This document shows, piece by piece, positions 1-61,627 of a DNA stretch of 61,627 nucleotides. The translations under genes were made by a program, and so were the position numbers. The notes beneath the pieces were generated by a model. That model had not been told where the DNA came from, ran no database searches, and saw only the letters and a list, made by a program, of their open reading frames with translations. Source of the stretch: Eubacteriales bacterium (lineage in GTDB: Bacteria; Bacillota; Clostridia; Oscillospirales; CAG-272); contig JAZNDN010000023.1 of the NCBI GenBank assembly GCA_045588085.1, positions 1 to 61,627 of the forward strand, given 5' to 3'. Position 1 is the stretch's first letter, and every line of letters begins with the position of its first letter.

Positions 1-270
1 AAATTCGAGATAATATGAGTATATTATAAGGATTTTTACCGAAGCTTTGTCTAAAATCAGCATCCCTAAAACGAGTTCGGATTACTCCCTCTTGCCTAGC
101 CCCGTGTAATTTTGCCGCAGATTTTTCAAAACCGACAAAAAACAAGAAAACAATGGATAATATCCCATAAAATGCTTGTTAAAAAGTATGCAGCGGTATT
201 GAAAAATTCTAAATATGACTGTATAATTATATATGTAAATACGTCATACGTAAAGAAGAAAGGAGAAAAT

Positions 271-504
271 ATGCGCAAAATCATATGCGGAAAAGAGTAC
301 GATACTGTGAGTAGTACGGTAGTGAAAAAAATCACCGAGGGATACTACGGTGACCCTTCGGGTTATGAGGAAACTTTGTACGTCACGGCAGACGGATACT
401 ATTTTCTTTACACTAACGGAGGTTCGGACTCTAAATATCCGAAAGAAAATATAAAGAGAATATCTGCTTCGGCAGCAGCCGAATGGCAGAAGCTTATGGC
501 ATGA
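271..504 (+). CDS. small hypothetical protein (77 aa)
   Basis: ATG at 271 preceded by AGGAGA (261-266). The ORF-track start at 112 has no RBS. A hairpin terminator follows. No recognisable domain (MRKIICGKEYDT...GYYGDPSGYEETLYVTADGYYFLY). Confidence 0.5.
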   Translation: MRKIICGKEYDTVSSTVVKKITEGYYGDPSGYEETLYVTADGYYFLYTNGGSDSKYPKENIKRISASAAAEWQKLMA

Positions 505-524
505 GTATTGATAACGCAAAAAAC

Positions 525-565
525 AAAGGTGGGGCACAAAACAGTGCTCCACCTTTACTTTTTGA
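525..565. terminator. bidirectional intrinsic terminator between convergent genes
   Basis: 13-bp stem AAAGGTGGGGCAC / GTGCTCCACCTTT with loop AAAACA, followed by ACTTTTT. A-run upstream serves the minus strand. Confidence 0.6.
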
Positions 566-585
566 ATTTGATTGCGTGAAAAATT

Positions 586-2205
586 TTAGTTTGCTACGTT
601 CCAGCTGGGCTCGCATTCGCTTCCGTTCCAGTTAGAATCCCAGCCCGCCGGAGCCTCTGATACTTCGCACTTTATAGTGATGTTCATCGGGTCGTCGAGT
701 GCGCCGAATGCCTTACTCTTGATTTCGGTTACAGTAGAGGGAATATATATCTCACCGAGAGCAATGCATCCCGCAAACGCTTTCGAACCTATAGAGGTGA
801 TGGTTTCGGGAATTGTTATTGTGGGAATCCTTCTGCAGTATTCAAGCATAGAGGCGGGAATCTTAGTTACCTTGCAGCCTTCTGCGAAAGAAAAGCTCGT
901 CAGAGCCTGACAATGAGCGAAACACTGGTCTCCGATAATTTCAACCGATGCGGGAATGGTTACCGAGGAGATGCCGGTGCTGTGGAATGCGTATCGGCTA
1001 ATCTCTTTGAGGTTTTCGAGGTCCTCCAAATTGATTTTGCCAAGCCATTCATTAGAATAGAACGCGCTATCACCGATTTTGGTCAGCTTCGAACCCTCTT
1101 CAAACGTGACTGATTTGAGATTCGAACAGTCAACGAATGCGTGATTGCCTATTTCCTTGATGGATGCAGGTATGGTCAAACGATTTATTGCGGTCATGCC
1201 TTCGAAAGCAAAAGGAGCGATAAATTCAATTCCTTCGTCACCGGGAATGTTAACGTCAACCTTGTCTGCGCCGATAAGAACGGTTTTACTCTTTACGTCG
1301 ATAAGCATGCCTTCTCTAATCTTGAAGGCTTTGTTGCCGCTTGCTATTGACAGTGAGAGGTTTGGGCATTTATATAACGCTTTGTTGCCGAGATGCTCAA
1401 GACTTTCGGGGAGCATAATCTTGGCAAATGATGTGCATTCGAGAAATGCCTCGTCACCTATACTCTTGAGCATAACGCCTTCCTTTGCAAAAACAACCTT
1501 CTTCAGATTGCCACATCTGGTAAAAGCATTATTGCCTATGTACTTAACGGAAGAAGGGATCGCTGCCTCGGTTATAACATTGTCGCTCGCGAATGCCTGG
1601 TCTGCAATTCCAACAGTACCGCTCTTTATGATAGGCTTTGCAACACTTGCACCCATAATAAGCCAGTTGCCGACGTAGGTCGATTCTGCAGACTTTGTGG
1701 TGAGCTTGCCGCAACCGCTGAACGCTTTTTCACCGATGCTTACGGTGCTTTCCGGGGGAGTGAACTTCTCAAGGTTGGGGCAACCGGAGAATGCGCTTGC
1801 CGAGATAGCCAGTGTATTCGGAGTTGCATTGAATTCGGCGGACTTAAGGGCGCTGCATTCCTGGAATGAGGATTCGCCGATAACCTTAAGACTGGAGGGC
1901 AGATGAACGGCAGTAATATTGCCGTTTCTTCTGAATGCATTTTTAGCAATTGAAACTACTGCTTTACCGTCATTGCTTGCGGGGATATAAACCTCCGCAC
2001 TGCTTCCGGTATAACCCGTAACGGCGTAATTGCCGCTCTCGTCGTTTCCGAAAACGAGTCCCTCGGTGCTGCTGGATTCGTTCGCATTGCCGCTTTCGTC
2101 ACCGTTTCCTGCTCCGTCACCGTCATTGCCGTTGCATGACGAAAAAGCAAAAACAGCCAGAACAAGTGCGGCTATCAATAAAAATAGAGAGAATCTTTTC
2201 TTCAT
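586..2205 (-). CDS. leucine-rich-repeat (BspA/LRR_5-like) surface lipoprotein
   Basis: Signal peptide with lipobox (LVLAVFAFSSC) and a G/N/E/S-rich linker. Then many repeats of the pattern IP.SV..IG..AF..C..L..I. RBS AAGAGGTG upstream of the ATG. Confidence 0.8.
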   Translation of the reverse strand: MKKRFSLFLLIAALVLAVFAFSSCNGNDGDGAGNGDESGNANESSSTEGLVFGNDESGNYAVTGYTGSSAEVYIPASNDGKAVVSIAKNAFRRNGNITAVHLPSSLKVIGESSFQECSALKSAEFNATPNTLAISASAFSGCPNLEKFTPPESTVSIGEKAFSGCGKLTTKSAESTYVGNWLIMGASVAKPIIKSGTVGIADQAFASDNVITEAAIPSSVKYIGNNAFTRCGNLKKVVFAKEGVMLKSIGDEAFLECTSFAKIMLPESLEHLGNKALYKCPNLSLSIASGNKAFKIREGMLIDVKSKTVLIGADKVDVNIPGDEGIEFIAPFAFEGMTAINRLTIPASIKEIGNHAFVDCSNLKSVTFEEGSKLTKIGDSAFYSNEWLGKINLEDLENLKEISRYAFHSTGISSVTIPASVEIIGDQCFAHCQALTSFSFAEGCKVTKIPASMLEYCRRIPTITIPETITSIGSKAFAGCIALGEIYIPSTVTEIKSKAFGALDDPMNITIKCEVSEAPAGWDSNWNGSECEPSWNVAN

Positions 2206-2377
2206 TATTTTTCACCTCTTGTTATAGTTTTGTATAAATCATATCATTTTCTTAAAAAGATTGCAATACTTTTGTGAAAAAAACTCATAGAATAGGGTAT
2301 AAAAGCTCGCAGCTTCAGTGGATACGGCTATGTACGCGGTTGAAAGAGGCCGGTAAGACTGAGGCTGCAATTGGCGG

Positions 2378-2406
2378 TTGATTTTTTCGTGCGCGTGTGT
2401 TATAAT
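2378..2406 (+). promoter_or_regulatory. sigma-A type promoter for the DUF1538/PII-like operon
   Basis: TTGATT (2378-2383), 17-nt spacer, TATAAT (2401-2406), 40 nt upstream of the ATG at 2447. Confidence 0.45.
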
Positions 2407-2446
2407 TGATTTGTATGAATTACGCCATTCGGTTGGGAGGAAAATA

Positions 2447-4000
2447 ATGAAATTATTTAGGAATAACAGTCTTCCGGAAAAGGTACAGGAAGCATTGCAC
2501 TCGGTCCTTCCTATTACGGCAATAGTCTTTCTACTCCTTATAACATTCTTCCCGGTTGAAGCGGAGATGCTCGTCACGTTCTTGGTAGGCGCTGTGCTTC
2601 TCATTCTCGGAATGGGACTATTTAACCTTGGCGCAGACGTAGCGATGACGCCTATGGGAGAATACGTTGGCTCTAAAATGGCAACGTCACGTAAGATATT
2701 CGTTGTCGTCCTGGTTTCCTTCTTCGTCGGTCTTCTGATAACCGTTTCGGAGCCTGACCTTCAGGTTCTTGCCAATCAGATATCAAGCATTCCAAACATA
2801 GTGCTTCTTCTGTCGGTCGGTATCGGCGTCGGTTTGTTTTTGGTCGTTGCGATGCTGAGAATTTTGCTCAGAGTTAAGCTTAAATACATTCTTATCGCTT
2901 GCTATGCCGCGGTATTCGTTATGGCAATATTCTTTGTTCCCAAGAATTTTCTTGCCGTTTCGTTTGATTCCGGCGGAGTAACCACAGGTCCTATGACGGT
3001 TCCGTTCATTATGGCGCTTGGTGTCGGCGTTGCTTCTATTTCTGCAAACGAGGGCGAGGACGACAGCTTCGGTATGGTAGCTCTTGGCTCCGTAGGACCG
3101 ATTCTGGCGGTTATGGCACTTGGAATCCTTTATAGCGGAGAGGCTGACGCCAACACATCCTATCCTGCTCCCGAGGGAAACACAAGGGACCTTATGGGAC
3201 TGTTCGTGGATTCGATACCGCATTTTATGCTTGAGATGCTGATAGCGCTTGGTCCGATAGTAGCCTTCTTCTTTATCTTCCGCCTTATAGTAAGAGGCAG
3301 AGGTGAGGGTGTGGGCAGGATTCTCATAGGAATTTTGTATACATACGTTGGTTTGGTTCTTTTCCTCACGGGTGTGAACGTTGGATTCATGCCTGTCGGA
3401 TATCACCTGGGATACGCAATAGCATCGTCCGGTTGGAGCTTCATAATCGTTCCTCTCGGTATGCTGATAGGATACTTTATAGTTTCGGCAGAGCCTGCCG
3501 TTCACGTGCTCACAAAGCAGGTTGAGGAGGTTACCTCGGGAACCGTGCCGAGAAAAATGCTCTCGGTAGCTCTTTCCGCAGGCGTATGTGCATCGGTTGG
3601 AATAGCAATGCTCAGTGCACTCACGGGCATTCCGCTTCTGGCGATTCTTATTCCGGGATACGCCGTTGCTATCCTGCTGAGCTTCTTTGTTCCCGACATA
3701 TTTACGTCGATAGCCTTTGACTCGGGCGGAGTCGCTTCCGGTCCTATGACGGCTACGTTCCTTTTGCCCTTTGCAGTCGGAGCCTGCGTAGCTTCCGGCG
3801 GAGTCGTAGTAACCGATGCCTTCGGAGTTATAGCTCTTGTAGCCATGGCACCGCTTATTGCCATACAGGCGCTTGGCGTAGTTTATAAGATTCGCGTTCA
3901 CAAGGCTGCGAAGGTTGCCAAGAGTGATATTATCGCAACCGAAACCGAAGCTCAGGAACCGGTATACGTCGCAGGCGACGATGATATTATAGAGCTTTAA
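2447..4000 (+). CDS. DUF1538-family polytopic membrane protein (putative permease)
   Basis: ATG 2447 preceded by GGGAGG (2435-2440); the track start at 2378 is over-extended. Two internal repeats each carry FDSGGV(T/A)(T/S)GPMT, with many hydrophobic helices. Confidence 0.75.
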   Translation: MKLFRNNSLPEKVQEALHSVLPITAIVFLLLITFFPVEAEMLVTFLVGAVLLILGMGLFNLGADVAMTPMGEYVGSKMATSRKIFVVVLVSFFVGLLITVSEPDLQVLANQISSIPNIVLLLSVGIGVGLFLVVAMLRILLRVKLKYILIACYAAVFVMAIFFVPKNFLAVSFDSGGVTTGPMTVPFIMALGVGVASISANEGEDDSFGMVALGSVGPILAVMALGILYSGEADANTSYPAPEGNTRDLMGLFVDSIPHFMLEMLIALGPIVAFFFIFRLIVRGRGEGVGRILIGILYTYVGLVLFLTGVNVGFMPVGYHLGYAIASSGWSFIIVPLGMLIGYFIVSAEPAVHVLTKQVEEVTSGTVPRKMLSVALSAGVCASVGIAMLSALTGIPLLAILIPGYAVAILLSFFVPDIFTSIAFDSGGVASGPMTATFLLPFAVGACVASGGVVVTDAFGVIALVAMAPLIAIQALGVVYKIRVHKAAKVAKSDIIATETEAQEPVYVAGDDDIIEL

Positions 4001-4026
4001 TCCCTCTATACTGAAAGGAGGATTTT

Positions 4027-4716
4027 ATGAAGGAATTATACTGGCTTATAACGATAGCTCAAAGAAAAGATTGTGCCGAGTATGAGAGTTATTATCTCAG
4101 TCACGGTGTCAACGTTACGTATAGTATGACCTGCTCAGGAACGGCACATGAGAAAACGCTCAGTCTTTTGGGGCTTGAGAAAACAGAGAAAGCGATTCTT
4201 TTCTCTGCCGTGCCGGGAGAGCTTCTGACCAATCTTATGAGAGGCTTGTCCCAGGATATGAAAATTGATTTGCCCGACAGGGGAATAGCCGTTGCAATTC
4301 CCTTTGCAAGCGTAGGAGGAGCAAGAACCTTTGAATACCTAAAGGGCTGCGACAAGGTGCCCGAAAAAAAGGAGGACAACTGTATGAACTCAAGTCATGA
4401 GCTTATCATAACGATATATGAAAAGGGCTATACCGACATGGTTATGGATGCAGCCCGCGAAGCAGGTGCCAGAGGCGGAACTACGATAAGAGCCAAAGGA
4501 ACCGCCGCAGGAGCCGAAAAATTCTTCGGATTGTCCATTGCGGAAGAGAAAGAAATTCTGTTCATTGTCGCTGCCGCAGAAAAGAGAAGCGATATAATGA
4601 AGGCTATTATACAGAATGCAGGCGTCGAAACCAAGGCGCATGCGCTGACCTTCTCGCTTCCGGTCAGCGATACCGCCGGATTCCGTCTGGCAGATAGCGT
4701 TGATAAGGACGAATAA
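4027..4716 (+). CDS. tandem P-II-like signal-transduction protein
   Basis: Two PII-like halves. The second (HELIITIYEKGYTDMVMDAAREAGARGGTTIRAKG...EKEILFIVA) has the beta-alpha-beta PII pattern with a T-loop-like RAKGTAAGAEK. Lies 26 nt after the DUF1538 gene with RBS AAGGAGGA. Confidence 0.7.
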   Translation: MKELYWLITIAQRKDCAEYESYYLSHGVNVTYSMTCSGTAHEKTLSLLGLEKTEKAILFSAVPGELLTNLMRGLSQDMKIDLPDRGIAVAIPFASVGGARTFEYLKGCDKVPEKKEDNCMNSSHELIITIYEKGYTDMVMDAAREAGARGGTTIRAKGTAAGAEKFFGLSIAEEKEILFIVAAAEKRSDIMKAIIQNAGVETKAHALTFSLPVSDTAGFRLADSVDKDE

Positions 4717-4759
4717 ACGCCGATAAGGTCTTTTTACGCTTGCTGCGTAGGGGAATAAT

Positions 4760-5779
4760 ATGAACGGAAAACAAATTCTTTTTGGTAAAAATCAGAAGAT
4801 TTACAAGGCTAATCTTCATTGTCACACCACCCTCTCCGACGGGCGTGCCACGCCTGAAGAGATAAAAGATGAATATAAAAAGCACGGATATTCCGTGGTT
4901 GCCTTTACCGACCATGAGCGTGTGATTGACAATTCCTATCTTTCGGATGAGGAATTTCTTGCCATAACCTCGGCAGAGCTGGCGATAAAGGAAAACGCGA
5001 GTGCATCTACCTTGGTATCGACCGGCATGAGGGCGGTGCATCTTAATTTCTATGCAAAGCAGCCGCATAACAGTCTGACACCGTGCTACGCTTCGGTTTA
5101 TGACAGGTATCCTAAGGTGTCCGAAGACCGCTGTAAGTGTGAGGGGGAGTATCCCAGAGCTCTATCAAAGGATGGCGTAAACGATATGATACGAAGGGCT
5201 AATGAGGCGGGATTTCTCGTTTCATATAACCATCCGTCCTGGTCGCTTGAGGATGCTCGCAATTTCACCGAATACGAGGGACTTTTTGCGGTTGAGATAT
5301 ACAATCACGGAACGGCAGTAACAGGTCATCTGGGAGATGAGAATGTCTACGACGTTATAAGAAAGAGCGGCAAGCGTGTATATCTTACCGCCTGCGACGA
5401 CAATCATAATAAGCACGGATTTGAGGGTCCGTATTCGGATTCGTTTGGCGGTTGGGTTTGCATTGACTCACCGAGCCTCAAATATTCCGATATTATATCT
5501 GCTCTTGAAAACGGAGATTTTTACGCATCTACGGGCCCTGAGATATACTCGATTGTAAGAGAGGGCGAAAACGTCACAGTAGAGTGCTCGGATTGCCGCT
5601 CGGTGTTCCTCGTAGGTAATACGCGACGTATACTTTCTGTGCATGCAGAAAATGGGAATATGCTAAGGCGTGTTGAGTTTACTCTGCATAGTGATAACGA
5701 TTATTTTAGAATAAGGATTACCGATAAAGAAGGAAAGAACGCTTGGTCGCAAGCGTATGACGTAGGAGGAGACAGATAA
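4760..5779 (+). CDS. PHP-domain metal-dependent phosphoesterase
   Basis: N-terminal LHCHTTLSDGR and FTDHE motifs typical of the PHP (polymerase/histidinol phosphatase) fold; a later DDNHN motif. Confidence 0.7.
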   Translation: MNGKQILFGKNQKIYKANLHCHTTLSDGRATPEEIKDEYKKHGYSVVAFTDHERVIDNSYLSDEEFLAITSAELAIKENASASTLVSTGMRAVHLNFYAKQPHNSLTPCYASVYDRYPKVSEDRCKCEGEYPRALSKDGVNDMIRRANEAGFLVSYNHPSWSLEDARNFTEYEGLFAVEIYNHGTAVTGHLGDENVYDVIRKSGKRVYLTACDDNHNKHGFEGPYSDSFGGWVCIDSPSLKYSDIISALENGDFYASTGPEIYSIVREGENVTVECSDCRSVFLVGNTRRILSVHAENGNMLRRVEFTLHSDNDYFRIRITDKEGKNAWSQAYDVGGDR

Positions 5780-6718
5780 ATGCTTATAGAAGACAAAGAG
5801 GCGCAAATTTTGCCAACCCGGGAGTCCGGCTCTGCTCAATCAAATATTCAAAAACGCCAAAAAGGCGTTTTTGGCAAGGTGAAATACTGGGCATTCTTAA
5901 ATTTCGGAATACTGCTTATGGCAGTAGGTATATATTTCTTTAAGGCACCTAACGGATTTGCAACGGGGGGTGTCAGCGGCATATCAATAATTCTTGCTAA
6001 ACTATTCCCCGTGTTAAGCCAGGCGGTGTATATGCTCATAGTAAACGTCGTTTTGCTTGTGCTAGGTTTAATAATTCTCGGCAAGCAGTGCAGCGCGCTA
6101 ACGTTCTTTTGCTCGCTTATGCTTTCTCTTGAAAACTGGATTTTTGAGCTTATGGTACCACTGGAAGCTCCTATAACGCCGTATCCTTTTATGGAGCTGG
6201 TATATGCTGTGCTTCTGACCGGAATCGGTGCGGCTATAATATTCAAGTGCCACGCATCGTCCGGCGGTACAGATATTGTTGCTTTGATACTTAAAAAGTA
6301 TACCTCTATGAACGTAGGGCGTGCGCTGCTATTCTCGGATTTTATTATTGCGGCTTCGACCTTTGCAGTATACGGAGCGCAAAGCGGACTTTTTGCGATT
6401 CTGGGCCTTTTTGCAAAGGTTTTCGTTGTTGACGATATAATAGACTCCATAAATATGTGCAAATCCTTTACGATAATAACCACGCAGCCGGAGCCGATAA
6501 ATAAGTTCATAACTAATGAGCTTAAGCACAGCGCAACGCTGTTCGAGGCAAGGGGAGCTTACACCGGTGAGGGCAGGTGTATAATTATGACGGTATGCCG
6601 CAGGGCCGAGGCGATAAGACTCAGAAAATTCGTAAACGAAATCGATGCTCACGCGTTCATTATAATAACCAAAACGAGTGAGATTATGGGAAAGGGCTTC
6701 CGGGATAATATTTTGTAA
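5780..6718 (+). CDS. YitT-family membrane protein (DUF2179 C-terminal domain)
   Basis: FKAPNGFATGGVSGISIIL and SSGGTDIVALILKKY motifs, 5-6 TM helices and a C-terminal soluble DUF2179-like domain. The ATG abuts the stop of the PHP gene (TAAATG). Confidence 0.8.
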   Translation: MLIEDKEAQILPTRESGSAQSNIQKRQKGVFGKVKYWAFLNFGILLMAVGIYFFKAPNGFATGGVSGISIILAKLFPVLSQAVYMLIVNVVLLVLGLIILGKQCSALTFFCSLMLSLENWIFELMVPLEAPITPYPFMELVYAVLLTGIGAAIIFKCHASSGGTDIVALILKKYTSMNVGRALLFSDFIIAASTFAVYGAQSGLFAILGLFAKVFVVDDIIDSINMCKSFTIITTQPEPINKFITNELKHSATLFEARGAYTGEGRCIIMTVCRRAEAIRLRKFVNEIDAHAFIIITKTSEIMGKGFRDNIL

Positions 6719-6732
6719 ATTGCATAATAAAA

Positions 6733-6776
6733 ACGCCACGGGTTAGTACTTTACGTATTACCCTTGGCGTTTTTTG
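6733..6776. terminator. bidirectional intrinsic terminator
   Basis: Stem ACGCCACGGGT / ACCCTTGGCGT flanked by AAAA upstream and TTTTTT downstream. Sits between convergent yitT-like and rnc genes. Confidence 0.6.
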
Positions 6777-6780
6777 ATTT

Positions 6781-7539
6781 TCAGCTCACAGAGCTTTTCG
6801 TGAGGTTTTCGTACGCAGTCTTCGCAGCGTTGGTCTGTGCAAGCTTCACGCTTCTTCCGCAACCCTCCCCGAGTAGCTTTTCGCCAATATAGCACTCAAC
6901 CGTGTAAAGCTTATCATGGTCGGGGCCTGATTCTCCTACGGTTTTATACACGGGTGGGGGCAGGCGTCTTTTTTTATCTGCGCAAAACTCTTGGAGCAGA
7001 TTTTTGAAGCTCTGAATCGGAGATGCGGCGTCAGATGAGGTGTACTCGGAGATATCAAGAAGCTTTTCGGCGGTTTTCATGACAGCGTCAATGCTGAAAT
7101 CGGAATCTATATAAATTGCTCCTATTATGCTTTCGAAAAGGTCTTCCATCACGGAAAATTCCTGCTCTATGCCAAGCTTTGCATCACCGTCACCCATCAG
7201 CAGAAAATTCTGCAGTCCGCTTTTTCTGATGTTTTGGGAAAGGTTTGCCTTGTTGGAAAGCTTTGAGCGGATGTTGGAAAAATCCCCCTCGGTGAGTTCG
7301 GTTTTTATTCCGTGTCTGTACCTTACGGTTCTTGTCTTTATAAGAAGCGTGACGATTGCGGCGGAGAGCACGCTGTCGCCGAAAAATTCCAGCACCTCGT
7401 TTGACTGTATGTTTTCGCTTTTTCTGGCTTCATTGCAGAAGCTCGTTCTGGTGAACGCCTGCTTCAGCAGCGCTTTATCTCGGAACACGTATCCCAGAGT
7501 TTTTTCTATTTGCGAAATATTGCTGTCAAAGTTATTCAT
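6781..7539 (-). CDS. rnc: ribonuclease III
   Basis: RNase III signature NEVLEFFGDSVL, a second catalytic region MEDLFESIIGAIYIDS, and a C-terminal dsRBD (GPDHDKLYTVECYIGEKLLGEGCGRSVKLAQTNAAKTA). ATG 7539 preceded by GGAGG; the track start at 7557 lacks an RBS. Confidence 0.8.
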   Translation of the reverse strand: MNNFDSNISQIEKTLGYVFRDKALLKQAFTRTSFCNEARKSENIQSNEVLEFFGDSVLSAAIVTLLIKTRTVRYRHGIKTELTEGDFSNIRSKLSNKANLSQNIRKSGLQNFLLMGDGDAKLGIEQEFSVMEDLFESIIGAIYIDSDFSIDAVMKTAEKLLDISEYTSSDAASPIQSFKNLLQEFCADKKRRLPPPVYKTVGESGPDHDKLYTVECYIGEKLLGEGCGRSVKLAQTNAAKTAYENLTKSSVS

Positions 7540-7616
7540 TGTGTGCCTCCTTGACATTCATTTTCTTAAATTATTTTAACACCGACGCGCTTCAATGTCA
7601 AGGAAAAAGGCTCTAC

Positions 7617-7645
7617 TTGACAAAATTCTCCGATAGTGGTATAGT
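7617..7645 (+). promoter_or_regulatory. sigma-A type promoter upstream of the glycan-synthesis gene pair
   Basis: TTGACA (7617-7622), 17 nt, TATAGT (7640-7645). Leaves a ~130-nt 5' UTR before the ATG at 7780. Confidence 0.5.
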
Positions 7646-7779
7646 ATATACGTTAGCGCGCACGCGTTTGGCAGGCGTTAAACCGCAAGTCAATGCTCAC
7701 CGCGTGTGATATTTGACAAGTCACCTCACCCCTCTAACCATTGCCGTTGGCATTGCTGCGGTATCTTTAAGGAGATAAT

Positions 7780-10431
7780 ATGAACAGTCAGAATAAAAGC
7801 ATATTTGCGATTATTGAGCATTATCTTGATATGCTCCTTAATCTGCTTACAGTATTTATAGCGTACTTTTTCTCGTGCCTGATAGCAAAAGAGACACCGA
7901 TTTATCCAAATACTCCCGAGACTGTTATCTGGATTTTGGTTATCGTTATACTCAGCGGATTTGCATATCAGGCGTTTTATCTTTATAAGCCCTCGGTATA
8001 TTTCAAGACTTCGTCTTCGATACTCCGTATTCTTGAGGCAAACGTGACCTTCTTCGGCACATTGGCGATTATCTTTGCGCTGTTTGCTGAGCCGGGGATA
8101 AAGAGCTTTCTTCTTATATGGACGCTTATGACGCTTCTTGTCAGCACGGCGTTCCTCACCTTTAAGCGCCGCATACTTCTGGTTGTTCTCAGAGTACTAC
8201 GTGCAAAGCAGTATATTCTGCGTAAGGTTATCATAGTCGGTGACAATACCGCTTCCGCAAAGGAATACGTACGCCAAATAGAGAAAAACCCGCAGTGCGG
8301 AATGATGGTGCTCGGCTACGTCGGTAATAAAATAAGTGAGGACGTCGGCTGCGATAAGCTGGGTGCATTTACAGAGCTTGAGAAAATTCTCGACGAATAC
8401 AAGCCTACCGACGTGGTTTTTGCAATTGACTCATACGATAAGCGTCATCTTATAAGGCTTGTAAATATATGCGATGACAGATGCATTAAGGTATTTTTCC
8501 TTCCTGTAATTTACGGATTCTTCAAAACCTCAAGGCAGCTTGAGCAGATTGGAAGCCTACCCATAATAAATATTCACACAACCCCCTTGGATAACCGTGC
8601 GAATGCGGCGGTTAAGCGAATTGTCGATATCATAGGCTCGTTGGCACTTATAATACTGACCTCGCCTCTTATGATTATGGCGGCAATAGGAACCAAAATA
8701 TCCTCCCCCGGTCCTATATTCTTCCGGCAGCAAAGAGTCGGTAAGCTTGGTAAGCCGTTTACGATGCTCAAGTTCCGTTCAATGCGAGTTAACGATAAAT
8801 CCACGGTCGCATGGACAACCGGCACCGACCCCAGAAAAACACGGTTCGGAACCTTCCTTCGAAGAACTGCCATAGATGAGCTTCCTCAGCTCTTTAACGT
8901 GCTTCTTGGCAGTATGTCTTTGGTTGGTCCGCGTCCGGAGCTTCCCGCGTTTGTTGAGGTGTTCCGCAAGGATATTCCGCTTTACATGGTAAAGCACTAC
9001 GTAAAGCCCGGACTTACCGGACTTGCTCAGGTAAAGGGACTCCGCGGAGATACCTCGGTTGTAGACCGTATTCACGAGGATATAGATTATATAGAGAACT
9101 GGTCCTTGTGGCTTGATATTTACATTCTGCTTTGCACGCCCTTTAAGGCATTCAATAAAAACGAAAAATACGTTGATACCAAAAAGGAACAGGCGCAGGT
9201 TGCCGAGGCTCCTGCATCCCGACGCACCGAAGAGCATTCTGCGGACGACGTTGTTATAACGTCGGGAGGTGTTGACGTCGTTGCAAAGAAGGCGGCAGAC
9301 GAGAATAAATCCTATTCCGCGAGAGTGAATGACGATAAATCGTGCAAAATACTATATGCCGCATCAACCTACTCTCATCTCAAATCATTCCATATTCCTT
9401 ATATTGAGGCGCTCAGACGCGAGGGATATACGGTTATGACTATGGCAAAGGGCGAGGGAGCGGATTTTGATATTCCGTTTGTTAAGAAGACGTTTTCCAA
9501 GGAAAACGCCGCCTGCCGTAAGATGATAAGAGAGATTGCGGAGCGGGAAAAATTTGACCTTGTAATACTGAACACCTCTCTTGCCGCATTCCACATAAGA
9601 ATGGCGCTACCTAAAAAGGATAGACCCCGTGTCGTAAACATAGTACACGGATATCTGTTCTCAAATCTCAGCAGCCGCGGTGCGAAGGAGAAAATCAAAT
9701 CCCGTCTGCTTCTTCTTGCGGAGAAGCTGACTGCCAAAAAGACCGACGCTATTCTTACTATGAACGCCGAGGACTTTGATATAGCAACCGATAATAAGCT
9801 GTCTTTGTCACAGCCGATTTCCACTTTGGGTATGGGAATTTCCGAGCTTCGCGTCAGAGTTCCCAGAGATGTCTTCAGGGAAAGAAATAAGGTTGCGGAT
9901 AAATACGTTTTACTGTTTGTCGGAGAGCTTTCGGCAAGAAAGAACCAGAGCTTCCTCATATCAAGCATGCCTGCAATTCTTTCTATCAGAAAGGACGCTG
10001 TGCTTTGGCTTGTCGGAGAAGGGGACGAGCGTTCAAATCTTGAGCATCTCGCGGTCGATCTCGGAGTCTCGGAGCGTGTCAGGTTCTTCGGCAGACGTGA
10101 CAACGTTTCGGATTACCTTTCCGCAGCTGATGTGTATGTTAGCGCCTCTAAAATCGAGGGCTTGCCGTTTAACATAGTCGAGGCTCTCGGTGCGGGCTGC
10201 CCTGTTCTTGCCTCGGATATAAAGGGGCACAGAGATATACTTTGCGACGGTGCCGGCAGACTTTATGAATGCGGCTCTATGAAGCATTTTGTCGAAGGCT
10301 TCGTTGCCATAGCCGAGGAAAAAAGACTTCCTGCTGCCGAAACCGTTAGAAAGGCGTACGATAAATATTCCTTCAGTTCCGTGTTTGCCGATACCTATGA
10401 AAAAATAAAGAAGGCTGGTAATCTTGAATGA
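7780..10431 (+). CDS. fusion protein: polyprenyl-phosphate sugar phosphotransferase (WbaP/EpsB-like) plus GT4 glycosyltransferase
   Basis: N-terminal TM helices and Bac_transf motifs (SPGPIFFRQQRVG, FKFRSM-like MLKFRSMRV, DELPQLFNVL.GSMSLVGPRP, KPGLTGLAQV) to about residue 470. An acidic/Ala linker follows. Then a GT4/GT1 fold (LLFVGELSARKNQ, EGLPFNIVEALGAGCPVLASD). Confidence 0.8.
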   Translation: MNSQNKSIFAIIEHYLDMLLNLLTVFIAYFFSCLIAKETPIYPNTPETVIWILVIVILSGFAYQAFYLYKPSVYFKTSSSILRILEANVTFFGTLAIIFALFAEPGIKSFLLIWTLMTLLVSTAFLTFKRRILLVVLRVLRAKQYILRKVIIVGDNTASAKEYVRQIEKNPQCGMMVLGYVGNKISEDVGCDKLGAFTELEKILDEYKPTDVVFAIDSYDKRHLIRLVNICDDRCIKVFFLPVIYGFFKTSRQLEQIGSLPIINIHTTPLDNRANAAVKRIVDIIGSLALIILTSPLMIMAAIGTKISSPGPIFFRQQRVGKLGKPFTMLKFRSMRVNDKSTVAWTTGTDPRKTRFGTFLRRTAIDELPQLFNVLLGSMSLVGPRPELPAFVEVFRKDIPLYMVKHYVKPGLTGLAQVKGLRGDTSVVDRIHEDIDYIENWSLWLDIYILLCTPFKAFNKNEKYVDTKKEQAQVAEAPASRRTEEHSADDVVITSGGVDVVAKKAADENKSYSARVNDDKSCKILYAASTYSHLKSFHIPYIEALRREGYTVMTMAKGEGADFDIPFVKKTFSKENAACRKMIREIAEREKFDLVILNTSLAAFHIRMALPKKDRPRVVNIVHGYLFSNLSSRGAKEKIKSRLLLLAEKLTAKKTDAILTMNAEDFDIATDNKLSLSQPISTLGMGISELRVRVPRDVFRERNKVADKYVLLFVGELSARKNQSFLISSMPAILSIRKDAVLWLVGEGDERSNLEHLAVDLGVSERVRFFGRRDNVSDYLSAADVYVSASKIEGLPFNIVEALGAGCPVLASDIKGHRDILCDGAGRLYECGSMKHFVEGFVAIAEEKRLPAAETVRKAYDKYSFSSVFADTYEKIKKAGNLE

Positions 10432-11882
10432 GCTCGGAAAAAGAGATTTGTGCCCGCAGTGCCTGGAAGTCACTGAGCTTCGCACGGATAAAAGAGTCTC
10501 TTAAAAGATTTTATGACGGAAAAATCTACCCCATAGTAATAGCCTGTCTGGTGGCGTTAGGTCACGTTACGGCAACGGAATTTTATCTGGTTATTCCATT
10601 TCTTGTGCTTGCCTGCGGTGCACTCATTATTTGCGACAGCACCAAACCTCTTCTTATGCCCATGGCGGTGTTCATCTATCAGCTTCCGCTAAAGCACTCT
10701 CCGGGTTGGCCTACGAACTCCGGTTACTATTTCGAGGGGGCGAGGCTGGTAATTCTTCTTTTGCTGACCGTTATCACGTTGACGGCGCTTATGTACCGAT
10801 TCGTTATTTGCGTAAAAGAAGGCATGAGGCGCGACACCCCGATGCTGCTTCCGCTTTCCTTGCTGTGTGCGGCATTCCTTTTGAACGGTGTCTTTTCCTC
10901 CGGCTGGCATTGGGCTGGGCTTCTTGTCGGATTTATCGAAGCGTTCGTGTATTTCTTCACTTTCTATATATTTTATCTCGGTCTTCGTGGGGAAAGCAAA
11001 GACGGGCTTGTAGAATATTTTTGCTATATAACGCTTCTCATTGCGGCGGTTATCGTTGCCGAAATGGCGTTTATGTTTATGACGTACGACGGTATAATAG
11101 TCGACGGCTCAATAGTTAAAACCAAGGTAAATCTCGGTTGGGGAATATGGAATCCTATCGGATTTTCTCTGACGGTTCTCATACCCATGCTTGTTTTTGG
11201 TGCAATGAAAATGAGATATCCGGCGGTATACGTTGTAGCCTCCGTGATTACTTATCTTTGCGCTGCTCTTACGATGTCGCGCAATGCTCTGATATTCGCC
11301 ACGTTGGCGCTTATTGCATCTTACGTAATAGGCTGCTTTGCAGGTGCGCGTAAGCTTATGTTCAGAATAATAACTCTTGCGGGAGCTGCGGTTGTTCTGG
11401 TGGCAGCTGTCGTTATGTGGGATAAGATTGCGGGAATTTTTGCAACAGTCATGGAGCAGGGATTTGATAACAACGGCAGATTTGACCTTTGGCGTGCGGG
11501 CATAGAAAGCTTTACTTCAGCTCCGGTCTTCGGTAAAGGCTTTTGCAGTACGGGAACCGGCTCGGATATAGCTAGCTTCATTCCCACTATGGCACATAAT
11601 ACCGTAGTTCAGGTTCTTGCGGCAATGGGAATTTTCGGTATGGCTGCATACGCTTATTACAGAGCGCATTCGCTCGTGCCGTTCATTGCACGTCCCACTC
11701 TTGAAAAAAGCATGCTTCTCATGCCTATGCTCATAACCGTCGGAATGAGCTTGCTTGACAACTTCGTTTTTTACGTATATACCGTTTTCTATTATGCAAT
11801 GGCAATGGCAATAGCATTTGTAATCTATGACAGTCAGAAGGCTGAATTGGAAAGTAAATCTGAAGAAATCAGTCAATATTGA
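10428..11882 (+). CDS. O-antigen ligase/polymerase-like (Wzy_C) polytopic membrane protein
   Basis: About 10-12 TM helices and a central loop motif TMSRNALIF...GRFDLW typical of the Wzy_C/O-antigen ligase family. ATGA 4-nt overlap with the upstream fusion gene. Confidence 0.6.
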   Translation: MSSEKEICARSAWKSLSFARIKESLKRFYDGKIYPIVIACLVALGHVTATEFYLVIPFLVLACGALIICDSTKPLLMPMAVFIYQLPLKHSPGWPTNSGYYFEGARLVILLLLTVITLTALMYRFVICVKEGMRRDTPMLLPLSLLCAAFLLNGVFSSGWHWAGLLVGFIEAFVYFFTFYIFYLGLRGESKDGLVEYFCYITLLIAAVIVAEMAFMFMTYDGIIVDGSIVKTKVNLGWGIWNPIGFSLTVLIPMLVFGAMKMRYPAVYVVASVITYLCAALTMSRNALIFATLALIASYVIGCFAGARKLMFRIITLAGAAVVLVAAVVMWDKIAGIFATVMEQGFDNNGRFDLWRAGIESFTSAPVFGKGFCSTGTGSDIASFIPTMAHNTVVQVLAAMGIFGMAAYAYYRAHSLVPFIARPTLEKSMLLMPMLITVGMSLLDNFVFYVYTVFYYAMAMAIAFVIYDSQKAELESKSEEISQY

Positions 11883-11925
11883 CAACAGTTGTTTGCAAAA
11901 ATGGGAATAAATTAAATAAACAGCA

Positions 11926-11965
11926 AAGGTAGGAGCACAAAACCGTACTCCTACCTTATTTTATA
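11926..11965. terminator. bidirectional intrinsic terminator
   Basis: Stem AAGGTAGGAGCAC / GTACTCCTACCTT, loop AAAACC, then ATTTTAT. Sequence-related to the terminator at 525-565. Confidence 0.55.
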
Positions 11966-11991
11966 TTCAGTTGGATTTGCAAGCGTGGGAA

Positions 11992-13230
11992 TTATCTCTT
12001 GGAGAGAACTTCCTTCTCGTACTTGTCGGATTTTTCAATCCATTCCATACCAACGGGGGCACCGCAGCGAGCGCAATACTCGTCGAATACCTCGCCGAAG
12101 GGGAAGGTCTTGAATTCCTCGCTGATTGCGAGCATTTTGGTGTAGTCCGCCTTATCCTGATACTCGGAGAGGTCGGGAAGAAGAAGCGCATTGAGAAGAG
12201 CCTTCTGCATATTGCGGGCACCTACAACCCAAGCTGCAATACGGTTAACCGATGCATCGAAGTAGTCAAGAGCGATGAATACTCTGTTAAGAGCGTTGTT
12301 TCTTACTATTTCCTTAGCAATTTCCTTGGTTTCATCGTCAAGGATAATTACGTGGTCGGAGTCCCAGCGAACAGCACGGGTTACGTGCAGAGCTATCTTC
12401 TCGTTGAAGAGCAGGAGGGAGGAAATCTTGTCGGAAACCACCTCGGTAGGATGATAGTGTCCGTTGTCCATAAGGGGCGTGATGCCTGCCTTGGTTGAGT
12501 AGGAGAGGCAGAATTCAGCGGAGCCTACGGTGTATGACTCAAGACCGATACCGAAGACCTTTGATTCAAGGGTTATGTAAACCTTGGACTTGTCGTAGTC
12601 GGTTGCAAGGATTTCGTCAAGAGATTTCTTGAATCTTGCTCTGGGGCCGAGTCTGTCAGCAGGGATTTCCTTGAATCCGTCGGGAATCCAGATGTTAAGA
12701 ACGCAGGGCTCGCCGGTTTCATTTGCGAAATACTCTGCAATCTTTATGCAGGCAATGCCATGCTCAACCCAGAATTTACGGGTTGCTTCGTCGGGAGAGG
12801 AAAGAGTGAGGTTATCTTTTACCGAGGGGTGAGCGAAGAAGGTGGGGTTAAAGTCAAGTCCCATTCCTCTTGCTTTTGCGAACTCTACCCACTTTGCAAA
12901 GTGGCGGGGCTCAAGCTCGTTTCTGTTTGCATACTCACCGTTCTCAAAAATAGCATAGCATGCATGAAGATTGAGCTTTTTCTTACCGGGAACCATAGCG
13001 AACGCGGTATCGATATCAGCCATAAGCTGCTCGGGAGTAGTTGCCTTTCCGGGATAGTTTCCGGTGGTCTGTATACCGCCGGAGAGAGCTTCCTTGGAGT
13101 CAAATCCGGTAACGTCGTCGCCCTGCCAGCAGTGAATGGAGATAGGAACGTCCTTAAGCGTTTCGATTGCACGGTCGGTGTCGATGCCGTACTTTGCGTA
13201 TTTTGCCTTTGCGATTTCGTAGCTTGTCAT
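11992..13230 (-). CDS. rhaA: L-rhamnose isomerase
   Basis: Full-length match in pattern to RhaA (AKYAKYGIDTD.AI..L...PISIHCWQGDDV.GF; 412 aa). Directly downstream of the rhamnulokinase gene. Confidence 0.9.
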   Translation of the reverse strand: MTSYEIAKAKYAKYGIDTDRAIETLKDVPISIHCWQGDDVTGFDSKEALSGGIQTTGNYPGKATTPEQLMADIDTAFAMVPGKKKLNLHACYAIFENGEYANRNELEPRHFAKWVEFAKARGMGLDFNPTFFAHPSVKDNLTLSSPDEATRKFWVEHGIACIKIAEYFANETGEPCVLNIWIPDGFKEIPADRLGPRARFKKSLDEILATDYDKSKVYITLESKVFGIGLESYTVGSAEFCLSYSTKAGITPLMDNGHYHPTEVVSDKISSLLLFNEKIALHVTRAVRWDSDHVIILDDETKEIAKEIVRNNALNRVFIALDYFDASVNRIAAWVVGARNMQKALLNALLLPDLSEYQDKADYTKMLAISEEFKTFPFGEVFDEYCARCGAPVGMEWIEKSDKYEKEVLSKR

Positions 13231-13231
13231 T

Positions 13232-14545
13232 TTATTTACTCCTGTTAATTTGGATTTTAAGATTTCCGATTGCGGTTGCCTCTATGGGAAGAGCAACGAC
13301 TTTTTTGCCGGTGAATTTCTCGGTAATGCCGTTGAGGTAGGTGTTCTTCGCACCACCGCCTACGATATAGATTTTGTCATACTCGCAACCGGTGTTGTTT
13401 TCCATATCTCTTATAGCCTCACCGTAGCAGGCGCCGAGGCTGACGTAAGCACAGTTGAAGTAATCTGCCATTTCGGTGGGAGTCTTCTTGCCTCTTGCGC
13501 TGAGGTATGCATCAATCGCATCCTTCATGCTTTCGGGTGCCGAGAAGGCGTCGTCGTTTACGTCAAAGATTTCGGCAAAGCTACTTTCCGATGCCATTTT
13601 TGCAATATCACCGTAGGGCATGTCGGGGCAGAGCTCTTTTCTGAGGCTTTGGATTAACCACATTCCCGTAATATTTATCTGATAACGGTTGTATCCTACA
13701 CCGCCCTCGTTTGAGTAATTGGAAAGACGGCTGTTTTCATCGGTTATAGCCTTGGGTGTCTTAACACCGAGAAGAGACCAGGTTCCTGAGGAAATGTAGG
13801 GAGCGTTCTCGGGCATATCTATCGCCTCAACAGCACTTGCGGTGTCGTGCGTTGCGCACAGAACAACCTCAAGGTCGCCGCCTACGCGCTTCGCAATCTC
13901 GGGCTTGAGTCTGCCGACCAAAGTGCCGGGCTCCGAAAGCTCGGTAGCAAGGGCTGCGGGAAGGTCAAGCGTTGCCCAAATTTTTCTGTCAAAGCGCAGA
14001 GTATCTGCATTTACTATGCCCGCCGTCGTAGCGTTGGTAAATTCCTTCTTTTTGTTTCCGGTCAGCTTGTACATAAGATATTCGGGAATCATGAGGAAAT
14101 CGGTAGCATTCTCAAGACGACCTGCTTTTTTATCTGCATAGAGCTGATAGATAGAATTGAATTTCTGGAACTGAATGCCTGTACGCTCGTAGAGCTCTGC
14201 GAAGGGAATGAGCGAGTGAACCTCGTCAATAACGGCATCGGTACGACTGTCACGGTATGCATAGGTGGGAGTCAGCTCGCGGTCACCCTGCATTATGACG
14301 TAGTCAACGCCCCAGGTGTCGATAGAGAGGCTTTCGATTTTCGGGTATTTCTTGAAGCATTCGCCGATACCGGTTATTACCTCTTCAAGAAGACGGTCGG
14401 TATCCCATACCAGATGTCCGTCAACGGTGTCCATGCCGTTGGGGAAACGGTAAATTTCGTCGGTGATAAGCTCCCCGTCCTTTACGTAGCCTATGATATG
14501 TCGGCCGCTGGAAGCTCCGATATCAATAGCAAGATAGTATTTCAT
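13232..14545 (-). CDS. rhaB: rhamnulokinase (FGGY family)
   Basis: N-terminal AIDIGASSGRHI...RF.N......GHL.WD motif of rhamnulokinases and FGGY C-terminal IVGGGAKN. Stop lies 1 nt before the rhaA start. Confidence 0.85.
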   Translation of the reverse strand: MKYYLAIDIGASSGRHIIGYVKDGELITDEIYRFPNGMDTVDGHLVWDTDRLLEEVITGIGECFKKYPKIESLSIDTWGVDYVIMQGDRELTPTYAYRDSRTDAVIDEVHSLIPFAELYERTGIQFQKFNSIYQLYADKKAGRLENATDFLMIPEYLMYKLTGNKKKEFTNATTAGIVNADTLRFDRKIWATLDLPAALATELSEPGTLVGRLKPEIAKRVGGDLEVVLCATHDTASAVEAIDMPENAPYISSGTWSLLGVKTPKAITDENSRLSNYSNEGGVGYNRYQINITGMWLIQSLRKELCPDMPYGDIAKMASESSFAEIFDVNDDAFSAPESMKDAIDAYLSARGKKTPTEMADYFNCAYVSLGACYGEAIRDMENNTGCEYDKIYIVGGGAKNTYLNGITEKFTGKKVVALPIEATAIGNLKIQINRSK

Positions 14546-14740
14546 AATTCCTCCAAAGGTTATAACTTCTTCTGCGCGGCATAAGTCGCACTTTGATTAC
14601 ACTACTATATTATCATATATATGTACTTATAACAAGGTTTTAAATTATGCAAAAAACTGTCCTAATTTAATGTCGAGTATTGATTTTTTTCGACTTTTAT
14701 GTTAAAATCGGAATAAAAGAATGATTTGCGGAGGAAAGCT

Positions 14741-15694
14741 ATGGAAGAATATCTGCTTAGCAAAATATCTGCTATAACCGAGGAGGAACAGCAAATTCTT
14801 GCCGGCGCCGAGCTTGAGAGGGAGCGTTATGCCGTTGGAGCAGATTTTATCGTAACGTCCGGAAGGATAACGGGTAAGGCTAAGGATATAACCGTCAGAA
14901 CGCACACACGGTACGTGGATTTTCCTATGCATAAGCATAATTATCTTGAGGTTATGATAGCTTTGTCGGGAAGCATAACCCATATCATCGAGGGCGAGGA
15001 GCTGACACTTTGCAAGGGTGATATACTGATACTCAACAAGCATATATCTCATTCAATCAAAAAAGCCGACACCTACGATATCGGTGTTAACGTGATTATT
15101 GCGGATAGCTTCATGGATTCTCTTTCGGCTGAGCTTGCCGATACCGTTTTTTCTCAGTTGATAAGGGAAAATTCAAAGTCTGAGGGCGCGCCTACTTATC
15201 TGTGCTTCCGCACGGGAGAAAATAAGCAGATAGGCAATATAATCGAGAATATGCTCTTTGAGCTCACGGAGTATCGCTCGGACATGAAGATACTTCGAAG
15301 AACGGTTTCTCTGCTGTTTGACTATCTTTCGCTAAAAAGCGAAAAAATGCTGAGGGCGTCGAGCTATCCTGCGGACCGGGAAAGCGAGAGAAAGAAGACC
15401 GTAGCGGCTTATATTAAAGGAAATTTCAGAACTGCAACGCTCTCTGAGCTTTCGGAGCTGATGTACCTGTCGTCGCCTTATCTTTCAAAGCTTATAAAGG
15501 AGTATTTCGGAATGAGCTTCAAGGAGCTGTTGCTTCGCGAGAGAATTGAGCGTGCGAGGGAACTTTTTGTGAAAACGCAGCTTCCTATCAGTGATATAAT
15601 TCACAGTATAGGCTATGAGAATGAATCCTATTTTCACAGGGAATACAAAAAAGCCGTTGGGAAAACACCGCTTGCGTCAAGAAAGAAAAAATAA
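14741..15694 (+). CDS. AraC-family transcriptional regulator (cupin sensor + HTH), probable rhamnose regulator
   Basis: ATG 14741 after GGAGGA. N-terminal cupin-like region (HTRYVDFPMHKHNYLEV) and C-terminal AraC HTH (IGYENESYFHREYKKAVGKTP). Divergent from rhaBA. Confidence 0.8.
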   Translation: MEEYLLSKISAITEEEQQILAGAELERERYAVGADFIVTSGRITGKAKDITVRTHTRYVDFPMHKHNYLEVMIALSGSITHIIEGEELTLCKGDILILNKHISHSIKKADTYDIGVNVIIADSFMDSLSAELADTVFSQLIRENSKSEGAPTYLCFRTGENKQIGNIIENMLFELTEYRSDMKILRRTVSLLFDYLSLKSEKMLRASSYPADRESERKKTVAAYIKGNFRTATLSELSELMYLSSPYLSKLIKEYFGMSFKELLLRERIERARELFVKTQLPISDIIHSIGYENESYFHREYKKAVGKTPLASRKKK

Positions 15695-15760
15695 AAGTAC
15701 CCCGTGTATCGATCTCGCTATGAGATGCGGTGCGCGGGGCGCTTTTTTATGTTGATTTGC

Positions 15761-17614
15761 TTACTTTTTTCTTACCCATACGAGCATATCGCTTCTGCCT
15801 CTGTTGGCAAATGCAAAGTAGGGAATGAATTTGAGATTTACCTCATTTTCCTCACACTCGTCGGCAGGGAAATAGAGCCTTGCGTCGTTGACAGTACGGT
15901 AACCCTTAAGCTCTATGGAATAAAGACCGTGGAAATCCTTTGCAAGCTTCGCGGATTTTACAGCGTCGGTGCTTACGCTAATGCGGTTAAGGCGCTCTCC
16001 GTTGTCAACGCCTTCAAGGCAGTATACAACAGGACCCAGAGTCAGCGCAACTCTTCCTGCGTTGGCTCTTACGTTGGGGTTGGCGCTTACAAACACGGGT
16101 GCGAGAGGGAAGCTTACCTCAAGCGTGAAGCTGCTTGGAACGCAAACGCTTATATATCCGACCTCATCAAGCTTAACCTCGGTGCGCTTGCCGTTAAGCA
16201 CGAGGGTGGTACCTTTTGCCCATTCGGGAAGTCTGAGCTTCAGAACGGGGGCGGAGTATGCCTCGCTGCTTATCACTGCTTTGCCGTCAAGTGCATAGTT
16301 TTCTTCTATTGCTATGGTACCGTGTCGTGTTTCCGCCTTGCATGAAACATACTGCTCTACCGTTGCATAGTCGTCGTTTTCATATATAAAGCACTCTGCA
16401 AACATAGCAAACCATCTGTTTATATTAGGAGGACAGCAAGAACATTCAAATACCTCGACTCTGTTGGTGATAGCGAGCTTTTCGCGCATGGATGGCTCCT
16501 CGGCAAGCTCTCTTCCGTATTCCTCAAGTGCTATTTCGAGAGGGTTTTCATAGAAGAATTCCTTACCGTTTTGAGAGGTGGAGGAAAGCAGATTGTTATA
16601 TAGCTCTCTCTCTATCAGATGACCGTACTTGGGGTTCTCTATCATACGTCTCATACGCATTGCGAAAAGGCAGAACGCGATAGCCGAGCAGCTTTCGCTG
16701 TACGAGGAGGCATTGGGAAGGTCATACGGAACCGTAAAGCTTTCCTGGCGGCGAGTAGAGCCGACTCCTCCGGTTATAAACATTTTGCGCTCCGTTATAT
16801 CCTCCCATACGGATTCCAGGGAGCTGATAAGAGCCTTATCGGCGTTCTCGTATGCCATATCGGCTATTCCCGAATAGAAATACAAGGCGCGCACACAATG
16901 ACCGTTTGCATCTCTGAGTCCGTATATATCCACGTCGTCCTGTGCCGTTTTTGCGGTTGGACGGTGGAACTGCTCATCGGTTTTACCTCTGCCAAGGAGG
17001 AAGAACTCAGCGATTCTGCGGTATTTCTCGTCACCCGTGTATCTATAAAGCTTGAAAAGCGCAAGCTCAATTTCCTCGTGGCCGGGGGTTGAGAACTTAG
17101 CCCACTTTTCAGTTATAAAGGCTTTTTCCACAAGGTCACAGTATTTCTTTACAATGCATAAAAGCTTATCCTTGCCGGTGGCGTGATGATAAGCAATAGC
17201 TGCCTCAATAAGATGACCGAGACAGTAAAGCTCGTGGTCGCCTCTGCCGCAGAAAATTCTGTTGGGAGCTATTTGCTGGAAATAGGAATTTAGATATCCG
17301 TTATCGCGCTGTGCTCTCTCCATATCGAGCACAAGGGCGTCTATAAATTCCTCGTTTTCCTTCATTGAGTCGCGGTCAAGCTCCATTATGTATGAAACGC
17401 CCTCTATCCATTTTGCAACGTCTGAGTCGTAATAAATGTGAGGCGCTTTTCCGGTTTTTAAATAATTGAAGCGGAGCGCGTCAAATCTTCCGCTGTCCTC
17501 GAAGCGTCGCTTTACGCTCTCTATTGATACGTTTTTGTTGAGGTCGTATCTTTTTTGCCAAAATCCGTCACAAAGGCGAATCCTTTGAAATGGAACAAAG
17601 TTACCTGAAAACAT
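15761..17614 (-). CDS. glycoside hydrolase family 127 (DUF1680, beta-L-arabinofuranosidase-like)
   Basis: ATG 17614 preceded by GGAGG (track start 17818 over-extended). Typical N-terminus FQRIRL.DGFW..R, (alpha/alpha)6 motifs (ELYCLGHLIEAAIAYH) and C-terminal CSCCPPNI cysteine cluster. Confidence 0.8.
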   Translation of the reverse strand: MFSGNFVPFQRIRLCDGFWQKRYDLNKNVSIESVKRRFEDSGRFDALRFNYLKTGKAPHIYYDSDVAKWIEGVSYIMELDRDSMKENEEFIDALVLDMERAQRDNGYLNSYFQQIAPNRIFCGRGDHELYCLGHLIEAAIAYHHATGKDKLLCIVKKYCDLVEKAFITEKWAKFSTPGHEEIELALFKLYRYTGDEKYRRIAEFFLLGRGKTDEQFHRPTAKTAQDDVDIYGLRDANGHCVRALYFYSGIADMAYENADKALISSLESVWEDITERKMFITGGVGSTRRQESFTVPYDLPNASSYSESCSAIAFCLFAMRMRRMIENPKYGHLIERELYNNLLSSTSQNGKEFFYENPLEIALEEYGRELAEEPSMREKLAITNRVEVFECSCCPPNINRWFAMFAECFIYENDDYATVEQYVSCKAETRHGTIAIEENYALDGKAVISSEAYSAPVLKLRLPEWAKGTTLVLNGKRTEVKLDEVGYISVCVPSSFTLEVSFPLAPVFVSANPNVRANAGRVALTLGPVVYCLEGVDNGERLNRISVSTDAVKSAKLAKDFHGLYSIELKGYRTVNDARLYFPADECEENEVNLKFIPYFAFANRGRSDMLVWVRKK

Positions 17615-17693
17615 AGTAATCCTCCAAAAATGTTGACATTCTGTTATTATTGTAGTATATTTTATATGTGAAAGCAATGAAAAAATAAAATAT

Positions 17694-18476
17694 ATGGTGG
17701 AAAAATCCGACATGATAACAGTAGATAATATAACGCTCGAATTTTCGAGCATGGGAATATTCGAAACAGATTCGGTGTGGATGCATCCTGACGTAACCGT
17801 TCCGACGTATGAAATCATCTACGTAACCGACGGTCAGGTCAACATAGCTGAGGGTGAGCAGCGTTATGAGCTCAAGCGCGGAGATATGCTTCTGCTTGAT
17901 GCCGGAATAAATCATCGGGGCTATGCCGCAAGTCACGGTAAAACGTCATTCTACTGGCTGCATTACACGGTTTCCGACGCAAAATCGCTCGCTTTTCCGA
18001 AGCTGTCGCGCCCTGAGTGTGCATGGGTGCTTGGTGCCCTGAGAGAGCTTATGCATTTGTCTATGGCGTCGCAAAGGCTTGCCGATATAGCTTTGGCGAA
18101 GCTGCTCTTTGAGTGTATTGAGGAGAGAAAGGCGGGCAATCCCGTAGCCCATGAGATAGACGAATATATAAGACTTAAGAGTGATACCGCGCTTACGGTT
18201 TCGCAGGTTGCACAGCGTTTCAGGCTCAGCGCTGACCATATAGCGAGGCTTTTGAAAAAGGAATTCGGTTACGATACTAAAACAGCAATAGTAAACCGCC
18301 GTCTTTTGTTTATAAAATCCTGTCTTGTAAATACGGATAAAACCGTCAAGGAGATTGCTGCGGAGTGCGGTTTTGAGGACGAAAATTCCTTTGTAAAATT
18401 CTTTAAGTATCATGAAAAAACCACACCAACAGCATTCCGCAGTAAATTCTTTTACGTAAATCGCAATAATAAGTAA
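17694..18476 (+). CDS. AraC-family transcriptional regulator
   Basis: Cupin-like N-terminus and C-terminal AraC HTH (ECGFEDENSFVKFFKYHEKTTPTAFR). Divergent from the GH127 gene. Promoter TTGACA-17-TATATT at about 17634-17662. Confidence 0.8.
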   Translation: MVEKSDMITVDNITLEFSSMGIFETDSVWMHPDVTVPTYEIIYVTDGQVNIAEGEQRYELKRGDMLLLDAGINHRGYAASHGKTSFYWLHYTVSDAKSLAFPKLSRPECAWVLGALRELMHLSMASQRLADIALAKLLFECIEERKAGNPVAHEIDEYIRLKSDTALTVSQVAQRFRLSADHIARLLKKEFGYDTKTAIVNRRLLFIKSCLVNTDKTVKEIAAECGFEDENSFVKFFKYHEKTTPTAFRSKFFYVNRNNK

Positions 18477-18482
18477 AATAAA

Positions 18483-18510
18483 AACGGGAGCCTGCTCATT
18501 GACTCCCGTT
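18483..18510. terminator. bidirectional terminator closing the microcompartment operon
   Basis: Stem AACGGGAG / CTCCCGTT with a 12-nt loop, between the convergent AraC gene and the last gene of the BMC operon. Confidence 0.5.
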
Positions 18511-18562
18511 CCCATTTGAAATCTATTTTACACCCCGGCGTATTGCTTCGGGAAATAAAATC

Positions 18563-19018
18563 TTATAATAAGTAATAAGGAAGATTGCCGCCGAGGTTTA
18601 TATATCCCTCGCCCTCGCGTAGTGCGCTATCGGTTGCGACTTCCTTCTTGGGCTCTGTCTTCTTGACGGAGCTTTTTTTTGCTGCTGTCGGCTTCTTTGC
18701 GATGGAGCTCTTGCTCTCTGCCTTCATAGTTGAAACCGCAGCCTTTGCTTTTGCAGTACGGCTTTGCTTTTTCTGTGCCTCGCTGACTTTTGTGTCGGTG
18801 GCTTTTTTTGATTTAGCGGCAACCTCGGAGGCGCGCTCCTTTGCTCTTGCAATGGCGGATTTGCCCTCGTCGGTTTTCGGTGTGAGGATTTTCTGCGTAT
18901 GCTCAGCAGCCTCGCCTATCAACGATATTTCACTGTTTTCCATATCCGGAGATGAGGTCTGAACCTTGGAATAACCGTTGTTAGTAACTCTTTTCAGTGA
19001 ATTTTTACCTATCGGCAT
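18563..19018 (-). CDS. lysine/alanine/serine-rich low-complexity protein (151 aa), candidate ParA partner/adaptor
   Basis: ATG 19018 preceded by AAAGGAGA inside the ParA 3' end, with a 14-nt overlap. Basic N-terminal peptide MPIGKNSLKRV. Long K/A/S/T/E-rich centre (AKSKKATDTKVSEAQKKQSRTAKAKAAV...AKKPTAAKKSSVKKTEPKKE). Short aromatic/hydrophobic C-terminus GEGYINLGGNLPYYLL. Confidence 0.65.
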   Translation of the reverse strand: MPIGKNSLKRVTNNGYSKVQTSSPDMENSEISLIGEAAEHTQKILTPKTDEGKSAIARAKERASEVAAKSKKATDTKVSEAQKKQSRTAKAKAAVSTMKAESKSSIAKKPTAAKKSSVKKTEPKKEVATDSALREGEGYINLGGNLPYYLL

Positions 19019-19796
19019 ACTTGATTATCTCCTTTGCAAGATTAATGTATTCCTTTGCACTTCTGCTGGCTTTCTTGTAGGCAACTACGGGCTGGCTGTT
19101 GTCCTGCGCCCATTCGATAGCACTGTCAACTCTGACGTAGGTTTCAAACAGACGTGCCGCCTCAAATTCCTTAAGGGTTTGCAGGGTTTGCTTGAAATAA
19201 TTTTTTCTTTCGTCTGCTTTGGTGATTGCAATACCCAAAACCTCAAGTCTTGGGTTGAGGTTTTTTACCTGCCCGAGAAAATCGAACATATTTGCTAAGC
19301 CGAAAAGTCCCCACGGACTCGCCTCAACCGGAATAACAACGTAATCCGAGGCGCACATTATGTTCATAACCCAGCCGCCAAGGGTGGGCGGTGAGTCTAT
19401 GAGTATGTAATCGTAATATCCGCCCGCGCGGCACCTCTCGAGGCACTTTTTAAGTATAAATTCGCGCTGCCACTTTGCAAAGAGCTCAAATTCAACGGAG
19501 CTCATAAGCGGGGAGGAGGGAATTATATCAAGTCCTTCGTATCCCGTCGGAGAAATGTAATCCGCGAGGTCGCGTTCCTCTTTTATTGCAGCGTATATAT
19601 TTTTTCCGTTCTCGGCAAATTCAAGAGCCTTTTCCTCGTCAAAGAAGGAAAGCGTCAGGTTCTGTTGCATATCGGCGTCAATAATAAGAACCCTTTTGCC
19701 AAAGGATGCAATAGCCGCACCGACGTTTCCGCAGGTGGTGGTTTTTCCGCTTCCGCCTTTGTTGTTGGCGAAGGCTATAACCTTAGTCTTGCTCAT
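19005..19796 (-). CDS. ParA/MinD-family P-loop ATPase (orphan, no ParB)
   Basis: Deviant Walker A FANNKGGSGKTT with the signature Lys, A' RVLIIDADMQ and Walker B YDYILIDSPP. 263 aa with no N-terminal HTH. RBS GGAGG upstream; 14-nt overlap with the eutP/pduV-like gene. Confidence 0.85.
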   Translation of the reverse strand: MSKTKVIAFANNKGGSGKTTTCGNVGAAIASFGKRVLIIDADMQQNLTLSFFDEEKALEFAENGKNIYAAIKEERDLADYISPTGYEGLDIIPSSPLMSSVEFELFAKWQREFILKKCLERCRAGGYYDYILIDSPPTLGGWVMNIMCASDYVVIPVEASPWGLFGLANMFDFLGQVKNLNPRLEVLGIAITKADERKNYFKQTLQTLKEFEAARLFETYVRVDSAIEWAQDNSQPVVAYKKASRSAKEYINLAKEIIKYADR

Positions 19797-20295
19797 TTTG
19801 AGTTACCTCCGTTGCCTCACTTTCGGTCTTGGTGCCGTGGCGTGTAGGCTTTTTAGTCTTTCTTTCGTCGTCCTCATTGAGAAATGCGATTATATCCGCG
19901 AGCCCCTCGCCCGTTACGGCGCTGACGGGGAAAATTCTCTTGCATCCGGCAAGCTTTAACCAGCGTGCAACTCTTTCGACGTTTGCATCCGGCTTGTCTA
20001 TTCCGGATATTATTCCGACAACCTCACGGTTGACAAGGCTCGTGATGCAGGGAGAGAAAATCGAATATGGCTCGTTTGCGCTTAAAACCAATCCTACGAC
20101 GTCTGCCTCGTAGGAATAAAGAGCTAAGGCACCGCTGGTCTGACGAAGCTCGGTGTATTCTCCGGGCGTGTCTATGACCGTGTCAAGATAATTGACGTAC
20201 TGCGTCTTGAAATAATGTATTTCCTCGCCGCGCAGAGCCTGAGTCAGAGTAGTTTTACCTGCGGCAACTCTGCCTATCAGAATAATCTTTTTCAT
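19783..20295 (-). CDS. pduV: EutP/PduV-family small GTPase with charged C-terminal tail
   Basis: MKKIILIGRVAAGKTTL P-loop and DTPGEY switch typical of EutP/PduV. Extra ~30-aa disordered tail (EDDERKTKKPTRHGTKTESEATEVTQNEQD). Confidence 0.85.
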   Translation of the reverse strand: MKKIILIGRVAAGKTTLTQALRGEEIHYFKTQYVNYLDTVIDTPGEYTELRQTSGALALYSYEADVVGLVLSANEPYSIFSPCITSLVNREVVGIISGIDKPDANVERVARWLKLAGCKRIFPVSAVTGEGLADIIAFLNEDDERKTKKPTRHGTKTESEATEVTQNEQD

Positions 20296-20296
20296 T

Positions 20297-20656
20297 TTAA
20301 GTACGTGTTATATCACAGCAGGTGTAGGCAAGCTTCGAGGTGAAATATTCTCTGATTGCCGCGAAGGCTGATTCAACCGAGGAAACGCTTCCCGATATAA
20401 TCAGAGTTCCGGTAAATCTGTCGACGAAGCCTATTTCCGCGCCCGAGGATTTTATTGCAATATCAGCGGTGATAACAGCGCTTTCTGCAGGGCTTATCGT
20501 AAGAACGCCTATCGCACTTCTGGTGTAATCGGTTTTAGGGTCAAGACCGAGCTTGGTGTAAAGAACGTCGTCGGGGTTTGCTATTATGTGGCAGAGCGTT
20601 ATCTGTTTACCGGGAACGAGCTCCTGCACTATTCTCATTTTATCTCTGAGTTCCAT
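20297..20656 (-). CDS. pduU: circularly permuted BMC-H shell protein (PduU/EutS type)
   Basis: ATG 20656 (track start 20722 over-extended). RIVQELVPGKQITLCHIIANPD...IGVLTISPAESAVITADIAIKSSGAEIGFVDRFTGTLIISG matches the PduU/EutS pattern. Confidence 0.8.
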   Translation of the reverse strand: MELRDKMRIVQELVPGKQITLCHIIANPDDVLYTKLGLDPKTDYTRSAIGVLTISPAESAVITADIAIKSSGAEIGFVDRFTGTLIISGSVSSVESAFAAIREYFTSKLAYTCCDITRT

Positions 20657-20691
20657 ATATTTTCCGCCTTTGTATAGTTTTGTGCGAGGGA

Positions 20692-21465
20692 TTAGCCTCC
20701 TATTTGTGCTCTTATGCCGCATTCCTCGGCTACGGAAAGAAGATACTCCATTCTTTCCTTTGAGGGAGGCTCAATCTCCTTCATCGAGTAATTTCTGCCG
20801 AGTCCGCGGTATTTATCGCTTCCGAGTCTGTGGTAGGGCAACAGATGATGCGCTTTCGCGCCGATGCTCTTTGCAAATTCGGATATTTTGCGGATATCCT
20901 CCGCGCTGTCGTTGAATTCGGGAATTACCGGCGTTCTGATAATAAGCTCTACTCCGCTTTTCGCCAGCTTTGCTGCATTTTCGAGAATAAGCTCATTAGG
21001 ACGTGCTGTGTATTCCCTGTGCTTGCCGCTGTCCATGTGCTTTATATCAAGTAAATATAAATCGAGGTAGGGAAGAAGCTTTTCTATTTCTGCATAGGGC
21101 AGTGAGCCTGCCGACTCAATTGCCGTATGAAGCCCTGCTGATTTGCATTCGCGAAGAAGCTCGGCAGCGAAATCCGCCTGACAGAGCACCTCGCCTCCGG
21201 AAAGCGTAACGCCTCCACCGCTTCGTCTGTAATAGGGGATATCGGCAAGTATTTCCGGCATTATCTCGTCAACCGTGACGTCGCGGCCTACGGTTTTTAC
21301 CTTGTCGCCTTCAGCCATGGTTTGTATCTCGTAATGCTGAGATTCCGGGTTGCAGCACCAAGCGCATCTCATAACGCAGCCCTTGAAGAATACTATGGTG
21401 CGGATTCCGGGGCCGTCGTGTATGGAAAAACGCTGAATATTGAATATTCTTCCTTGCCTTGCCAT
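20692..21465 (-). CDS. glycyl-radical enzyme activating enzyme (radical SAM, short PflA-like form)
   Basis: FSIHDGPGIRTIVFFKGCVMRCAWCCNPE (CxxxCxxC cluster) and GGGVTLSGGEV. 257 aa with no ferredoxin-like Cys-rich insertion. Confidence 0.9.
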   Translation of the reverse strand: MARQGRIFNIQRFSIHDGPGIRTIVFFKGCVMRCAWCCNPESQHYEIQTMAEGDKVKTVGRDVTVDEIMPEILADIPYYRRSGGGVTLSGGEVLCQADFAAELLRECKSAGLHTAIESAGSLPYAEIEKLLPYLDLYLLDIKHMDSGKHREYTARPNELILENAAKLAKSGVELIIRTPVIPEFNDSAEDIRKISEFAKSIGAKAHHLLPYHRLGSDKYRGLGRNYSMKEIEPPSKERMEYLLSVAEECGIRAQIGG

Positions 21466-21518
21466 AAGCGCTTCCTTTCCTTGAATTTTAAATCCTGCTA
21501 TTCCTGCTTTGTTATCGG

Positions 21519-24050
21519 TTACCAGCCCTGTTCAGTACGGTTTATAATATCATTCTGAAGCGAGCGGGAAAGAGTTGTAAAGAGTGCAGAGTATCCCGCG
21601 ACTCTGACAACCAGAGTCTTATACTTTTCGGGATTTTGCTGAGCGTCGAGAAGAGTTTCCTTCGTAACGACGTTAAACTGAACGTGCATACCCTTCTGGT
21701 CGAAATACGAGCGTATCAGTGCAACGAATTTTGAAAGTCCTGCCATTCCTTCCAAAGCGGAGGGGTGGAATTTCTGATTTAGAAGCGTTCCGTTAGAGGC
21801 AACTGCCTGTTCGAGCCTTGCAACCGAGTTTGCGGTAGCGGTAGGACCCTTGACGTCTCTTCCGGAGGCGGGGCCTATTCCGTCAGCGAGGGGTGTGTAT
21901 GCGAGTCTGCCGTCGGGAGTTGCTCCCGTGGTTGCTCCGAGAGGAACGTTTGCCGAAACGGGATAAAGTCCTGCCTGATATATTCCTCCGCGGGGATTCT
22001 TATATTTTTCTATCTCTCTTGTGTAGGTGTTCGCAACCTCGCGAGCGAGCATATCTGCCTCGTAAATATCGTTTCCGTACTTGGGGCATTCATCCTCAAT
22101 GAGTCTTTTGATTTCACGGTAACGCATCTTAAGACCGTTATCAAGAGAGCTAGCCGTGGTAACCTCGTCGTAGATGATTTTAATTATCTGCTCCGTAAGA
22201 GGAGTTCCGCCTTTGACAAGACCCTCGGCAATTTCTGCGGTCACCTTCATCGCCGCATCACCGCTGAGTCCGTAGCCGAAATTCGCTGAAAGTGCATCGC
22301 GAAGCTCCGCCATGCTGACACGACCCTCGTCAAATACAAGCTTCTTTATTGCAAGAAGCGCATCGGCATTGTTTGCGATTCCAAAGCCCTGAGGTCCGGT
22401 AAAGTTATACACGGCTCCGCCCTCTTGCAGAGATTTGCCGCGGCCGATACAGTCGTCAACCATGCAGGACTGGAAGGGAAGCGGGCATCTTGCAGCGTGG
22501 GCTGTGTCAATAGCGTTTATTGAGTTGACGAGGAGCTTTATCATATAGCTCTGCTGAGCCTTGTAAGCCTCGAAGAACTGCTCAAAGGTTTTGAATTCGG
22601 TTACGTCTGCGGTTTCAGGTCCTATTTGAACGCCGCGGCTCATGCCGCTTGAGAAAACGAGCTCAATGGGACGGCACATATTGAAGAATGCAGCATCGTG
22701 CCAGCCGTCCGTCTTTGCCGCCTTCTGAGGCTCTACACAGCCTATGATACAGTAATCTCTTGCGTCCTCAAGAGACAGGCCGCGTGCCATAATCGAGGGG
22801 ATTATGATTTCGTCGTTGTAGTAAGCGGGAAGACCGGTTCCAAGTCTTGTCAGCGCACTCGCCTTGATAAGAAAGTCCTCGGGAGAGCCGTTCCAGACTC
22901 TTACCGAAATAGAGGGCTGAGGGAGCGGAACGTGCATAGATGCCTCAAGGCACATATACGAGAGGTCGTTTGTGGCGTCCATGCCGTAGGAATTCTGACC
23001 GCCGACTATCAGGTTCTGGAACATACCGTAGCCTGCAAAGCCGTTTGCGGAATCGGCATCTCTTACTTTGTTTATGTCGTTGAGCTTAACCCAAACGCAG
23101 TCGATAAGCTCCTGCGCCTGCTCAAGCGTGATAGCTCCCTTTTCCATATCGGACTTGTAGAAGGGATACATATACTGGTCAAAACGGCCGGGAGATATTG
23201 AGTGACCGCTGGATTCAATCTGAAGAAGGAGCTGAATGAACCAGAATGACTGGCAAGCCTCGTGGAAGCTCGTTGCGGGGAATTCGGGAACTCTGAGGCA
23301 ATTCTTGGATATTTTCATAAGCTCCTCGCGGCGAACGGGGCACTTTTCCGCATCTGCAAGCTCGCGTGCAAGCTTTGCATATCTGTGCGCGTACTCGCAA
23401 ACCGCCTCGCAGCTTTCGATAACTGCTTCAAGGAAATTGCTTCTCTGAGTGTATTCCGGGTCGGCAAAGTCGAGCTTGTCAAGAGCCTCTGTTGCCTCGG
23501 CAATAATTCCTCTGTATCCTTTTTTCAGAACCTTGGGATAGTCAACGCAAACGTGGCCTATTCCGTTATAGAAATAGTTACCCGGCGTGTATACCGCGTG
23601 AGTTGCGAATGCCTCGTACGCTTCGGGAGCCATGTTGGACTTAGCTAAGTCAGAACAGGTTTTCCCGTGCCACCAAGGGTATATTTCACGAAGCTGTGCT
23701 TTCGTTTTTTCGCTTATATAGAAGGGGTCTGCCGTACGGGTGGAAACGGTATCAAGCTCTCCAAGAAGCCACTCGTATGAGTATTCGGGGAAAACCTGAC
23801 AGCCGCGAGGAGCGCGGCTCGCACTTCCGACAATCAGCTCGCCGGGTCTTATAGTAATCGGAATGTTTCTGAGAATATGAGCAAAAGCTGCGCTTCTGCG
23901 CTTTATTACAGGGAGATTTTCCGTGAGCTTGTAGCTTTCGGTAATTAGAATACCGCGGTCAGCTTCAATTTCGGGCATCTTCTCATAAAGATGATCGATA
24001 AGCTTGGATATTCTTTCGCTCTTTTCTATTACAAATTTTATATTTTCCAT
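21519..24050 (-). CDS. glycyl radical enzyme, diol-dehydratase class (probable B12-independent 1,2-propanediol dehydratase)
   Basis: PFL2/glycerol-dehydratase-like fold. Catalytic GCVEP loop (YCIIGCVEPQ) and C-terminal glycyl radical motif VVRVAGYSALF. Substrate is inferred from aldolase/rhamnose context only. ATG 24050 preferred over GTG 24059. Confidence 0.75.
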   Translation of the reverse strand: MENIKFVIEKSERISKLIDHLYEKMPEIEADRGILITESYKLTENLPVIKRRSAAFAHILRNIPITIRPGELIVGSASRAPRGCQVFPEYSYEWLLGELDTVSTRTADPFYISEKTKAQLREIYPWWHGKTCSDLAKSNMAPEAYEAFATHAVYTPGNYFYNGIGHVCVDYPKVLKKGYRGIIAEATEALDKLDFADPEYTQRSNFLEAVIESCEAVCEYAHRYAKLARELADAEKCPVRREELMKISKNCLRVPEFPATSFHEACQSFWFIQLLLQIESSGHSISPGRFDQYMYPFYKSDMEKGAITLEQAQELIDCVWVKLNDINKVRDADSANGFAGYGMFQNLIVGGQNSYGMDATNDLSYMCLEASMHVPLPQPSISVRVWNGSPEDFLIKASALTRLGTGLPAYYNDEIIIPSIMARGLSLEDARDYCIIGCVEPQKAAKTDGWHDAAFFNMCRPIELVFSSGMSRGVQIGPETADVTEFKTFEQFFEAYKAQQSYMIKLLVNSINAIDTAHAARCPLPFQSCMVDDCIGRGKSLQEGGAVYNFTGPQGFGIANNADALLAIKKLVFDEGRVSMAELRDALSANFGYGLSGDAAMKVTAEIAEGLVKGGTPLTEQIIKIIYDEVTTASSLDNGLKMRYREIKRLIEDECPKYGNDIYEADMLAREVANTYTREIEKYKNPRGGIYQAGLYPVSANVPLGATTGATPDGRLAYTPLADGIGPASGRDVKGPTATANSVARLEQAVASNGTLLNQKFHPSALEGMAGLSKFVALIRSYFDQKGMHVQFNVVTKETLLDAQQNPEKYKTLVVRVAGYSALFTTLSRSLQNDIINRTEQGW

Positions 24051-24097
24051 AATATTCACTCTCAGCTTTCGTATGTAAATATTTCAGGCAGTCAGAA

Positions 24098-24643
24098 TTA
24101 CATCTGCTCCCAAAGGTCTTTGTGCGGTGCCGGAATAACCGTGGAGGAGGAAAGCGTTGCCAGCTCCATAGCGTATGCAGCTCCCGCTTCAACAGCTGCG
24201 GTAACGTCACCTACGTCACCGGTCAGCATTATAACTCCCTTTCCGCCCATTCCGCGAGAAACTCTGAGGTCGTATATAGCAACTCTTGCGGTCTTGACAG
24301 CAATATCAGCCGCCTTGATTGCGCTTGCGGCAGAGAAGGTTTCGATAAGGCCGAGAGAGCCGACCTTTTCTCCGGTGCTTGTGCCGAAAAGCGCCTTTAT
24401 AACCTGCTCGTCTATCCGTCCCATAACCGATGCGTCTATCACGTATCCCTCAAATTTCGACTGAACGTGACTTACTGCGGCGCTTACGTCGGAAATAGAG
24501 CCGGTGAGTATTATTTCGTATTTTCCGGGGCAAGCCGGGTGAGCGGAAACCATGTCAATTCCCGCGCTTTTGAGCGCGGCATCGGCTGCCTCAACTCCCT
24601 TCGGTATGCTTTTGAGTTCAATTACTCCTATCGACCTATACAT
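24098..24643 (-). CDS. pduT: tandem-domain BMC-T shell protein (PduT-like)
   Basis: Two BMC domains in 181 aa (IGVIELKSIPKGVEAADAALKSAGI... and LGLIETFSAASAIKAADIAVKTARV...). Cys in HPACPGKY sits at the position of the PduT Fe-S ligand. Confidence 0.8.
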   Translation of the reverse strand: MYRSIGVIELKSIPKGVEAADAALKSAGIDMVSAHPACPGKYEIILTGSISDVSAAVSHVQSKFEGYVIDASVMGRIDEQVIKALFGTSTGEKVGSLGLIETFSAASAIKAADIAVKTARVAIYDLRVSRGMGGKGVIMLTGDVGDVTAAVEAGAAYAMELATLSSSTVIPAPHKDLWEQM

Positions 24644-24691
24644 TATTAAAATCCTCTGTAACAGTATTTATGGCTATTATACTTTCTGAAA

Positions 24692-26005
24692 TCAGTTTGC
24701 ACTTATTGATATCCTGTCGCCAAGGTGGCGTACGGTACCGCTGATTGATGCGTGCTGTGCAACCGAAAGTCCGTCTGCTGCCTGAGCTATGACGTCTCCC
24801 ACCGTAACCGTCTGTAAGTCAGATACGGCCGGAACACTGGGAATTCCTATATGCCTTGCAAGCGGAATTTCGACGTAATTAAAATCGGATATTCTCCCAA
24901 TATACTCGGCAACCGTGTCAAATCTTGCAACTCCGAGAACCTCTGCCCATTTGCGAGAGGGGATTCTTCTGTAATCTCTTTCGGGGGCGGGGCGCACCTG
25001 CTCTTCGGAGATGTATCTTATCTTGTTTTCCCTAAGAAGCGCCTTGTAGTTGTTTATAACAGCTTTTGGCGATATGCCCTGAGAGCATGCGAGGTTTTCG
25101 CATATTCCGCATCCGCAGCACAGCGTTGCGCTTATGACCATTTTGGGCATAAATTTCGCAGCGCCCATTGCGGTTCTTACCATTTTGTGCGGCTCGAGGG
25201 GGTATCCGAGAAGATTTCTCGGGCACATATCGGTGCATCTTGTACACTGGCAACAAGCGGTTTCGGCTCTCGCGACCGCCATTTTTTCGTTTATAAGCTT
25301 AGACTCTATTGCCCTTGAGGAGTCCGGGAGAACGAGAAGCCCCTTCGTCGTTTTTGTGACGGTTGCGCGTGCAGGGTTGATTATCTTTCCCATAGAGGGT
25401 CCGCCGTCTATAACCGAGTGTCCGTCGGGAACCGTGATTCCAAGTCTTGAAAACAGCTCAGATACGCGAACTCCGACGGGAACCTTTACTACCACGGGCT
25501 TGTCAACGTTGCCGCCGACGGTGAGCCACTTTTCGCTGACGCATTCACCGTATCTTATGCGTCTGCCTAGGTTGTACATTGTTTCAACGTTGTAAACTAT
25601 GACACCGACGGAAATCGGAAGCTTTCCCGGCTGTACCGTACGGCCGAGCGCTTCGTGTATAAGGCTTATTTCGTCACCCGTAGGGTAAACGTTGCCCAGA
25701 ACCTTTACACGAACTCTTTCGGAAAGGGATTCTCCGTTTGAAAATCCGAGTCTTTTCGCCGTATGCTCCTTTACCGACAGCATCGCGGTGGGAATATTGA
25801 GCTCGTCGAGAACCGCCTCAATTCCGGTTATTACCATGTCCGGCTCGTTTTTGAGTATGATGTAATCCGTGTAAAGAAGAGGCTCGCATTCGGCACCGTT
25901 TATAAGGAGGGTATCTGCCCCTCCTGCAAGCTTTGCATAAGAGGGGAACCCGGCGCCTCCGGCACCAACGATGCCTGCATCTCTCATTATGTAACTGAGT
26001 TCCAT
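24692..26005 (-). CDS. pduS: PduS/RnfC-like flavin and Fe-S oxidoreductase
   Basis: AGIVGAGGAGFPSY nucleotide-binding motif, SLBB-like middle region and two 4Fe-4S motifs (CCQCTRCTDMCP, CCGCGICENLAC). Confidence 0.8.
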   Translation of the reverse strand: MELSYIMRDAGIVGAGGAGFPSYAKLAGGADTLLINGAECEPLLYTDYIILKNEPDMVITGIEAVLDELNIPTAMLSVKEHTAKRLGFSNGESLSERVRVKVLGNVYPTGDEISLIHEALGRTVQPGKLPISVGVIVYNVETMYNLGRRIRYGECVSEKWLTVGGNVDKPVVVKVPVGVRVSELFSRLGITVPDGHSVIDGGPSMGKIINPARATVTKTTKGLLVLPDSSRAIESKLINEKMAVARAETACCQCTRCTDMCPRNLLGYPLEPHKMVRTAMGAAKFMPKMVISATLCCGCGICENLACSQGISPKAVINNYKALLRENKIRYISEEQVRPAPERDYRRIPSRKWAEVLGVARFDTVAEYIGRISDFNYVEIPLARHIGIPSVPAVSDLQTVTVGDVIAQAADGLSVAQHASISGTVRHLGDRISISAN

Positions 26006-26052
26006 CTTATTATCCTTTTGTTCTTTGGTGTGCGCTGATGCCGCTTGTTATC

Positions 26053-26301
26053 TTAGTCAACGATACCGACGATAACTGCATCTGCGGGGGCGTTTGTGTT
26101 GTGGAGCGCAAGTCTTGCAGAGCTTCCGGTGGTGACGAGAACCGTCTCACCTATTCCTGCGCCGACGCTGTCTATGGCGATTATAAACTTATCGGTAAGC
26201 ACGCCGTTTTCTATAAGCTGCAGCTCCATGAATTTACTTCCGACAAGAGCATCCTGCTTTCTTGTGGAAACGATGTTTCCTCTGATAATACCCTTTAGCA
26301 T
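26053..26301 (-). CDS. pduN: BMC-P pentameric vertex protein (EutN/PduN/CcmL family)
   Basis: 82 aa; GNIVSTRKQDALVGSKFMELQL...IAIDSVGAGIGETVLVTTGSSAR matches the EutN/CcmL pattern. Confidence 0.85.
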   Translation of the reverse strand: MLKGIIRGNIVSTRKQDALVGSKFMELQLIENGVLTDKFIIAIDSVGAGIGETVLVTTGSSARLALHNTNAPADAVIVGIVD

Positions 26302-26330
26302 ATCAAATCTCCTTAATAGAATAATTCTTT

Positions 26331-27005
26331 TCAGTCGGCAACCTTGACTCTGAAGCCGTTTCCGATTCCGCAGGCGTTTGCATCGTCGGTGTCTATGTGC
26401 ATCTCAAGTCTGAAATCCTTATGAACTCTGACCTGAACGTCGTAAAAGCGCGTTTTTCTTTTGCCGAGGACGTCAATGGTGAGCGTGTCACCGTCATTTA
26501 CGGAGAAAACCTTAGCGTCGTCGGGTGACATGTGGATGTGTCTGTTCGCTATAATGCAGCCCTCGGAGAGCTCAACAACGCCCTTGGGACCTATGATTGT
26601 GATAGGTGCTGAGCCTGCAATGTTTCCGGACTCTCTGACGGGAGGCTTAACCTTGAGAACGTAGGAGTCGGTTGCGGAAATTTCAACCTGAGAGGTACGT
26701 CTTACAGGACCCAGAACTCTGACGTTTTCAATAGGACGAAGCGAGGGCCCCACTATTGTGAGCAGCTCTTTGCATGCGTACTGTCCCGGCTGGGAGAGGT
26801 CCTTTATGGGTGTCAGCTCGTAGCCGCTTCCGAAAAGAGTTTCAAGGTCAGCTTTTGAAAGATGAATATGTCTGTTTGACACACCGACGGGAATTCCGTC
26901 CTCCTTCGATGCGGACACGGTGGGCTCAGCCGCACTTCCAACCGTTCCCATTCCTGAGATAACCTTTGCGACAAGCTCCTTTATAAGCTCCTTTGAGTAT
27001 TCCAT
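26331..27005 (-). CDS. pduL: phosphate propanoyl/acyl-transferase PduL with N-terminal encapsulation peptide
   Basis: Duplicated PduL motifs GVSNRHIHLSKADLETLFG and ANRHIHMSPDDAKVF. The first ~20 aa (EYSKELIKELVAKVISGMG) form an amphipathic helix followed by an A/S/T-rich linker. Confidence 0.9.
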   Translation of the reverse strand: MEYSKELIKELVAKVISGMGTVGSAAEPTVSASKEDGIPVGVSNRHIHLSKADLETLFGSGYELTPIKDLSQPGQYACKELLTIVGPSLRPIENVRVLGPVRRTSQVEISATDSYVLKVKPPVRESGNIAGSAPITIIGPKGVVELSEGCIIANRHIHMSPDDAKVFSVNDGDTLTIDVLGKRKTRFYDVQVRVHKDFRLEMHIDTDDANACGIGNGFRVKVAD

Positions 27006-27093
27006 AGTATATCCTTTCTTCAGGCAATTGCGGAATTTGATACACGCCTCATGCCTATACCTTAATTTCTTGGTTTATATCCGACGGTATTAT

Positions 27094-27160
27094 GCCGAGG
27101 GAAAGCCGAATAAGCTTCGGCTCTCTCTCGGCATCCGAAGACCCGAGGGCCTTCGGATGC
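27094..27160 (-). other. two adjacent GC-rich hairpins in the shell-gene/pduL intergenic spacer
   Basis: GCCGAGGGAAAGCCGAA-TAAGC-TTCGGCTCTCTCTCGGC (27094-27132) and GCATCCGAAG-ACCCGAGGGC-CTTCGGATGC (27131-27160). No U-run follows on the coding (minus) strand. Confidence 0.55.
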
Positions 27161-27200
27161 CGCCGCCTTCTGCAAGCTATCAAGAATTAATTTATCTTAA

Positions 27201-27473
27201 TTACTTGATGGAAGGAAGAAGCTTCTCAACGTCTGCATGAGGTCTGGGGATTACGTGAGTTGCGATAACCTCACCAAGAGAGGTTGCAGCAGCGGAGCCT
27301 GCTTCAACAGCAGCCTTAACTGCACCAACGTCGCCACGAACCATAACGCTTACAAGTCCGCTACCGATTTTCTCACTGCCGATAAGAATAACGTTAGCAG
27401 CCTTAACCATAGCGTCTGCAGCCTCGATAGCAGCAACAAGTCCTCTTGTTTCAATCATACCAAGTGCTTCCAT
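27201..27473 (-). CDS. pduA: BMC-H hexamer shell protein (PduA/PduJ type), copy 1
   Basis: [28 protein letters not shown]...[23 protein letters not shown], the canonical BMC-H sequence. Confidence 0.9.
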
Positions 27474-27569
27474 GTTAAAATCCTCCTATAGATTTTTATT
27501 TTTTGCTTTTGCTTTTGATAATTATTTATTTCAAAGCGAGACGCGTGCCTTCGCCTTAAAAACTGAGTG

Positions 27570-27842
27570 TCAGCCCGTTGTCAGAAAAGCCATAACATCG
27601 GGATGCGGGCGTGCGATTACCTCGCAGCACTTAACATTACCGACTTCCTTTGCAGCCGCAGCTCCTGCATCAAGAGCCGCTCTTACTGCGGAAACCTCGC
27701 CTTCGACGACTACTGTAACCAGTCTGCCGCCGAGGCGTTTTTCCACGTGAATAAGCTTTACGTCGGCTGCTTTAACCATAGCGTCGAGTCCTGCAATTGC
27801 GGCAACCATAGCCTGCACTTCAAGTAACGCTATTGCCTTCAT
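27570..27842 (-). CDS. divergent BMC-H shell protein with arginine-containing pore loop
   Basis: BMC fold (IALLEVQAMVAAIAGLDAMVKAADV). The pore loop reads EKRLGGRLV instead of EKIGSGLV, and there is a CC pair near the C-terminus (NVKCCEVIARPH). Confidence 0.8.
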   Translation of the reverse strand: MKAIALLEVQAMVAAIAGLDAMVKAADVKLIHVEKRLGGRLVTVVVEGEVSAVRAALDAGAAAAKEVGNVKCCEVIARPHPDVMAFLTTG

Positions 27843-27858
27843 ACCATAAATCCTTTAA

Positions 27859-28134
27859 TTACTTTATGATAGGAAGAAGCTTCTCAACGTCTGCGTGAGG
27901 TCTGGGGATTACGTGAGTTGCGATAACCTCGCCAAGAGCCGTAGCAGCTGCAGAGCCTGCGTCAACAGCAGCCTTAACTGCTCCAACGTCTCCGCGAACC
28001 ATAACGCTTACGAGTCCGCTACCGATTTTTTCGCTTCCGATAAGTACGACGTTTGCCGCCTTAACCATAGCATCTGCAGCCTCGATTGCTGCAACAAGAC
28101 CTCTGGTTTCTACCATTCCGAGTGCTTCCATCAT
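27859..28134 (-). CDS. pduA: BMC-H hexamer shell protein (PduA/PduJ type), copy 2
   Basis: Protein nearly identical to copy 1 apart from a few conservative substitutions and the C-terminal residues. DNA roughly 85 percent identical by eye. Confidence 0.9.
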
Positions 28135-28169
28135 TGTTTGATTTCTCCTTTAAATATAAATTATTATTA

Positions 28170-28487
28170 TTATCTTAATTTGTCTTTACCGAGGGCAGAA
28201 AGTCTTGCGAACCATTCTATATCCTCGCTTTGCCTTGCAATTACCTTGTGGGTAATGTAAAGCTCTCTTTTTTCGGCTTCCGCGCGGCCGGCAGCTACGC
28301 TTGCCTCAACGGCAGCGGCAGAGCCCTCCACCTTGATTGCCATAACGAGAGGCACGCGGGCAGAGTCACCTGCGGCAGGCTTATTCTTGTCTATTGCGAC
28401 AACCTTTACGTCAGCCGCCTTTGCCATAGCATCGGCAACTACTATTGCCGTCGCAAAGCCGAATACCTCTATCATTCCAAGTGCCAT
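28170..28487 (-). CDS. BMC-H shell protein variant with pore-loop insertion and C-terminal extension
   Basis: ALGMIEVFGFATAIVVADAMAKAADVKVV, then an inserted loop DKNKPAAGDSARVPLV. C-terminal tail RQSEDIEWFARLSALGKDKLR. Confidence 0.8.
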   Translation of the reverse strand: MALGMIEVFGFATAIVVADAMAKAADVKVVAIDKNKPAAGDSARVPLVMAIKVEGSAAAVEASVAAGRAEAEKRELYITHKVIARQSEDIEWFARLSALGKDKLR

Positions 28488-28498
28488 AGCAGTGCTCC

Positions 28499-29701
28499 TT
28501 ATTCAGCAACGTAGCAAATCTTGATGCCCTGCTGAGAAACGTTTACCTCCATAGCCTCGTTGAGCTTGTCAAGCGGGAAGGTGTGCGTTATAAGGTCCTT
28601 GATAGGAATGTTCATCTCTCTTGCTTGGCGAAGGAATGCCATAGTAGTGGGATAATCATCGGCGCTGTAATCCCAGGAGCCAACGATATTGATTTCCTTG
28701 TTGCACATAGCAAAGTGAGGATTTACTGTGTATTCACCGTTGTTGACGAAGAAGCCCATTTCGCAGAGTCCGCCACCGCGGCGAATGTATTCGTAAATGT
28801 CCTTGGCTGCAGCCGGTGCGCCTGTGCACTGGAATGCGAAGTCAGCGCCAACGCCGTTTGCTGCATTCTTAACTATCTTAACGCGGTCCTCAAGGCTTGT
28901 GACCTCCTTGAAGCTGATAACGGTTTTTGCACCGAGCTTCTTTGCCATTTCAAGTCTTTTGGGAGCACCGTCGATAGCGATAATGTGGTTAATACCGGCA
29001 GCTCTGAGAACCGATATCATAACAAGACCTACGGGGCCAAGACCCTGAACGAGAACCTTGGAGTTGAAGTTCATAAGTCCGGTAGTGTTTGCACGCTTAA
29101 GAGCGTGAACGCAAACGCAGGCAAGCTCAAGAATCATTCTTTCCTTAAGGTCGAGGTCGTTAACCACAAAGTAAGTAGAGCCCTTTCCTCTTATGAGAAG
29201 GTGTGTTGCAAACCAACCGGTAAGGGGATTTGCATCGTTGTGAGGAATAAGACCGAATACGCCCTGCTTGTCGCAAAGGTTTGTATTCGCGGGCTGGTTG
29301 CGGCAGATATAGCAGTCACCGCAGCTGATAACGCTGGTAACTATTTTATCGCCAACCTTGATAGGATTTCCGGCGGTATCCTTTTTGATATTTTTTCCGA
29401 GAGCGATTATCTCACCGGTGCCCTCGTGACCCAGAGTAACCGGCATAATGCCGAAGGGGTCTGCTCGCCATTCGTGAACGTCGGTGCCGCAAACTCCGCA
29501 GCCTTCAACTCTGACGAGAATATCGTCGTCCTGAAGAGCGGGAATCGGGTACTCTTTTACCTCGATTTTCTTGGTTGCGGTAAGGGTTGCAACCTTTGCG
29601 GTCTTAGGAATTTCACGCGAGCCCTGGCAGCATCCGCTACCCGAAAGCTCTCCGAGTATCTTGCGGACGATGCTTTCAACCTGAGATTGATTAATACTCA
29701 T
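28499..29701 (-). CDS. zinc-dependent (MDR family) alcohol dehydrogenase with N-terminal encapsulation peptide
   Basis: GHEGTGEI catalytic Zn motif, structural Zn Cys cluster (CGDCYICRNQ...C) and Rossmann VQGLGPVGL. N-terminal SINQSQVESIVRKILGELSGSG helix. ATG 29701 has RBS AAAGGAA; ATG 29722 is an alternative start. Confidence 0.8.
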   Translation of the reverse strand: MSINQSQVESIVRKILGELSGSGCCQGSREIPKTAKVATLTATKKIEVKEYPIPALQDDDILVRVEGCGVCGTDVHEWRADPFGIMPVTLGHEGTGEIIALGKNIKKDTAGNPIKVGDKIVTSVISCGDCYICRNQPANTNLCDKQGVFGLIPHNDANPLTGWFATHLLIRGKGSTYFVVNDLDLKERMILELACVCVHALKRANTTGLMNFNSKVLVQGLGPVGLVMISVLRAAGINHIIAIDGAPKRLEMAKKLGAKTVISFKEVTSLEDRVKIVKNAANGVGADFAFQCTGAPAAAKDIYEYIRRGGGLCEMGFFVNNGEYTVNPHFAMCNKEINIVGSWDYSADDYPTTMAFLRQAREMNIPIKDLITHTFPLDKLNEAMEVNVSQQGIKICYVAE

Positions 29702-29718
29702 TTTTAAATTCCTTTCTG

Positions 29719-31179
29719 TCATATAATGCGGAAGTTGTCAACCATTACGCAGCGGCGAAGCCTGGTGAAGCTCTTGGCGCTGGTGATACCCTCACCGGTA
29801 GGTCCGGCAATCGTAAAGGTGGTGTGTCCCTCACCGCCGAAGCCTATGCCTGCATAGGAAGGTGCATTCTTTACGAAAATTGTGGTTTCAACCGCGCGGG
29901 CAAAGCGCGTAAGGTGGTCAATATTTTTGGAATGCATATGAGCCGTGTGTCTGTTTCCGTGCTCCGCCTTAACGGCAAGGTCAATAGCCGTGTCAATATT
30001 ATCAACTCTGACTATCGGAAGAATGGGCATCATAAGCTCATGCTGAACGAAGGGGTGCTCAAATTCCGTCTCGCATATAATGCAGCGAATTTCAGAACCT
30101 ACCTTAATTCCGATTTTATCAAGAAGAACTCTCGCATCACGTCCTACGCAATCGCGGCTGACGGTTTTTGAGATAACACCGGTCTTGGGGTTCTTCTTGT
30201 CTACGAGAACTATCTCGGCAAGCCTTGCAGCCTGCTCCTTCGAGATAAGATAAGCACCGTTTTTCAGCATAGCGTCTATAAGCTCGTCTGCAATGCTTGC
30301 AAATGCAAATACCTCTTTTTCCGCGATACAGGGAAGATTGTTATCGAAGGAGCATCCGTCGATTATATCCTTGCCTGCTTTTTTGATATCTGCGGTATCG
30401 TCAACGATAACGGGGGGATTTCCCGCACCGGCACCGATAGCCTTCTTTCCGCTGGAGAGAACGCTTTTTACAACACCGGGTCCGCCCGTGCAAACCAGAA
30501 GTCTTATACTGGGATGCTTATACATTACGTCTGCCGATTCGAGAGTGGGCTTGGCAACCGAAGCCACGAGAATGTCGGGGCCGCCGGCCATAGCGCTCGC
30601 GCGGTTGACGAGGTCAACTGCATAGTTCGATGTTGAAATAGCTCCGGGGTGGGGGTTGAAAACAACTCCGTTGCCGGCTGCTATCATTCCGATGCTGTTG
30701 CATATAACAGTTTCGGATGGGTTGGTTGACGGAGTGATGCTTCCGACTACGCCAAACGGCGCCATTTCGGTAAGCGTAAGTCCGTCGTCACCTGTTTTAA
30801 CCTGCGATACGATGTCTGATGTTCCGGGTGTCTTATCTGCAACGAGCATGTGCTTCGCCGTTTTGTGATCGACTCTGCCCATCTTCGTTTCGGCAACGCC
30901 CAGCGCCGCCATGATGGGAGCCTCCTCACGAGTCAGCTCGCGGATCTTGGCAATGATTTTTTCTCTTTCAGCCAAGGTCATAGCGCGCACTGCACGGTAT
31001 CCCGCACCTGCGGCGTCGATAGCATCGCGCATATCCTCGAAAACACCAATCAATTTGCGTCCGTTATAGGAAGTAGAATTCCATTCACCGATTTTTGCGG
31101 CGGGTACGCTCGTACCGAGGCTCTTCAAAACCGAGGATACGATATTCTGTATATCGGCCTCTGTCCAATTAATAGCCAT
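29719..31179 (-). CDS. pduP: CoA-acylating aldehyde dehydrogenase (PduP/EutE type) with N-terminal encapsulation peptide
   Basis: ALDH fold with catalytic Cys region (FDNNLPCIAEKE). N-terminal WTEADIQNIVSSVLKSLG amphipathic helix. Confidence 0.85.
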   Translation of the reverse strand: MAINWTEADIQNIVSSVLKSLGTSVPAAKIGEWNSTSYNGRKLIGVFEDMRDAIDAAGAGYRAVRAMTLAEREKIIAKIRELTREEAPIMAALGVAETKMGRVDHKTAKHMLVADKTPGTSDIVSQVKTGDDGLTLTEMAPFGVVGSITPSTNPSETVICNSIGMIAAGNGVVFNPHPGAISTSNYAVDLVNRASAMAGGPDILVASVAKPTLESADVMYKHPSIRLLVCTGGPGVVKSVLSSGKKAIGAGAGNPPVIVDDTADIKKAGKDIIDGCSFDNNLPCIAEKEVFAFASIADELIDAMLKNGAYLISKEQAARLAEIVLVDKKNPKTGVISKTVSRDCVGRDARVLLDKIGIKVGSEIRCIICETEFEHPFVQHELMMPILPIVRVDNIDTAIDLAVKAEHGNRHTAHMHSKNIDHLTRFARAVETTIFVKNAPSYAGIGFGGEGHTTFTIAGPTGEGITSAKSFTRLRRCVMVDNFRII

Positions 31180-31228
31180 TTTCTATCTCCTTCTTTTGCA
31201 AATTCAGAAAACGATTTGTAAAAGGGAA

Positions 31229-31978
31229 TTATTTGCCGAGCGCTGCAAGAACTCTCTTGGTAATCTCTTCAACGAGAGCCTCGGTGTTCTGGCATGCGGG
31301 CTTTTCTTCCTCAAGGTCAAGACCGGGATGACGTCCGGGAAGATTCATCTTCTTGCGCAGATCCATAAGCTTCTTGAGCTGCTCGTTGGGAATTTCATGA
31401 ACCGCACCGAGCTCCATAGCGTTCTTGCATATCTTAGCGTTGAACTCAACCTCTTCCATAACGAACTGAGCCTTGGTGAGAGTGCAGCCAACGGTAAGTG
31501 CACCGTGGTTCTTAAGAAGGAACGCATCGTGATTCTGAATGTAGGGCTCAAGAGAATCGGGAATTTCCATAGTGGAGGGAGTACCGTATTCGCAGGTGGG
31601 AACCTCACCTATGGTAAGAACTGCCTCGGGAAGAATGTACTGGTCGAGGTTTACGCCTGCAAACGTGAAAGCGGTAGCAACAGGGGGATGAGCGTGAACA
31701 ACCGCGTTAACGTCGGGACGCTCTTTGTAAACACGCATGTGCATCTTGATTTCCGACGAAGGATTGAGCTTTCCTTCAATCTTGTTGCCGTTCTCGTCAA
31801 CCTTGATGATCATGTCGGGAGTGAGGTCACCCTTCGATACGCCGGTAGGGGTGCAGTAATACTCGCGTTCGGAAATTTTAACCGATATATTACCGTCGTT
31901 TGCTGCTACGAAGCCGAGATTGTAAAGCTTATGACCGACTTCGCAGATTTCCTTTTTGATTTCAAATGGAGATTTCAT
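31229..31978 (-). CDS. class II aldolase (L-fuculose/L-rhamnulose-1-phosphate aldolase family) with C-terminal extension
   Basis: GNISVK...PTGVSKG...VVHAHPP metal-binding pattern of FucA/RhaD-type aldolases. An extra ~35-aa tail ends in TEALVEEITKRVLAALGK. Confidence 0.8.
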   Translation of the reverse strand: MKSPFEIKKEICEVGHKLYNLGFVAANDGNISVKISEREYYCTPTGVSKGDLTPDMIIKVDENGNKIEGKLNPSSEIKMHMRVYKERPDVNAVVHAHPPVATAFTFAGVNLDQYILPEAVLTIGEVPTCEYGTPSTMEIPDSLEPYIQNHDAFLLKNHGALTVGCTLTKAQFVMEEVEFNAKICKNAMELGAVHEIPNEQLKKLMDLRKKMNLPGRHPGLDLEEEKPACQNTEALVEEITKRVLAALGK

Positions 31979-32017
31979 TTTTCTTTTTCCTTTCGGTTTT
32001 TTATTTTTATTTTAATT

Positions 32018-33208
32018 TTATTTTGCAAGATTAAGAGTATCCAGCGCTATCATATATTCCTCGTTGGTGGGAATAACGAAGGTTTTTACCTTTGAGCCGG
32101 GCTTGGTGAGGTCGCAGAATTCTCCGCGAGGAGCAGAAGCGTTAAGCTCGCTGTCAAACTCAATTCCGAGATAAGACATATCGGTAAGAACCGCATCTCT
32201 GAGCTCGCGGTTGTTTTCTCCGATGCCGGCAGTGAATACCACTGCGTCAACACCGTTCATTTCCGCTACGTAGGAGCCGATTATCTTCTTGACGTAGTGA
32301 GCAAGAATTTTCATAGCCAGGTCGGCTCTGTGATTGCCGGCAGCGGCAGCCTCACCGATATCGCGGCAGTCGCTTGAAATTCCGGAAATTCCGAGAAGAC
32401 CGGATTTGGAATTAAGGAGCTTTTCAACCTCCTCTGCGCTGATACCTTCCTTTTTCATTATATAGGTAGCAACGGTGGGGTCTATCGAGCCGCTTCTGGT
32501 TCCCATGGGAACACCCTCTTGAGGAGTGAAGCCCATTGATGTGTCGATTGCAATTCCGCCAACAGATGCGGTTATCGAGGAGCCGTTTCCAAGGTGGCAG
32601 GTGATAACCTTTGCATCAGGCTTTCCGAGAAGCTCCATTGCCTTGGCGCAAACGAATCTGTGCGAGGTGCCGTGGAATCCGTAACGACGGATTTTGTACT
32701 TTTCGTAAAGCTCGTAGGGGATGGGGTAAATGTAGGAATGCTCGGGCATATCCGAGTAGTAGGATGTGTCGAACACGCCTACGTGGGTTATAGAGGGCAT
32801 AACGCTCTTGCACGCCTTGAAGCCGCTGATTGCCGGAGGCCCGTGCAGAGGGTTGAGCTCTGCTATGCTTTCGAGATACTTGATTTCCTCTTCACCGAGG
32901 ACTGAGGATTTGCGAAGCTTTTCTCCGCCGTGAGCAAATCTGTGTCCGACAGCACCTATTTCGCCAACGTCACTTATAACGCCGAGCTCAGCGTCGGTAA
33001 GGAGCTTAAGAACAAGCTCAATTGCTGCCTTGTGGTCCGGCAAAGACGCTTCTGCTTTGTAGTCCTCTTTTCCGGGACGCTTATGGGTGATAACACCGTC
33101 GATACCGATACGCTCGCAGTTTCCCTTTGCAAGAACAGTATTTGTCTCCATATCGAAGAGCTGATACTTGAGGGAAGAACTGCCCGCGTTAACTACGAGT
33201 ATTTTCAT
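32018..33208 (-). CDS. ackA: acetate/propionate kinase
   Basis: MKILVVNAGSSSLKYQLF N-terminus, GHR.VHGG-like GHRFAHGGE, and the GFHGTSH motif. Confidence 0.9.
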   Translation of the reverse strand: MKILVVNAGSSSLKYQLFDMETNTVLAKGNCERIGIDGVITHKRPGKEDYKAEASLPDHKAAIELVLKLLTDAELGVISDVGEIGAVGHRFAHGGEKLRKSSVLGEEEIKYLESIAELNPLHGPPAISGFKACKSVMPSITHVGVFDTSYYSDMPEHSYIYPIPYELYEKYKIRRYGFHGTSHRFVCAKAMELLGKPDAKVITCHLGNGSSITASVGGIAIDTSMGFTPQEGVPMGTRSGSIDPTVATYIMKKEGISAEEVEKLLNSKSGLLGISGISSDCRDIGEAAAAGNHRADLAMKILAHYVKKIIGSYVAEMNGVDAVVFTAGIGENNRELRDAVLTDMSYLGIEFDSELNASAPRGEFCDLTKPGSKVKTFVIPTNEEYMIALDTLNLAK

Positions 33209-33266
33209 TTCGTTCTCCTTTGTAGTGTAATGCTATTATAAATTTTAATTAATTTGACTTGTTAAG

Positions 33267-34109
33267 CTATTCTTCAAGAATACGCTTGGATTTGAGCTCT
33301 GCCTCGCCTGCTCCTACCGAGAAGGCGCGCGCAGCGTTTTGGTAAACTATCTTATAGCACAGAGCGTCAATAACCACAAGCCTTGACATATGGGAATTAA
33401 GCCCGAGCGTGCTGTGCCTGGTTTCTTCCGTGTCCGTGAGGAGCAAAATATCGCTTTGCCTTGCAATAGGCGAACGCTCCTTAGAGGTGATGGAAATTGT
33501 GGTAGCTCCTCTTCGCCTTGCTATTTTCATAGCCTCGACTATATCCTTCGAGGAACCGGACTGAGATATTCCGATAAGCGCATCTCCTTTTCCCAGCTGA
33601 GAAACGGCGATTGCCTGCATATGAGTATCGGCGTATGCCGCACTGTTGCAGCCTGCCCTCAAGAATTTATTTGATGCGTCCTCCGCAACCGATGCCGAGG
33701 TACCAAGACCGATAAGCACGATTCGCGAGGATTCCGAAATTGCCTTCGCCGCCTTCGTCATCGCTTGGGCGGAGAGAGTTTTTTTCGTTCTCTCAAGAGA
33801 CATATACGCATCGTTGCATACCTTTTCGAATATCTCGTAGCACTCGTCCTCCTCGGTTATGGTAGGAGCTATAACCTTCTTGTCCTTTTCTTGCGCAAGA
33901 ATGATTTTCAGTTCCTGATATCCCGAGCAGCCGAGTCGCTTTGAAAATCGAACTATCGTCGCCTCGCTGCTGTCGCATTTGGAGGCAAGATCGGATATTG
34001 AGTAGGGAAGAATTTCTCCGGAGTGGGAGAATAACCAGTCAGCGACCTTTCTCTCAGAGCGACCCATATCGTCATACATGAGCTGCGCCTGCAGTAAAGT
34101 CCTGTTCAA
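33267..34109 (-). CDS. RpiR/MurR-family transcriptional regulator (HTH_6 + SIS sugar-phosphate-binding domain)
   Basis: N-terminal GRSERKVADWL...ISDLASKCDSSEATIVRFSKRLGCSGYQELK and SIS domain (IVLIGLGTSASVA...GISQSGSSKD). TTG start at 34109 with GGAGG 6 nt upstream. Confidence 0.8.
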   Translation of the reverse strand: MNRTLLQAQLMYDDMGRSERKVADWLFSHSGEILPYSISDLASKCDSSEATIVRFSKRLGCSGYQELKIILAQEKDKKVIAPTITEEDECYEIFEKVCNDAYMSLERTKKTLSAQAMTKAAKAISESSRIVLIGLGTSASVAEDASNKFLRAGCNSAAYADTHMQAIAVSQLGKGDALIGISQSGSSKDIVEAMKIARRRGATTISITSKERSPIARQSDILLLTDTEETRHSTLGLNSHMSRLVVIDALCYKIVYQNAARAFSVGAGEAELKSKRILEE

Positions 34110-34141
34110 AATCTGCCTCCTTTCAAAAAACGGTAAAAACG

Positions 34142-34446
34142 TTCGGTGATTTCACCGAATGAAAATTATTTTCATTTTCTGTCGGAATTTATATCGAATA
34201 TTTGACAAAAATGAAAATCAATTTCGAAATTAATGAAAATTACTTTCACAATTAGGATTTTATCACAAATTTCCATAAATGTCAACACTTTTTTGGAAAA
34301 ATTTTCGATTTTTTTGTTTTTCTAAATATTTAAAATATTTTATATGTAAGGCGCAAAATAAAACGGCAGAAAGCGGATTTTTGAAAAATATTTTCATTTT
34401 TTCGAAAAATACCGTGAAAAAAGTGAAAATTTGAAAATAATTTTCG
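34142..34446. promoter_or_regulatory. cluster of operator-like palindromes in the 490-bp AT-rich intergenic region
   Basis: TTCGGTGA-TT-TCACCGAA (34142-34159). TGAAAAT-N-ATTTTCA type sites at 34160-34174 (perfect), 34212-34226, 34234-34248, 34382-34396 and 34432-34446, plus extra GTGAAAA half-sites at 34413-34430. Confidence 0.5.
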
Positions 34447-34550
34447 TTAACAATTAAGACACATTTTAAGCCTGCGATATGAAAAAAACTTTCAAAGGGC
34501 ACGCAAACCACGGCTTTTGAAAACGCGAAGGCGAACCGATAAGATTTTTC

Positions 34551-34579
34551 TTGACTAATTGGCGCCAATAGTGTAAAAT
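34551..34579 (+). promoter_or_regulatory. sigma-A promoter with palindrome in spacer
   Basis: TTGACT (34551-34556), 17 nt, TAAAAT (34574-34579). The spacer contains the perfect 12-bp palindrome ATTGGCGCCAAT (34558-34569). Confidence 0.55.
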
Positions 34580-34599
34580 AAAAGAAAAAGGGGTTTTTT

Positions 34600-35241
34600 A
34601 TGCCAACTGATAAGATTTACAAACTCGGAACAAAAAGAAACAATCTTTTCCTTCGAGTTATGAAGGGGCATTTCGCATCTGCGAACAGCCATACGAATTA
34701 TTACATAGACATAACCTTGCAGAAATCACGTCTTTCCGAGGCGAGAGCGGTTGCCGAGGAGCTTGTTTCTTATTACAGCATCAGCACTATCGTTGATACG
34801 ATAATTTGTCTTGACGGAACCGAGGTTATAGGAACCTGCCTTGCCGATGAGCTCACCAAGGGTAATTTCATGAATATGAATGCGCACAGAACTATTTACG
34901 TTGTGACTCCTGAAATGACCTCCGGAAGCCAGATTATTTTTAGAGACGGAACCGCGGATATGATAAGAGGGAAGCACGTTCTGATTCTTTCGGCATCGGT
35001 AACCACCGGATATACCGCAAAAACCGCTATTGAAGCAATAAAGTATTACGGAGGTTACGTAGCCGGAGTTGCTGCGATATTTGCAACCGCTGAGAATGTG
35101 GGCGAATATAAGGTAGAATCTGTGTTCAATCCCAACGACCTTGGCGATTACGTATCCTCTCAGTCTCATTCCTGCCCTATGTGCAAAAACGGAGAAAAGC
35201 TTGACGCGTTAATTAACAGCTTCGGCTACTCAAAGCTATAA
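34600..35241 (+). CDS. phosphoribosyltransferase-fold protein (PyrE-like, function unclear)
   Basis: PRPP-loop-like VLILSASVTTGYTA preceded by a hydrophobic strand. C-terminal CPMCKNG. RBS AAAGGGG. Confidence 0.55.
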   Translation: MPTDKIYKLGTKRNNLFLRVMKGHFASANSHTNYYIDITLQKSRLSEARAVAEELVSYYSISTIVDTIICLDGTEVIGTCLADELTKGNFMNMNAHRTIYVVTPEMTSGSQIIFRDGTADMIRGKHVLILSASVTTGYTAKTAIEAIKYYGGYVAGVAAIFATAENVGEYKVESVFNPNDLGDYVSSQSHSCPMCKNGEKLDALINSFGYSKL

Positions 35242-35335
35242 AAAATACCCGTGTCAGAGCACGGGATAAAACGATAAAATAAATGAAAACCGTAGGTTTT
35301 CGACCTTAAATTAAATAAAATCGCACTTAAAACAA

Positions 35336-35374
35336 AAGAGGTACTGTGTTTTTTCACAATACCTCTTGTTTTTT
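35336..35374. terminator. bidirectional intrinsic terminator
   Basis: Stem AAGAGGTACTGTG / CACAATACCTCTT (one mismatch) followed by GTTTTTT, with an A-run upstream. Between convergent PRTase and HAD genes. Confidence 0.6.
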
Positions 35375-35489
35375 ATTCGGTTACGACTTAACAAGGATTA
35401 GTACGACGAAAGATGCTGAAATTTATCGTCGCAAGGCTTATTGGTTCGATTCTCTTACGGCTATGCCTAAATGCGACAGCCCTTTTTGT

Positions 35490-36239
35490 TTATTTTAGCG
35501 ATAAAATCTTGTATAATGCCGATTCGGCGGTATCTACACGGTAATCAGCCGAGTCGTATAGGGCTTGCGAGCGCTGTCCTACCGCAAAAGCGTATTTTAC
35601 TCCGCGCATCATTGGAATATCGTTGTTTGCATCACCGATAGCCGCGACGTCAAGTCCTGAAATAAACAGCCTTGATTCAAGGTCGGAAAGAGCGGTGCCT
35701 TTGTGACAGAAACGGTTTACGTACTGCGTAGTGCTGTCGGTTTCGCCTCCGTTCCAATGCATACGCAATCCTATATGAGCCGGAAGTCTTAACGGAGATG
35801 AGAGAAGCGTTATTTTATATATTTTTTCCTTTACGGGAATTTCACTGATGCAGTCGATTTTTTCAGGCGCGAGCGGCATCAGATATTCCTCGCTTATTTC
35901 TCCCTGAACATAGCTTTTATATGCTGCATGGTATATACACGGCTTACCGCAGGTTGATTTTGCAATGAAATTGATATTTTCTTTTTCGATATGACGTCCG
36001 TATAAAACGTTGCCGCCTTTTACATAGTAGGCACCGTCGCAGCATACGTAATAAATATCATTTTCAAATTCGGGGAGGAAACGAATAAGCTCGCTGTACG
36101 TTCTGCCGGACGAAACTGCGAAATTCATACCGCGACCGAGAATTTCGTATATAAGATTCTTGACGTTGGTACATACCGATTTTTCACCGTACGGAATAAG
36201 TGTTCCGTCAAAGTCTGATACTATAAGCTTTATCATCAT
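35490..36239 (-). CDS. HAD-IIB (Cof-type) phosphatase
   Basis: MMIKLIVSDFDGTL motif I and GDANNDIPMM motif III. GGAGG lies 4-7 nt upstream of the ATGATG at 36239/36236; the track start at 36296 is over-extended. Confidence 0.8.
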   Translation of the reverse strand: MMIKLIVSDFDGTLIPYGEKSVCTNVKNLIYEILGRGMNFAVSSGRTYSELIRFLPEFENDIYYVCCDGAYYVKGGNVLYGRHIEKENINFIAKSTCGKPCIYHAAYKSYVQGEISEEYLMPLAPEKIDCISEIPVKEKIYKITLLSSPLRLPAHIGLRMHWNGGETDSTTQYVNRFCHKGTALSDLESRLFISGLDVAAIGDANNDIPMMRGVKYAFAVGQRSQALYDSADYRVDTAESALYKILSLK

Positions 36240-36320
36240 CGCACCTCCAATCCCGTTTGTTGAAAACATTTTAACATTGACCCAACGGTTTGTCAAGTAC
36301 CGTTACCAATATTAATACTG

Positions 36321-36349
36321 TTGACTATTTGGCGCATTCGCGTTATAAT
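36321..36349 (+). promoter_or_regulatory. sigma-A promoter of the aldo/keto reductase-flavoprotein operon
   Basis: TTGACT (36321-36326), 17 nt, TATAAT (36344-36349). Confidence 0.55.
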
Positions 36350-36384
36350 TATTATATAAAACTTGTAAATTTCGGGAGAATACT

Positions 36385-37530
36385 ATGAAATATTCAAACT
36401 CTTGGTATACGCCCTTTCCTGAGGTGAAGGGTAATTTTGGATTTGGCTGTATGAGACTTCCTCTGTTGGGAAACGGAGAGGTTGATAACGCTGAGTTTTC
36501 AAAAATGGTTGACGCATTTCTCGGTGAGGGCTTTAATTATTTTGATACGGCGCACGGTTATCTTGACGGGAAGAGCGAGAAGGCAATCCGTGAGTGCATT
36601 GCAAAGCGGCATCGCAGAGATGAGTTTTTGCTTACAAACAAGCTCTCAAACGGATTTTTTAAGAAGAACGAGGATATAAGACCGTTCTTTGAAAGTCAGC
36701 TTGAGGCGTGCGGGGTTGACTACTTTGATTTTTATCTGATGCACTCTCAGCAGAGAAGCATATACTCTAAGTATAAGCAGTGCCGCGCTTATGAGGAGGC
36801 TTTCAAGCTCAAGGAAGAGGGAAAGGTACGCTACGTTGGAATTTCAATTCACGATACCGCGGATTTTCTTGAGGAAATACTGAACGATTATCCGAATCTT
36901 GACGTTGTTCAGATACAGCTTAATTATGCCGATTACGAGGACCCGTCGGTGCAGAGCCGTGCGCTTCTTGAGGTCTGCCGCAAGCATGGAAAGCCGGTTA
37001 TCGTTATGGAACCTGTAAAGGGAGGTCATCTTGTAAATCTTCCTGCTCCCGCAAAGGCGTATCTTGCCAAACTCGGCGTAAGTCCGGCCAATCTTGCCAT
37101 ACGCTTCGCCGCAGGCTGCGAGGGCGTCTTTATGACGCTTTCGGGTATGGGAAATATGGATATGATGCGCGAGAACGTCGGTTTTATGAAGGAGTTCAAG
37201 CCGCTTGACCCGAAGGAAACGGAGGCGGTAGGTACAGTAAATAAAATGCTTAAGGCAGAGGGGCTTATATCCTGCACGGCATGCCGTTACTGTGTTGACG
37301 GATGTCCGAAAAACATATCAATACCCGACCTTATCGCTTGCGCTAACAATCATATAATATACAAGGGGGATTGGAACGCGGAGTTCTATTATGAAATACA
37401 TACCGAGGGCGGAAAGGGGAAGGCGTCGGATTGCATCAAGTGCGGTCTTTGCGAAGAAATTTGTCCTCAGCATCTGAAGATAAGAGATATTCTCACAGGC
37501 ATAGCTTCGGATTTCGAGAAAAAGTCGTGA
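36385..37530 (+). CDS. aldo/keto reductase fused to a C-terminal 2x[4Fe-4S] ferredoxin-like domain
   Basis: AKR motifs (GFGCMRLP, FNYFDTAHGYLDGKSE, YLMHS). C-terminal CTACRYCVDGCP and CIKCGLCEEICP. Confidence 0.8.
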   Translation: MKYSNSWYTPFPEVKGNFGFGCMRLPLLGNGEVDNAEFSKMVDAFLGEGFNYFDTAHGYLDGKSEKAIRECIAKRHRRDEFLLTNKLSNGFFKKNEDIRPFFESQLEACGVDYFDFYLMHSQQRSIYSKYKQCRAYEEAFKLKEEGKVRYVGISIHDTADFLEEILNDYPNLDVVQIQLNYADYEDPSVQSRALLEVCRKHGKPVIVMEPVKGGHLVNLPAPAKAYLAKLGVSPANLAIRFAAGCEGVFMTLSGMGNMDMMRENVGFMKEFKPLDPKETEAVGTVNKMLKAEGLISCTACRYCVDGCPKNISIPDLIACANNHIIYKGDWNAEFYYEIHTEGGKGKASDCIKCGLCEEICPQHLKIRDILTGIASDFEKKS

Positions 37531-37551
37531 TTGCCGGAAAGGAAATATGTA

Positions 37552-38163
37552 ATGAAGGTTTTAATGATTAACGCGAGCCCCAGGAAAGATGGAAATACTA
37601 CGCTCGCTTTAGAGGAAATGAAAAAGGTCTTTGATAAAAACGGAATAGAAACCGAAATTGTCCGTGTAGGTGGGCTTGAGGTCAGCGGTTGTATAGGCTG
37701 CTCATTCTGCTATAAAAACGGCAGATGCGTCAAGGAGGATATCGTAAACGAGCTCGCAAAGAAATTTGAGGATGCGGACGGACTCGTAGTTGGCACCCCC
37801 GTGTACTACTCATCGCCCAACGGAACAGTTATATCCTTGCTTGACAGACTCTTTTATTCGTCGCATTTTTCGAAATGCATGAAGGTCGGTGCCGCAGTTT
37901 GCGCGGCTCGCCGCGGTGGTCTTGCAACTACCTTTGACGTTTTGAATAAATATTTTGCTGTAAGCGGTATGCCTATTGCTACCTCGTCCTACTGGAACGA
38001 CGTTCACGGCAGAAAGGTCGGAGAAGCGGCAAACGACCTAGAAGGCATGCAAACCATGCGCAATCTTGCCGAAAACATGACGTTCCTTATGAAGAGTATA
38101 GCACTTGGTAAAAAGGAATACGGCGAGAGGGAGATGGAGAAGAAAATCTACACCAACCTTTAA
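37552..38163 (+). CDS. flavodoxin-like NAD(P)H-dependent FMN reductase / iron-sulfur flavoprotein
   Basis: MKVLMINASPRKDGNT, CIGCSFCYKNGRC and GTPVYYSSPNG motifs. ATG 37552 after GGAAAGGAAA. Confidence 0.75.
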   Translation: MKVLMINASPRKDGNTTLALEEMKKVFDKNGIETEIVRVGGLEVSGCIGCSFCYKNGRCVKEDIVNELAKKFEDADGLVVGTPVYYSSPNGTVISLLDRLFYSSHFSKCMKVGAAVCAARRGGLATTFDVLNKYFAVSGMPIATSSYWNDVHGRKVGEAANDLEGMQTMRNLAENMTFLMKSIALGKKEYGEREMEKKIYTNL

Positions 38164-38177
38164 TTTTTGGTGTATTT

Positions 38178-38326
38178 TGCGCCTAAGCGCCGTTTGGACT
38201 CACTCGACGTATGAAAATACGCCTTCGGAGCCCAAGCCAACACTTAAGCATCAAAATACCCACAAAAATTTGTTTTCTGCACTTGCGCCTAAGCGCTGTT
38301 TGAACTCACTTGACATATAAAAGATA
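38178..38326. repeat. imperfect ~41-bp direct repeat pair in a non-coding spacer
   Basis: TGCGCCTAAGCGCCGTTTGGACTCACTCGACGTATGAAAATA (about 38178-38219) versus TGCGCCTAAGCGCTGTTTGAACTCACTTGACATATAAAAGATA (about 38283-38326). Confidence 0.6.
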
Positions 38327-38359
38327 TACCCTAATATCAAAGCTTGGATTTTAGAGTAA

Positions 38360-38405
38360 AAAAAGTACACGCCTCGGTTAATGATTGTACCGAGGCGTGA
38401 ATTTT
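38360..38405. terminator. bidirectional intrinsic terminator
   Basis: Stem CACGCCTCGGT / ACCGAGGCGTG flanked by AAAAAAGTA upstream and AATTTTA downstream. Confidence 0.65.
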
Positions 38406-38409
38406 ATAA

Positions 38410-39636
38410 TTATTTTTTTTCGGGAATGCCGTATCTTTCGATTACATAATCCATATCCTTATCACCTCTGCCGGAGAGGTTTATAAGTATGGAGCCCTTG
38501 CCCATTTCCTTTGCCAGCTTAACGGCATATGCCACAGCGTGTGCGCTTTCAATAGCGGGTATGATACCCTCAAGACGAGAAAGACGGAAGAACGAGTCGA
38601 TGGTTTCATCATCACCGATTGCATCGTAGTGAACTCTGCCGGCGTCGCGAAGGAATGCGTGCTCAGGACCGGAAGAGGGGTAATCAAGACCGCTTGCGAC
38701 CGAGTAGACCGGAGCGGGTTCGCCGTTTTCGTCCTTGAGCATAACGCTGTTGAAGCCGTGCATTATTCCCTCGGAGCCGTACTTGAGGCTTGCCGCGTGG
38801 TCTCCGAGCTTCTCACCTCTGCCAAGGGGCTCAACTCCGTATATTTCGACAGGGTCGTTAAGGAAGCCGGAGAAGAAGCCTGCGGCATTCGAACCGCCAC
38901 CGACGCAGGCAACGATAGCGTCGGGAAGCTCTCCGGTCATGTCAAGGAATTGCTCTCTTGACTCAATACCGACGACGCTCTGGAAATCTCTTACCATCAT
39001 AGGAAAAGGATGAGGGCCGACTACCGAGCCGATGCAGTAAATAGCGTCCTTGTATTCTCTTGCATACGCTTCAAAGGCGGAGTCAACCGCCTCCTTGAGA
39101 GTTGCGAGGCCGTGTGTTACCTCAACGACGTTTGCACCGAGTATCTTCATTCTGGCAACGTTGGGCGCTTGCTTCTGAATATCAACCGTGCCCATGTAAA
39201 TATCGCATTCAAGTCCGAAATAAGCAGCGGCAGTCGCAAGTGCGACACCGTGCTGTCCTGCACCGGTCTCGGCAATTACTTTTTTCTTGCCCATGTACTT
39301 TGCAAGAAGCGCCTCGCCCATGCAGTGATTGAGCTTATGCGCACCGGTATGGTTAAGGTCCTCGCGCTTAGCGTAAAGCTGAACGTTTCCGATGCTTGCC
39401 GAAAGCCTTTCAAGATAGGATATCGGAGTAGGTCTGCCCTGAAATTCGCGGCGGATGCGGCGAAGCTCGCTGATAAACTTTCTTGATTTGCATATAGTGA
39501 AATAAGCTTCGGTTATTTCATTCATCGCAGCCTGAAGCTCCGGGGCGATAAAAGAGCCGCCGTATTTTCCAAAATATCCGTTTGCATCGGGGTAGTTTTT
39601 AAAATAAGTGTCATAATCAATTCCGTTAAATTTCAT
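38410..39636 (-). CDS. trpB: stand-alone tryptophan synthase beta-chain-like PLP enzyme
   Basis: [26 protein letters not shown] (PLP lysine), GAGQHGVA and GGGSNAAG motifs. No trpA or other trp genes in the window. Confidence 0.85.
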
Positions 39637-39777
39637 TTTTCAATCCTCTTTAATATTCGTATTCGTTTTTGGTATGAGCCTTTGTTATTTCAGAAATTAA
39701 AATCCTCAGGCTCACGCCATCGCTTGCTTTTCATTGCTTTGTCCTCCGTAGGTGAAAGTCGGCCGCCGGTATTAAAA

Positions 39778-40018
39778 CAAAAAATCCCCGACGAAAAATC
39801 GCCAAGGACGAAAAAATCGCTATGCCACCTTGTTCGATAGAGTACCAACATACTCGCGGCAGCTTACGCGTGCCCTGCGTCAGAAGCTAATAAAGCAAAA
39901 TCTCTTTCACCTCTGCCCTCCGCGGTCCATTTGATAGCTTGTTTTTTACCCGATTCTCAGCAACGCGGGCTCTCTGTGAAAGCATCACTACCGTTATCTC
40001 CGCTTCAACGGTTTTACG
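39778..40018 (-). promoter_or_regulatory. T-box riboswitch leader, probable Trp (UGG) specifier
   Basis: Read on the minus strand. Stem I base CTTTCAC...GTGAAAG with AGAGAG and GCUGAGA elements. Specifier-like AAAUGGA (UGG = complement of 39927-39929) just 5' of the closing CGCGG helix. T-box-like AACAAGGUGGCAUAGCG (39818-39834). Terminator CCUUGGCG-AUUUUU-CGUCGGGG plus AUUUUUU (39778-39807). Confidence 0.7.
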
Positions 40019-40024
40019 GAATAG

Positions 40025-40053
40025 ATTATAGCACGGAAAACACCGTTTGTCAA
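40025..40053 (-). promoter_or_regulatory. consensus sigma-A promoter driving the T-box leader
   Basis: Minus strand TTGACA (complement of 40048-40053), 17 nt, TATAAT (complement of 40025-40030). Confidence 0.7.
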
Positions 40054-40119
40054 CCCCGAGGCAAAAAAAGCCGATTATTACTTTATTTTAACGCCAAAGA
40101 GGCATATTTGAGATTTCTT

Positions 40120-40148
40120 TTGACATTTTCGCGCGCCTGTGATAGAAT
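40120..40148 (+). promoter_or_regulatory. sigma-A promoter for adenine deaminase
   Basis: TTGACA (40120-40125), 17 nt, TAGAAT (40143-40148). Confidence 0.55.
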
Positions 40149-40205
40149 ATAAATATAAAACATTTCACGCGGCGCAGGCGACACCTGCGTCGAATAGGAG
40201 AGATT

Positions 40206-41906
40206 ATGAAGCTTTTGTTTAAGGGCGGACGAATAGTGAACGTTTTTACGGGCGAGTGCCCGCTTTGCGACGTTCTTGTGGAAAACGACAAAATCATAGC
40301 AATAGGCGATATAAAAGAGCTTGCGGATTATAAGGTCGTAGACGTAAGGGACAGGCTTATCTCCCCCGGCTTTATAGACGGACACATTCATATAGAGAGT
40401 ACAATGCTTTCGCCTGCGGAGTTTGCAAGAGCTTGCGTAACTCACGGAACGACGGCAGTTATCGCGGACCCGCACGAGATTGCCAATGTTGCGGGGGTTC
40501 CCGGAATAAAATACATGCTCGAGGCAAGCGAGGGCTTACCCGTGTCGGTTTATATCGCGCTTCCGTCCTGCGTTCCCGCAACGGCATTCTGCGAGTCCGG
40601 AGCTACACTCAGCGCCTCCGAGCTTGAGGAGCTTTACGGGCACGAGCGCGTAGTGGCACTCGGCGAGGTTATGAATTACTTTGGAGTAATCAACCGTGAC
40701 AGCGACCTTATGCAGAAGATTGCAGATGCTAAGAGGTATGGCAGAGTAGTGAACGGGCACGCACCTCTTCTCACAGGCGAGCCGCTCTCGTCTTACGTAG
40801 CCGCGGGAATTAAGGACGACCATGAGTGCACCTCCTTTGACGAGGCTGCCGAGCGCATTTCTCTTGGGCAGCGTGTTATGATAAGGCAGGGAACGGCGGC
40901 GAAAAATCTTGACGCGCTTCTCCCTCTTTTCGATACCGATGCAAAGCACAGATGCCTGCTTGTCAGTGATGACAAACACCCGGCAGACCTTATTGCATTG
41001 GGCCATTTGGACGAGGTTATAAGACGTGCTGTTCATGCAGGGAAAAACGTGGTTGACGCTGTGAGAATGGCAAGCCTTAACGCCGCAGAGCATTTCGGAA
41101 TTAAGGATACCGGTGCTATTGCGCCTGGTTACTATGCCGATATTGTTGTTTTTGACAGTGCCGAGAGCTTACAGGTTCAGGCGGTTTATAAGCGCGGAGT
41201 GCTTGTTGCCGAGGGCGGTACGGCGCGCGAGTTCGATATGCCAAAGGTCAGCGAGGAGCTTGAGATAGCGGTTCGTTCCTCATTCAAGCTGGATAAGCTT
41301 TCGCAAAAAGACTTTGAAATTCTTTCCGAGGGCAAAAGACTATGTCGAGTTATATCTATCGTAGCCGGAGAGCTTCTTACGGAACAGAAGCTTTTTGAGA
41401 TAGATTTCGGTGTCGGAGGCGGCTCTGATACGAAGCGCGATATCCTGAAGCTTGCCGTTATAGAAAGACATAAAAGCACAGGGCATATAGGTCTTGGATA
41501 CGTACACGGTGCCGGTCTTAAATGCGGTGCTATTGCATCATCGGTTTCACACGATTCACACAATCTTATCGTCATCGGAGTGACAGATTCCGACATGGCA
41601 GCAGCGGCAAACCGCATAAGAGAATTAGGCGGCGGACTTGCGGTTGTCAAGGATGGGGTTGTGATAGCGCAAATGCCTCTTTCGATAGCAGGACTTATGA
41701 CCGATGCGGAGTGTGCCGAGGCGGCAAGGCAAAACGAAGAGGTACGTGCGGCAGTATATGAGCTTGGCGCTCCGTCTGACATTGAGCCGTTTATGAATAT
41801 GGCGTTTGTCAGCCTGCCGGTTATTCCTCATCTTAAAATGACGACTCACGGACTTGTAGATGTAGGTTCCCAAAAATTGCTTCCGCTTTTTGTGGACGAG
41901 GCGTAA
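40206..41906 (+). CDS. ade: adenine deaminase
   Basis: Amidohydrolase pattern of Ade: LLFKGGRIVNVFTGE...DVLVENDKIIAIGD...ISPGFIDGHIHIESTML...TAVIADPHEIANV. 566 aa. Confidence 0.85.
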   Translation: MKLLFKGGRIVNVFTGECPLCDVLVENDKIIAIGDIKELADYKVVDVRDRLISPGFIDGHIHIESTMLSPAEFARACVTHGTTAVIADPHEIANVAGVPGIKYMLEASEGLPVSVYIALPSCVPATAFCESGATLSASELEELYGHERVVALGEVMNYFGVINRDSDLMQKIADAKRYGRVVNGHAPLLTGEPLSSYVAAGIKDDHECTSFDEAAERISLGQRVMIRQGTAAKNLDALLPLFDTDAKHRCLLVSDDKHPADLIALGHLDEVIRRAVHAGKNVVDAVRMASLNAAEHFGIKDTGAIAPGYYADIVVFDSAESLQVQAVYKRGVLVAEGGTAREFDMPKVSEELEIAVRSSFKLDKLSQKDFEILSEGKRLCRVISIVAGELLTEQKLFEIDFGVGGGSDTKRDILKLAVIERHKSTGHIGLGYVHGAGLKCGAIASSVSHDSHNLIVIGVTDSDMAAAANRIRELGGGLAVVKDGVVIAQMPLSIAGLMTDAECAEAARQNEEVRAAVYELGAPSDIEPFMNMAFVSLPVIPHLKMTTHGLVDVGSQKLLPLFVDEA

Positions 41907-41909
41907 CGG

Positions 41910-41938
41910 TTGACAACCGTCACAAAAAGTTGTAAAAT
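41910..41938 (+). promoter_or_regulatory. sigma-A promoter for the RyR-domain gene pair, -35 embedded in a palindrome
   Basis: TTGACA (41910-41915), 17 nt, TAAAAT (41933-41938) with an upstream TG. ACGGTTG-A-CAACCGT palindrome at 41906-41920. Confidence 0.5.
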
Positions 41939-41978
41939 GTCATTATAAATTATAAATTCTGTATAATCGGAGGCTTAT

Positions 41979-43979
41979 ATGTTCATCGGTACTATGTGTA
42001 CGGTATGTCTTATAGCGTCACTTGCTTTTGTTTTGGCGGGATTCGCCGCCGCAGCCCGACAGCACAAAAAGGAGTTTTCGATGAAAGGCGATGCGCTTTA
42101 TAAGAAGCACACGATACTTACGCCCTTTCAGTCGTTCCTCATATGCTACTATTTCGGCGTAGCTCTTCTGTTTTTACCCATATATTTCTATGAATATTTC
42201 ACCTCCGGGATTATGTTTACGAGAGTTTTGAAAACAGTGAGTCTTTCGATGCACAATGCATTCAGGGTGTTTATTCTGGACGGCGATTTTAACGACTTTA
42301 TAGGCGTTATAAGCGATACCGAAAGGGTCAGCAGAACGCTCGGAGAAATATACACGGGATACGGTGCTATACTGTTCATAGCATCACCCGTTATGACTGC
42401 AGGATTCGTACTCTCGTTCTTTAAGAACATTTCCGCGCTTCTCAGATACACCTTCAAGCGCGCAGACGAAATCTGCTATATTTCAGAGCTCAGCGAGGTA
42501 TCCATAGCACTCGCTACGAACATTCTCACCGAGCAAAGAGAAGAGCGTGAATCCGAAAAAAAGAAGAGAAGCCGAAAAAAGCCTATGGTTGTTTTCTTTG
42601 ACGTGTTTGAAAAGAACGAGGAGGCGGATACCGAGACGATTGACAGAGCGAAACGGCTTGGCTGTATCTGCTTCAGCAAGGATATAACCGAAATCGGACT
42701 TAAGCTTTCCCGTCGGATAAAGAGAAAGTTCTATTTTATAGGCGAAAACTCAGATGAGAACATCAAGCAGGCAATAACAATGATAAATCATTGCCGAGAG
42801 GCAAGAGGCGGAAGATATAATACCGCGAATACCGAATTTTACGTATTTTCCACCACCACCGAGAGCGAGGCTCTTCTGGATTCGGTTGATAACGGCAATA
42901 TGAAGCTTCGCCGTGTCAACGAAAAGCGCAATCTTATTATAGGAACCGTTCTGAAGTCCGACGTCTTTAAAAATTACATTATCGACGAAGAGGGCGATAA
43001 ATGCATAAACACGCTGATAATCGGCTCAGGAAGCTACGGAACCGAGTTCTTGAAAACTTTATGCTGGTGCGGACAGATTCCCGGGTATAAGGTGAAAATA
43101 CATATTGCCGACAAATGCTCCGATATACTGTCTCCGCTTAAAAATATAGCTCCAGAGCTTATAAGCCGCGGAATTATAGAGGGTGAGGACAGAACGGAGC
43201 CCGACGGACCTTACTATGAAATATACACGCACCCCGACGTTGACGTTACCGACAGCACTCTTAGCGAGCTGATTGACAGCATTGAGCAGCCGACGGCTGT
43301 GTTTGTCACTCTCGGTAACGACGAGCTTAACGTTGAGACGGCAATGAAGCTTCGAGGCCTTATATCGCGCAGGTCGCGCTCGGAAGAAAAGCCACAGATT
43401 TATACGGTAGTTTACAGCTCAATCAAAAATATTACGTTCGCTCAGAACGGAGGGTTGAGGAGTCTTGGCAAGGACAACTACGACATAACCTTTATAGGCG
43501 ATATGCGGGAGAGATATTCTCTTAAGGTTATTGAGCAAAGAAACCTTGAGCGCTACGGCTTGAGGATACACAATGCATGGATAGACCGCATGGACGAGCA
43601 GATGCGTGCCGAAAAGAACTACTCTGCCGAAAAGATAAAGCAGCTGTACCGTGAGAACAGCGAGTGTTACGAGAAATACGAGTATTTCCGCCGTGCGTCT
43701 ATTGCAACGGTAGTGCATATGCTTGTTATGAAAAAGCTTGGTATAGATTTCGGCTCGGATATAGAGGGACTTCAGCTTGCCGAGCACAAGAGATGGTGCG
43801 CGTTTATGCGAACGGAGGGCTACGTTTTCGATAAATCCAGAAAGGATAAAATCGCAAAAACGCATCCCGACCTTCGTCCTTATTACGAGCTTTCCGCAGA
43901 ATGCAGAAGGAAGGACTCGATAGCACTTTACGACAGTATTGCCGACGAAGACGAGAGAATGGGAGATTTGAAATGCTGA
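41979..43979 (+). CDS. membrane protein with Rossmann-like module(s) and C-terminal RyR-like domain (paralog A)
   Basis: About 4 N-terminal TM helices and a charged KKKRSRKK linker. GxGxxG module (LIIGSGSYGTEFL...KVKIHIADK). C-terminal AEHKRWCAFMRTEGYVFDKSRKDKIAKTHPDLRPYYELSAECRRKD resembles the RyR repeat domain (HE.W...GW.....D...K.HP.LVPY.EL.E..K..D). Confidence 0.6.
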   Translation: MFIGTMCTVCLIASLAFVLAGFAAAARQHKKEFSMKGDALYKKHTILTPFQSFLICYYFGVALLFLPIYFYEYFTSGIMFTRVLKTVSLSMHNAFRVFILDGDFNDFIGVISDTERVSRTLGEIYTGYGAILFIASPVMTAGFVLSFFKNISALLRYTFKRADEICYISELSEVSIALATNILTEQREERESEKKKRSRKKPMVVFFDVFEKNEEADTETIDRAKRLGCICFSKDITEIGLKLSRRIKRKFYFIGENSDENIKQAITMINHCREARGGRYNTANTEFYVFSTTTESEALLDSVDNGNMKLRRVNEKRNLIIGTVLKSDVFKNYIIDEEGDKCINTLIIGSGSYGTEFLKTLCWCGQIPGYKVKIHIADKCSDILSPLKNIAPELISRGIIEGEDRTEPDGPYYEIYTHPDVDVTDSTLSELIDSIEQPTAVFVTLGNDELNVETAMKLRGLISRRSRSEEKPQIYTVVYSSIKNITFAQNGGLRSLGKDNYDITFIGDMRERYSLKVIEQRNLERYGLRIHNAWIDRMDEQMRAEKNYSAEKIKQLYRENSECYEKYEYFRRASIATVVHMLVMKKLGIDFGSDIEGLQLAEHKRWCAFMRTEGYVFDKSRKDKIAKTHPDLRPYYELSAECRRKDSIALYDSIADEDERMGDLKC

Positions 43980-46177
43980 CGGCTAATATAGTCACGGTTA
44001 TATGCCTTGCGGTTCTTTGCATAGAGCTTGCGGGCGTTGTACTGAACGTAATAACAAAAAGCCGTGCTGACAGGATTGCTTTTCTGAGAGGCTTCAAAAA
44101 GGGAGCCTTTGCGCTGATATACGTAACGGCAATACCTCTTTATTGCACGGGTCATATGTATGCCGGAAGTAATTTTCTTGAGGCCTTTTTCTCGGCTATA
44201 AGCAAGATAATAGGTCTTGTGGTCCTCAGATACGATATGAGCAGCATATCGCTTCTTATGAGTGAAAGCGGCATTTACAGCTTTACCGTGTATGCTTTGT
44301 TTATTCTGGTAGGGCTTAATGCCATGCTTTTTACCTTCTCTTTGGTAAGCCAACACATTTGGGAGTATCTCCAGGGCGTTAAGGCGCACGTGAATTTAAA
44401 TGACAGGCTCTTCATAATAGGTAACAATGACAGAAGCCGAATGATATACTCAAGTGAGAAGCGGCGCAGCAAAATAATAATAGATACGCTCAGTGCCGAA
44501 GAACGCGACAGCCTGTATCTTGCCAAAGTTCCGTATATAGACGTTCCTGACTATGAAAGTGCGGTTAGCCGCATCTTCCGGAGTGCTGTGAGCGGCTCCA
44601 GAGAATGCATAGTGATGGTAAATACAGAGGACGACGATAGAAATATGCTTATCTGTCGCAGCTTTGTCGACCTTATTCGTACGCTTGATGAGCAAAACAG
44701 ACATTCGCTGTATCTCAGACTCAGCATATTCGTCCTCGGAGATCCGAGATACGAGGCTATTTATGAGGATATCGTAAAGGAAGGCTGTGGCTGTGTTCGG
44801 TACGTAAACAAATACCAAAAAATCGCAATGGACTTTATCGACAGATATCCATTGTCTGCATTTCTTACGGATGAGCATATAGATTACTCAACAGGTCTGC
44901 TTCGTCCGGGAGTAGAGCTGAACGTAGTCTTTATCGGATTCGGAAAAACAAATCAGCAGATTTTCATGACGTCTGTTGCCAACAACCAGTTCCTAACCGC
45001 AAAGGATACCGCCGATAAACAGGAAAACGGATATCAGCCTTCAATTCTCAAGCCTGTCAGATACCATATATTTGATAAGAATTTAGCGGAGAACAATAAG
45101 AATCTCAACCATACCTATTATCGCTTTATACACGAATGCCGCGACATCAATCCGGAGCAATATCTTCCTATGCCCGAAAGTCCCGGTGAGGAGACGTATT
45201 ATCACCTCGATATAAACGACAGGGATTTTTATAACCGTATTCGCAATATAGCGCAGTCCGGTGTCGGATTTGTCGTCATAGCCTTTGGCTCGGACCTCGA
45301 AAATATAGATATGGCGAGGAAGCTGCTTGAGAAAAAACGCGAATGGAAAATAGAGAGACTTGTACTGTTTGTGAAGGTTCGTAAATATCACAACGTGCAG
45401 GAGCTTCTCAGCGACGATAGCTGTTATTTCATCGGAAACGAGCAGGAAACGGTATACGATTCGCAGAAAATAGTAAGCGACAAAATAATGAAAATGGCAA
45501 AGATGCGTAACGAGACCTACGATCTCGAATACGAGATAACTCGCGGGGCGGGTTCTGCGGTTGATGCGGAGTTTGCCAAGAGTTGCGCAGAAGCCTCAAA
45601 CAGAAACTGGCATACTCAAAAAACACAGCTTGAGCGTGAATCAAGTCTTTATTGCTGTCTCAGTCTTCGTTCAAAGCTTAACCTTTTAGGTCTTGACTAC
45701 GTATCTTCCGACAGTGAGGCGGAAGCGGTGAGCGAGTCTGAGTATTTGCAGATATACGCCAAAGGTGATATGCCGGATACGGAGTATTACAATGCTGAGG
45801 TCAACGGCAAAAAAATCATAAGATACGACCTTAATTTCAAGGACAGTCTCAGAAAAACCATGGCTATTCACGAGCACGCGAGATGGAATTCGTTTATGAT
45901 AAGCAAGGGAATGATTCCCGCGGATATCGAAACTATCAGAACCGAAACTGCGGAAAAGGACGGTAAGCTTCGTTACACCAACGGAAAAAATTACGCTGTA
46001 AGACGTCACGGAAATCTTACGACCTTTGACGGTCTTGTCGAGTTCAGAAGGCTCCTGCTTGAGCGCGACGGCGGGGAGGAATATGATAAGGACGTAATAA
46101 AATACGACTATCAGATACTCGACGATGCCTACTGGCTACTGTCGGAATGCGGATACAAAATAGTCAGAAAGCTCTAA
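43973..46177 (+). CDS. membrane protein with degenerate Rossmann-like modules and C-terminal RyR-like domain (paralog B)
   Basis: ATG 43973 after GGGAGA; overlaps the stop of paralog A by 7 nt (43973-43979, ATGCTGA). About 4 TM helices. LFIIGNNDRS and VVFIGFGKTNQ modules. C-terminal HEHARWNSFMISKGMIP...AVRRHGNLTTFDGLVEF...KDVIKYDY. Confidence 0.6.
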   Translation: MLTANIVTVICLAVLCIELAGVVLNVITKSRADRIAFLRGFKKGAFALIYVTAIPLYCTGHMYAGSNFLEAFFSAISKIIGLVVLRYDMSSISLLMSESGIYSFTVYALFILVGLNAMLFTFSLVSQHIWEYLQGVKAHVNLNDRLFIIGNNDRSRMIYSSEKRRSKIIIDTLSAEERDSLYLAKVPYIDVPDYESAVSRIFRSAVSGSRECIVMVNTEDDDRNMLICRSFVDLIRTLDEQNRHSLYLRLSIFVLGDPRYEAIYEDIVKEGCGCVRYVNKYQKIAMDFIDRYPLSAFLTDEHIDYSTGLLRPGVELNVVFIGFGKTNQQIFMTSVANNQFLTAKDTADKQENGYQPSILKPVRYHIFDKNLAENNKNLNHTYYRFIHECRDINPEQYLPMPESPGEETYYHLDINDRDFYNRIRNIAQSGVGFVVIAFGSDLENIDMARKLLEKKREWKIERLVLFVKVRKYHNVQELLSDDSCYFIGNEQETVYDSQKIVSDKIMKMAKMRNETYDLEYEITRGAGSAVDAEFAKSCAEASNRNWHTQKTQLERESSLYCCLSLRSKLNLLGLDYVSSDSEAEAVSESEYLQIYAKGDMPDTEYYNAEVNGKKIIRYDLNFKDSLRKTMAIHEHARWNSFMISKGMIPADIETIRTETAEKDGKLRYTNGKNYAVRRHGNLTTFDGLVEFRRLLLERDGGEEYDKDVIKYDYQILDDAYWLLSECGYKIVRKL

Positions 46178-46205
46178 TCGCACTTGAAATAAAATCGCTA
46201 AAAAT

Positions 46206-46246
46206 AAAAAGCTACGGCAAGCAGAAAATGCAAGCCGTAGCTTTTT
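46206..46246. terminator. bidirectional intrinsic terminator
   Basis: Perfect 13-bp stem AAAAAGCTACGGC / GCCGTAGCTTTTT. Confidence 0.7.
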
Positions 46247-46300
46247 ATTGGATTAAACAAAGGGGAAAGTGCGTTTCAAAGACGTTTTGCCCGAAACCGT

Positions 46301-48109
46301 TTATTTTAAAAGGCGGTCCTTGAGTCCATCGTACTTAGTTGCAACGAAGTCAAGATACAAATAAAGGTCGAAAACTGTTTGAACGGCAAGCTCGTTTTCT
46401 CTTACGTAGCGTAAAAATTCTGCCCACTCGGTCTCTGCGCCGTCAATTCCGCATTCTGCGGTTTTTTCCATAGCGTCAACGTATCTTATAAGCTTATTTA
46501 CGTGGAATATGAGATAAAATACCGACCTTTCACGGCACTCAGTCATATCGGAGGTATCGACCGTGTTAAGATATTTAAGCATTTCTTTGGCCTTTGCCTT
46601 GACAAGCTTCAAATCTCCCTTTGAAAGCGCCGAAAGCTCGGTAAGGTAGTTTATTACCTTATCGGCATAAGTGCCGAACGAGTAGCCGAAATATTCTTTT
46701 TCGATTTCCTCATAGGGAATCTTGTCATCCCACAGCTTCCTTCCCATAATGAAATTGCCGAGTCCTGTGGGCATAAACGAGCGTTGAGTTTGGCAGCTCA
46801 TCATTCCCTTAAGCCCGTATGAGCCGCTTACCGTTAAGTCGTTGTATATAGTTTTTGCAAGGTCAATTCCGCCGAAGTCATCATAATGCTCGGCACCGCC
46901 GCGCCAATAATAATATTCAAACGAGAAGGTTTCGACACCCGTATGAGCATACATTCTCTTGAAGAATCCAATGTTACATTCGACCTTGGAGGGAACCTCC
47001 ATTTTGTTAAGCACGTAGGGCTCTTCGTCCGGGATTTCGGTTATATCGGTATATGAGCTCAGATAATCTCTTCCGATAGGGCAGAACATCATAATAAATC
47101 TGTCTTTATTTTTTATGTTCTCACAAATGGGTAGCCAAAGCAGGTCGAGATATGCGGCGAAGCATACCTTCGCACTGATATTAGCCTTAGTCAATGCCTC
47201 GTCTATTTCGTTCAGCATTACGAAATACCAATCGCTCGGTCTTTTTTTGATACACTGCTCGCACTCGCAATGATTGTGCTCACCGTCGGCTAAACAGAAT
47301 GCAATAACGTCGGTCTCCGGGTGAGCCTTTGCATATTTCACAACGCAGTCGGCTACCGCCTTTCTGACGTGAGGCTTAGAGTGGCAAAGCTGAGTATCAT
47401 GCAGGGGGCGTACACCAGGAACCTTGGCAAAATTATCACGCAGATGCTCGGGAATGACGGTAGACGTAAGGTCCCCGGTGATACCGAAGGCGCTGAGTGT
47501 CCAGGTGTGGCCGACGTCCATAAAGAGCATGCCGCGCTTTTTAATTTCCACTATCATTCTGCGCTTGAATTCCATAATATCATCGTCTGTTATGGGTCTG
47601 GTCGGCAGAGTGGGATTGTATCTGTGCTGATACCACATTTCGAAAAAGTGCCTTGGAAGAGTGAACTGAATGAAATAGGTATTGAAGCCCATCTTTGCTG
47701 CCCAATCTATGTTTTCAAGCATATTTTCGATAGAGCATGAGCCTTCAATGCACATTCCTCTGTATTTTTGCGTGGCAGATGTCTTAAGAGAAACCTCTTT
47801 GCCTGCAACACAAACACCGTCGGGAATATATTCGCCGTCAGCGCCGTGTCTTAGCCACCTGACGCCAAGAGCTTCCATATACTTGTAAACCGCGAAAAGA
47901 ACGCTTCGGGGATTCGAGCCGTGAATATATCCGCCGCACTTTCCTATTTGAATATCTACGGTGTCGACATCTGAATCACCAAGCTCTATATAATCGAGCT
48001 CGATTGCAAATGTATCGGGTATTTTAGCGTCAATTTTCTTAAGATAGCGTTCAAGCTCTTGCGCCGCAAACGCTACGGTTTCGTTATTTGATATCTTTTT
48101 TATCAGCAT
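46301..48109 (-). CDS. DUF4838-like / GH20-related glycoside-hydrolase-fold protein
   Basis: ATG 48109 after AAAGGAGA (track TTG start 48130 unlikely). N-terminal FAAQELERYL and a TIM-barrel-like central region (YRGMCIEGS...NTYFIQF). Family assignment is from memory of DUF4838 proteins. Confidence 0.5.
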   Translation of the reverse strand: MLIKKISNNETVAFAAQELERYLKKIDAKIPDTFAIELDYIELGDSDVDTVDIQIGKCGGYIHGSNPRSVLFAVYKYMEALGVRWLRHGADGEYIPDGVCVAGKEVSLKTSATQKYRGMCIEGSCSIENMLENIDWAAKMGFNTYFIQFTLPRHFFEMWYQHRYNPTLPTRPITDDDIMEFKRRMIVEIKKRGMLFMDVGHTWTLSAFGITGDLTSTVIPEHLRDNFAKVPGVRPLHDTQLCHSKPHVRKAVADCVVKYAKAHPETDVIAFCLADGEHNHCECEQCIKKRPSDWYFVMLNEIDEALTKANISAKVCFAAYLDLLWLPICENIKNKDRFIMMFCPIGRDYLSSYTDITEIPDEEPYVLNKMEVPSKVECNIGFFKRMYAHTGVETFSFEYYYWRGGAEHYDDFGGIDLAKTIYNDLTVSGSYGLKGMMSCQTQRSFMPTGLGNFIMGRKLWDDKIPYEEIEKEYFGYSFGTYADKVINYLTELSALSKGDLKLVKAKAKEMLKYLNTVDTSDMTECRERSVFYLIFHVNKLIRYVDAMEKTAECGIDGAETEWAEFLRYVRENELAVQTVFDLYLYLDFVATKYDGLKDRLLK

Positions 48110-48307
48110 GCAAGATTTCTCCTTTTTCAAATCAGGGTTCGGAAACAGAATTTATACACTGCTGTTAACAATACTATTTTACCGAAATCAATGTTGAATT
48201 TAAATGCAAAATGAGGCGCAAAATTTATAATATAAGACAAGTTCTTATTGCAAATTTTGCATGATTGTATATTTTTACGGTGTCGCGGTGCAACAGAGAA
48301 TGTGAAA

Positions 48308-48338
48308 AGCGAAGTGCGGAATAAACTCGCACCTCGCT
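48308..48338 (-). terminator. intrinsic terminator after lysS
   Basis: Minus strand stem AGCGAGGUGCG / CGCACUUCGCU (one G-U pair) followed by a U-run (plus strand GAAAA at 48303-48307). Confidence 0.55.
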
Positions 48339-48357
48339 TTATATTGTAAGAAATTAT

Positions 48358-49866
48358 TTAAGTCTCCGGCTTCATCGTGGGGAAGAGAAGAACGTCTCTT
48401 ATGGAAGCGGAGTCGGTAAGAAGCATAACGAGTCTGTCTATACCGAAGCCGAGACCGCCTGTGGGAGGCATGCCGTATTCGAGCGCGGTGACGTAATCGT
48501 AGTCAACTTCTGCACGGCAGTTGGGCTCCTCGGCTCTCTTCTTCTCAACCTGGCGCTCGAAGCGCTCCTTCTGGTCGATAGGATCGTTGAGCTCAGAGAA
48601 GGCATTGCCGAATTCCATGCAGTTGATGAAATACTCGAATCTTTCCGTGAACAGAGGATTCTCGGGCTTCTTTTTCGCCAAGGGGCTGTTCTCAACGGGA
48701 TAATCGTAGATGAAGGTAGGCTGAATGAGCTTGTCCTCCACGAATGCATCAAAGAGCTCGACAAGAACCGTTCCGCGAGTAGCGTCGGCGGGAACCTCGA
48801 CGTGAAGCGCTTCAGCGCAGGCCCTTGCCGCAGCGTCGTCTGCCCAATCGTTGTAATCCGCACCGGAATATTTCTTGACCGCTTCAACCATCGTAAGACG
48901 CTCCCAGTGTCCCATGTCTATTTCGTTGCCCTGATAGGTAATCTTGGTGGTTCCGCAGATTTCCTTTGCGAGCATCTTGTAAAGCTCCTCAACGAGATCC
49001 ATCATTCCGTAATAATCGGTGAAAGCCTCGTAAAGCTCAATGGTGGTGAATTCGGGATTGTGCTTGGGGTCCATTCCCTCATTTCTGAATATACGTCCAA
49101 CCTCGTAAACCTTGTTCATACCTCCTACGATAAGACGCTTAAGATAAAGCTCTGTTTCTATTCTGAGATACATATCCATATCAAGCGTGTTATGGTGGGT
49201 TATGAAGGGGCGCGCAGATGCGCCGATTTCGAGGGGAACAAGTATAGGCGTGTCAACCTCAAGGTATCCCTTTTCGTCAAGATATGAGCGAATCAGGCGA
49301 AGAATTTTTGAACGCTTAACGAAGGTATCCTTAACCTCGGGGTTAACGATAAGGTCAACGTAGCGCTGTCTGTATCTTTGCTCAAGATTGGTAAGTCCGT
49401 GAAATTTTTCAGGAAGAGGAAGAAGGGATTTTGCAAGAAGCGTTGCGCTCTTTGCATGAATGGAGATTTCTCCGGTTCTGGTGCGGAAAAGGATACCCTC
49501 TACGCCGATAACGTCACCAATATCCCATTTCTTGAAGCCTGCATAATTCTCCTCACCGAGATCGTCTCTTGCAACGTAAAGCTGAATTTTACCCTCGCCG
49601 TCAAGAACGTGTGCAAAAGAAGCTTTACCCATAATTCTGCGGCTGACCATTCTTCCCGCAATTCTGACGGTGAGAGTCTGTCCGCCTGCTTCAAGCTCTG
49701 CCTCGCGCTCGGTGAAGAGCTTTATAGCTTCGGTGCTTGAGTGGGTAACGTCGTATTTTGTTATCTCAAATGGGTTCTTTCCTGCCTCGTACAGCGCGGC
49801 AAGCTTATCGCGTCTTACCTTGAGCTCGCTCGTTTCGTTGAGATTGTTCATCTGGTTGTCTGCCAT
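48358..49866 (-). CDS. lysS: lysine--tRNA ligase (class II)
   Basis: OB-fold N-domain (VRIAGRMVSRRIMGKASFAHVLD) and class II motifs (FRNEG, GLGFGIDRLVMLLT). Confidence 0.95.
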   Translation of the reverse strand: MADNQMNNLNETSELKVRRDKLAALYEAGKNPFEITKYDVTHSSTEAIKLFTEREAELEAGGQTLTVRIAGRMVSRRIMGKASFAHVLDGEGKIQLYVARDDLGEENYAGFKKWDIGDVIGVEGILFRTRTGEISIHAKSATLLAKSLLPLPEKFHGLTNLEQRYRQRYVDLIVNPEVKDTFVKRSKILRLIRSYLDEKGYLEVDTPILVPLEIGASARPFITHHNTLDMDMYLRIETELYLKRLIVGGMNKVYEVGRIFRNEGMDPKHNPEFTTIELYEAFTDYYGMMDLVEELYKMLAKEICGTTKITYQGNEIDMGHWERLTMVEAVKKYSGADYNDWADDAAARACAEALHVEVPADATRGTVLVELFDAFVEDKLIQPTFIYDYPVENSPLAKKKPENPLFTERFEYFINCMEFGNAFSELNDPIDQKERFERQVEKKRAEEPNCRAEVDYDYVTALEYGMPPTGGLGFGIDRLVMLLTDSASIRDVLLFPTMKPET

Positions 49867-49903
49867 AATAACTGCTTCCTTTCAACAATATATAACCGAG
49901 AGC

Positions 49904-50389
49904 TTATATTTCCTTGGCTCTGGTAACGCTCTTGATTTGAAGGTGCTGCTCTCTGGCAATGCCTGCAACAACTACCTCATCTCCTGCTTTTGCACCGAGG
50001 AGTGCTCTTCCTATGGGCGAATCGTCGGAAATCTTTCCGTTCTGAGGGTCGGTTTCGTATGAGCCGACTATGTGATAGGTAAATTCCTTTGCTCTTTCAA
50101 CGTTGTAGAGAACGACTATCGAGCCAACACTGATTTTGCTCTCATCAATCTGAGATTCGTCAAGAACCTTAGCATTTGCAATCATTTCGCGAAGCTCTGC
50201 AATGCGGGCGTGAATCTTGCCCTGCTCCTCTTTAGCTGCATCGTATTCACTGTTCTCGGAAAGGTCACCGAAGGAACGCGCGGTGGAAATTTCCTTTTTG
50301 TTCTCCTCAACTCTTACGTTGACAAGATAATCAAGCTCCTCCTGAAGTGCCTTGAAGCCTTGGGGGGTGTAAATCTTAGTTTCTGCCAT
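49904..50389 (-). CDS. greA: transcription elongation factor GreA
   Basis: Coiled-coil N-domain with DLSENSEYDAAKEEQ and the C-terminal FKBP-like domain (ISDDSPIGRALLGAKAGDEV). Confidence 0.95.
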   Translation of the reverse strand: MAETKIYTPQGFKALQEELDYLVNVRVEENKKEISTARSFGDLSENSEYDAAKEEQGKIHARIAELREMIANAKVLDESQIDESKISVGSIVVLYNVERAKEFTYHIVGSYETDPQNGKISDDSPIGRALLGAKAGDEVVVAGIAREQHLQIKSVTRAKEI

Positions 50390-50447
50390 TTGTTTTTTCT
50401 CCTAACAATATATTTAGCTCGCGGTAGCTCCGCATAATTATAATTCG

Positions 50448-51806
50448 TTATTCAATCATGTCAAGAAGGACTTGGGTTGAGTGCTCAATGGCGTTCTCAC
50501 CGTCCTTTACAGTAGAAGAGGGGATAACGCCGATACCGTCGTAATTTTCACCGAGCGGTGCATTGTAGCGTGCAACGGTAAGAGTGAGAGAAGCACCTGC
50601 CGGAAAATCAACGGTGGTTTGCATAACGCCCTTGCCAAACGTGGTTTTTCCTACTACGGTGACGTCCAAAAGCTCCATTTCACCGAAATCACGCATTGCT
50701 GCGGCGAAAAGCTCGGCTGCCGAGGCTGTTGAACTGTTAACCAGCACGACGGAGGGGAGCGTGTATACGTTATCAGTAGGTTCAAGCTCGGTTCCGTGAG
50801 TTGCTTTCATAGGTGGTTTGCCGTTGGAAAACGAGGCAATCTCAGTTCCTGTCGGAACAATGTAGGAAAGAATGTCGGAAACCGAACGCAGAAGTCCGCC
50901 GGGGTTTGAGCGCAGGTCAAATATTATTCCAACCGCACCGTCGCTGACAAGCGTGTCAATCGCATTGACAAATTGCTTCGCTGTATTCCCCTTGAATCTC
51001 TCGATTGAGATATATCCGACGCTTCCGCCAAGCATTTCGTAGTTTACGGTTACGTCTTCGAATTTCTTTCTCGTAACGGTAATATCCGATTCTTTATCAC
51101 CGCGGAGGATTGTGACCGTTAACTTAGTGCCAATTTTGCCTCTTATGCGGTCGGTTGCTTCTTTATAGCCGATGGTGCTGACACGGGTACCGTCAACCGC
51201 AACTATAACGTCCGATGCCTTTATTCCCGCGGATTCGGCGGGCGCACCGCGTACGAGAGATTTAACCAGTATATTTCCGTCGTGATTTTTTGAAATAATC
51301 ACGCCTATACCGACTGTATGTCCGCTGAGGTCTTGCTCGTATATTTCATTTTCTTCGCTGTCACGGTATACACCGTATCTGTCACCGACCGCCGATATAT
51401 AAGAGCTCGCCAAAGCGTTGGTAACGTCGGATTTATCCTTAAGGTCGATGCTTTCATAATACTCGTCTATAAAAATTCCGGCTGTTTTTGCGGCGAGGGT
51501 CTCGTGGCTTTCAATTTCGGTGTAGTAAAGATGCTGATAAAAGTACTCGATTTTGCTGAGAGTCTCACCGTCGAAATCAGGGAAATCCCACTTTTTGAGG
51601 GCGGTCATAACGTTGTAAGCGTTTTTAGGAATGCCTTCGCTTACATTAGCCATAAGCTGCTCTTTGGTAGTGGGAGGTGAGTTCTTTTTTATTATCGCGG
51701 CAATAACGCCACACACAATAAGAGCTGCTATAAGAACTAACGTTGCCGTGAGTATTATTATGCGCAGCCGTTTTTTATTGGATTGCACGTTGTAATTATC
51801 TGACAT
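50448..51806 (-). CDS. S41 family C-terminal processing peptidase, membrane-anchored
   Basis: N-terminal TM anchor, PDZ region (VRGAPAESAGIKASDVIVAVDG) and catalytic IIFDLRSNPGGLL / TASAAELFA motifs. Confidence 0.85.
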   Translation of the reverse strand: MSDNYNVQSNKKRLRIIILTATLVLIAALIVCGVIAAIIKKNSPPTTKEQLMANVSEGIPKNAYNVMTALKKWDFPDFDGETLSKIEYFYQHLYYTEIESHETLAAKTAGIFIDEYYESIDLKDKSDVTNALASSYISAVGDRYGVYRDSEENEIYEQDLSGHTVGIGVIISKNHDGNILVKSLVRGAPAESAGIKASDVIVAVDGTRVSTIGYKEATDRIRGKIGTKLTVTILRGDKESDITVTRKKFEDVTVNYEMLGGSVGYISIERFKGNTAKQFVNAIDTLVSDGAVGIIFDLRSNPGGLLRSVSDILSYIVPTGTEIASFSNGKPPMKATHGTELEPTDNVYTLPSVVLVNSSTASAAELFAAAMRDFGEMELLDVTVVGKTTFGKGVMQTTVDFPAGASLTLTVARYNAPLGENYDGIGVIPSSTVKDGENAIEHSTQVLLDMIE

Positions 51807-51991
51807 TCGAAATCCGCATTCCGCTGCCGAGGCAGCTCGTTTATTTGTTGTATCACCCTGCTTCAGTAATGATATGCAATCAGAGCGTCGGTAATTCGTA
51901 CAGCGTTATACAACAGTTTACCCTGCAAAGCGAATTTGCAGGGCTGTAATCCGCGCTTGCGGATTGAACGGTCGGTTTTTCGCGATTGCAA

Positions 51992-53077
51992 TCAGAATTT
52001 GGTAGGCTTGTTGGAAAGGTATTTCTTTACCATAAGCGCAACCTTGAAGGTAACTGCATGGTCGAACTCGCGCAGGTCAAGACCGGTAAGCTTTCTTATC
52101 TTTTCAAGTCTGTAAACCAAGGTGTTTCTATGTACGAAGAGCTTTCTTGAGGTCTCCGAAACGTTAAGGTTATTTTCGAAGAAGCTCTGAACCGTCATAA
52201 GAGTTTCTCTGTCAAGAGATTCAAGTGAGCCTTTTTTGAATACTTCCTGGAGGAATATCTCGCAAAGCGTCGTGGGGAGCTGATAAACCAGTCGGCCTAT
52301 TCCCAGATTTCCGTAGGACATTATGGGCTTTTCAATGTCAAAGACCTTTCCTACCTCAAGAGCAATTCTTGCTTCCTTGTAGGCTCTTGCGAGGTCCTTA
52401 AGATGCTCGGCTATCGAGGAAATACCGATAAGAACCTTTGCGCCGTGGTTTTTCTTGGCGTAAGCTATTACCGATTTTGCAAAATCCTCAAGTCCTTCGT
52501 CGGTTTCGTCTCTGTCAATCTCCTTGACTATTACGATATCCTGCTCGCTGATATTTATTACGTAATCCTCGGGCTTGTCCTCAAACATACCCTGGATTAT
52601 TTCATAAGGAGGAGCCTCTAAGCTTCCTATGAATTTTGCTACGAAAACAGCTCTTTGCTGCTCGTTATTGAAGCGAAGCTCGTTGCTCTTGATATATATA
52701 TCACTGGGGAGAATGTTATCAAGAATGATATTTTTGATGAATGAGCCCTTATCGTGCTTCTCATCGTAAAGAGTTTTGAGGTTACCTATGGATATTGCGA
52801 GAATATCTGCAACCTTGCCTGCCTCGGCGCCGGTACCCTCCGCAAATACAATGCATTCGTTTTTATCGTTGTCTAGTACAAAGCGGTAGGTAAATCCGTC
52901 GTAAATAACGTTGCCGCCGGAGAAAGAAAGCTCTTCTTTTACTCTCTGGCGAGATTCGCCTATTTTGCCGAGCTCGCTGCAAGCGATAATTATGCCGTTT
53001 TCATCAATTACACCGATAGTGCACCCGAGAACATCCTTCATCTGATGAATAACGGTCTGAAATAAGCGGTTGGACAT
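51992..53077 (-). CDS. PucR/CdaR-family transcriptional regulator
   Basis: C-terminal PucR HTH (SETSRKLFVHRNTLVYRLEKIRKLTGLDLREF) and an N-terminal CdaR-like sensor region. Confidence 0.8.
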   Translation of the reverse strand: MSNRLFQTVIHQMKDVLGCTIGVIDENGIIIACSELGKIGESRQRVKEELSFSGGNVIYDGFTYRFVLDNDKNECIVFAEGTGAEAGKVADILAISIGNLKTLYDEKHDKGSFIKNIILDNILPSDIYIKSNELRFNNEQQRAVFVAKFIGSLEAPPYEIIQGMFEDKPEDYVINISEQDIVIVKEIDRDETDEGLEDFAKSVIAYAKKNHGAKVLIGISSIAEHLKDLARAYKEARIALEVGKVFDIEKPIMSYGNLGIGRLVYQLPTTLCEIFLQEVFKKGSLESLDRETLMTVQSFFENNLNVSETSRKLFVHRNTLVYRLEKIRKLTGLDLREFDHAVTFKVALMVKKYLSNKPTKF

Positions 53078-53233
53078 ACAGTTCCCCTTTCACATTCCGT
53101 GTGAAGACATTTGTTTATACTGTACTATATATTAACTCATTTTTTGTCATTTTTCAATACTTTTTTGAAAAAAGTTTTTATTTTACACAAAAAAATTGCT
53201 GATTATTTGTCAAAATTGCCTTTTTTGTCTATA

Positions 53234-53971
53234 TCAAAGCTCGAAATGATATGAAATGGCAGAAAGCACGTAGTCAGGAGCTGTTTCACAACGCAAAATT
53301 CTTTTTCCCAGCGTTATTAAAGTGAGCCCGGCATCTGCGGCAGCTGCCGCCTCATCCTTCGAAAAGCCTCCTTCGGAGCCTACGACGGCACAAATGCCGG
53401 ATGGAATTTGCGAAAGCTTGGAAAGGCAGTCCTTGATTGAATGCCCCGCTTCGTCCTCGTAGCAGAAAAGCGCGAGAGGGAAGGCAGATGCCTCTTTAAG
53501 CATATCGGAATAGCTTAAAGGTATGCTTACCGTTGGAATACGCGCGCGGCCGCACTGCTTGGCAGCCTCCTCGGCGATTTTTTGAAGCCTTGGCAGCCTT
53601 GCCTCCGATTTCTTTTCGTCGGGACGCTTTATGCAGCGGGAGGATTCAAATGGGATTATAGCAGTAGCGCCAAGCTCCACTGCCTTTTGTATGACGGTTT
53701 CAAGCTTGTCACCTTTGGGATACGCCATAAACAGCACCAGCTCGTACGGAGGCTCGCTTTCTCCTTTTTTGCAGCAGATTATTCTGCATTCGCACGCCTC
53801 GTCTCTTATTTTTTCCAGTTGGCAAATAAACTCGTCACCGCTGCCGTCGCAGATTGTTATTTCCTCCCCCTCCGCCATTCTGAGTGACCTTGCTATATGT
53901 CTTGAATCGTCACCGACAATTACGGCTCTTCCGTCCTTTATGCTTTCCTTTTCAACGAAGAATCTTGGCAT
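53234..53971 (-). CDS. rsmE: 16S rRNA (uracil1498-N3)-methyltransferase
   Basis: MPRFFVE...DSRHIARSLRM N-terminal PUA-like domain and the C-terminal SPOUT region (VGSEGGFS..E). Confidence 0.9.
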   Translation of the reverse strand: MPRFFVEKESIKDGRAVIVGDDSRHIARSLRMAEGEEITICDGSGDEFICQLEKIRDEACECRIICCKKGESEPPYELVLFMAYPKGDKLETVIQKAVELGATAIIPFESSRCIKRPDEKKSEARLPRLQKIAEEAAKQCGRARIPTVSIPLSYSDMLKEASAFPLALFCYEDEAGHSIKDCLSKLSQIPSGICAVVGSEGGFSKDEAAAAADAGLTLITLGKRILRCETAPDYVLSAISYHFEL

Positions 53972-54074
53972 ACGTGCCTCCTGTCAAAATCAAAGTTTTA
54001 GTTCGAACAGATAAGAGCGGACTTGGGGTATCCGCTCTTGTTTTATTGCCGTGCGTGGCACGGCATCCGAACAG

Positions 54075-54986
54075 TTATCTGATAAGCAGAGCAACCCAAT
54101 CGTTCTCGGATTCCTCTCTCTCAACGGCAAATCCGCACTTTGCGGCGCATTTCTTTACCTCGTCTGCCTTGTCTGCGACAATTCCCGACAGAATAATGGG
54201 AGCACCCGGCGCCAGATATGAGCGTATATCGGGGAGCATTCTGATAATAATTTCAGCCACTATGTTTGCAACGCAAACGTCATATCCGCCGATTCTTTCA
54301 ACTCCTGCAAGAAGGTCGGAGGTTCGAACCGTCATTCTGTCATCAAATCCGCATTCGCGCGCATTTTCCTCGGCAACCCTGACGGCAACCGGGTCAATGT
54401 CGCAGGCAAAGCAGCTTTGAGCCCCGAGCTTAAGCGCACAGATAGATAAAATACCCGAGCCGCATCCGACGTCAAGAACACGCTCGCTGCCATGTATTTC
54501 GTCCTGCATTATTTTCATAACCAGCCTCGTGGTTTCGTGGTTACCCGTGCCAAATGCCATTCCGGGATCCAGCTTTATCACTACCTCTCCGTCGCGCGCG
54601 GAGTAGTCCTCCCATGCCGGAACTATCGTGACCTTTCCCAAAGAGATAGGCTTGAAATATTGCTTCCAGCTCTCCGCCCAGTCCTCTTCGGCAAGCCCGT
54701 CAAGCTCCAGAGCGTAGGGGATTTTCAGCTCGGAAAATCTGGTTTTTATAAACTCGGTATATTCGCTAAGATTCTTTTCCTCGGGAACGAATATTGAAAT
54801 TTTTACGGTTTCTCTGTCGGCATTAAGTATGCTTTCATCAACCAACTCACCATACATTCCGTTCAGCGAAAAATCGCTGAAATCTTCAATCATAAGACCG
54901 TTGTCGAGCATGCTTACAACACTTGCCGCTCGGTCGGAATATTCAACACCGACACTAACCGTCAGCTTAGTCCAAGTTCCTGCCAT
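54075..54986 (-). CDS. prmA: ribosomal protein L11 methyltransferase
   Basis: GMAFGTGNHETT and LDVGCGSGILSI motifs. Confidence 0.9.
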   Translation of the reverse strand: MAGTWTKLTVSVGVEYSDRAASVVSMLDNGLMIEDFSDFSLNGMYGELVDESILNADRETVKISIFVPEEKNLSEYTEFIKTRFSELKIPYALELDGLAEEDWAESWKQYFKPISLGKVTIVPAWEDYSARDGEVVIKLDPGMAFGTGNHETTRLVMKIMQDEIHGSERVLDVGCGSGILSICALKLGAQSCFACDIDPVAVRVAEENARECGFDDRMTVRTSDLLAGVERIGGYDVCVANIVAEIIIRMLPDIRSYLAPGAPIILSGIVADKADEVKKCAAKCGFAVEREESENDWVALLIR

Positions 54987-55925
54987 TTTATTTCTCCATA
55001 TCTGTTCAGTGCGGTTGTTTTGTCAACATTTATTTGCATTATAAGTTCTTTTTCGCTTTCGAAACGCTCTTCTTCTCTCAAATAGCTAAGGAAATATATA
55101 CGCACCTTTTCTCCGTATATGTCTTTGGAAAAGTTGAATATAAAGGTTTCCGAATGCGGAGGTCGCACCTCAAACGTCGGGCATATTCCTACGTTCGTTA
55201 TTGCGGGATAGCGTTCACCGTCGATATATGCGCAGCTCAGATAAACACCTCTTTTGAGAAGCTCATCGGGTGTATCCCTGTCGATATTGACCGTGGGTAT
55301 ACCAAGTCCTGCTCCGCGTCCGTCCCCGTGACGCACCTCGCCCTCTATAAAATAAGGAAGTCCCAGCGCGCTTGCCGCGAGCTCAACGTCCCCCCGCTTC
55401 AAAGCGCTTCTTATGAGAGATGAGGAAAGTGAGGAATTGCGAAAACTGTATTCCGGCAGAATTATGCATTCTTTGCCAAGCTCGGAAAGTTTATCGGCGA
55501 GCAAGGAAGCATCTCCGCGTGCACCGTTTCCAAATCTGAAATTATATCCGCAAACAGCGCATACTGCATTAAGCTCTGTAGCTATCGTTTGAATGGCGAA
55601 GTCCTCGGCTTCGATGCCTTTTATTGATGAAAAATCCGCAACGTAAGCAATATCAACTCCGATTTGCTCAAGCAAAGCAAGCTTCTTTTCTGTTGGGTAT
55701 ATTCTTGTGCTGGATGCTTTTATATCAAAGCTCTCTGAGGGGAAGGTAAACACCGCCAGCGAAACTCCATGCTCCTGCGCTCTGTGTTTTGCAAGGCTGA
55801 TGAGCTCGCGGTGAGCCAGATGGACACCGTCGAAAAAGCCAAGCGCCAGAACGCAGCGCGGAACAACCTCGGCACCGCTGCGTCTTATGTCTTCGGGATA
55901 GCGTAATATTTTCAAGGCGTATACC
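54962..55925 (-). CDS. ribF: bifunctional riboflavin kinase / FAD synthetase
   Basis: LALGFFDGVHLAHREL FMN-adenylyltransferase motif and C-terminal kinase domain (GRGAGLGIPTVN...E.FIFNF..DIYG). TTG start at 55925 preceded by AAGGAGG with a 7-nt spacer; the track start at 56002 has no RBS. Confidence 0.85.
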
Positions 55926-56122
55926 TCCTTTCCTGTTAAGACGGCATCATTGATAAACGCGTGTCGCCCGTTCGGTTCTTGATACTTTGTATATTGTATC
56001 ATATTTTTTACCGTAAAGTCAACTTATTTAAAAGAAAATTGCGCGCATAAAAGACCACGGATTGACAAATATTATACCGTGTGGTAAAATAGAGGAAAAT
56101 GTTAAAGCAACGGAGACGTATT

Positions 56123-57625
56123 ATGAAATTGAATTACAAACGCACAATACTCGTAGGATTTGCTTTTTTCCTCATAAGTGCATTTTGGCAGGCCTACGAC
56201 GCTATTGTTCCGCTCGTTCTGACTAATCACTTCGGTCTTTCGCAGACATGGTCCGGTGCGGTTATGTCGGTGGACAATGTTCTTGCCGTATTTCTTCTTC
56301 CTGTTTTCGGAGCAATCTCTGATAAGGTAAATACCAGATGGGGAAGACGAACACCGTTTATAGTTATAGGAACGGTTCTCGCTGTGGTTATGTTTATTCT
56401 TCTCACTGTGGTTGACAATATGCAGCTTTCTGCGGTTATGGCAACCGATATAAGCTCGCAGTACGAGGCCGCTGACGCCCTTCGCGACGAGGCGTACAGG
56501 CTTATATCCGAGGCGCGTGCAAGCGGAAATGAATCAATGCTTGCCGCAGCGGAGGCGATGCTTGACTCGGCTGATGATGCATTTGAGAAAATAGCAAGCC
56601 GCACCTTCGAGATAACGATGAATAATATTCTGCCGTTCATAGGATTTGTAGGTCTTTTGCTTCTTGTTCTTATTTCGATGGCAACGTTCCGCTCACCTGC
56701 GGTTGCTCTTATGCCCGACGTAACCGTAAAACCTCTTCGCTCCAAAGGCAATGCAATTATAAATCTTATGGGAACTGCGGGCGGCATTATCGTACTTGTT
56801 CTTGGTATGATATTCTCCACCTCCGAGATATATATGCAGTACACCTGGTACGTGGTTGCCGTTTGTTCGGTTATGATTCTGGGTCTTATTATATTCCTTT
56901 CGACCGTCAAGGAAAAGCTCTGGGCAACCGAGATGGTCGCGCAAAGCGAAGCGCTTGAAGAGAAGAAGGAAGAGCAGAGTGCCGAAGCTGCAGAGGTTCG
57001 TAAGCTGACCTCGTCCGAAATCAAATCTCTTATTTTAATTCTTGCATCGGTTGCGCTTTGGTATATCGGATACAACTCAATAACCAGTAAATATTCGGTT
57101 TATGCAACGCGCGAGCTTGGTTTTGATTACAATCTCACACTTATAATAGCTCAGGCAGCTGCGGTTGTTGCATATATACCGGTAGGTATAGTATCCTCCA
57201 AATTCGGAAGAAGAAAGACGATTCTTGCAGGTATTATAATGCTTGCGTCTGCGTTCTTTATTGGAAACTTTATAACACCCCTCGTTCCCGAGGCGGTTAT
57301 GTATCCCGTGTTCATTCTTGCAGGTATAGGCTGGGCAACCATAAACGTAAACTCATTCCCGATGGTAGTAGAGCTTGCCAAGGGCGGTGACGTCGGTAAA
57401 TATACGGGTTACTATTATACGGCATCTATGGCAGCTCAGATAGTCGCTCCAAACCTTTCGGGTATTCTTTATGATGCTATTGGAATGCGCAAGGTATTCT
57501 TCGTCTTCGGTACGGTATTCGTGGCACTCTCGTTCGTCACTATGTTCTTTGTAAAGCACGGTGATTCAAAGCACGGAAATGAAGGAAAAAGCGCACTTGA
57601 GCTTCTTGATGTAGGCGACGACTGA
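56123..57625 (+). CDS. MFS transporter with a long central cytoplasmic loop
   Basis: 12 predicted TM helices, a D-K-x-x-T-R-W-G-R-R-like loop (SDKVNTRWGRRTPF) and a ~70-aa helical insertion. ATG 56123 after GGAGA. Confidence 0.75.
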   Translation: MKLNYKRTILVGFAFFLISAFWQAYDAIVPLVLTNHFGLSQTWSGAVMSVDNVLAVFLLPVFGAISDKVNTRWGRRTPFIVIGTVLAVVMFILLTVVDNMQLSAVMATDISSQYEAADALRDEAYRLISEARASGNESMLAAAEAMLDSADDAFEKIASRTFEITMNNILPFIGFVGLLLLVLISMATFRSPAVALMPDVTVKPLRSKGNAIINLMGTAGGIIVLVLGMIFSTSEIYMQYTWYVVAVCSVMILGLIIFLSTVKEKLWATEMVAQSEALEEKKEEQSAEAAEVRKLTSSEIKSLILILASVALWYIGYNSITSKYSVYATRELGFDYNLTLIIAQAAAVVAYIPVGIVSSKFGRRKTILAGIIMLASAFFIGNFITPLVPEAVMYPVFILAGIGWATINVNSFPMVVELAKGGDVGKYTGYYYTASMAAQIVAPNLSGILYDAIGMRKVFFVFGTVFVALSFVTMFFVKHGDSKHGNEGKSALELLDVGDD

Positions 57626-57639
57626 TAAAGGAGATTTTT

Positions 57640-58482
57640 ATGACTGCACTTTATATATCCATCGGAGTATTGGTGGCGCTTGCTGCCCTTTGGCTCTTTA
57701 TGATAGCAGCCAAGCGTGATAAGCGTATGGATAGTTATGCCGGCGCATACTTTGCTCACAGAGGGCTTCATGGCAAGCTTGATTTGTATGAGGGCGCCGC
57801 TCCTGAAAATTCTCTCAAGGCATTCTCAAGAGCCGTCGAGCAGGGCTTTGGAATAGAGCTTGACGTAAGGCAGACTAAGGACGGGCAAATAGTTGTATTT
57901 CACGACGACGACCTTGTCCGTGCCGCAGGGATTGACAGAAAAATCAGCGATATGACGTACGATGAGCTTGTCGGTGTTTCACTGTTCGGAACAGATGAGA
58001 GAATACCTCTTTTTGAAGAGGTGCTTGCACTTGTAGCCGCTAAGGTTCCTCTGCTTGTTGAAATAAAGGACGACGGATACAAAAGCACACCTGCTGCAGT
58101 TATGCAGATTCTTAGCACCTATTCGGGTGAATATATAACCGAAAGCTTCAATCCGCTCGTTATGGGGGCTGTGAAAAAAGCGGCGCCCGACGTGATGCGC
58201 GGCTTCCTTTGCGACCACTTGACATTAAATTCCAAGTATCGCGGTATTAAATATGCGGTGGTTCAGAGAAATCTTTTGAACTTTATTGCAAGACCGCACT
58301 TCATCGCAGGCAACTTTGAAAATCTGCCTATATTCCCGACCGGTATTATAAGAAGGCTTTTCCGTCCCGCAATGCTCGCTTGGACCGTGCGCTCTGAGGA
58401 AGAGGAAAAAACAGCACGAAGCAAGGGCTTTACCGGTATGATATTCGAAGGATATATTCCCGAGGGAAAAAGTAAAGGATAA
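57640..58482 (+). CDS. glycerophosphodiester phosphodiesterase family protein, membrane-anchored
   Basis: N-terminal TM helix; HRG...ENS...ELDV...HDD GDPD catalytic pattern. Confidence 0.8.
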   Translation: MTALYISIGVLVALAALWLFMIAAKRDKRMDSYAGAYFAHRGLHGKLDLYEGAAPENSLKAFSRAVEQGFGIELDVRQTKDGQIVVFHDDDLVRAAGIDRKISDMTYDELVGVSLFGTDERIPLFEEVLALVAAKVPLLVEIKDDGYKSTPAAVMQILSTYSGEYITESFNPLVMGAVKKAAPDVMRGFLCDHLTLNSKYRGIKYAVVQRNLLNFIARPHFIAGNFENLPIFPTGIIRRLFRPAMLAWTVRSEEEEKTARSKGFTGMIFEGYIPEGKSKG

Positions 58483-58493
58483 TCTGGTAAATT

Positions 58494-59615
58494 ATGAAAT
58501 TTCAGCTTGTTGCAACCTGTCTTTTCGGACTTGAGCACTTACTTGGTGAAGAGATAGATGCTTTGGGATATGAAAGAATATCCACCATAGACGGCAGAGT
58601 AACTTATCTGGGTGACGAGGAGGCTGTTGCGCTGTCAAACGTATTCTTGCGCTTTGCAGAGCGGGTCTACATAAAGCTGGGGTCGTTTCCTGCGCACAGC
58701 TTCACTGAACTGTTTGATGGGACCTATGCTTTGGACTGGGCGGATTATATCGGAATAAACGATGCATTTCCCGTTAAGGGGCACTCTATAAAGTCCGACC
58801 TTTATTCAATTCCTGACTGCCAGGCGATAGTGAAAAAGGCCATAGCCAAAAAGCTTTCGGAAAAATACGGGATATCAATATTACCCGAGGACCGTGTCAA
58901 GCTTCAGGTGGAATTTTTTATACTGAACAACGAAGCTACGCTGATGATAGACACCTCAGGCACCCCTCTACATAAGAGAGGATATAGAACGCAGTCAAAC
59001 GCGGCTCCCATAAGAGAAACTCTGGCAGCGGCAATTGCCAAGCTCTCCCGTCCTCGCGAGGAGGTGCTTCTCTGGGACCCCATGTGCGGAAGCGGAACGA
59101 TTGCAATAGAGGCGGCGATGCTTATGAAAAACGTAGCGCCGGGAAAGCACCGCAGCTTTGCCGCAGAGGAATTTCCTTTTATAGAAAAAAGGCTCTGGGC
59201 AGATGCCAGAGAAGAAGCAGCTGCCGGCGAGGTCGAAACCGCCTTTCAGGTATTTGCCTCGGATATAGACCCCGCTTGTATAGAGCTGACACGCCACAAT
59301 GCGAAAAGAGCCGGAGTCAATTCCATGATAAACTCGTTCAGGGCTGAGGCGTGTGAAATTTCAGCTCCGGGCAGACGTGCCACCATAGTCACGAACCCAC
59401 CATACGGAGAAAGACTTGGCGAACTTGCCGGGGTGGAGGCGCTTTATCGCAGAATGGGAAAGCATTTTAGGTCTCTTGAGCCTTGGCAGGCATACATTAT
59501 AACCTCGCATAAGGGCTTTGAAGCGCTTTACGGACGCCGTGCCGATAAAGTGAGAAAGCTTTACAACGGCATGTTGCCGTGTTATTTGTATCAGTTTTTC
59601 AAGAACAAAAAGTAA
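58494..59615 (+). CDS. THUMP-domain class I SAM-dependent RNA methyltransferase (RlmL/YpsC-like)
   Basis: N-terminal THUMP-like region, DPMCGSGTIAIEA SAM motif and NPPYGERLG catalytic motif. Confidence 0.85.
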   Translation: MKFQLVATCLFGLEHLLGEEIDALGYERISTIDGRVTYLGDEEAVALSNVFLRFAERVYIKLGSFPAHSFTELFDGTYALDWADYIGINDAFPVKGHSIKSDLYSIPDCQAIVKKAIAKKLSEKYGISILPEDRVKLQVEFFILNNEATLMIDTSGTPLHKRGYRTQSNAAPIRETLAAAIAKLSRPREEVLLWDPMCGSGTIAIEAAMLMKNVAPGKHRSFAAEEFPFIEKRLWADAREEAAAGEVETAFQVFASDIDPACIELTRHNAKRAGVNSMINSFRAEACEISAPGRRATIVTNPPYGERLGELAGVEALYRRMGKHFRSLEPWQAYIITSHKGFEALYGRRADKVRKLYNGMLPCYLYQFFKNKK

Positions 59616-59670
59616 AAAACAACTCCAATAAAACATTGAACTCACCCCATAAAAACGGACATTTATTAAA

Positions 59671-59715
59671 ACCTCCTGTGGTAGAGCGGCTATTTCTACT
59701 CCGGGAGGCTTTTTG
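59671..59715 (+). terminator. intrinsic terminator after the methyltransferase gene
   Basis: Nested stem CCTCC..GTAGA...TCTAC..GGAGG followed by CTTTTTG. Confidence 0.6.
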
Positions 59716-60165
59716 CATGAAAATAGAAAATTGCAGAAGAATTCTACGTTGAGAATAAAAGAAAGAACGCGGCGTGAACACCACAACGTTGTGTTGCAAA
59801 AAGCACGTAGCTGCGGGGCTTGAAAAGCAGACTCGATATTTGTTGCGAGTGAGTGACAAGACTTAAACTTGCGGCCTATATCACCCCAACGCATAGGTAA
59901 ACGTAAAATGTAAACGTATAGTCTCAAATAGTCCGTATATTCCGACGAGTTGTTCGTATAATGCTAACTATTCAGTACATTCCGTGTAGTACGTAAAACC
60001 GTTACAGTCAAACGCGAGAAAATGTAGAGGTTAAATCGTACATCCTTTGACAACTTTAGTTGGCTTTGATTTTAACTAAATTATATCACTTTGAAAGAGG
60101 TTGGATGCTTTTTGAGCCAACCTCTTTCCGTTTGGTGGCTAAAATTTACTCAACCTTAAACAAAG

Positions 60166-60206
60166 AAAAAGTCGATGAAAGCAATAGATTTCTTCATCGA
60201 CTTTTT
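60166..60206. terminator. bidirectional intrinsic terminator downstream of the 211-aa gene
   Basis: Perfect 14-bp stem AAAAAGTCGATGAA / TTCATCGACTTTTT. Confidence 0.7.
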
Positions 60207-60242
60207 AACATAAAATAGGCAATTGGTGGCGCAGTTTAACAT

Positions 60243-60878
60243 TTATTTTTGAGGCCATAGAGCCTTATCAACAAATGGATGAATAGCTTTTGGTAGTTGC
60301 TTGACACCGCAGTTAAACGTAATCTTTTTGTATTTATCTTCCGATGCATTTTTTTCAAGAACAAAATCAATAAACTGTGCATCCGAACTTATATCGATCG
60401 CGTTATCCTTCGTGCGTAAAGTTCGCGGTAAAAACCAGTCGTTGATTTTGATTCCATTGATGTTTATATTTTCTGTCAAACCTAAAGTAAAGTCAAGATT
60501 GGTTAGACCGATTTTATATGTAAGCGTAATGGTCGTAAGATCTTTCACAACGCACACGAGATTGGTTGTAAGCTCTGGTAATCTCTTTAAACAAGGTAAT
60601 TTCTTACGTGCTGTTTCGTAAGGATGTTGCTGTGTGAAATCGAACTGCTGTTCGGTGAGCTGTCTTTTTTGAGCTTTGTTATAAAAATCTTGTGCTGAGA
60701 GCTTAGAAGACACACCGGTAAGATGGAGGAAGCGATCTGTTTTGAAGACGACTTCAAACCATTCGTCGCCATACACAAACATAAATACTTTTCCGGCTAA
60801 TTCGCGTTTATATATCTGTGCTGCATCTAAAATTTCGTTTCTTATTGCTATCTTTTTAGCTTGTTTTGTTTGTTTCAT
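60243..60878 (-). CDS. hypothetical protein, possibly PBECR-type (Barnase/EndoU/colicin E5-D/RelE-like) nuclease domain protein
   Basis: 211 aa, lysine-rich, apparently AT-richer (by eye) than the core genome. The N-terminal pattern VFMFVYGDEWFEVVFKTDRFLHLTGV resembles my recollection of PBECR4-family proteins of mobile elements. Assignment unverified. Confidence 0.35.
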   Translation of the reverse strand: MKQTKQAKKIAIRNEILDAAQIYKRELAGKVFMFVYGDEWFEVVFKTDRFLHLTGVSSKLSAQDFYNKAQKRQLTEQQFDFTQQHPYETARKKLPCLKRLPELTTNLVCVVKDLTTITLTYKIGLTNLDFTLGLTENININGIKINDWFLPRTLRTKDNAIDISSDAQFIDFVLEKNASEDKYKKITFNCGVKQLPKAIHPFVDKALWPQK

Positions 60879-60904
60879 ATTTTGACTTCTTTCGACACAA
60901 ATTT

Positions 60905-61155
60905 AAAGAAAAAGAGGGATGGCGTGCCATCCCTCAAAACATGCGAAAATTGAGAGTTTTCTGCTGGTTGTCAGCCGCGGCATCCAGTTAAAATGCCTGA
61001 TTGGTACGGAAATCATTAAGTCCTCCGTCTGGACTACAACTTTGATCCCAGTTGCCGGGCGAGACACGCTCTGTGTCAAAGGCGTGGAAATTATCCTGTT
61101 CCACGGCAGCACAACTTTTTATGGTGCTCTCACACCAAGGATATTACTATCCTGC
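60905..61155 (-). ncRNA. candidate ~250-nt structured leader / small RNA (promoter to intrinsic terminator)
   Basis: Starts about 7 nt downstream of a consensus promoter. Contains several local hairpins (AGGATA-GTAA-TATCCT, CGTGGAA...TTCCACG, GACAC-AGAGC-GTGTC, AGTCC...GGACT, GGCAT...ATGCC). Ends in hairpin GAGGGATGGC-AC-GCCATCCCTC plus UUUUUCUUU (60905-60935), 26 nt before the ATG at 60878. No convincing ORF. Confidence 0.4.
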
Positions 61156-61161
61156 ATATAT

Positions 61162-61190
61162 ATTATATGCTATTTCTCGGAAAAAGTCAA
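61162..61190 (-). promoter_or_regulatory. near-consensus sigma-A promoter on the minus strand
   Basis: Minus strand TTGACT (complement of 61185-61190), 17 nt, TATAAT (complement of 61162-61167). Confidence 0.6.
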
Positions 61191-61313
61191 GATCCTTCGA
61201 AAAAACTTTGAAAAAATTATGGAAAAAGGTTTGTAATTCCTTTAAAATAGCCTTTTGAATTTGCGCATGTGAAATAAATTTTGCGTTCTTATAATTTATT
61301 TTACGCTTACCGC

Positions 61314-61342
61314 TTGCATTTTGTCGATAAAAGTGGTACAAT
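61314..61342 (+). promoter_or_regulatory. sigma-A promoter of the XRE gene
   Basis: TTGCAT (61314-61319), 17 nt, TACAAT (61337-61342). Confidence 0.5.
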
Positions 61343-61381
61343 GTTAAATGTATAAAAATATTTATTTTTATGAGGTGAAAT

Positions 61382-61594
61382 ATGGCTGCCAGCTATAAGA
61401 AGCTATTCAAAATGCTAATTGATCGTGAGATGAAGAGCAAAGAACTTGCTGAGAAGGCCGGAATCAGTCCTGCGACATTAGCTAAAATGAAAAAAGACGG
61501 TGCAACCGTATCGAGTGATGTACTTGTTAAAATTTGTACCGCACTTGAATGTACAATGGATGATATTGTGGAAATCGTTCCCACCAATAAATAA
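61382..61594 (+). CDS. XRE-family (Cro/CI-type) helix-turn-helix protein, 70 aa
   Basis: KELAEKAGISPATLAKMKKDGATVSSDVLVKICTALECTMDDIVE is a textbook HTH_3/HTH_26 pattern. RBS GAGGTG. Confidence 0.85.
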   Translation: MAASYKKLFKMLIDREMKSKELAEKAGISPATLAKMKKDGATVSSDVLVKICTALECTMDDIVEIVPTNK

Positions 61595-61609
61595 TTAGGA
61601 GACTTATTA

Positions 61610-61627
61610 TGAGTCGTTGTTTGTATA
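61610..61627 (+). CDS. 5' end of an unidentified gene truncated by the window edge
   Basis: ATG 61610 preceded by AGGAGA, 15 nt after the XRE stop. Only 6 codons are visible. Confidence 0.3.

Follow-up and report, generated by a model that had tools for sequence, protein, structure and literature searches.

A ParA-type ATPase and a predicted disordered partner at the end of a glycyl-radical microcompartment operon: a candidate positioning system of gut Clostridia

How are catabolic microcompartments spaced within a cell, and how are they inherited? This is the question addressed by a ParA-partner module found at the end of a microcompartment operon in the window (the whole stretch of 61,627 nucleotides of clostridial DNA analysed here). 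The only microcompartment positioning system that has been tested, McdAB, serves carboxysomes, and the Pdu compartments of Salmonella make use of neither McdAB nor a ParA/MinD ATPase. The literature searched yielded no experimental demonstration of ParA-based positioning for a catabolic microcompartment, as the first-pass annotation of this DNA had surmised. The idea of McdAB-like systems for catabolic compartments has, however, already been published from sequence analysis: both MacCready 2021 (PMC8359340, section 2.9) and Basalla 2024 (PMC11321042, Fig. 4) described PDU and GRM operons accompanied by genes for McdA- and McdB-like proteins, with Tyr replacing the C-terminal Trp, and Axen 2014 pointed out ParA genes within microcompartment loci. 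What the present analysis adds are the family-wide motifs at both ends of the partner protein, a synteny count over 80 genomes, and a shared tail on the GTPase PduV.

The operon end and its conservation

The operon in question occupies the minus strand, and its gene content points to a GRM5-like glycyl-radical microcompartment, presumably for fucose/rhamnose. Between positions 20692 and 33208, it encodes, in this order, acetate kinase, a class II aldolase, aldehyde dehydrogenase, a Zn-alcohol dehydrogenase, four BMC-H shell proteins, PduL, BMC-P, a PduS-like protein, BMC-T, the glycyl-radical enzyme and its activase. Hence all the hallmarks of GRM5-type loci are present, namely, the radical enzyme with activase, a class II aldolase (a published criterion for GRM5), shell proteins of the H, T and P types, and the dehydrogenases with PduL; the window also contains, at 11992-14545, genes for L-rhamnose isomerase and an FGGY kinase. 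The next gene, at 20297-20656 on the minus strand, encodes an EutS/PduU-type shell protein (Pfam BMC, 4.9e-11) that scores 102 bits against the NCBIfam EutS model, under the cut-off of 123; its homologues cover only 84% of the 141-aa open reading frame, so that the protein is taken to start at an internal Met and to have about 119 residues.

Three more genes complete the operon, all on the minus strand and with exactly the coordinates first proposed: a PduV/EutP-family small GTPase of 170 aa with a charged C-terminal tail of 30 aa (19783-20295; ORF call and Pfam), a ParA/Soj-type deviant Walker A ATPase of 263 aa, McdA-like in its setting (19005-19796; ORF call and Pfam), and a McdB-like partner, or adaptor, of 151 aa that is predicted to be intrinsically disordered (18563-19018; ORF call). 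The two gene junctions had been described as identical 14-nt overlaps. Both are indeed 14 nt long, but their sequences differ: the PduV-ParA overlap (19783-19796) reads ATGAGCAAGACTAA, and the ParA-partner overlap (19005-19018) reads ATGCCGATAGGTAA. The internal ribosome-binding sites reported for both junctions can be read directly from the sequence, with GGAGG at 19810-19806, inside the PduV coding sequence and 9 nt upstream of the ParA ATG (19796), and AAGGAG at 19034-19029, inside the ParA coding sequence and 10 nt upstream of the partner ATG (19018); PduV is co-translated with the ParA-partner pair. An intrinsic terminator closes the operon, as had been noted, although its span is 18476-18517 on the minus strand rather than 18483-18510, with a 17-pair stem that contains 6 G-C pairs and is followed by the T-run TTTTTATTTT; beyond it lies a convergent AraC-family gene (17694-18476). 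An antisense open reading frame within the partner gene (18585-18962, plus strand) was rejected as a low-complexity by-product, because 80 species preserve the minus-strand frame, in which both conserved ends are read.

The partner served as the query of a scan of the genome collection, which gave loci from 80 related species-level genomes, all of them from uncultured gut Clostridia. The partner gene directly follows the ParA gene in all 80 loci, and the overlap of the two genes is kept throughout, at 14 nt in 70 loci and 26 nt in 10; such constancy is far beyond chance. As the 80 loci represent one clade and one conserved operon, they count as far fewer than 80 independent events. PduV lies upstream of ParA in 76 of the 80 loci, the other four ending at a contig edge. 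Shell genes are found in each of the 70 loci with at least 2.5 kb of upstream sequence and a glycyl-radical enzyme in each of the 62 with at least 7 kb. The block of synteny stops at the partner, and the genes downstream of it in the window recur in none of the 80 loci. Thus, the same microcompartment operon accompanies the ATPase and its small disordered partner in all 80 genomes, a recurrence that the first-pass annotation had proposed to look for. The annotation had also grouped the GTPase, the ATPase and the partner as a trio. The conserved add-on, however, is the two-gene ParA-partner unit, since operons of this sort ordinarily finish with PduV beside a PduU/EutS-type shell gene. In the Salmonella Pdu operon, as here, PduV directly follows the EutS/PduU-type gene, whereas no ParA is encoded in that operon and here ParA and its partner close it. 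The junction between PduV and ParA also varies: of 76 loci, 4 have the 14-nt overlap, and the commonest arrangement is an overlap of 4 nt (31 loci).

The ATPase and its disordered partner

The ATPase matches Pfam AAA_31 at 9e-52 and CbiA at 8e-18, and it contains the ATPase motifs of the ParA/MinD superfamily, namely, the P-loop with the signature lysine and both aspartate motifs. The deviant Walker A motif KGGSGKT comprises residues 13-19, with Lys13 as the signature lysine (NNKGGSGKTT, residues 11-20), and is followed by DADMQ at 40 (the A' box, motif 2) and LIDSPP at 132 (Walker B). The closest solved structure is that of the chromosomal ParA of M. xanthus (8RAY, 4.9e-35, residues 5-259), with Soj next, whereas the similarity to the solved McdA-like protein of the cyanobacterium Cyanothece (6NON) is only weak (5e-14). 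Small Soj-type ParAs match the protein over its whole length, so that it has no N-terminal HTH; in this and in its motifs, it is what the first reading of the sequence had made of it. A membrane-targeting helix was considered and rejected, as the C-termini of the protein, of Soj and of M. xanthus ParA coincide in the alignment.

This ATPase may bind DNA. In an alignment with M. xanthus ParA and T. thermophilus Soj, its Arg197 falls on the Arg of the conserved D-x-R stretch, a position which we take to be that of the DNA-binding R189 in B. subtilis Soj, and at least 90% of 78 ParA sequences share this residue; overall, the ATPases of 77 species are 67-80% identical. The equivalent of M. xanthus ParA R238, a residue whose mutation abolishes DNA binding, is Ala226. 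Besides the Walker motifs, the window ATPase shares with M. xanthus ParA part of the site for the central Arg/Lys of ParB, namely, its Tyr and one Glu: it keeps Y68 and E104, two of the four residues of M. xanthus ParA that receive the basic residue of the partner, whereas E82, D110 and R238 of that protein are not conserved.

The partner has 195 homologues, the nearest of which, 93% identical, are on short ENA contigs, and the family forms 289 clusters at 50% identity, all of 72-201 aa; with the partners of the 80 loci included, its members span 72-203 aa. It has no match in Pfam or NCBIfam, and neither a ParB N-terminal (CTPase) domain nor an HTH was detected in it with these two collections. 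The three-part build described earlier is real, with the qualification that the conserved ends are longer than had been thought: the N-terminal one comprises 29 aa and the C-terminal one about 17 aa. Residues 1-29 (18932-19018, minus strand) carry the near-invariant motif MPIGKNSLKRVTNNGYSKVQTSSPDMENS, presumably a ParA-binding, ATPase-activating peptide. In the family as a whole, these 29 aa read MPIGKNxIKRVxNNGYSKVxxxAPDMENS; M1, P2, G4, K5, R10, G15, P24, D25, M26 and S29 are invariant among 70 sequences, the basic K5, K9 and R10 are conserved, and AlphaFold2 predicts a helix at residues 5-12. The pattern I3-G4-K5 ... I/L8 ... V11 seems to resemble the ParA-binding motif L-G-R-G-L-x-x-L-I of ParB, I-G-K standing for the L-G-R/K of the ParB N-terminal peptide.

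Beyond residue 30, the protein is conserved in neither sequence nor length. The centre, a K/A/S/T/E-rich linker of variable length (residues 30-134; 18617-18931, minus strand), spans 26-157 aa among 81 sequences and consists of 24% K, 18% A, 11% P and 10% E, with a median net charge of +8 that falls to 0 in some members; three homologues score against the histone-H1-like HC2 family (PF07382). The AlphaFold2 pLDDT is mostly below 55 in the centre and 60 for the whole protein, with a pTM of 0.20 and short helices only (70 sequences), so that the partner is predicted to be unfolded. The model contains no strand-helix-helix that would make a folded RHH unit, which speaks against the possibility, raised at the outset as a reason for abandoning the positioning idea, that the partner might be a folded RHH or HTH centromere-binding protein.

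The C-terminal residues 135-151 (18566-18616, minus strand; motif REGEGYINLGGNLPYYLL) form what is presumed to be the shell-docking tail. Family members end in [L/M]-P-x-[Y/H]-L-L, the window copy in ...LPYYLL, with Y at both -3 and -4. The final LL is present in 250 of 259 members and Pro at -5 in 249 of 250, and position -3 is occupied, among 250 members, by Y (194), H (43), W (7) or F (5); of the 81 genome-derived partners, 65 have at least one aromatic residue among their final five, and the others carry His. Accordingly, the aromatic C-terminus pointed out earlier holds for the window copy with its Tyr but is not invariant, the fixed part being the terminal P-x-x-L-L. In a covariation test of the partner positions -3, -4 and -6 against every column of 13 operon proteins, no covariation of the C-terminus with the shell proteins rose above the phylogenetic background; the top columns fall in the PduS-like protein, the most variable of all, and their signal is inseparable from shared phylogeny.

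A proposed positioning system and its rivals

The reading that we favour, and hold to be moderately probable, is that the ATPase works together with the 151-aa disordered protein as a two-component, McdA/McdB-like positioning system dedicated to the glycyl-radical microcompartment. ParA-ATP dimers would coat the nucleoid non-specifically, while the extreme C-terminus of the adaptor, [L/M]-P-x-[Y/H]-L-L-COOH, would dock on the outer shell. The lysine-rich linker would allow the 29-aa N-terminal peptide, with its helix 5-12 and K5, K9 and R10, to reach the ParA dimers and stimulate their ATP hydrolysis. Each compartment would thereby clear ParA locally and move up the remaining ParA gradient, a movement that would keep compartments apart and deliver them to both daughter cells. 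Of these steps, we infer the binding of ParA to DNA, the two contacts of the adaptor, N-terminus to ParA and C-terminus to shell, and the resulting positioning; what was observed in this analysis is the conserved family architecture, the gene structure, the operon linkage, the canonical ParA motifs and the predicted disorder of the adaptor. The computational tests that the first-pass annotation had named beforehand as able to refute a segregation or positioning module each came out in support of one as the putative function of these genes.

The anatomy of the adaptor fits the published features of McdB proteins: it is small, encoded directly after the ParA gene, basic at its N-terminus, predicted to be disordered and biased to K, A and P. 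The layout that defines McdA, a ParA-type ATPase in or next to a microcompartment operon followed by an adaptor gene, is found in all 80 loci, with a GRM compartment as the cargo. The nearest parallel is the alpha-carboxysome system of H. neapolitanus, where, as here, a ParA with the signature lysine is encoded in the organelle operon and followed by a small disordered partner; K7 in the basic N-terminal helix of that McdB parallels the Lys of the N-terminal helix in the window partner, and a short motif at the extreme C-terminus has been shown by experiment to bind the shell, the last 10 residues of that McdB having been tried as a fluorescent fusion, as we propose for the tail of the partner. 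No sequence similarity between the window partner and H. neapolitanus McdB was detected, and the C-terminal motifs differ, [L/M]PxYLL-COOH here versus R(V/I)WPD with an invariant Trp in alpha-McdB; the cargo there is a carboxysome and here, as known from the genes, a catabolic glycyl-radical compartment of anaerobic Clostridia. The beta-carboxysomes of S. elongatus follow the same logic of a ParA plus an adaptor acting on the nucleoid, but type 1 beta-McdA lacks the signature lysine that the window ATPase has, and beta-McdB contains a coiled coil and forms oligomers, whereas the window partner has no conserved helical core. The McdB-like proteins published for PDU and GRM loci are described as having a Tyr or a Phe among their last 4-5 residues (PMC8359340, PMC11321042), and the ...LPYYLL of the window partner fits that description; the partner-family motifs and GRM sequences gave no match in the supplement of one of these two papers. 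Several observations run counter to a McdAB-like system. The invariant C-terminal Trp of carboxysome McdB is replaced, W being so rare at -3; the ATPase is closer to chromosomal ParA/Soj than to 6NON; an Ala stands in place of R238; and the covariation of the partner with the shell does not exceed the background. Nor can a ParA-type system be a general requirement, because the Pdu compartments of Salmonella are spaced without any ParA.

The composition of the adaptor allows for other readings. Both histone H1-like tails and the PHB-granule protein PhaM bind DNA, and the partner might, like them, be a direct nucleoid tether, its K/A/P-rich centre binding DNA itself and its C-terminus holding the compartment, with ParA only modulating or releasing the bond. 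The abundance of K, A and P, the median positive charge and the three homologues that score against HC2 are in line with such a tether. We nevertheless deem it unlikely, given that a centre which varies so widely in length and loses its charge in some members fits a spacer better than a binding domain, that an N-terminus which hardly varies and a gene always coupled to that of ParA speak for the ParA contact as the core function, and that H. neapolitanus McdB alone does not bind DNA. Alternatively, the pair could act in compartment biogenesis or against aggregation at the shell surface, for instance, through adaptor condensates and without use of the nucleoid, or could deliver compartments to another site in the cell. 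McdB proteins do form condensates and their loss leads to aggregation, the adaptor has the low-complexity, charged make-up typical of condensate-forming proteins, and ParA/MinD ATPases position many kinds of cargo; yet the ATPase aligns to the very end of Soj and M. xanthus ParA, leaving no extra C-terminal stretch for a membrane-targeting helix, and it retains R197 at the D-x-R Arg, which makes this a decidedly unlikely explanation.

Far less credible are two further alternatives. Type Ib plasmid partition systems typically combine a small ParA with a small partner, and the best NCBIfam matches of the ATPase, all sub-threshold, are partition ATPases, so that the pair might be a relic or active DNA-partition module of a mobile element or plasmid carrying the operon, with the small protein as its centromere-binding component. 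We give this very little weight: the partner has no homologue among 72,556 plasmids and 50,697 phages, in keeping with the expectation that the pair, if it served compartments, should not be chiefly plasmid-borne; the window is chromosomal, with genes for lysyl-tRNA synthetase, GreA, PrmA, RibF and RNase III; and the pair is translationally coupled to the 3' end of a metabolic operon in 80 species with differing flanks. Apart from the lack of a folded RHH or HTH domain, no ParB-type gene was found among the 45 open reading frames scanned across the window and no centromere-like repeat array in 17800-21600, where there are only short two- or three-copy chance matches, which bears out the remark that both are missing nearby; chromosomal ParA/Soj systems, with DNA as the cargo, have parS and a ParB with HTH and CTPase, as opposed to the protein shell that would be the cargo here. 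It is just as improbable that the ATPase serves in maturation or cluster delivery, as Mrp/NBP35 or CooC do, with the activase or the PduS-like protein as the Fe-S client encoded in the operon. The matches that suggest it, to Pfam PF10609 (NUBPL iron-transfer P-loop NTPase, 2.8e-10) and, weakly, to MrpORP and ApbC of NCBIfam, are far weaker than those to AAA_31 and the ParA/Soj structures and cover mainly the P-loop, and nothing in Mrp/NBP35/CooC systems corresponds to a disordered partner whose N-terminal peptide is ParB-like; an iron-sulfur carrier identity was rejected as a P-loop-only resemblance.

The PduV tail and what a positioning system would mean

The GTPase that precedes the pair matches Pfam PduV-EutP (PF10662) at 9e-50 with 168.6 bits, against a cut-off of 21, and NCBIfam EutP/PduV (TIGR02528) with 141 bits, against 138.35. 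In 21 of 76 relatives, it carries a lysine-rich tail that ends in L-D-T-W-L-L; the tail of the window PduV ends in ...TQNEQD, without the W-L-L ending of these relatives. Among the 3186 open reading frames of the loci, a C-terminal ending of the partner type occurs in only two gene families, the partner and PduV. This finding, which is new in this analysis, suggests from the likeness of the two tails a shared docking site, and PduV is probably located on the same surface as the partner, because the PduV of some relatives bears the same kind of tail. In Salmonella, PduV has been reported on the shell exterior, bound to PduU, and the contact with PduU was assigned to the PduV N-terminus (PMC4315436); the LDTWLL tail of the 21 relatives is additional to it.

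As a tentative extension, rather doubtful at present, hydrophobic-x-x-[W/Y/H]-L-L-COOH on a lysine-rich flexible tail may be a portable tag for the outer surface of this microcompartment, common to two nucleotide-switch systems, the ParA adaptor and, in roughly a quarter of the species, PduV. If so, a single docking site on the shell would be either contested or shared by an ATPase ratchet and a GTPase, PduV would be tied to a defined positioning machine, and a ready-made tag for surface display on engineered compartments would be at hand. The role of PduV has been in question since 2010, and the shared tail offers a concrete hypothesis.

For the positioning system proposed above, a module of two genes that is tied to a single operon in no fewer than 80 gut species makes a clean test case, in which the putative ATPase-contact peptide of 29 aa and the C-terminal tag of 6 residues can both be fused, deleted or transplanted. 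Should the module turn out to have no effect on positioning, the extension of McdAB to metabolosomes that has been made in print would have to be revised. The compartments concerned are the fucose/rhamnose compartments of gut anaerobes, and their inheritance bears on the production of propionate and propanol in the gut.

The microcompartment operon and its surroundings

ORF calls and Pfam searches of the window delineate a single long operon on the minus strand, running from 33208 to 18563, with an RpiR regulator ahead of it. The first group of its genes encodes acetate kinase, class II aldolase, aldehyde dehydrogenase, and Zn-alcohol dehydrogenase; the second, four BMC-H proteins, PduL, the BMC-P pentamer protein, a PduS-like flavoprotein, and BMC-T; and the third, a glycyl-radical enzyme (846 aa) with its activase. 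The last group consists of a EutS/PduU-type shell protein, the PduV/EutP GTPase (19783-20295, minus strand), the ParA ATPase (19005-19796, minus strand), and its 151-aa low-complexity partner (18563-19018, minus strand). Aldolase together with radical enzyme has been published as the signature of the GRM5 (fucose/rhamnose) type. The BMC-domain ORF at 20297-20722 is 141 aa long, with homologue alignments covering only 84% of it; this longer form would overlap the activase gene, and the shorter one, from the Met at 20656, matches EutS over the full model, the start probably being this internal Met (~119 aa).

The 3' end of the operon is flanked by genes for L-rhamnose isomerase (11992-13230) and an FGGY sugar kinase (13232-14545); a GH127 glycosidase (15761-17818) and two regulators of the AraC type (14726-15694, 17694-18476) are also encoded there. 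Of the window genes downstream of the partner, these rhamnose-related ones (11992-18476) included, none recurs 3' of the partner in any of 80 related species-level loci found via partner homologues, which places the end of the conserved block at the partner. The remaining window is ordinary chromosome (lysyl-tRNA synthetase, GreA, PrmA, RibF, RNase III). It also holds two adjacent large ORFs of 666 and 758 aa (41979-46177, plus strand) with no Pfam match at E <= 1e-5; two smaller ORFs (101 aa, minus strand; 213 aa, plus strand) at 34263-35241, likewise unmatched in Pfam, between the operon's RpiR regulator and a HAD hydrolase; and, at its opposite ends, a BspA-type leucine-rich-repeat protein (586-2205, minus strand) and a PBECR4 (phage barnase/EndoU/colicin-like) nuclease-domain protein (60243-60878, minus strand).

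Conservation of the ParA-partner pair

A one-genome-per-species scan yielded 134 matches; the synteny counts rest on the 80 retrieved loci, all of them from MAGs of gut or rumen origin that carry the labels Clostridia, Eubacteriales, Oscillospiraceae or Candidatus Scatosoma. ParA lies immediately upstream of the partner in all 80, the overlap being 14 nt in 70 of them; in a sub-group of 10 it is 26 nt, and ParA there has 267 aa (e.g. ATGCCAATCGGAAAGAACGCAATTAA). PduV precedes ParA in 76 loci, the remaining four being cut by the contig end. Shell genes are present in 70/70 loci whose upstream sequence reaches 2.5 kb or more, and the glycyl-radical enzyme is found in 62/62 having at least 7 kb upstream. 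In two loci, an unrelated gene separates PduV from ParA, namely that of a 383-aa protein in L060 (1159-2310) and that of a 201-aa protein whose N-terminal segment is hydrophobic, possibly a signal peptide, in L078 (881-1486), with the ParA-partner overlap intact in both; thus, it is ParA and the partner that form the fixed unit.

In the window, the two overlaps joining PduV, ParA and the partner, described in the first-pass annotation as identical 14-nt overlaps, are both present and equal in length but differ in sequence; the internal Shine-Dalgarno sites and the terminator after the partner gene were confirmed. The partner gene also contains a 125-aa antisense ORF (18585-18962, plus strand), most likely an artefact of its low-complexity coding sequence.

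The partner and the tail shared with PduV

The partner matches no family in Pfam or NCBIfam. Its 195 detectable homologues all stem from metagenomes or uncultured Clostridia, and searching 1.84 billion representatives with a profile gave 289 clusters, the best 150 of which are 72-201 aa long, with the match starting at residue 1. The N-terminal 29 residues are near-invariant (MPIGKNxIKRVxNNGYSKVxxxAPDMENS), the start M-[P/A/S]-[I/V]-G-K occurring in 256 of 259 sequences, and the C-terminal end is conserved as G-x-G-Y-x-N-L-G-G-x-[L/M]-P-x-[Y/H]-L-L. The 250 sequences (of 259) that end in LL have Pro at position -5 in all cases except one (249/250) and, at position -3, Tyr (194), His (43), Trp (7) or Phe (5). 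The centre spans 26 to 157 residues (24% Lys, 18% Ala, 11% Pro), and identity outside the ends is only 30-44% across related species. The presumed disorder agrees with the AlphaFold2 model (70 sequences; pLDDT 60, pTM 0.20), which contains no folded DNA-binding domain of the RHH/HTH kind; a short helix is predicted at residues 5-12, and helices 33-45 and 50-69 lie in a region absent from most homologues.

When all 3186 ORFs with 60 aa or more from the 80 loci and the window were searched for the terminal pattern [LMIVF]-x-x-[WYFH]-L-L-stop, all 102 matches were partners (81) or PduV (21), with no other ORF among them. In these 21 of 76 species, PduV carries a Lys/Pro/Thr-rich tail of ~45 aa that ends in L-[D/E/Q]-T-[W/Y]-L-L, mostly LDTWLL, paralleling the partner end [L/M]-P-x-[Y/H]-L-L; examples are L019, L023, L026, L028, L039, L041, L054, L060 (637-1149), L061, L068-L073, L075, and L077. 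In its acidic-plus-Trp form, the PduV tail is reminiscent of the Trp-acidic motif that has been discussed for McdB, the adaptor of carboxysome positioning (PMC11321042). The tail of the window PduV, 30 aa long and charged, lacks the L-[D/E/Q]-T-[W/Y]-L-L ending. Since two different proteins bear the same type of tail, we argue that it would be a docking peptide for a shared surface, most simply the shell. PduV has been reported on the exterior of Pdu compartments and binds PduU (PMC4315436); a EutS/PduU-type gene lies just upstream of the window PduV. A search for the tail receptor by covariation gave no signal above background.

ParA and a proposed positioning mechanism

As annotated, this is a small ParA lacking an HTH: its deviant Walker A carries the signature lysine, motif 2 and Walker B are present, and the N-terminus is not extended. 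It is 67-80% identical among related species, whereas the partner outside its ends reaches only 30-44%. Among solved structures, the chromosomal M. xanthus ParA (8RAY, 4.9e-35) is nearest and Soj proteins come next; the cyanobacterial McdA-like structure is distant (5e-14). In M. xanthus ParA, the central Arg/Lys of the ParB peptide contacts Y81, E82, D110, and E117; in the printed alignment, Y81 and E117 match the conserved Y68 and E104 of the window ParA, and E82 and D110 match A69 and L97. R197 aligns with the Arg of a D-x-R stretch in solved ParA/Soj proteins, which we take to be the DNA-binding position Soj R189; at the M. xanthus R238 position, the window ParA has Ala. Judged from these alignments, the mapped contact-site and DNA-binding residues are putative. 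On the partner side, the start pattern I-G-K-N-x-[I/L]-K-R-V would place I3, A/S7, I/L8, and V11 on one helical face, with K5 at the position of the ParB-peptide Arg.

The most economical reading of ParA and the partner, and one that we consider rather probable, is a Brownian ratchet like that of McdAB: ParA-ATP would reside on the nucleoid, the adaptor would be held on the shell through its C-terminal tail, and its N-terminal peptide would trigger ParA release, so that compartments would repel each other along the nucleoid. In H. neapolitanus McdB, the first 20 residues are enough for McdA binding, with K7 critical, and the last 10 are enough to reach carboxysomes; the layout of the partner family is alike, whereas the motifs are different. 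In the main rival reading, the compartment would be tethered through direct DNA binding by the partner's lysine-rich, H1-like centre, in the way that PhaM tethers PHB granules; against this, the centre varies in length and charge. Partition of a mobile element is poorly supported: plasmid and phage collections contained no partner homologue, in line with the pairs not being plasmid-borne, neither ParB nor origin-type genes were found in the window, and a search near the pair found no centromere-like repeat array. An Fe-S maturation role of the ATPase is likewise poorly supported. The positioning reading survives the computational refutation tests attached to the original proposal.

The ParA-partner feature is real and strongly conserved. 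Sequence analyses have already put the positioning concept for such pairs in print: microcompartment loci were seen to contain ParA genes in 2014 (Axen 2014), McdA/McdB-like genes next to PDU and GRM operons were described in 2021 (MacCready 2021, PMC8359340), and McdB-like proteins of PDU and GRM loci with conserved Tyr/Phe followed in 2024 (Basalla 2024, PMC11321042). Up to 2026, the concept is still given as untested in reviews and preprints, and a 2026 study found Salmonella Pdu positioning unaffected by heterologous McdAB, native ParA, and native MinD. The partner lacks the hallmark invariant Trp of carboxysome McdB and has no detectable sequence similarity to McdB proteins; hence, it would be McdB-like in function, not a family member. 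ParA itself scores under every NCBIfam equivalog cut-off. The pair is a well-defined example of a predicted type of system, not a new type, and what makes it valuable is that its sharp peptide motifs and its link to PduV open the positioning question to direct testing.
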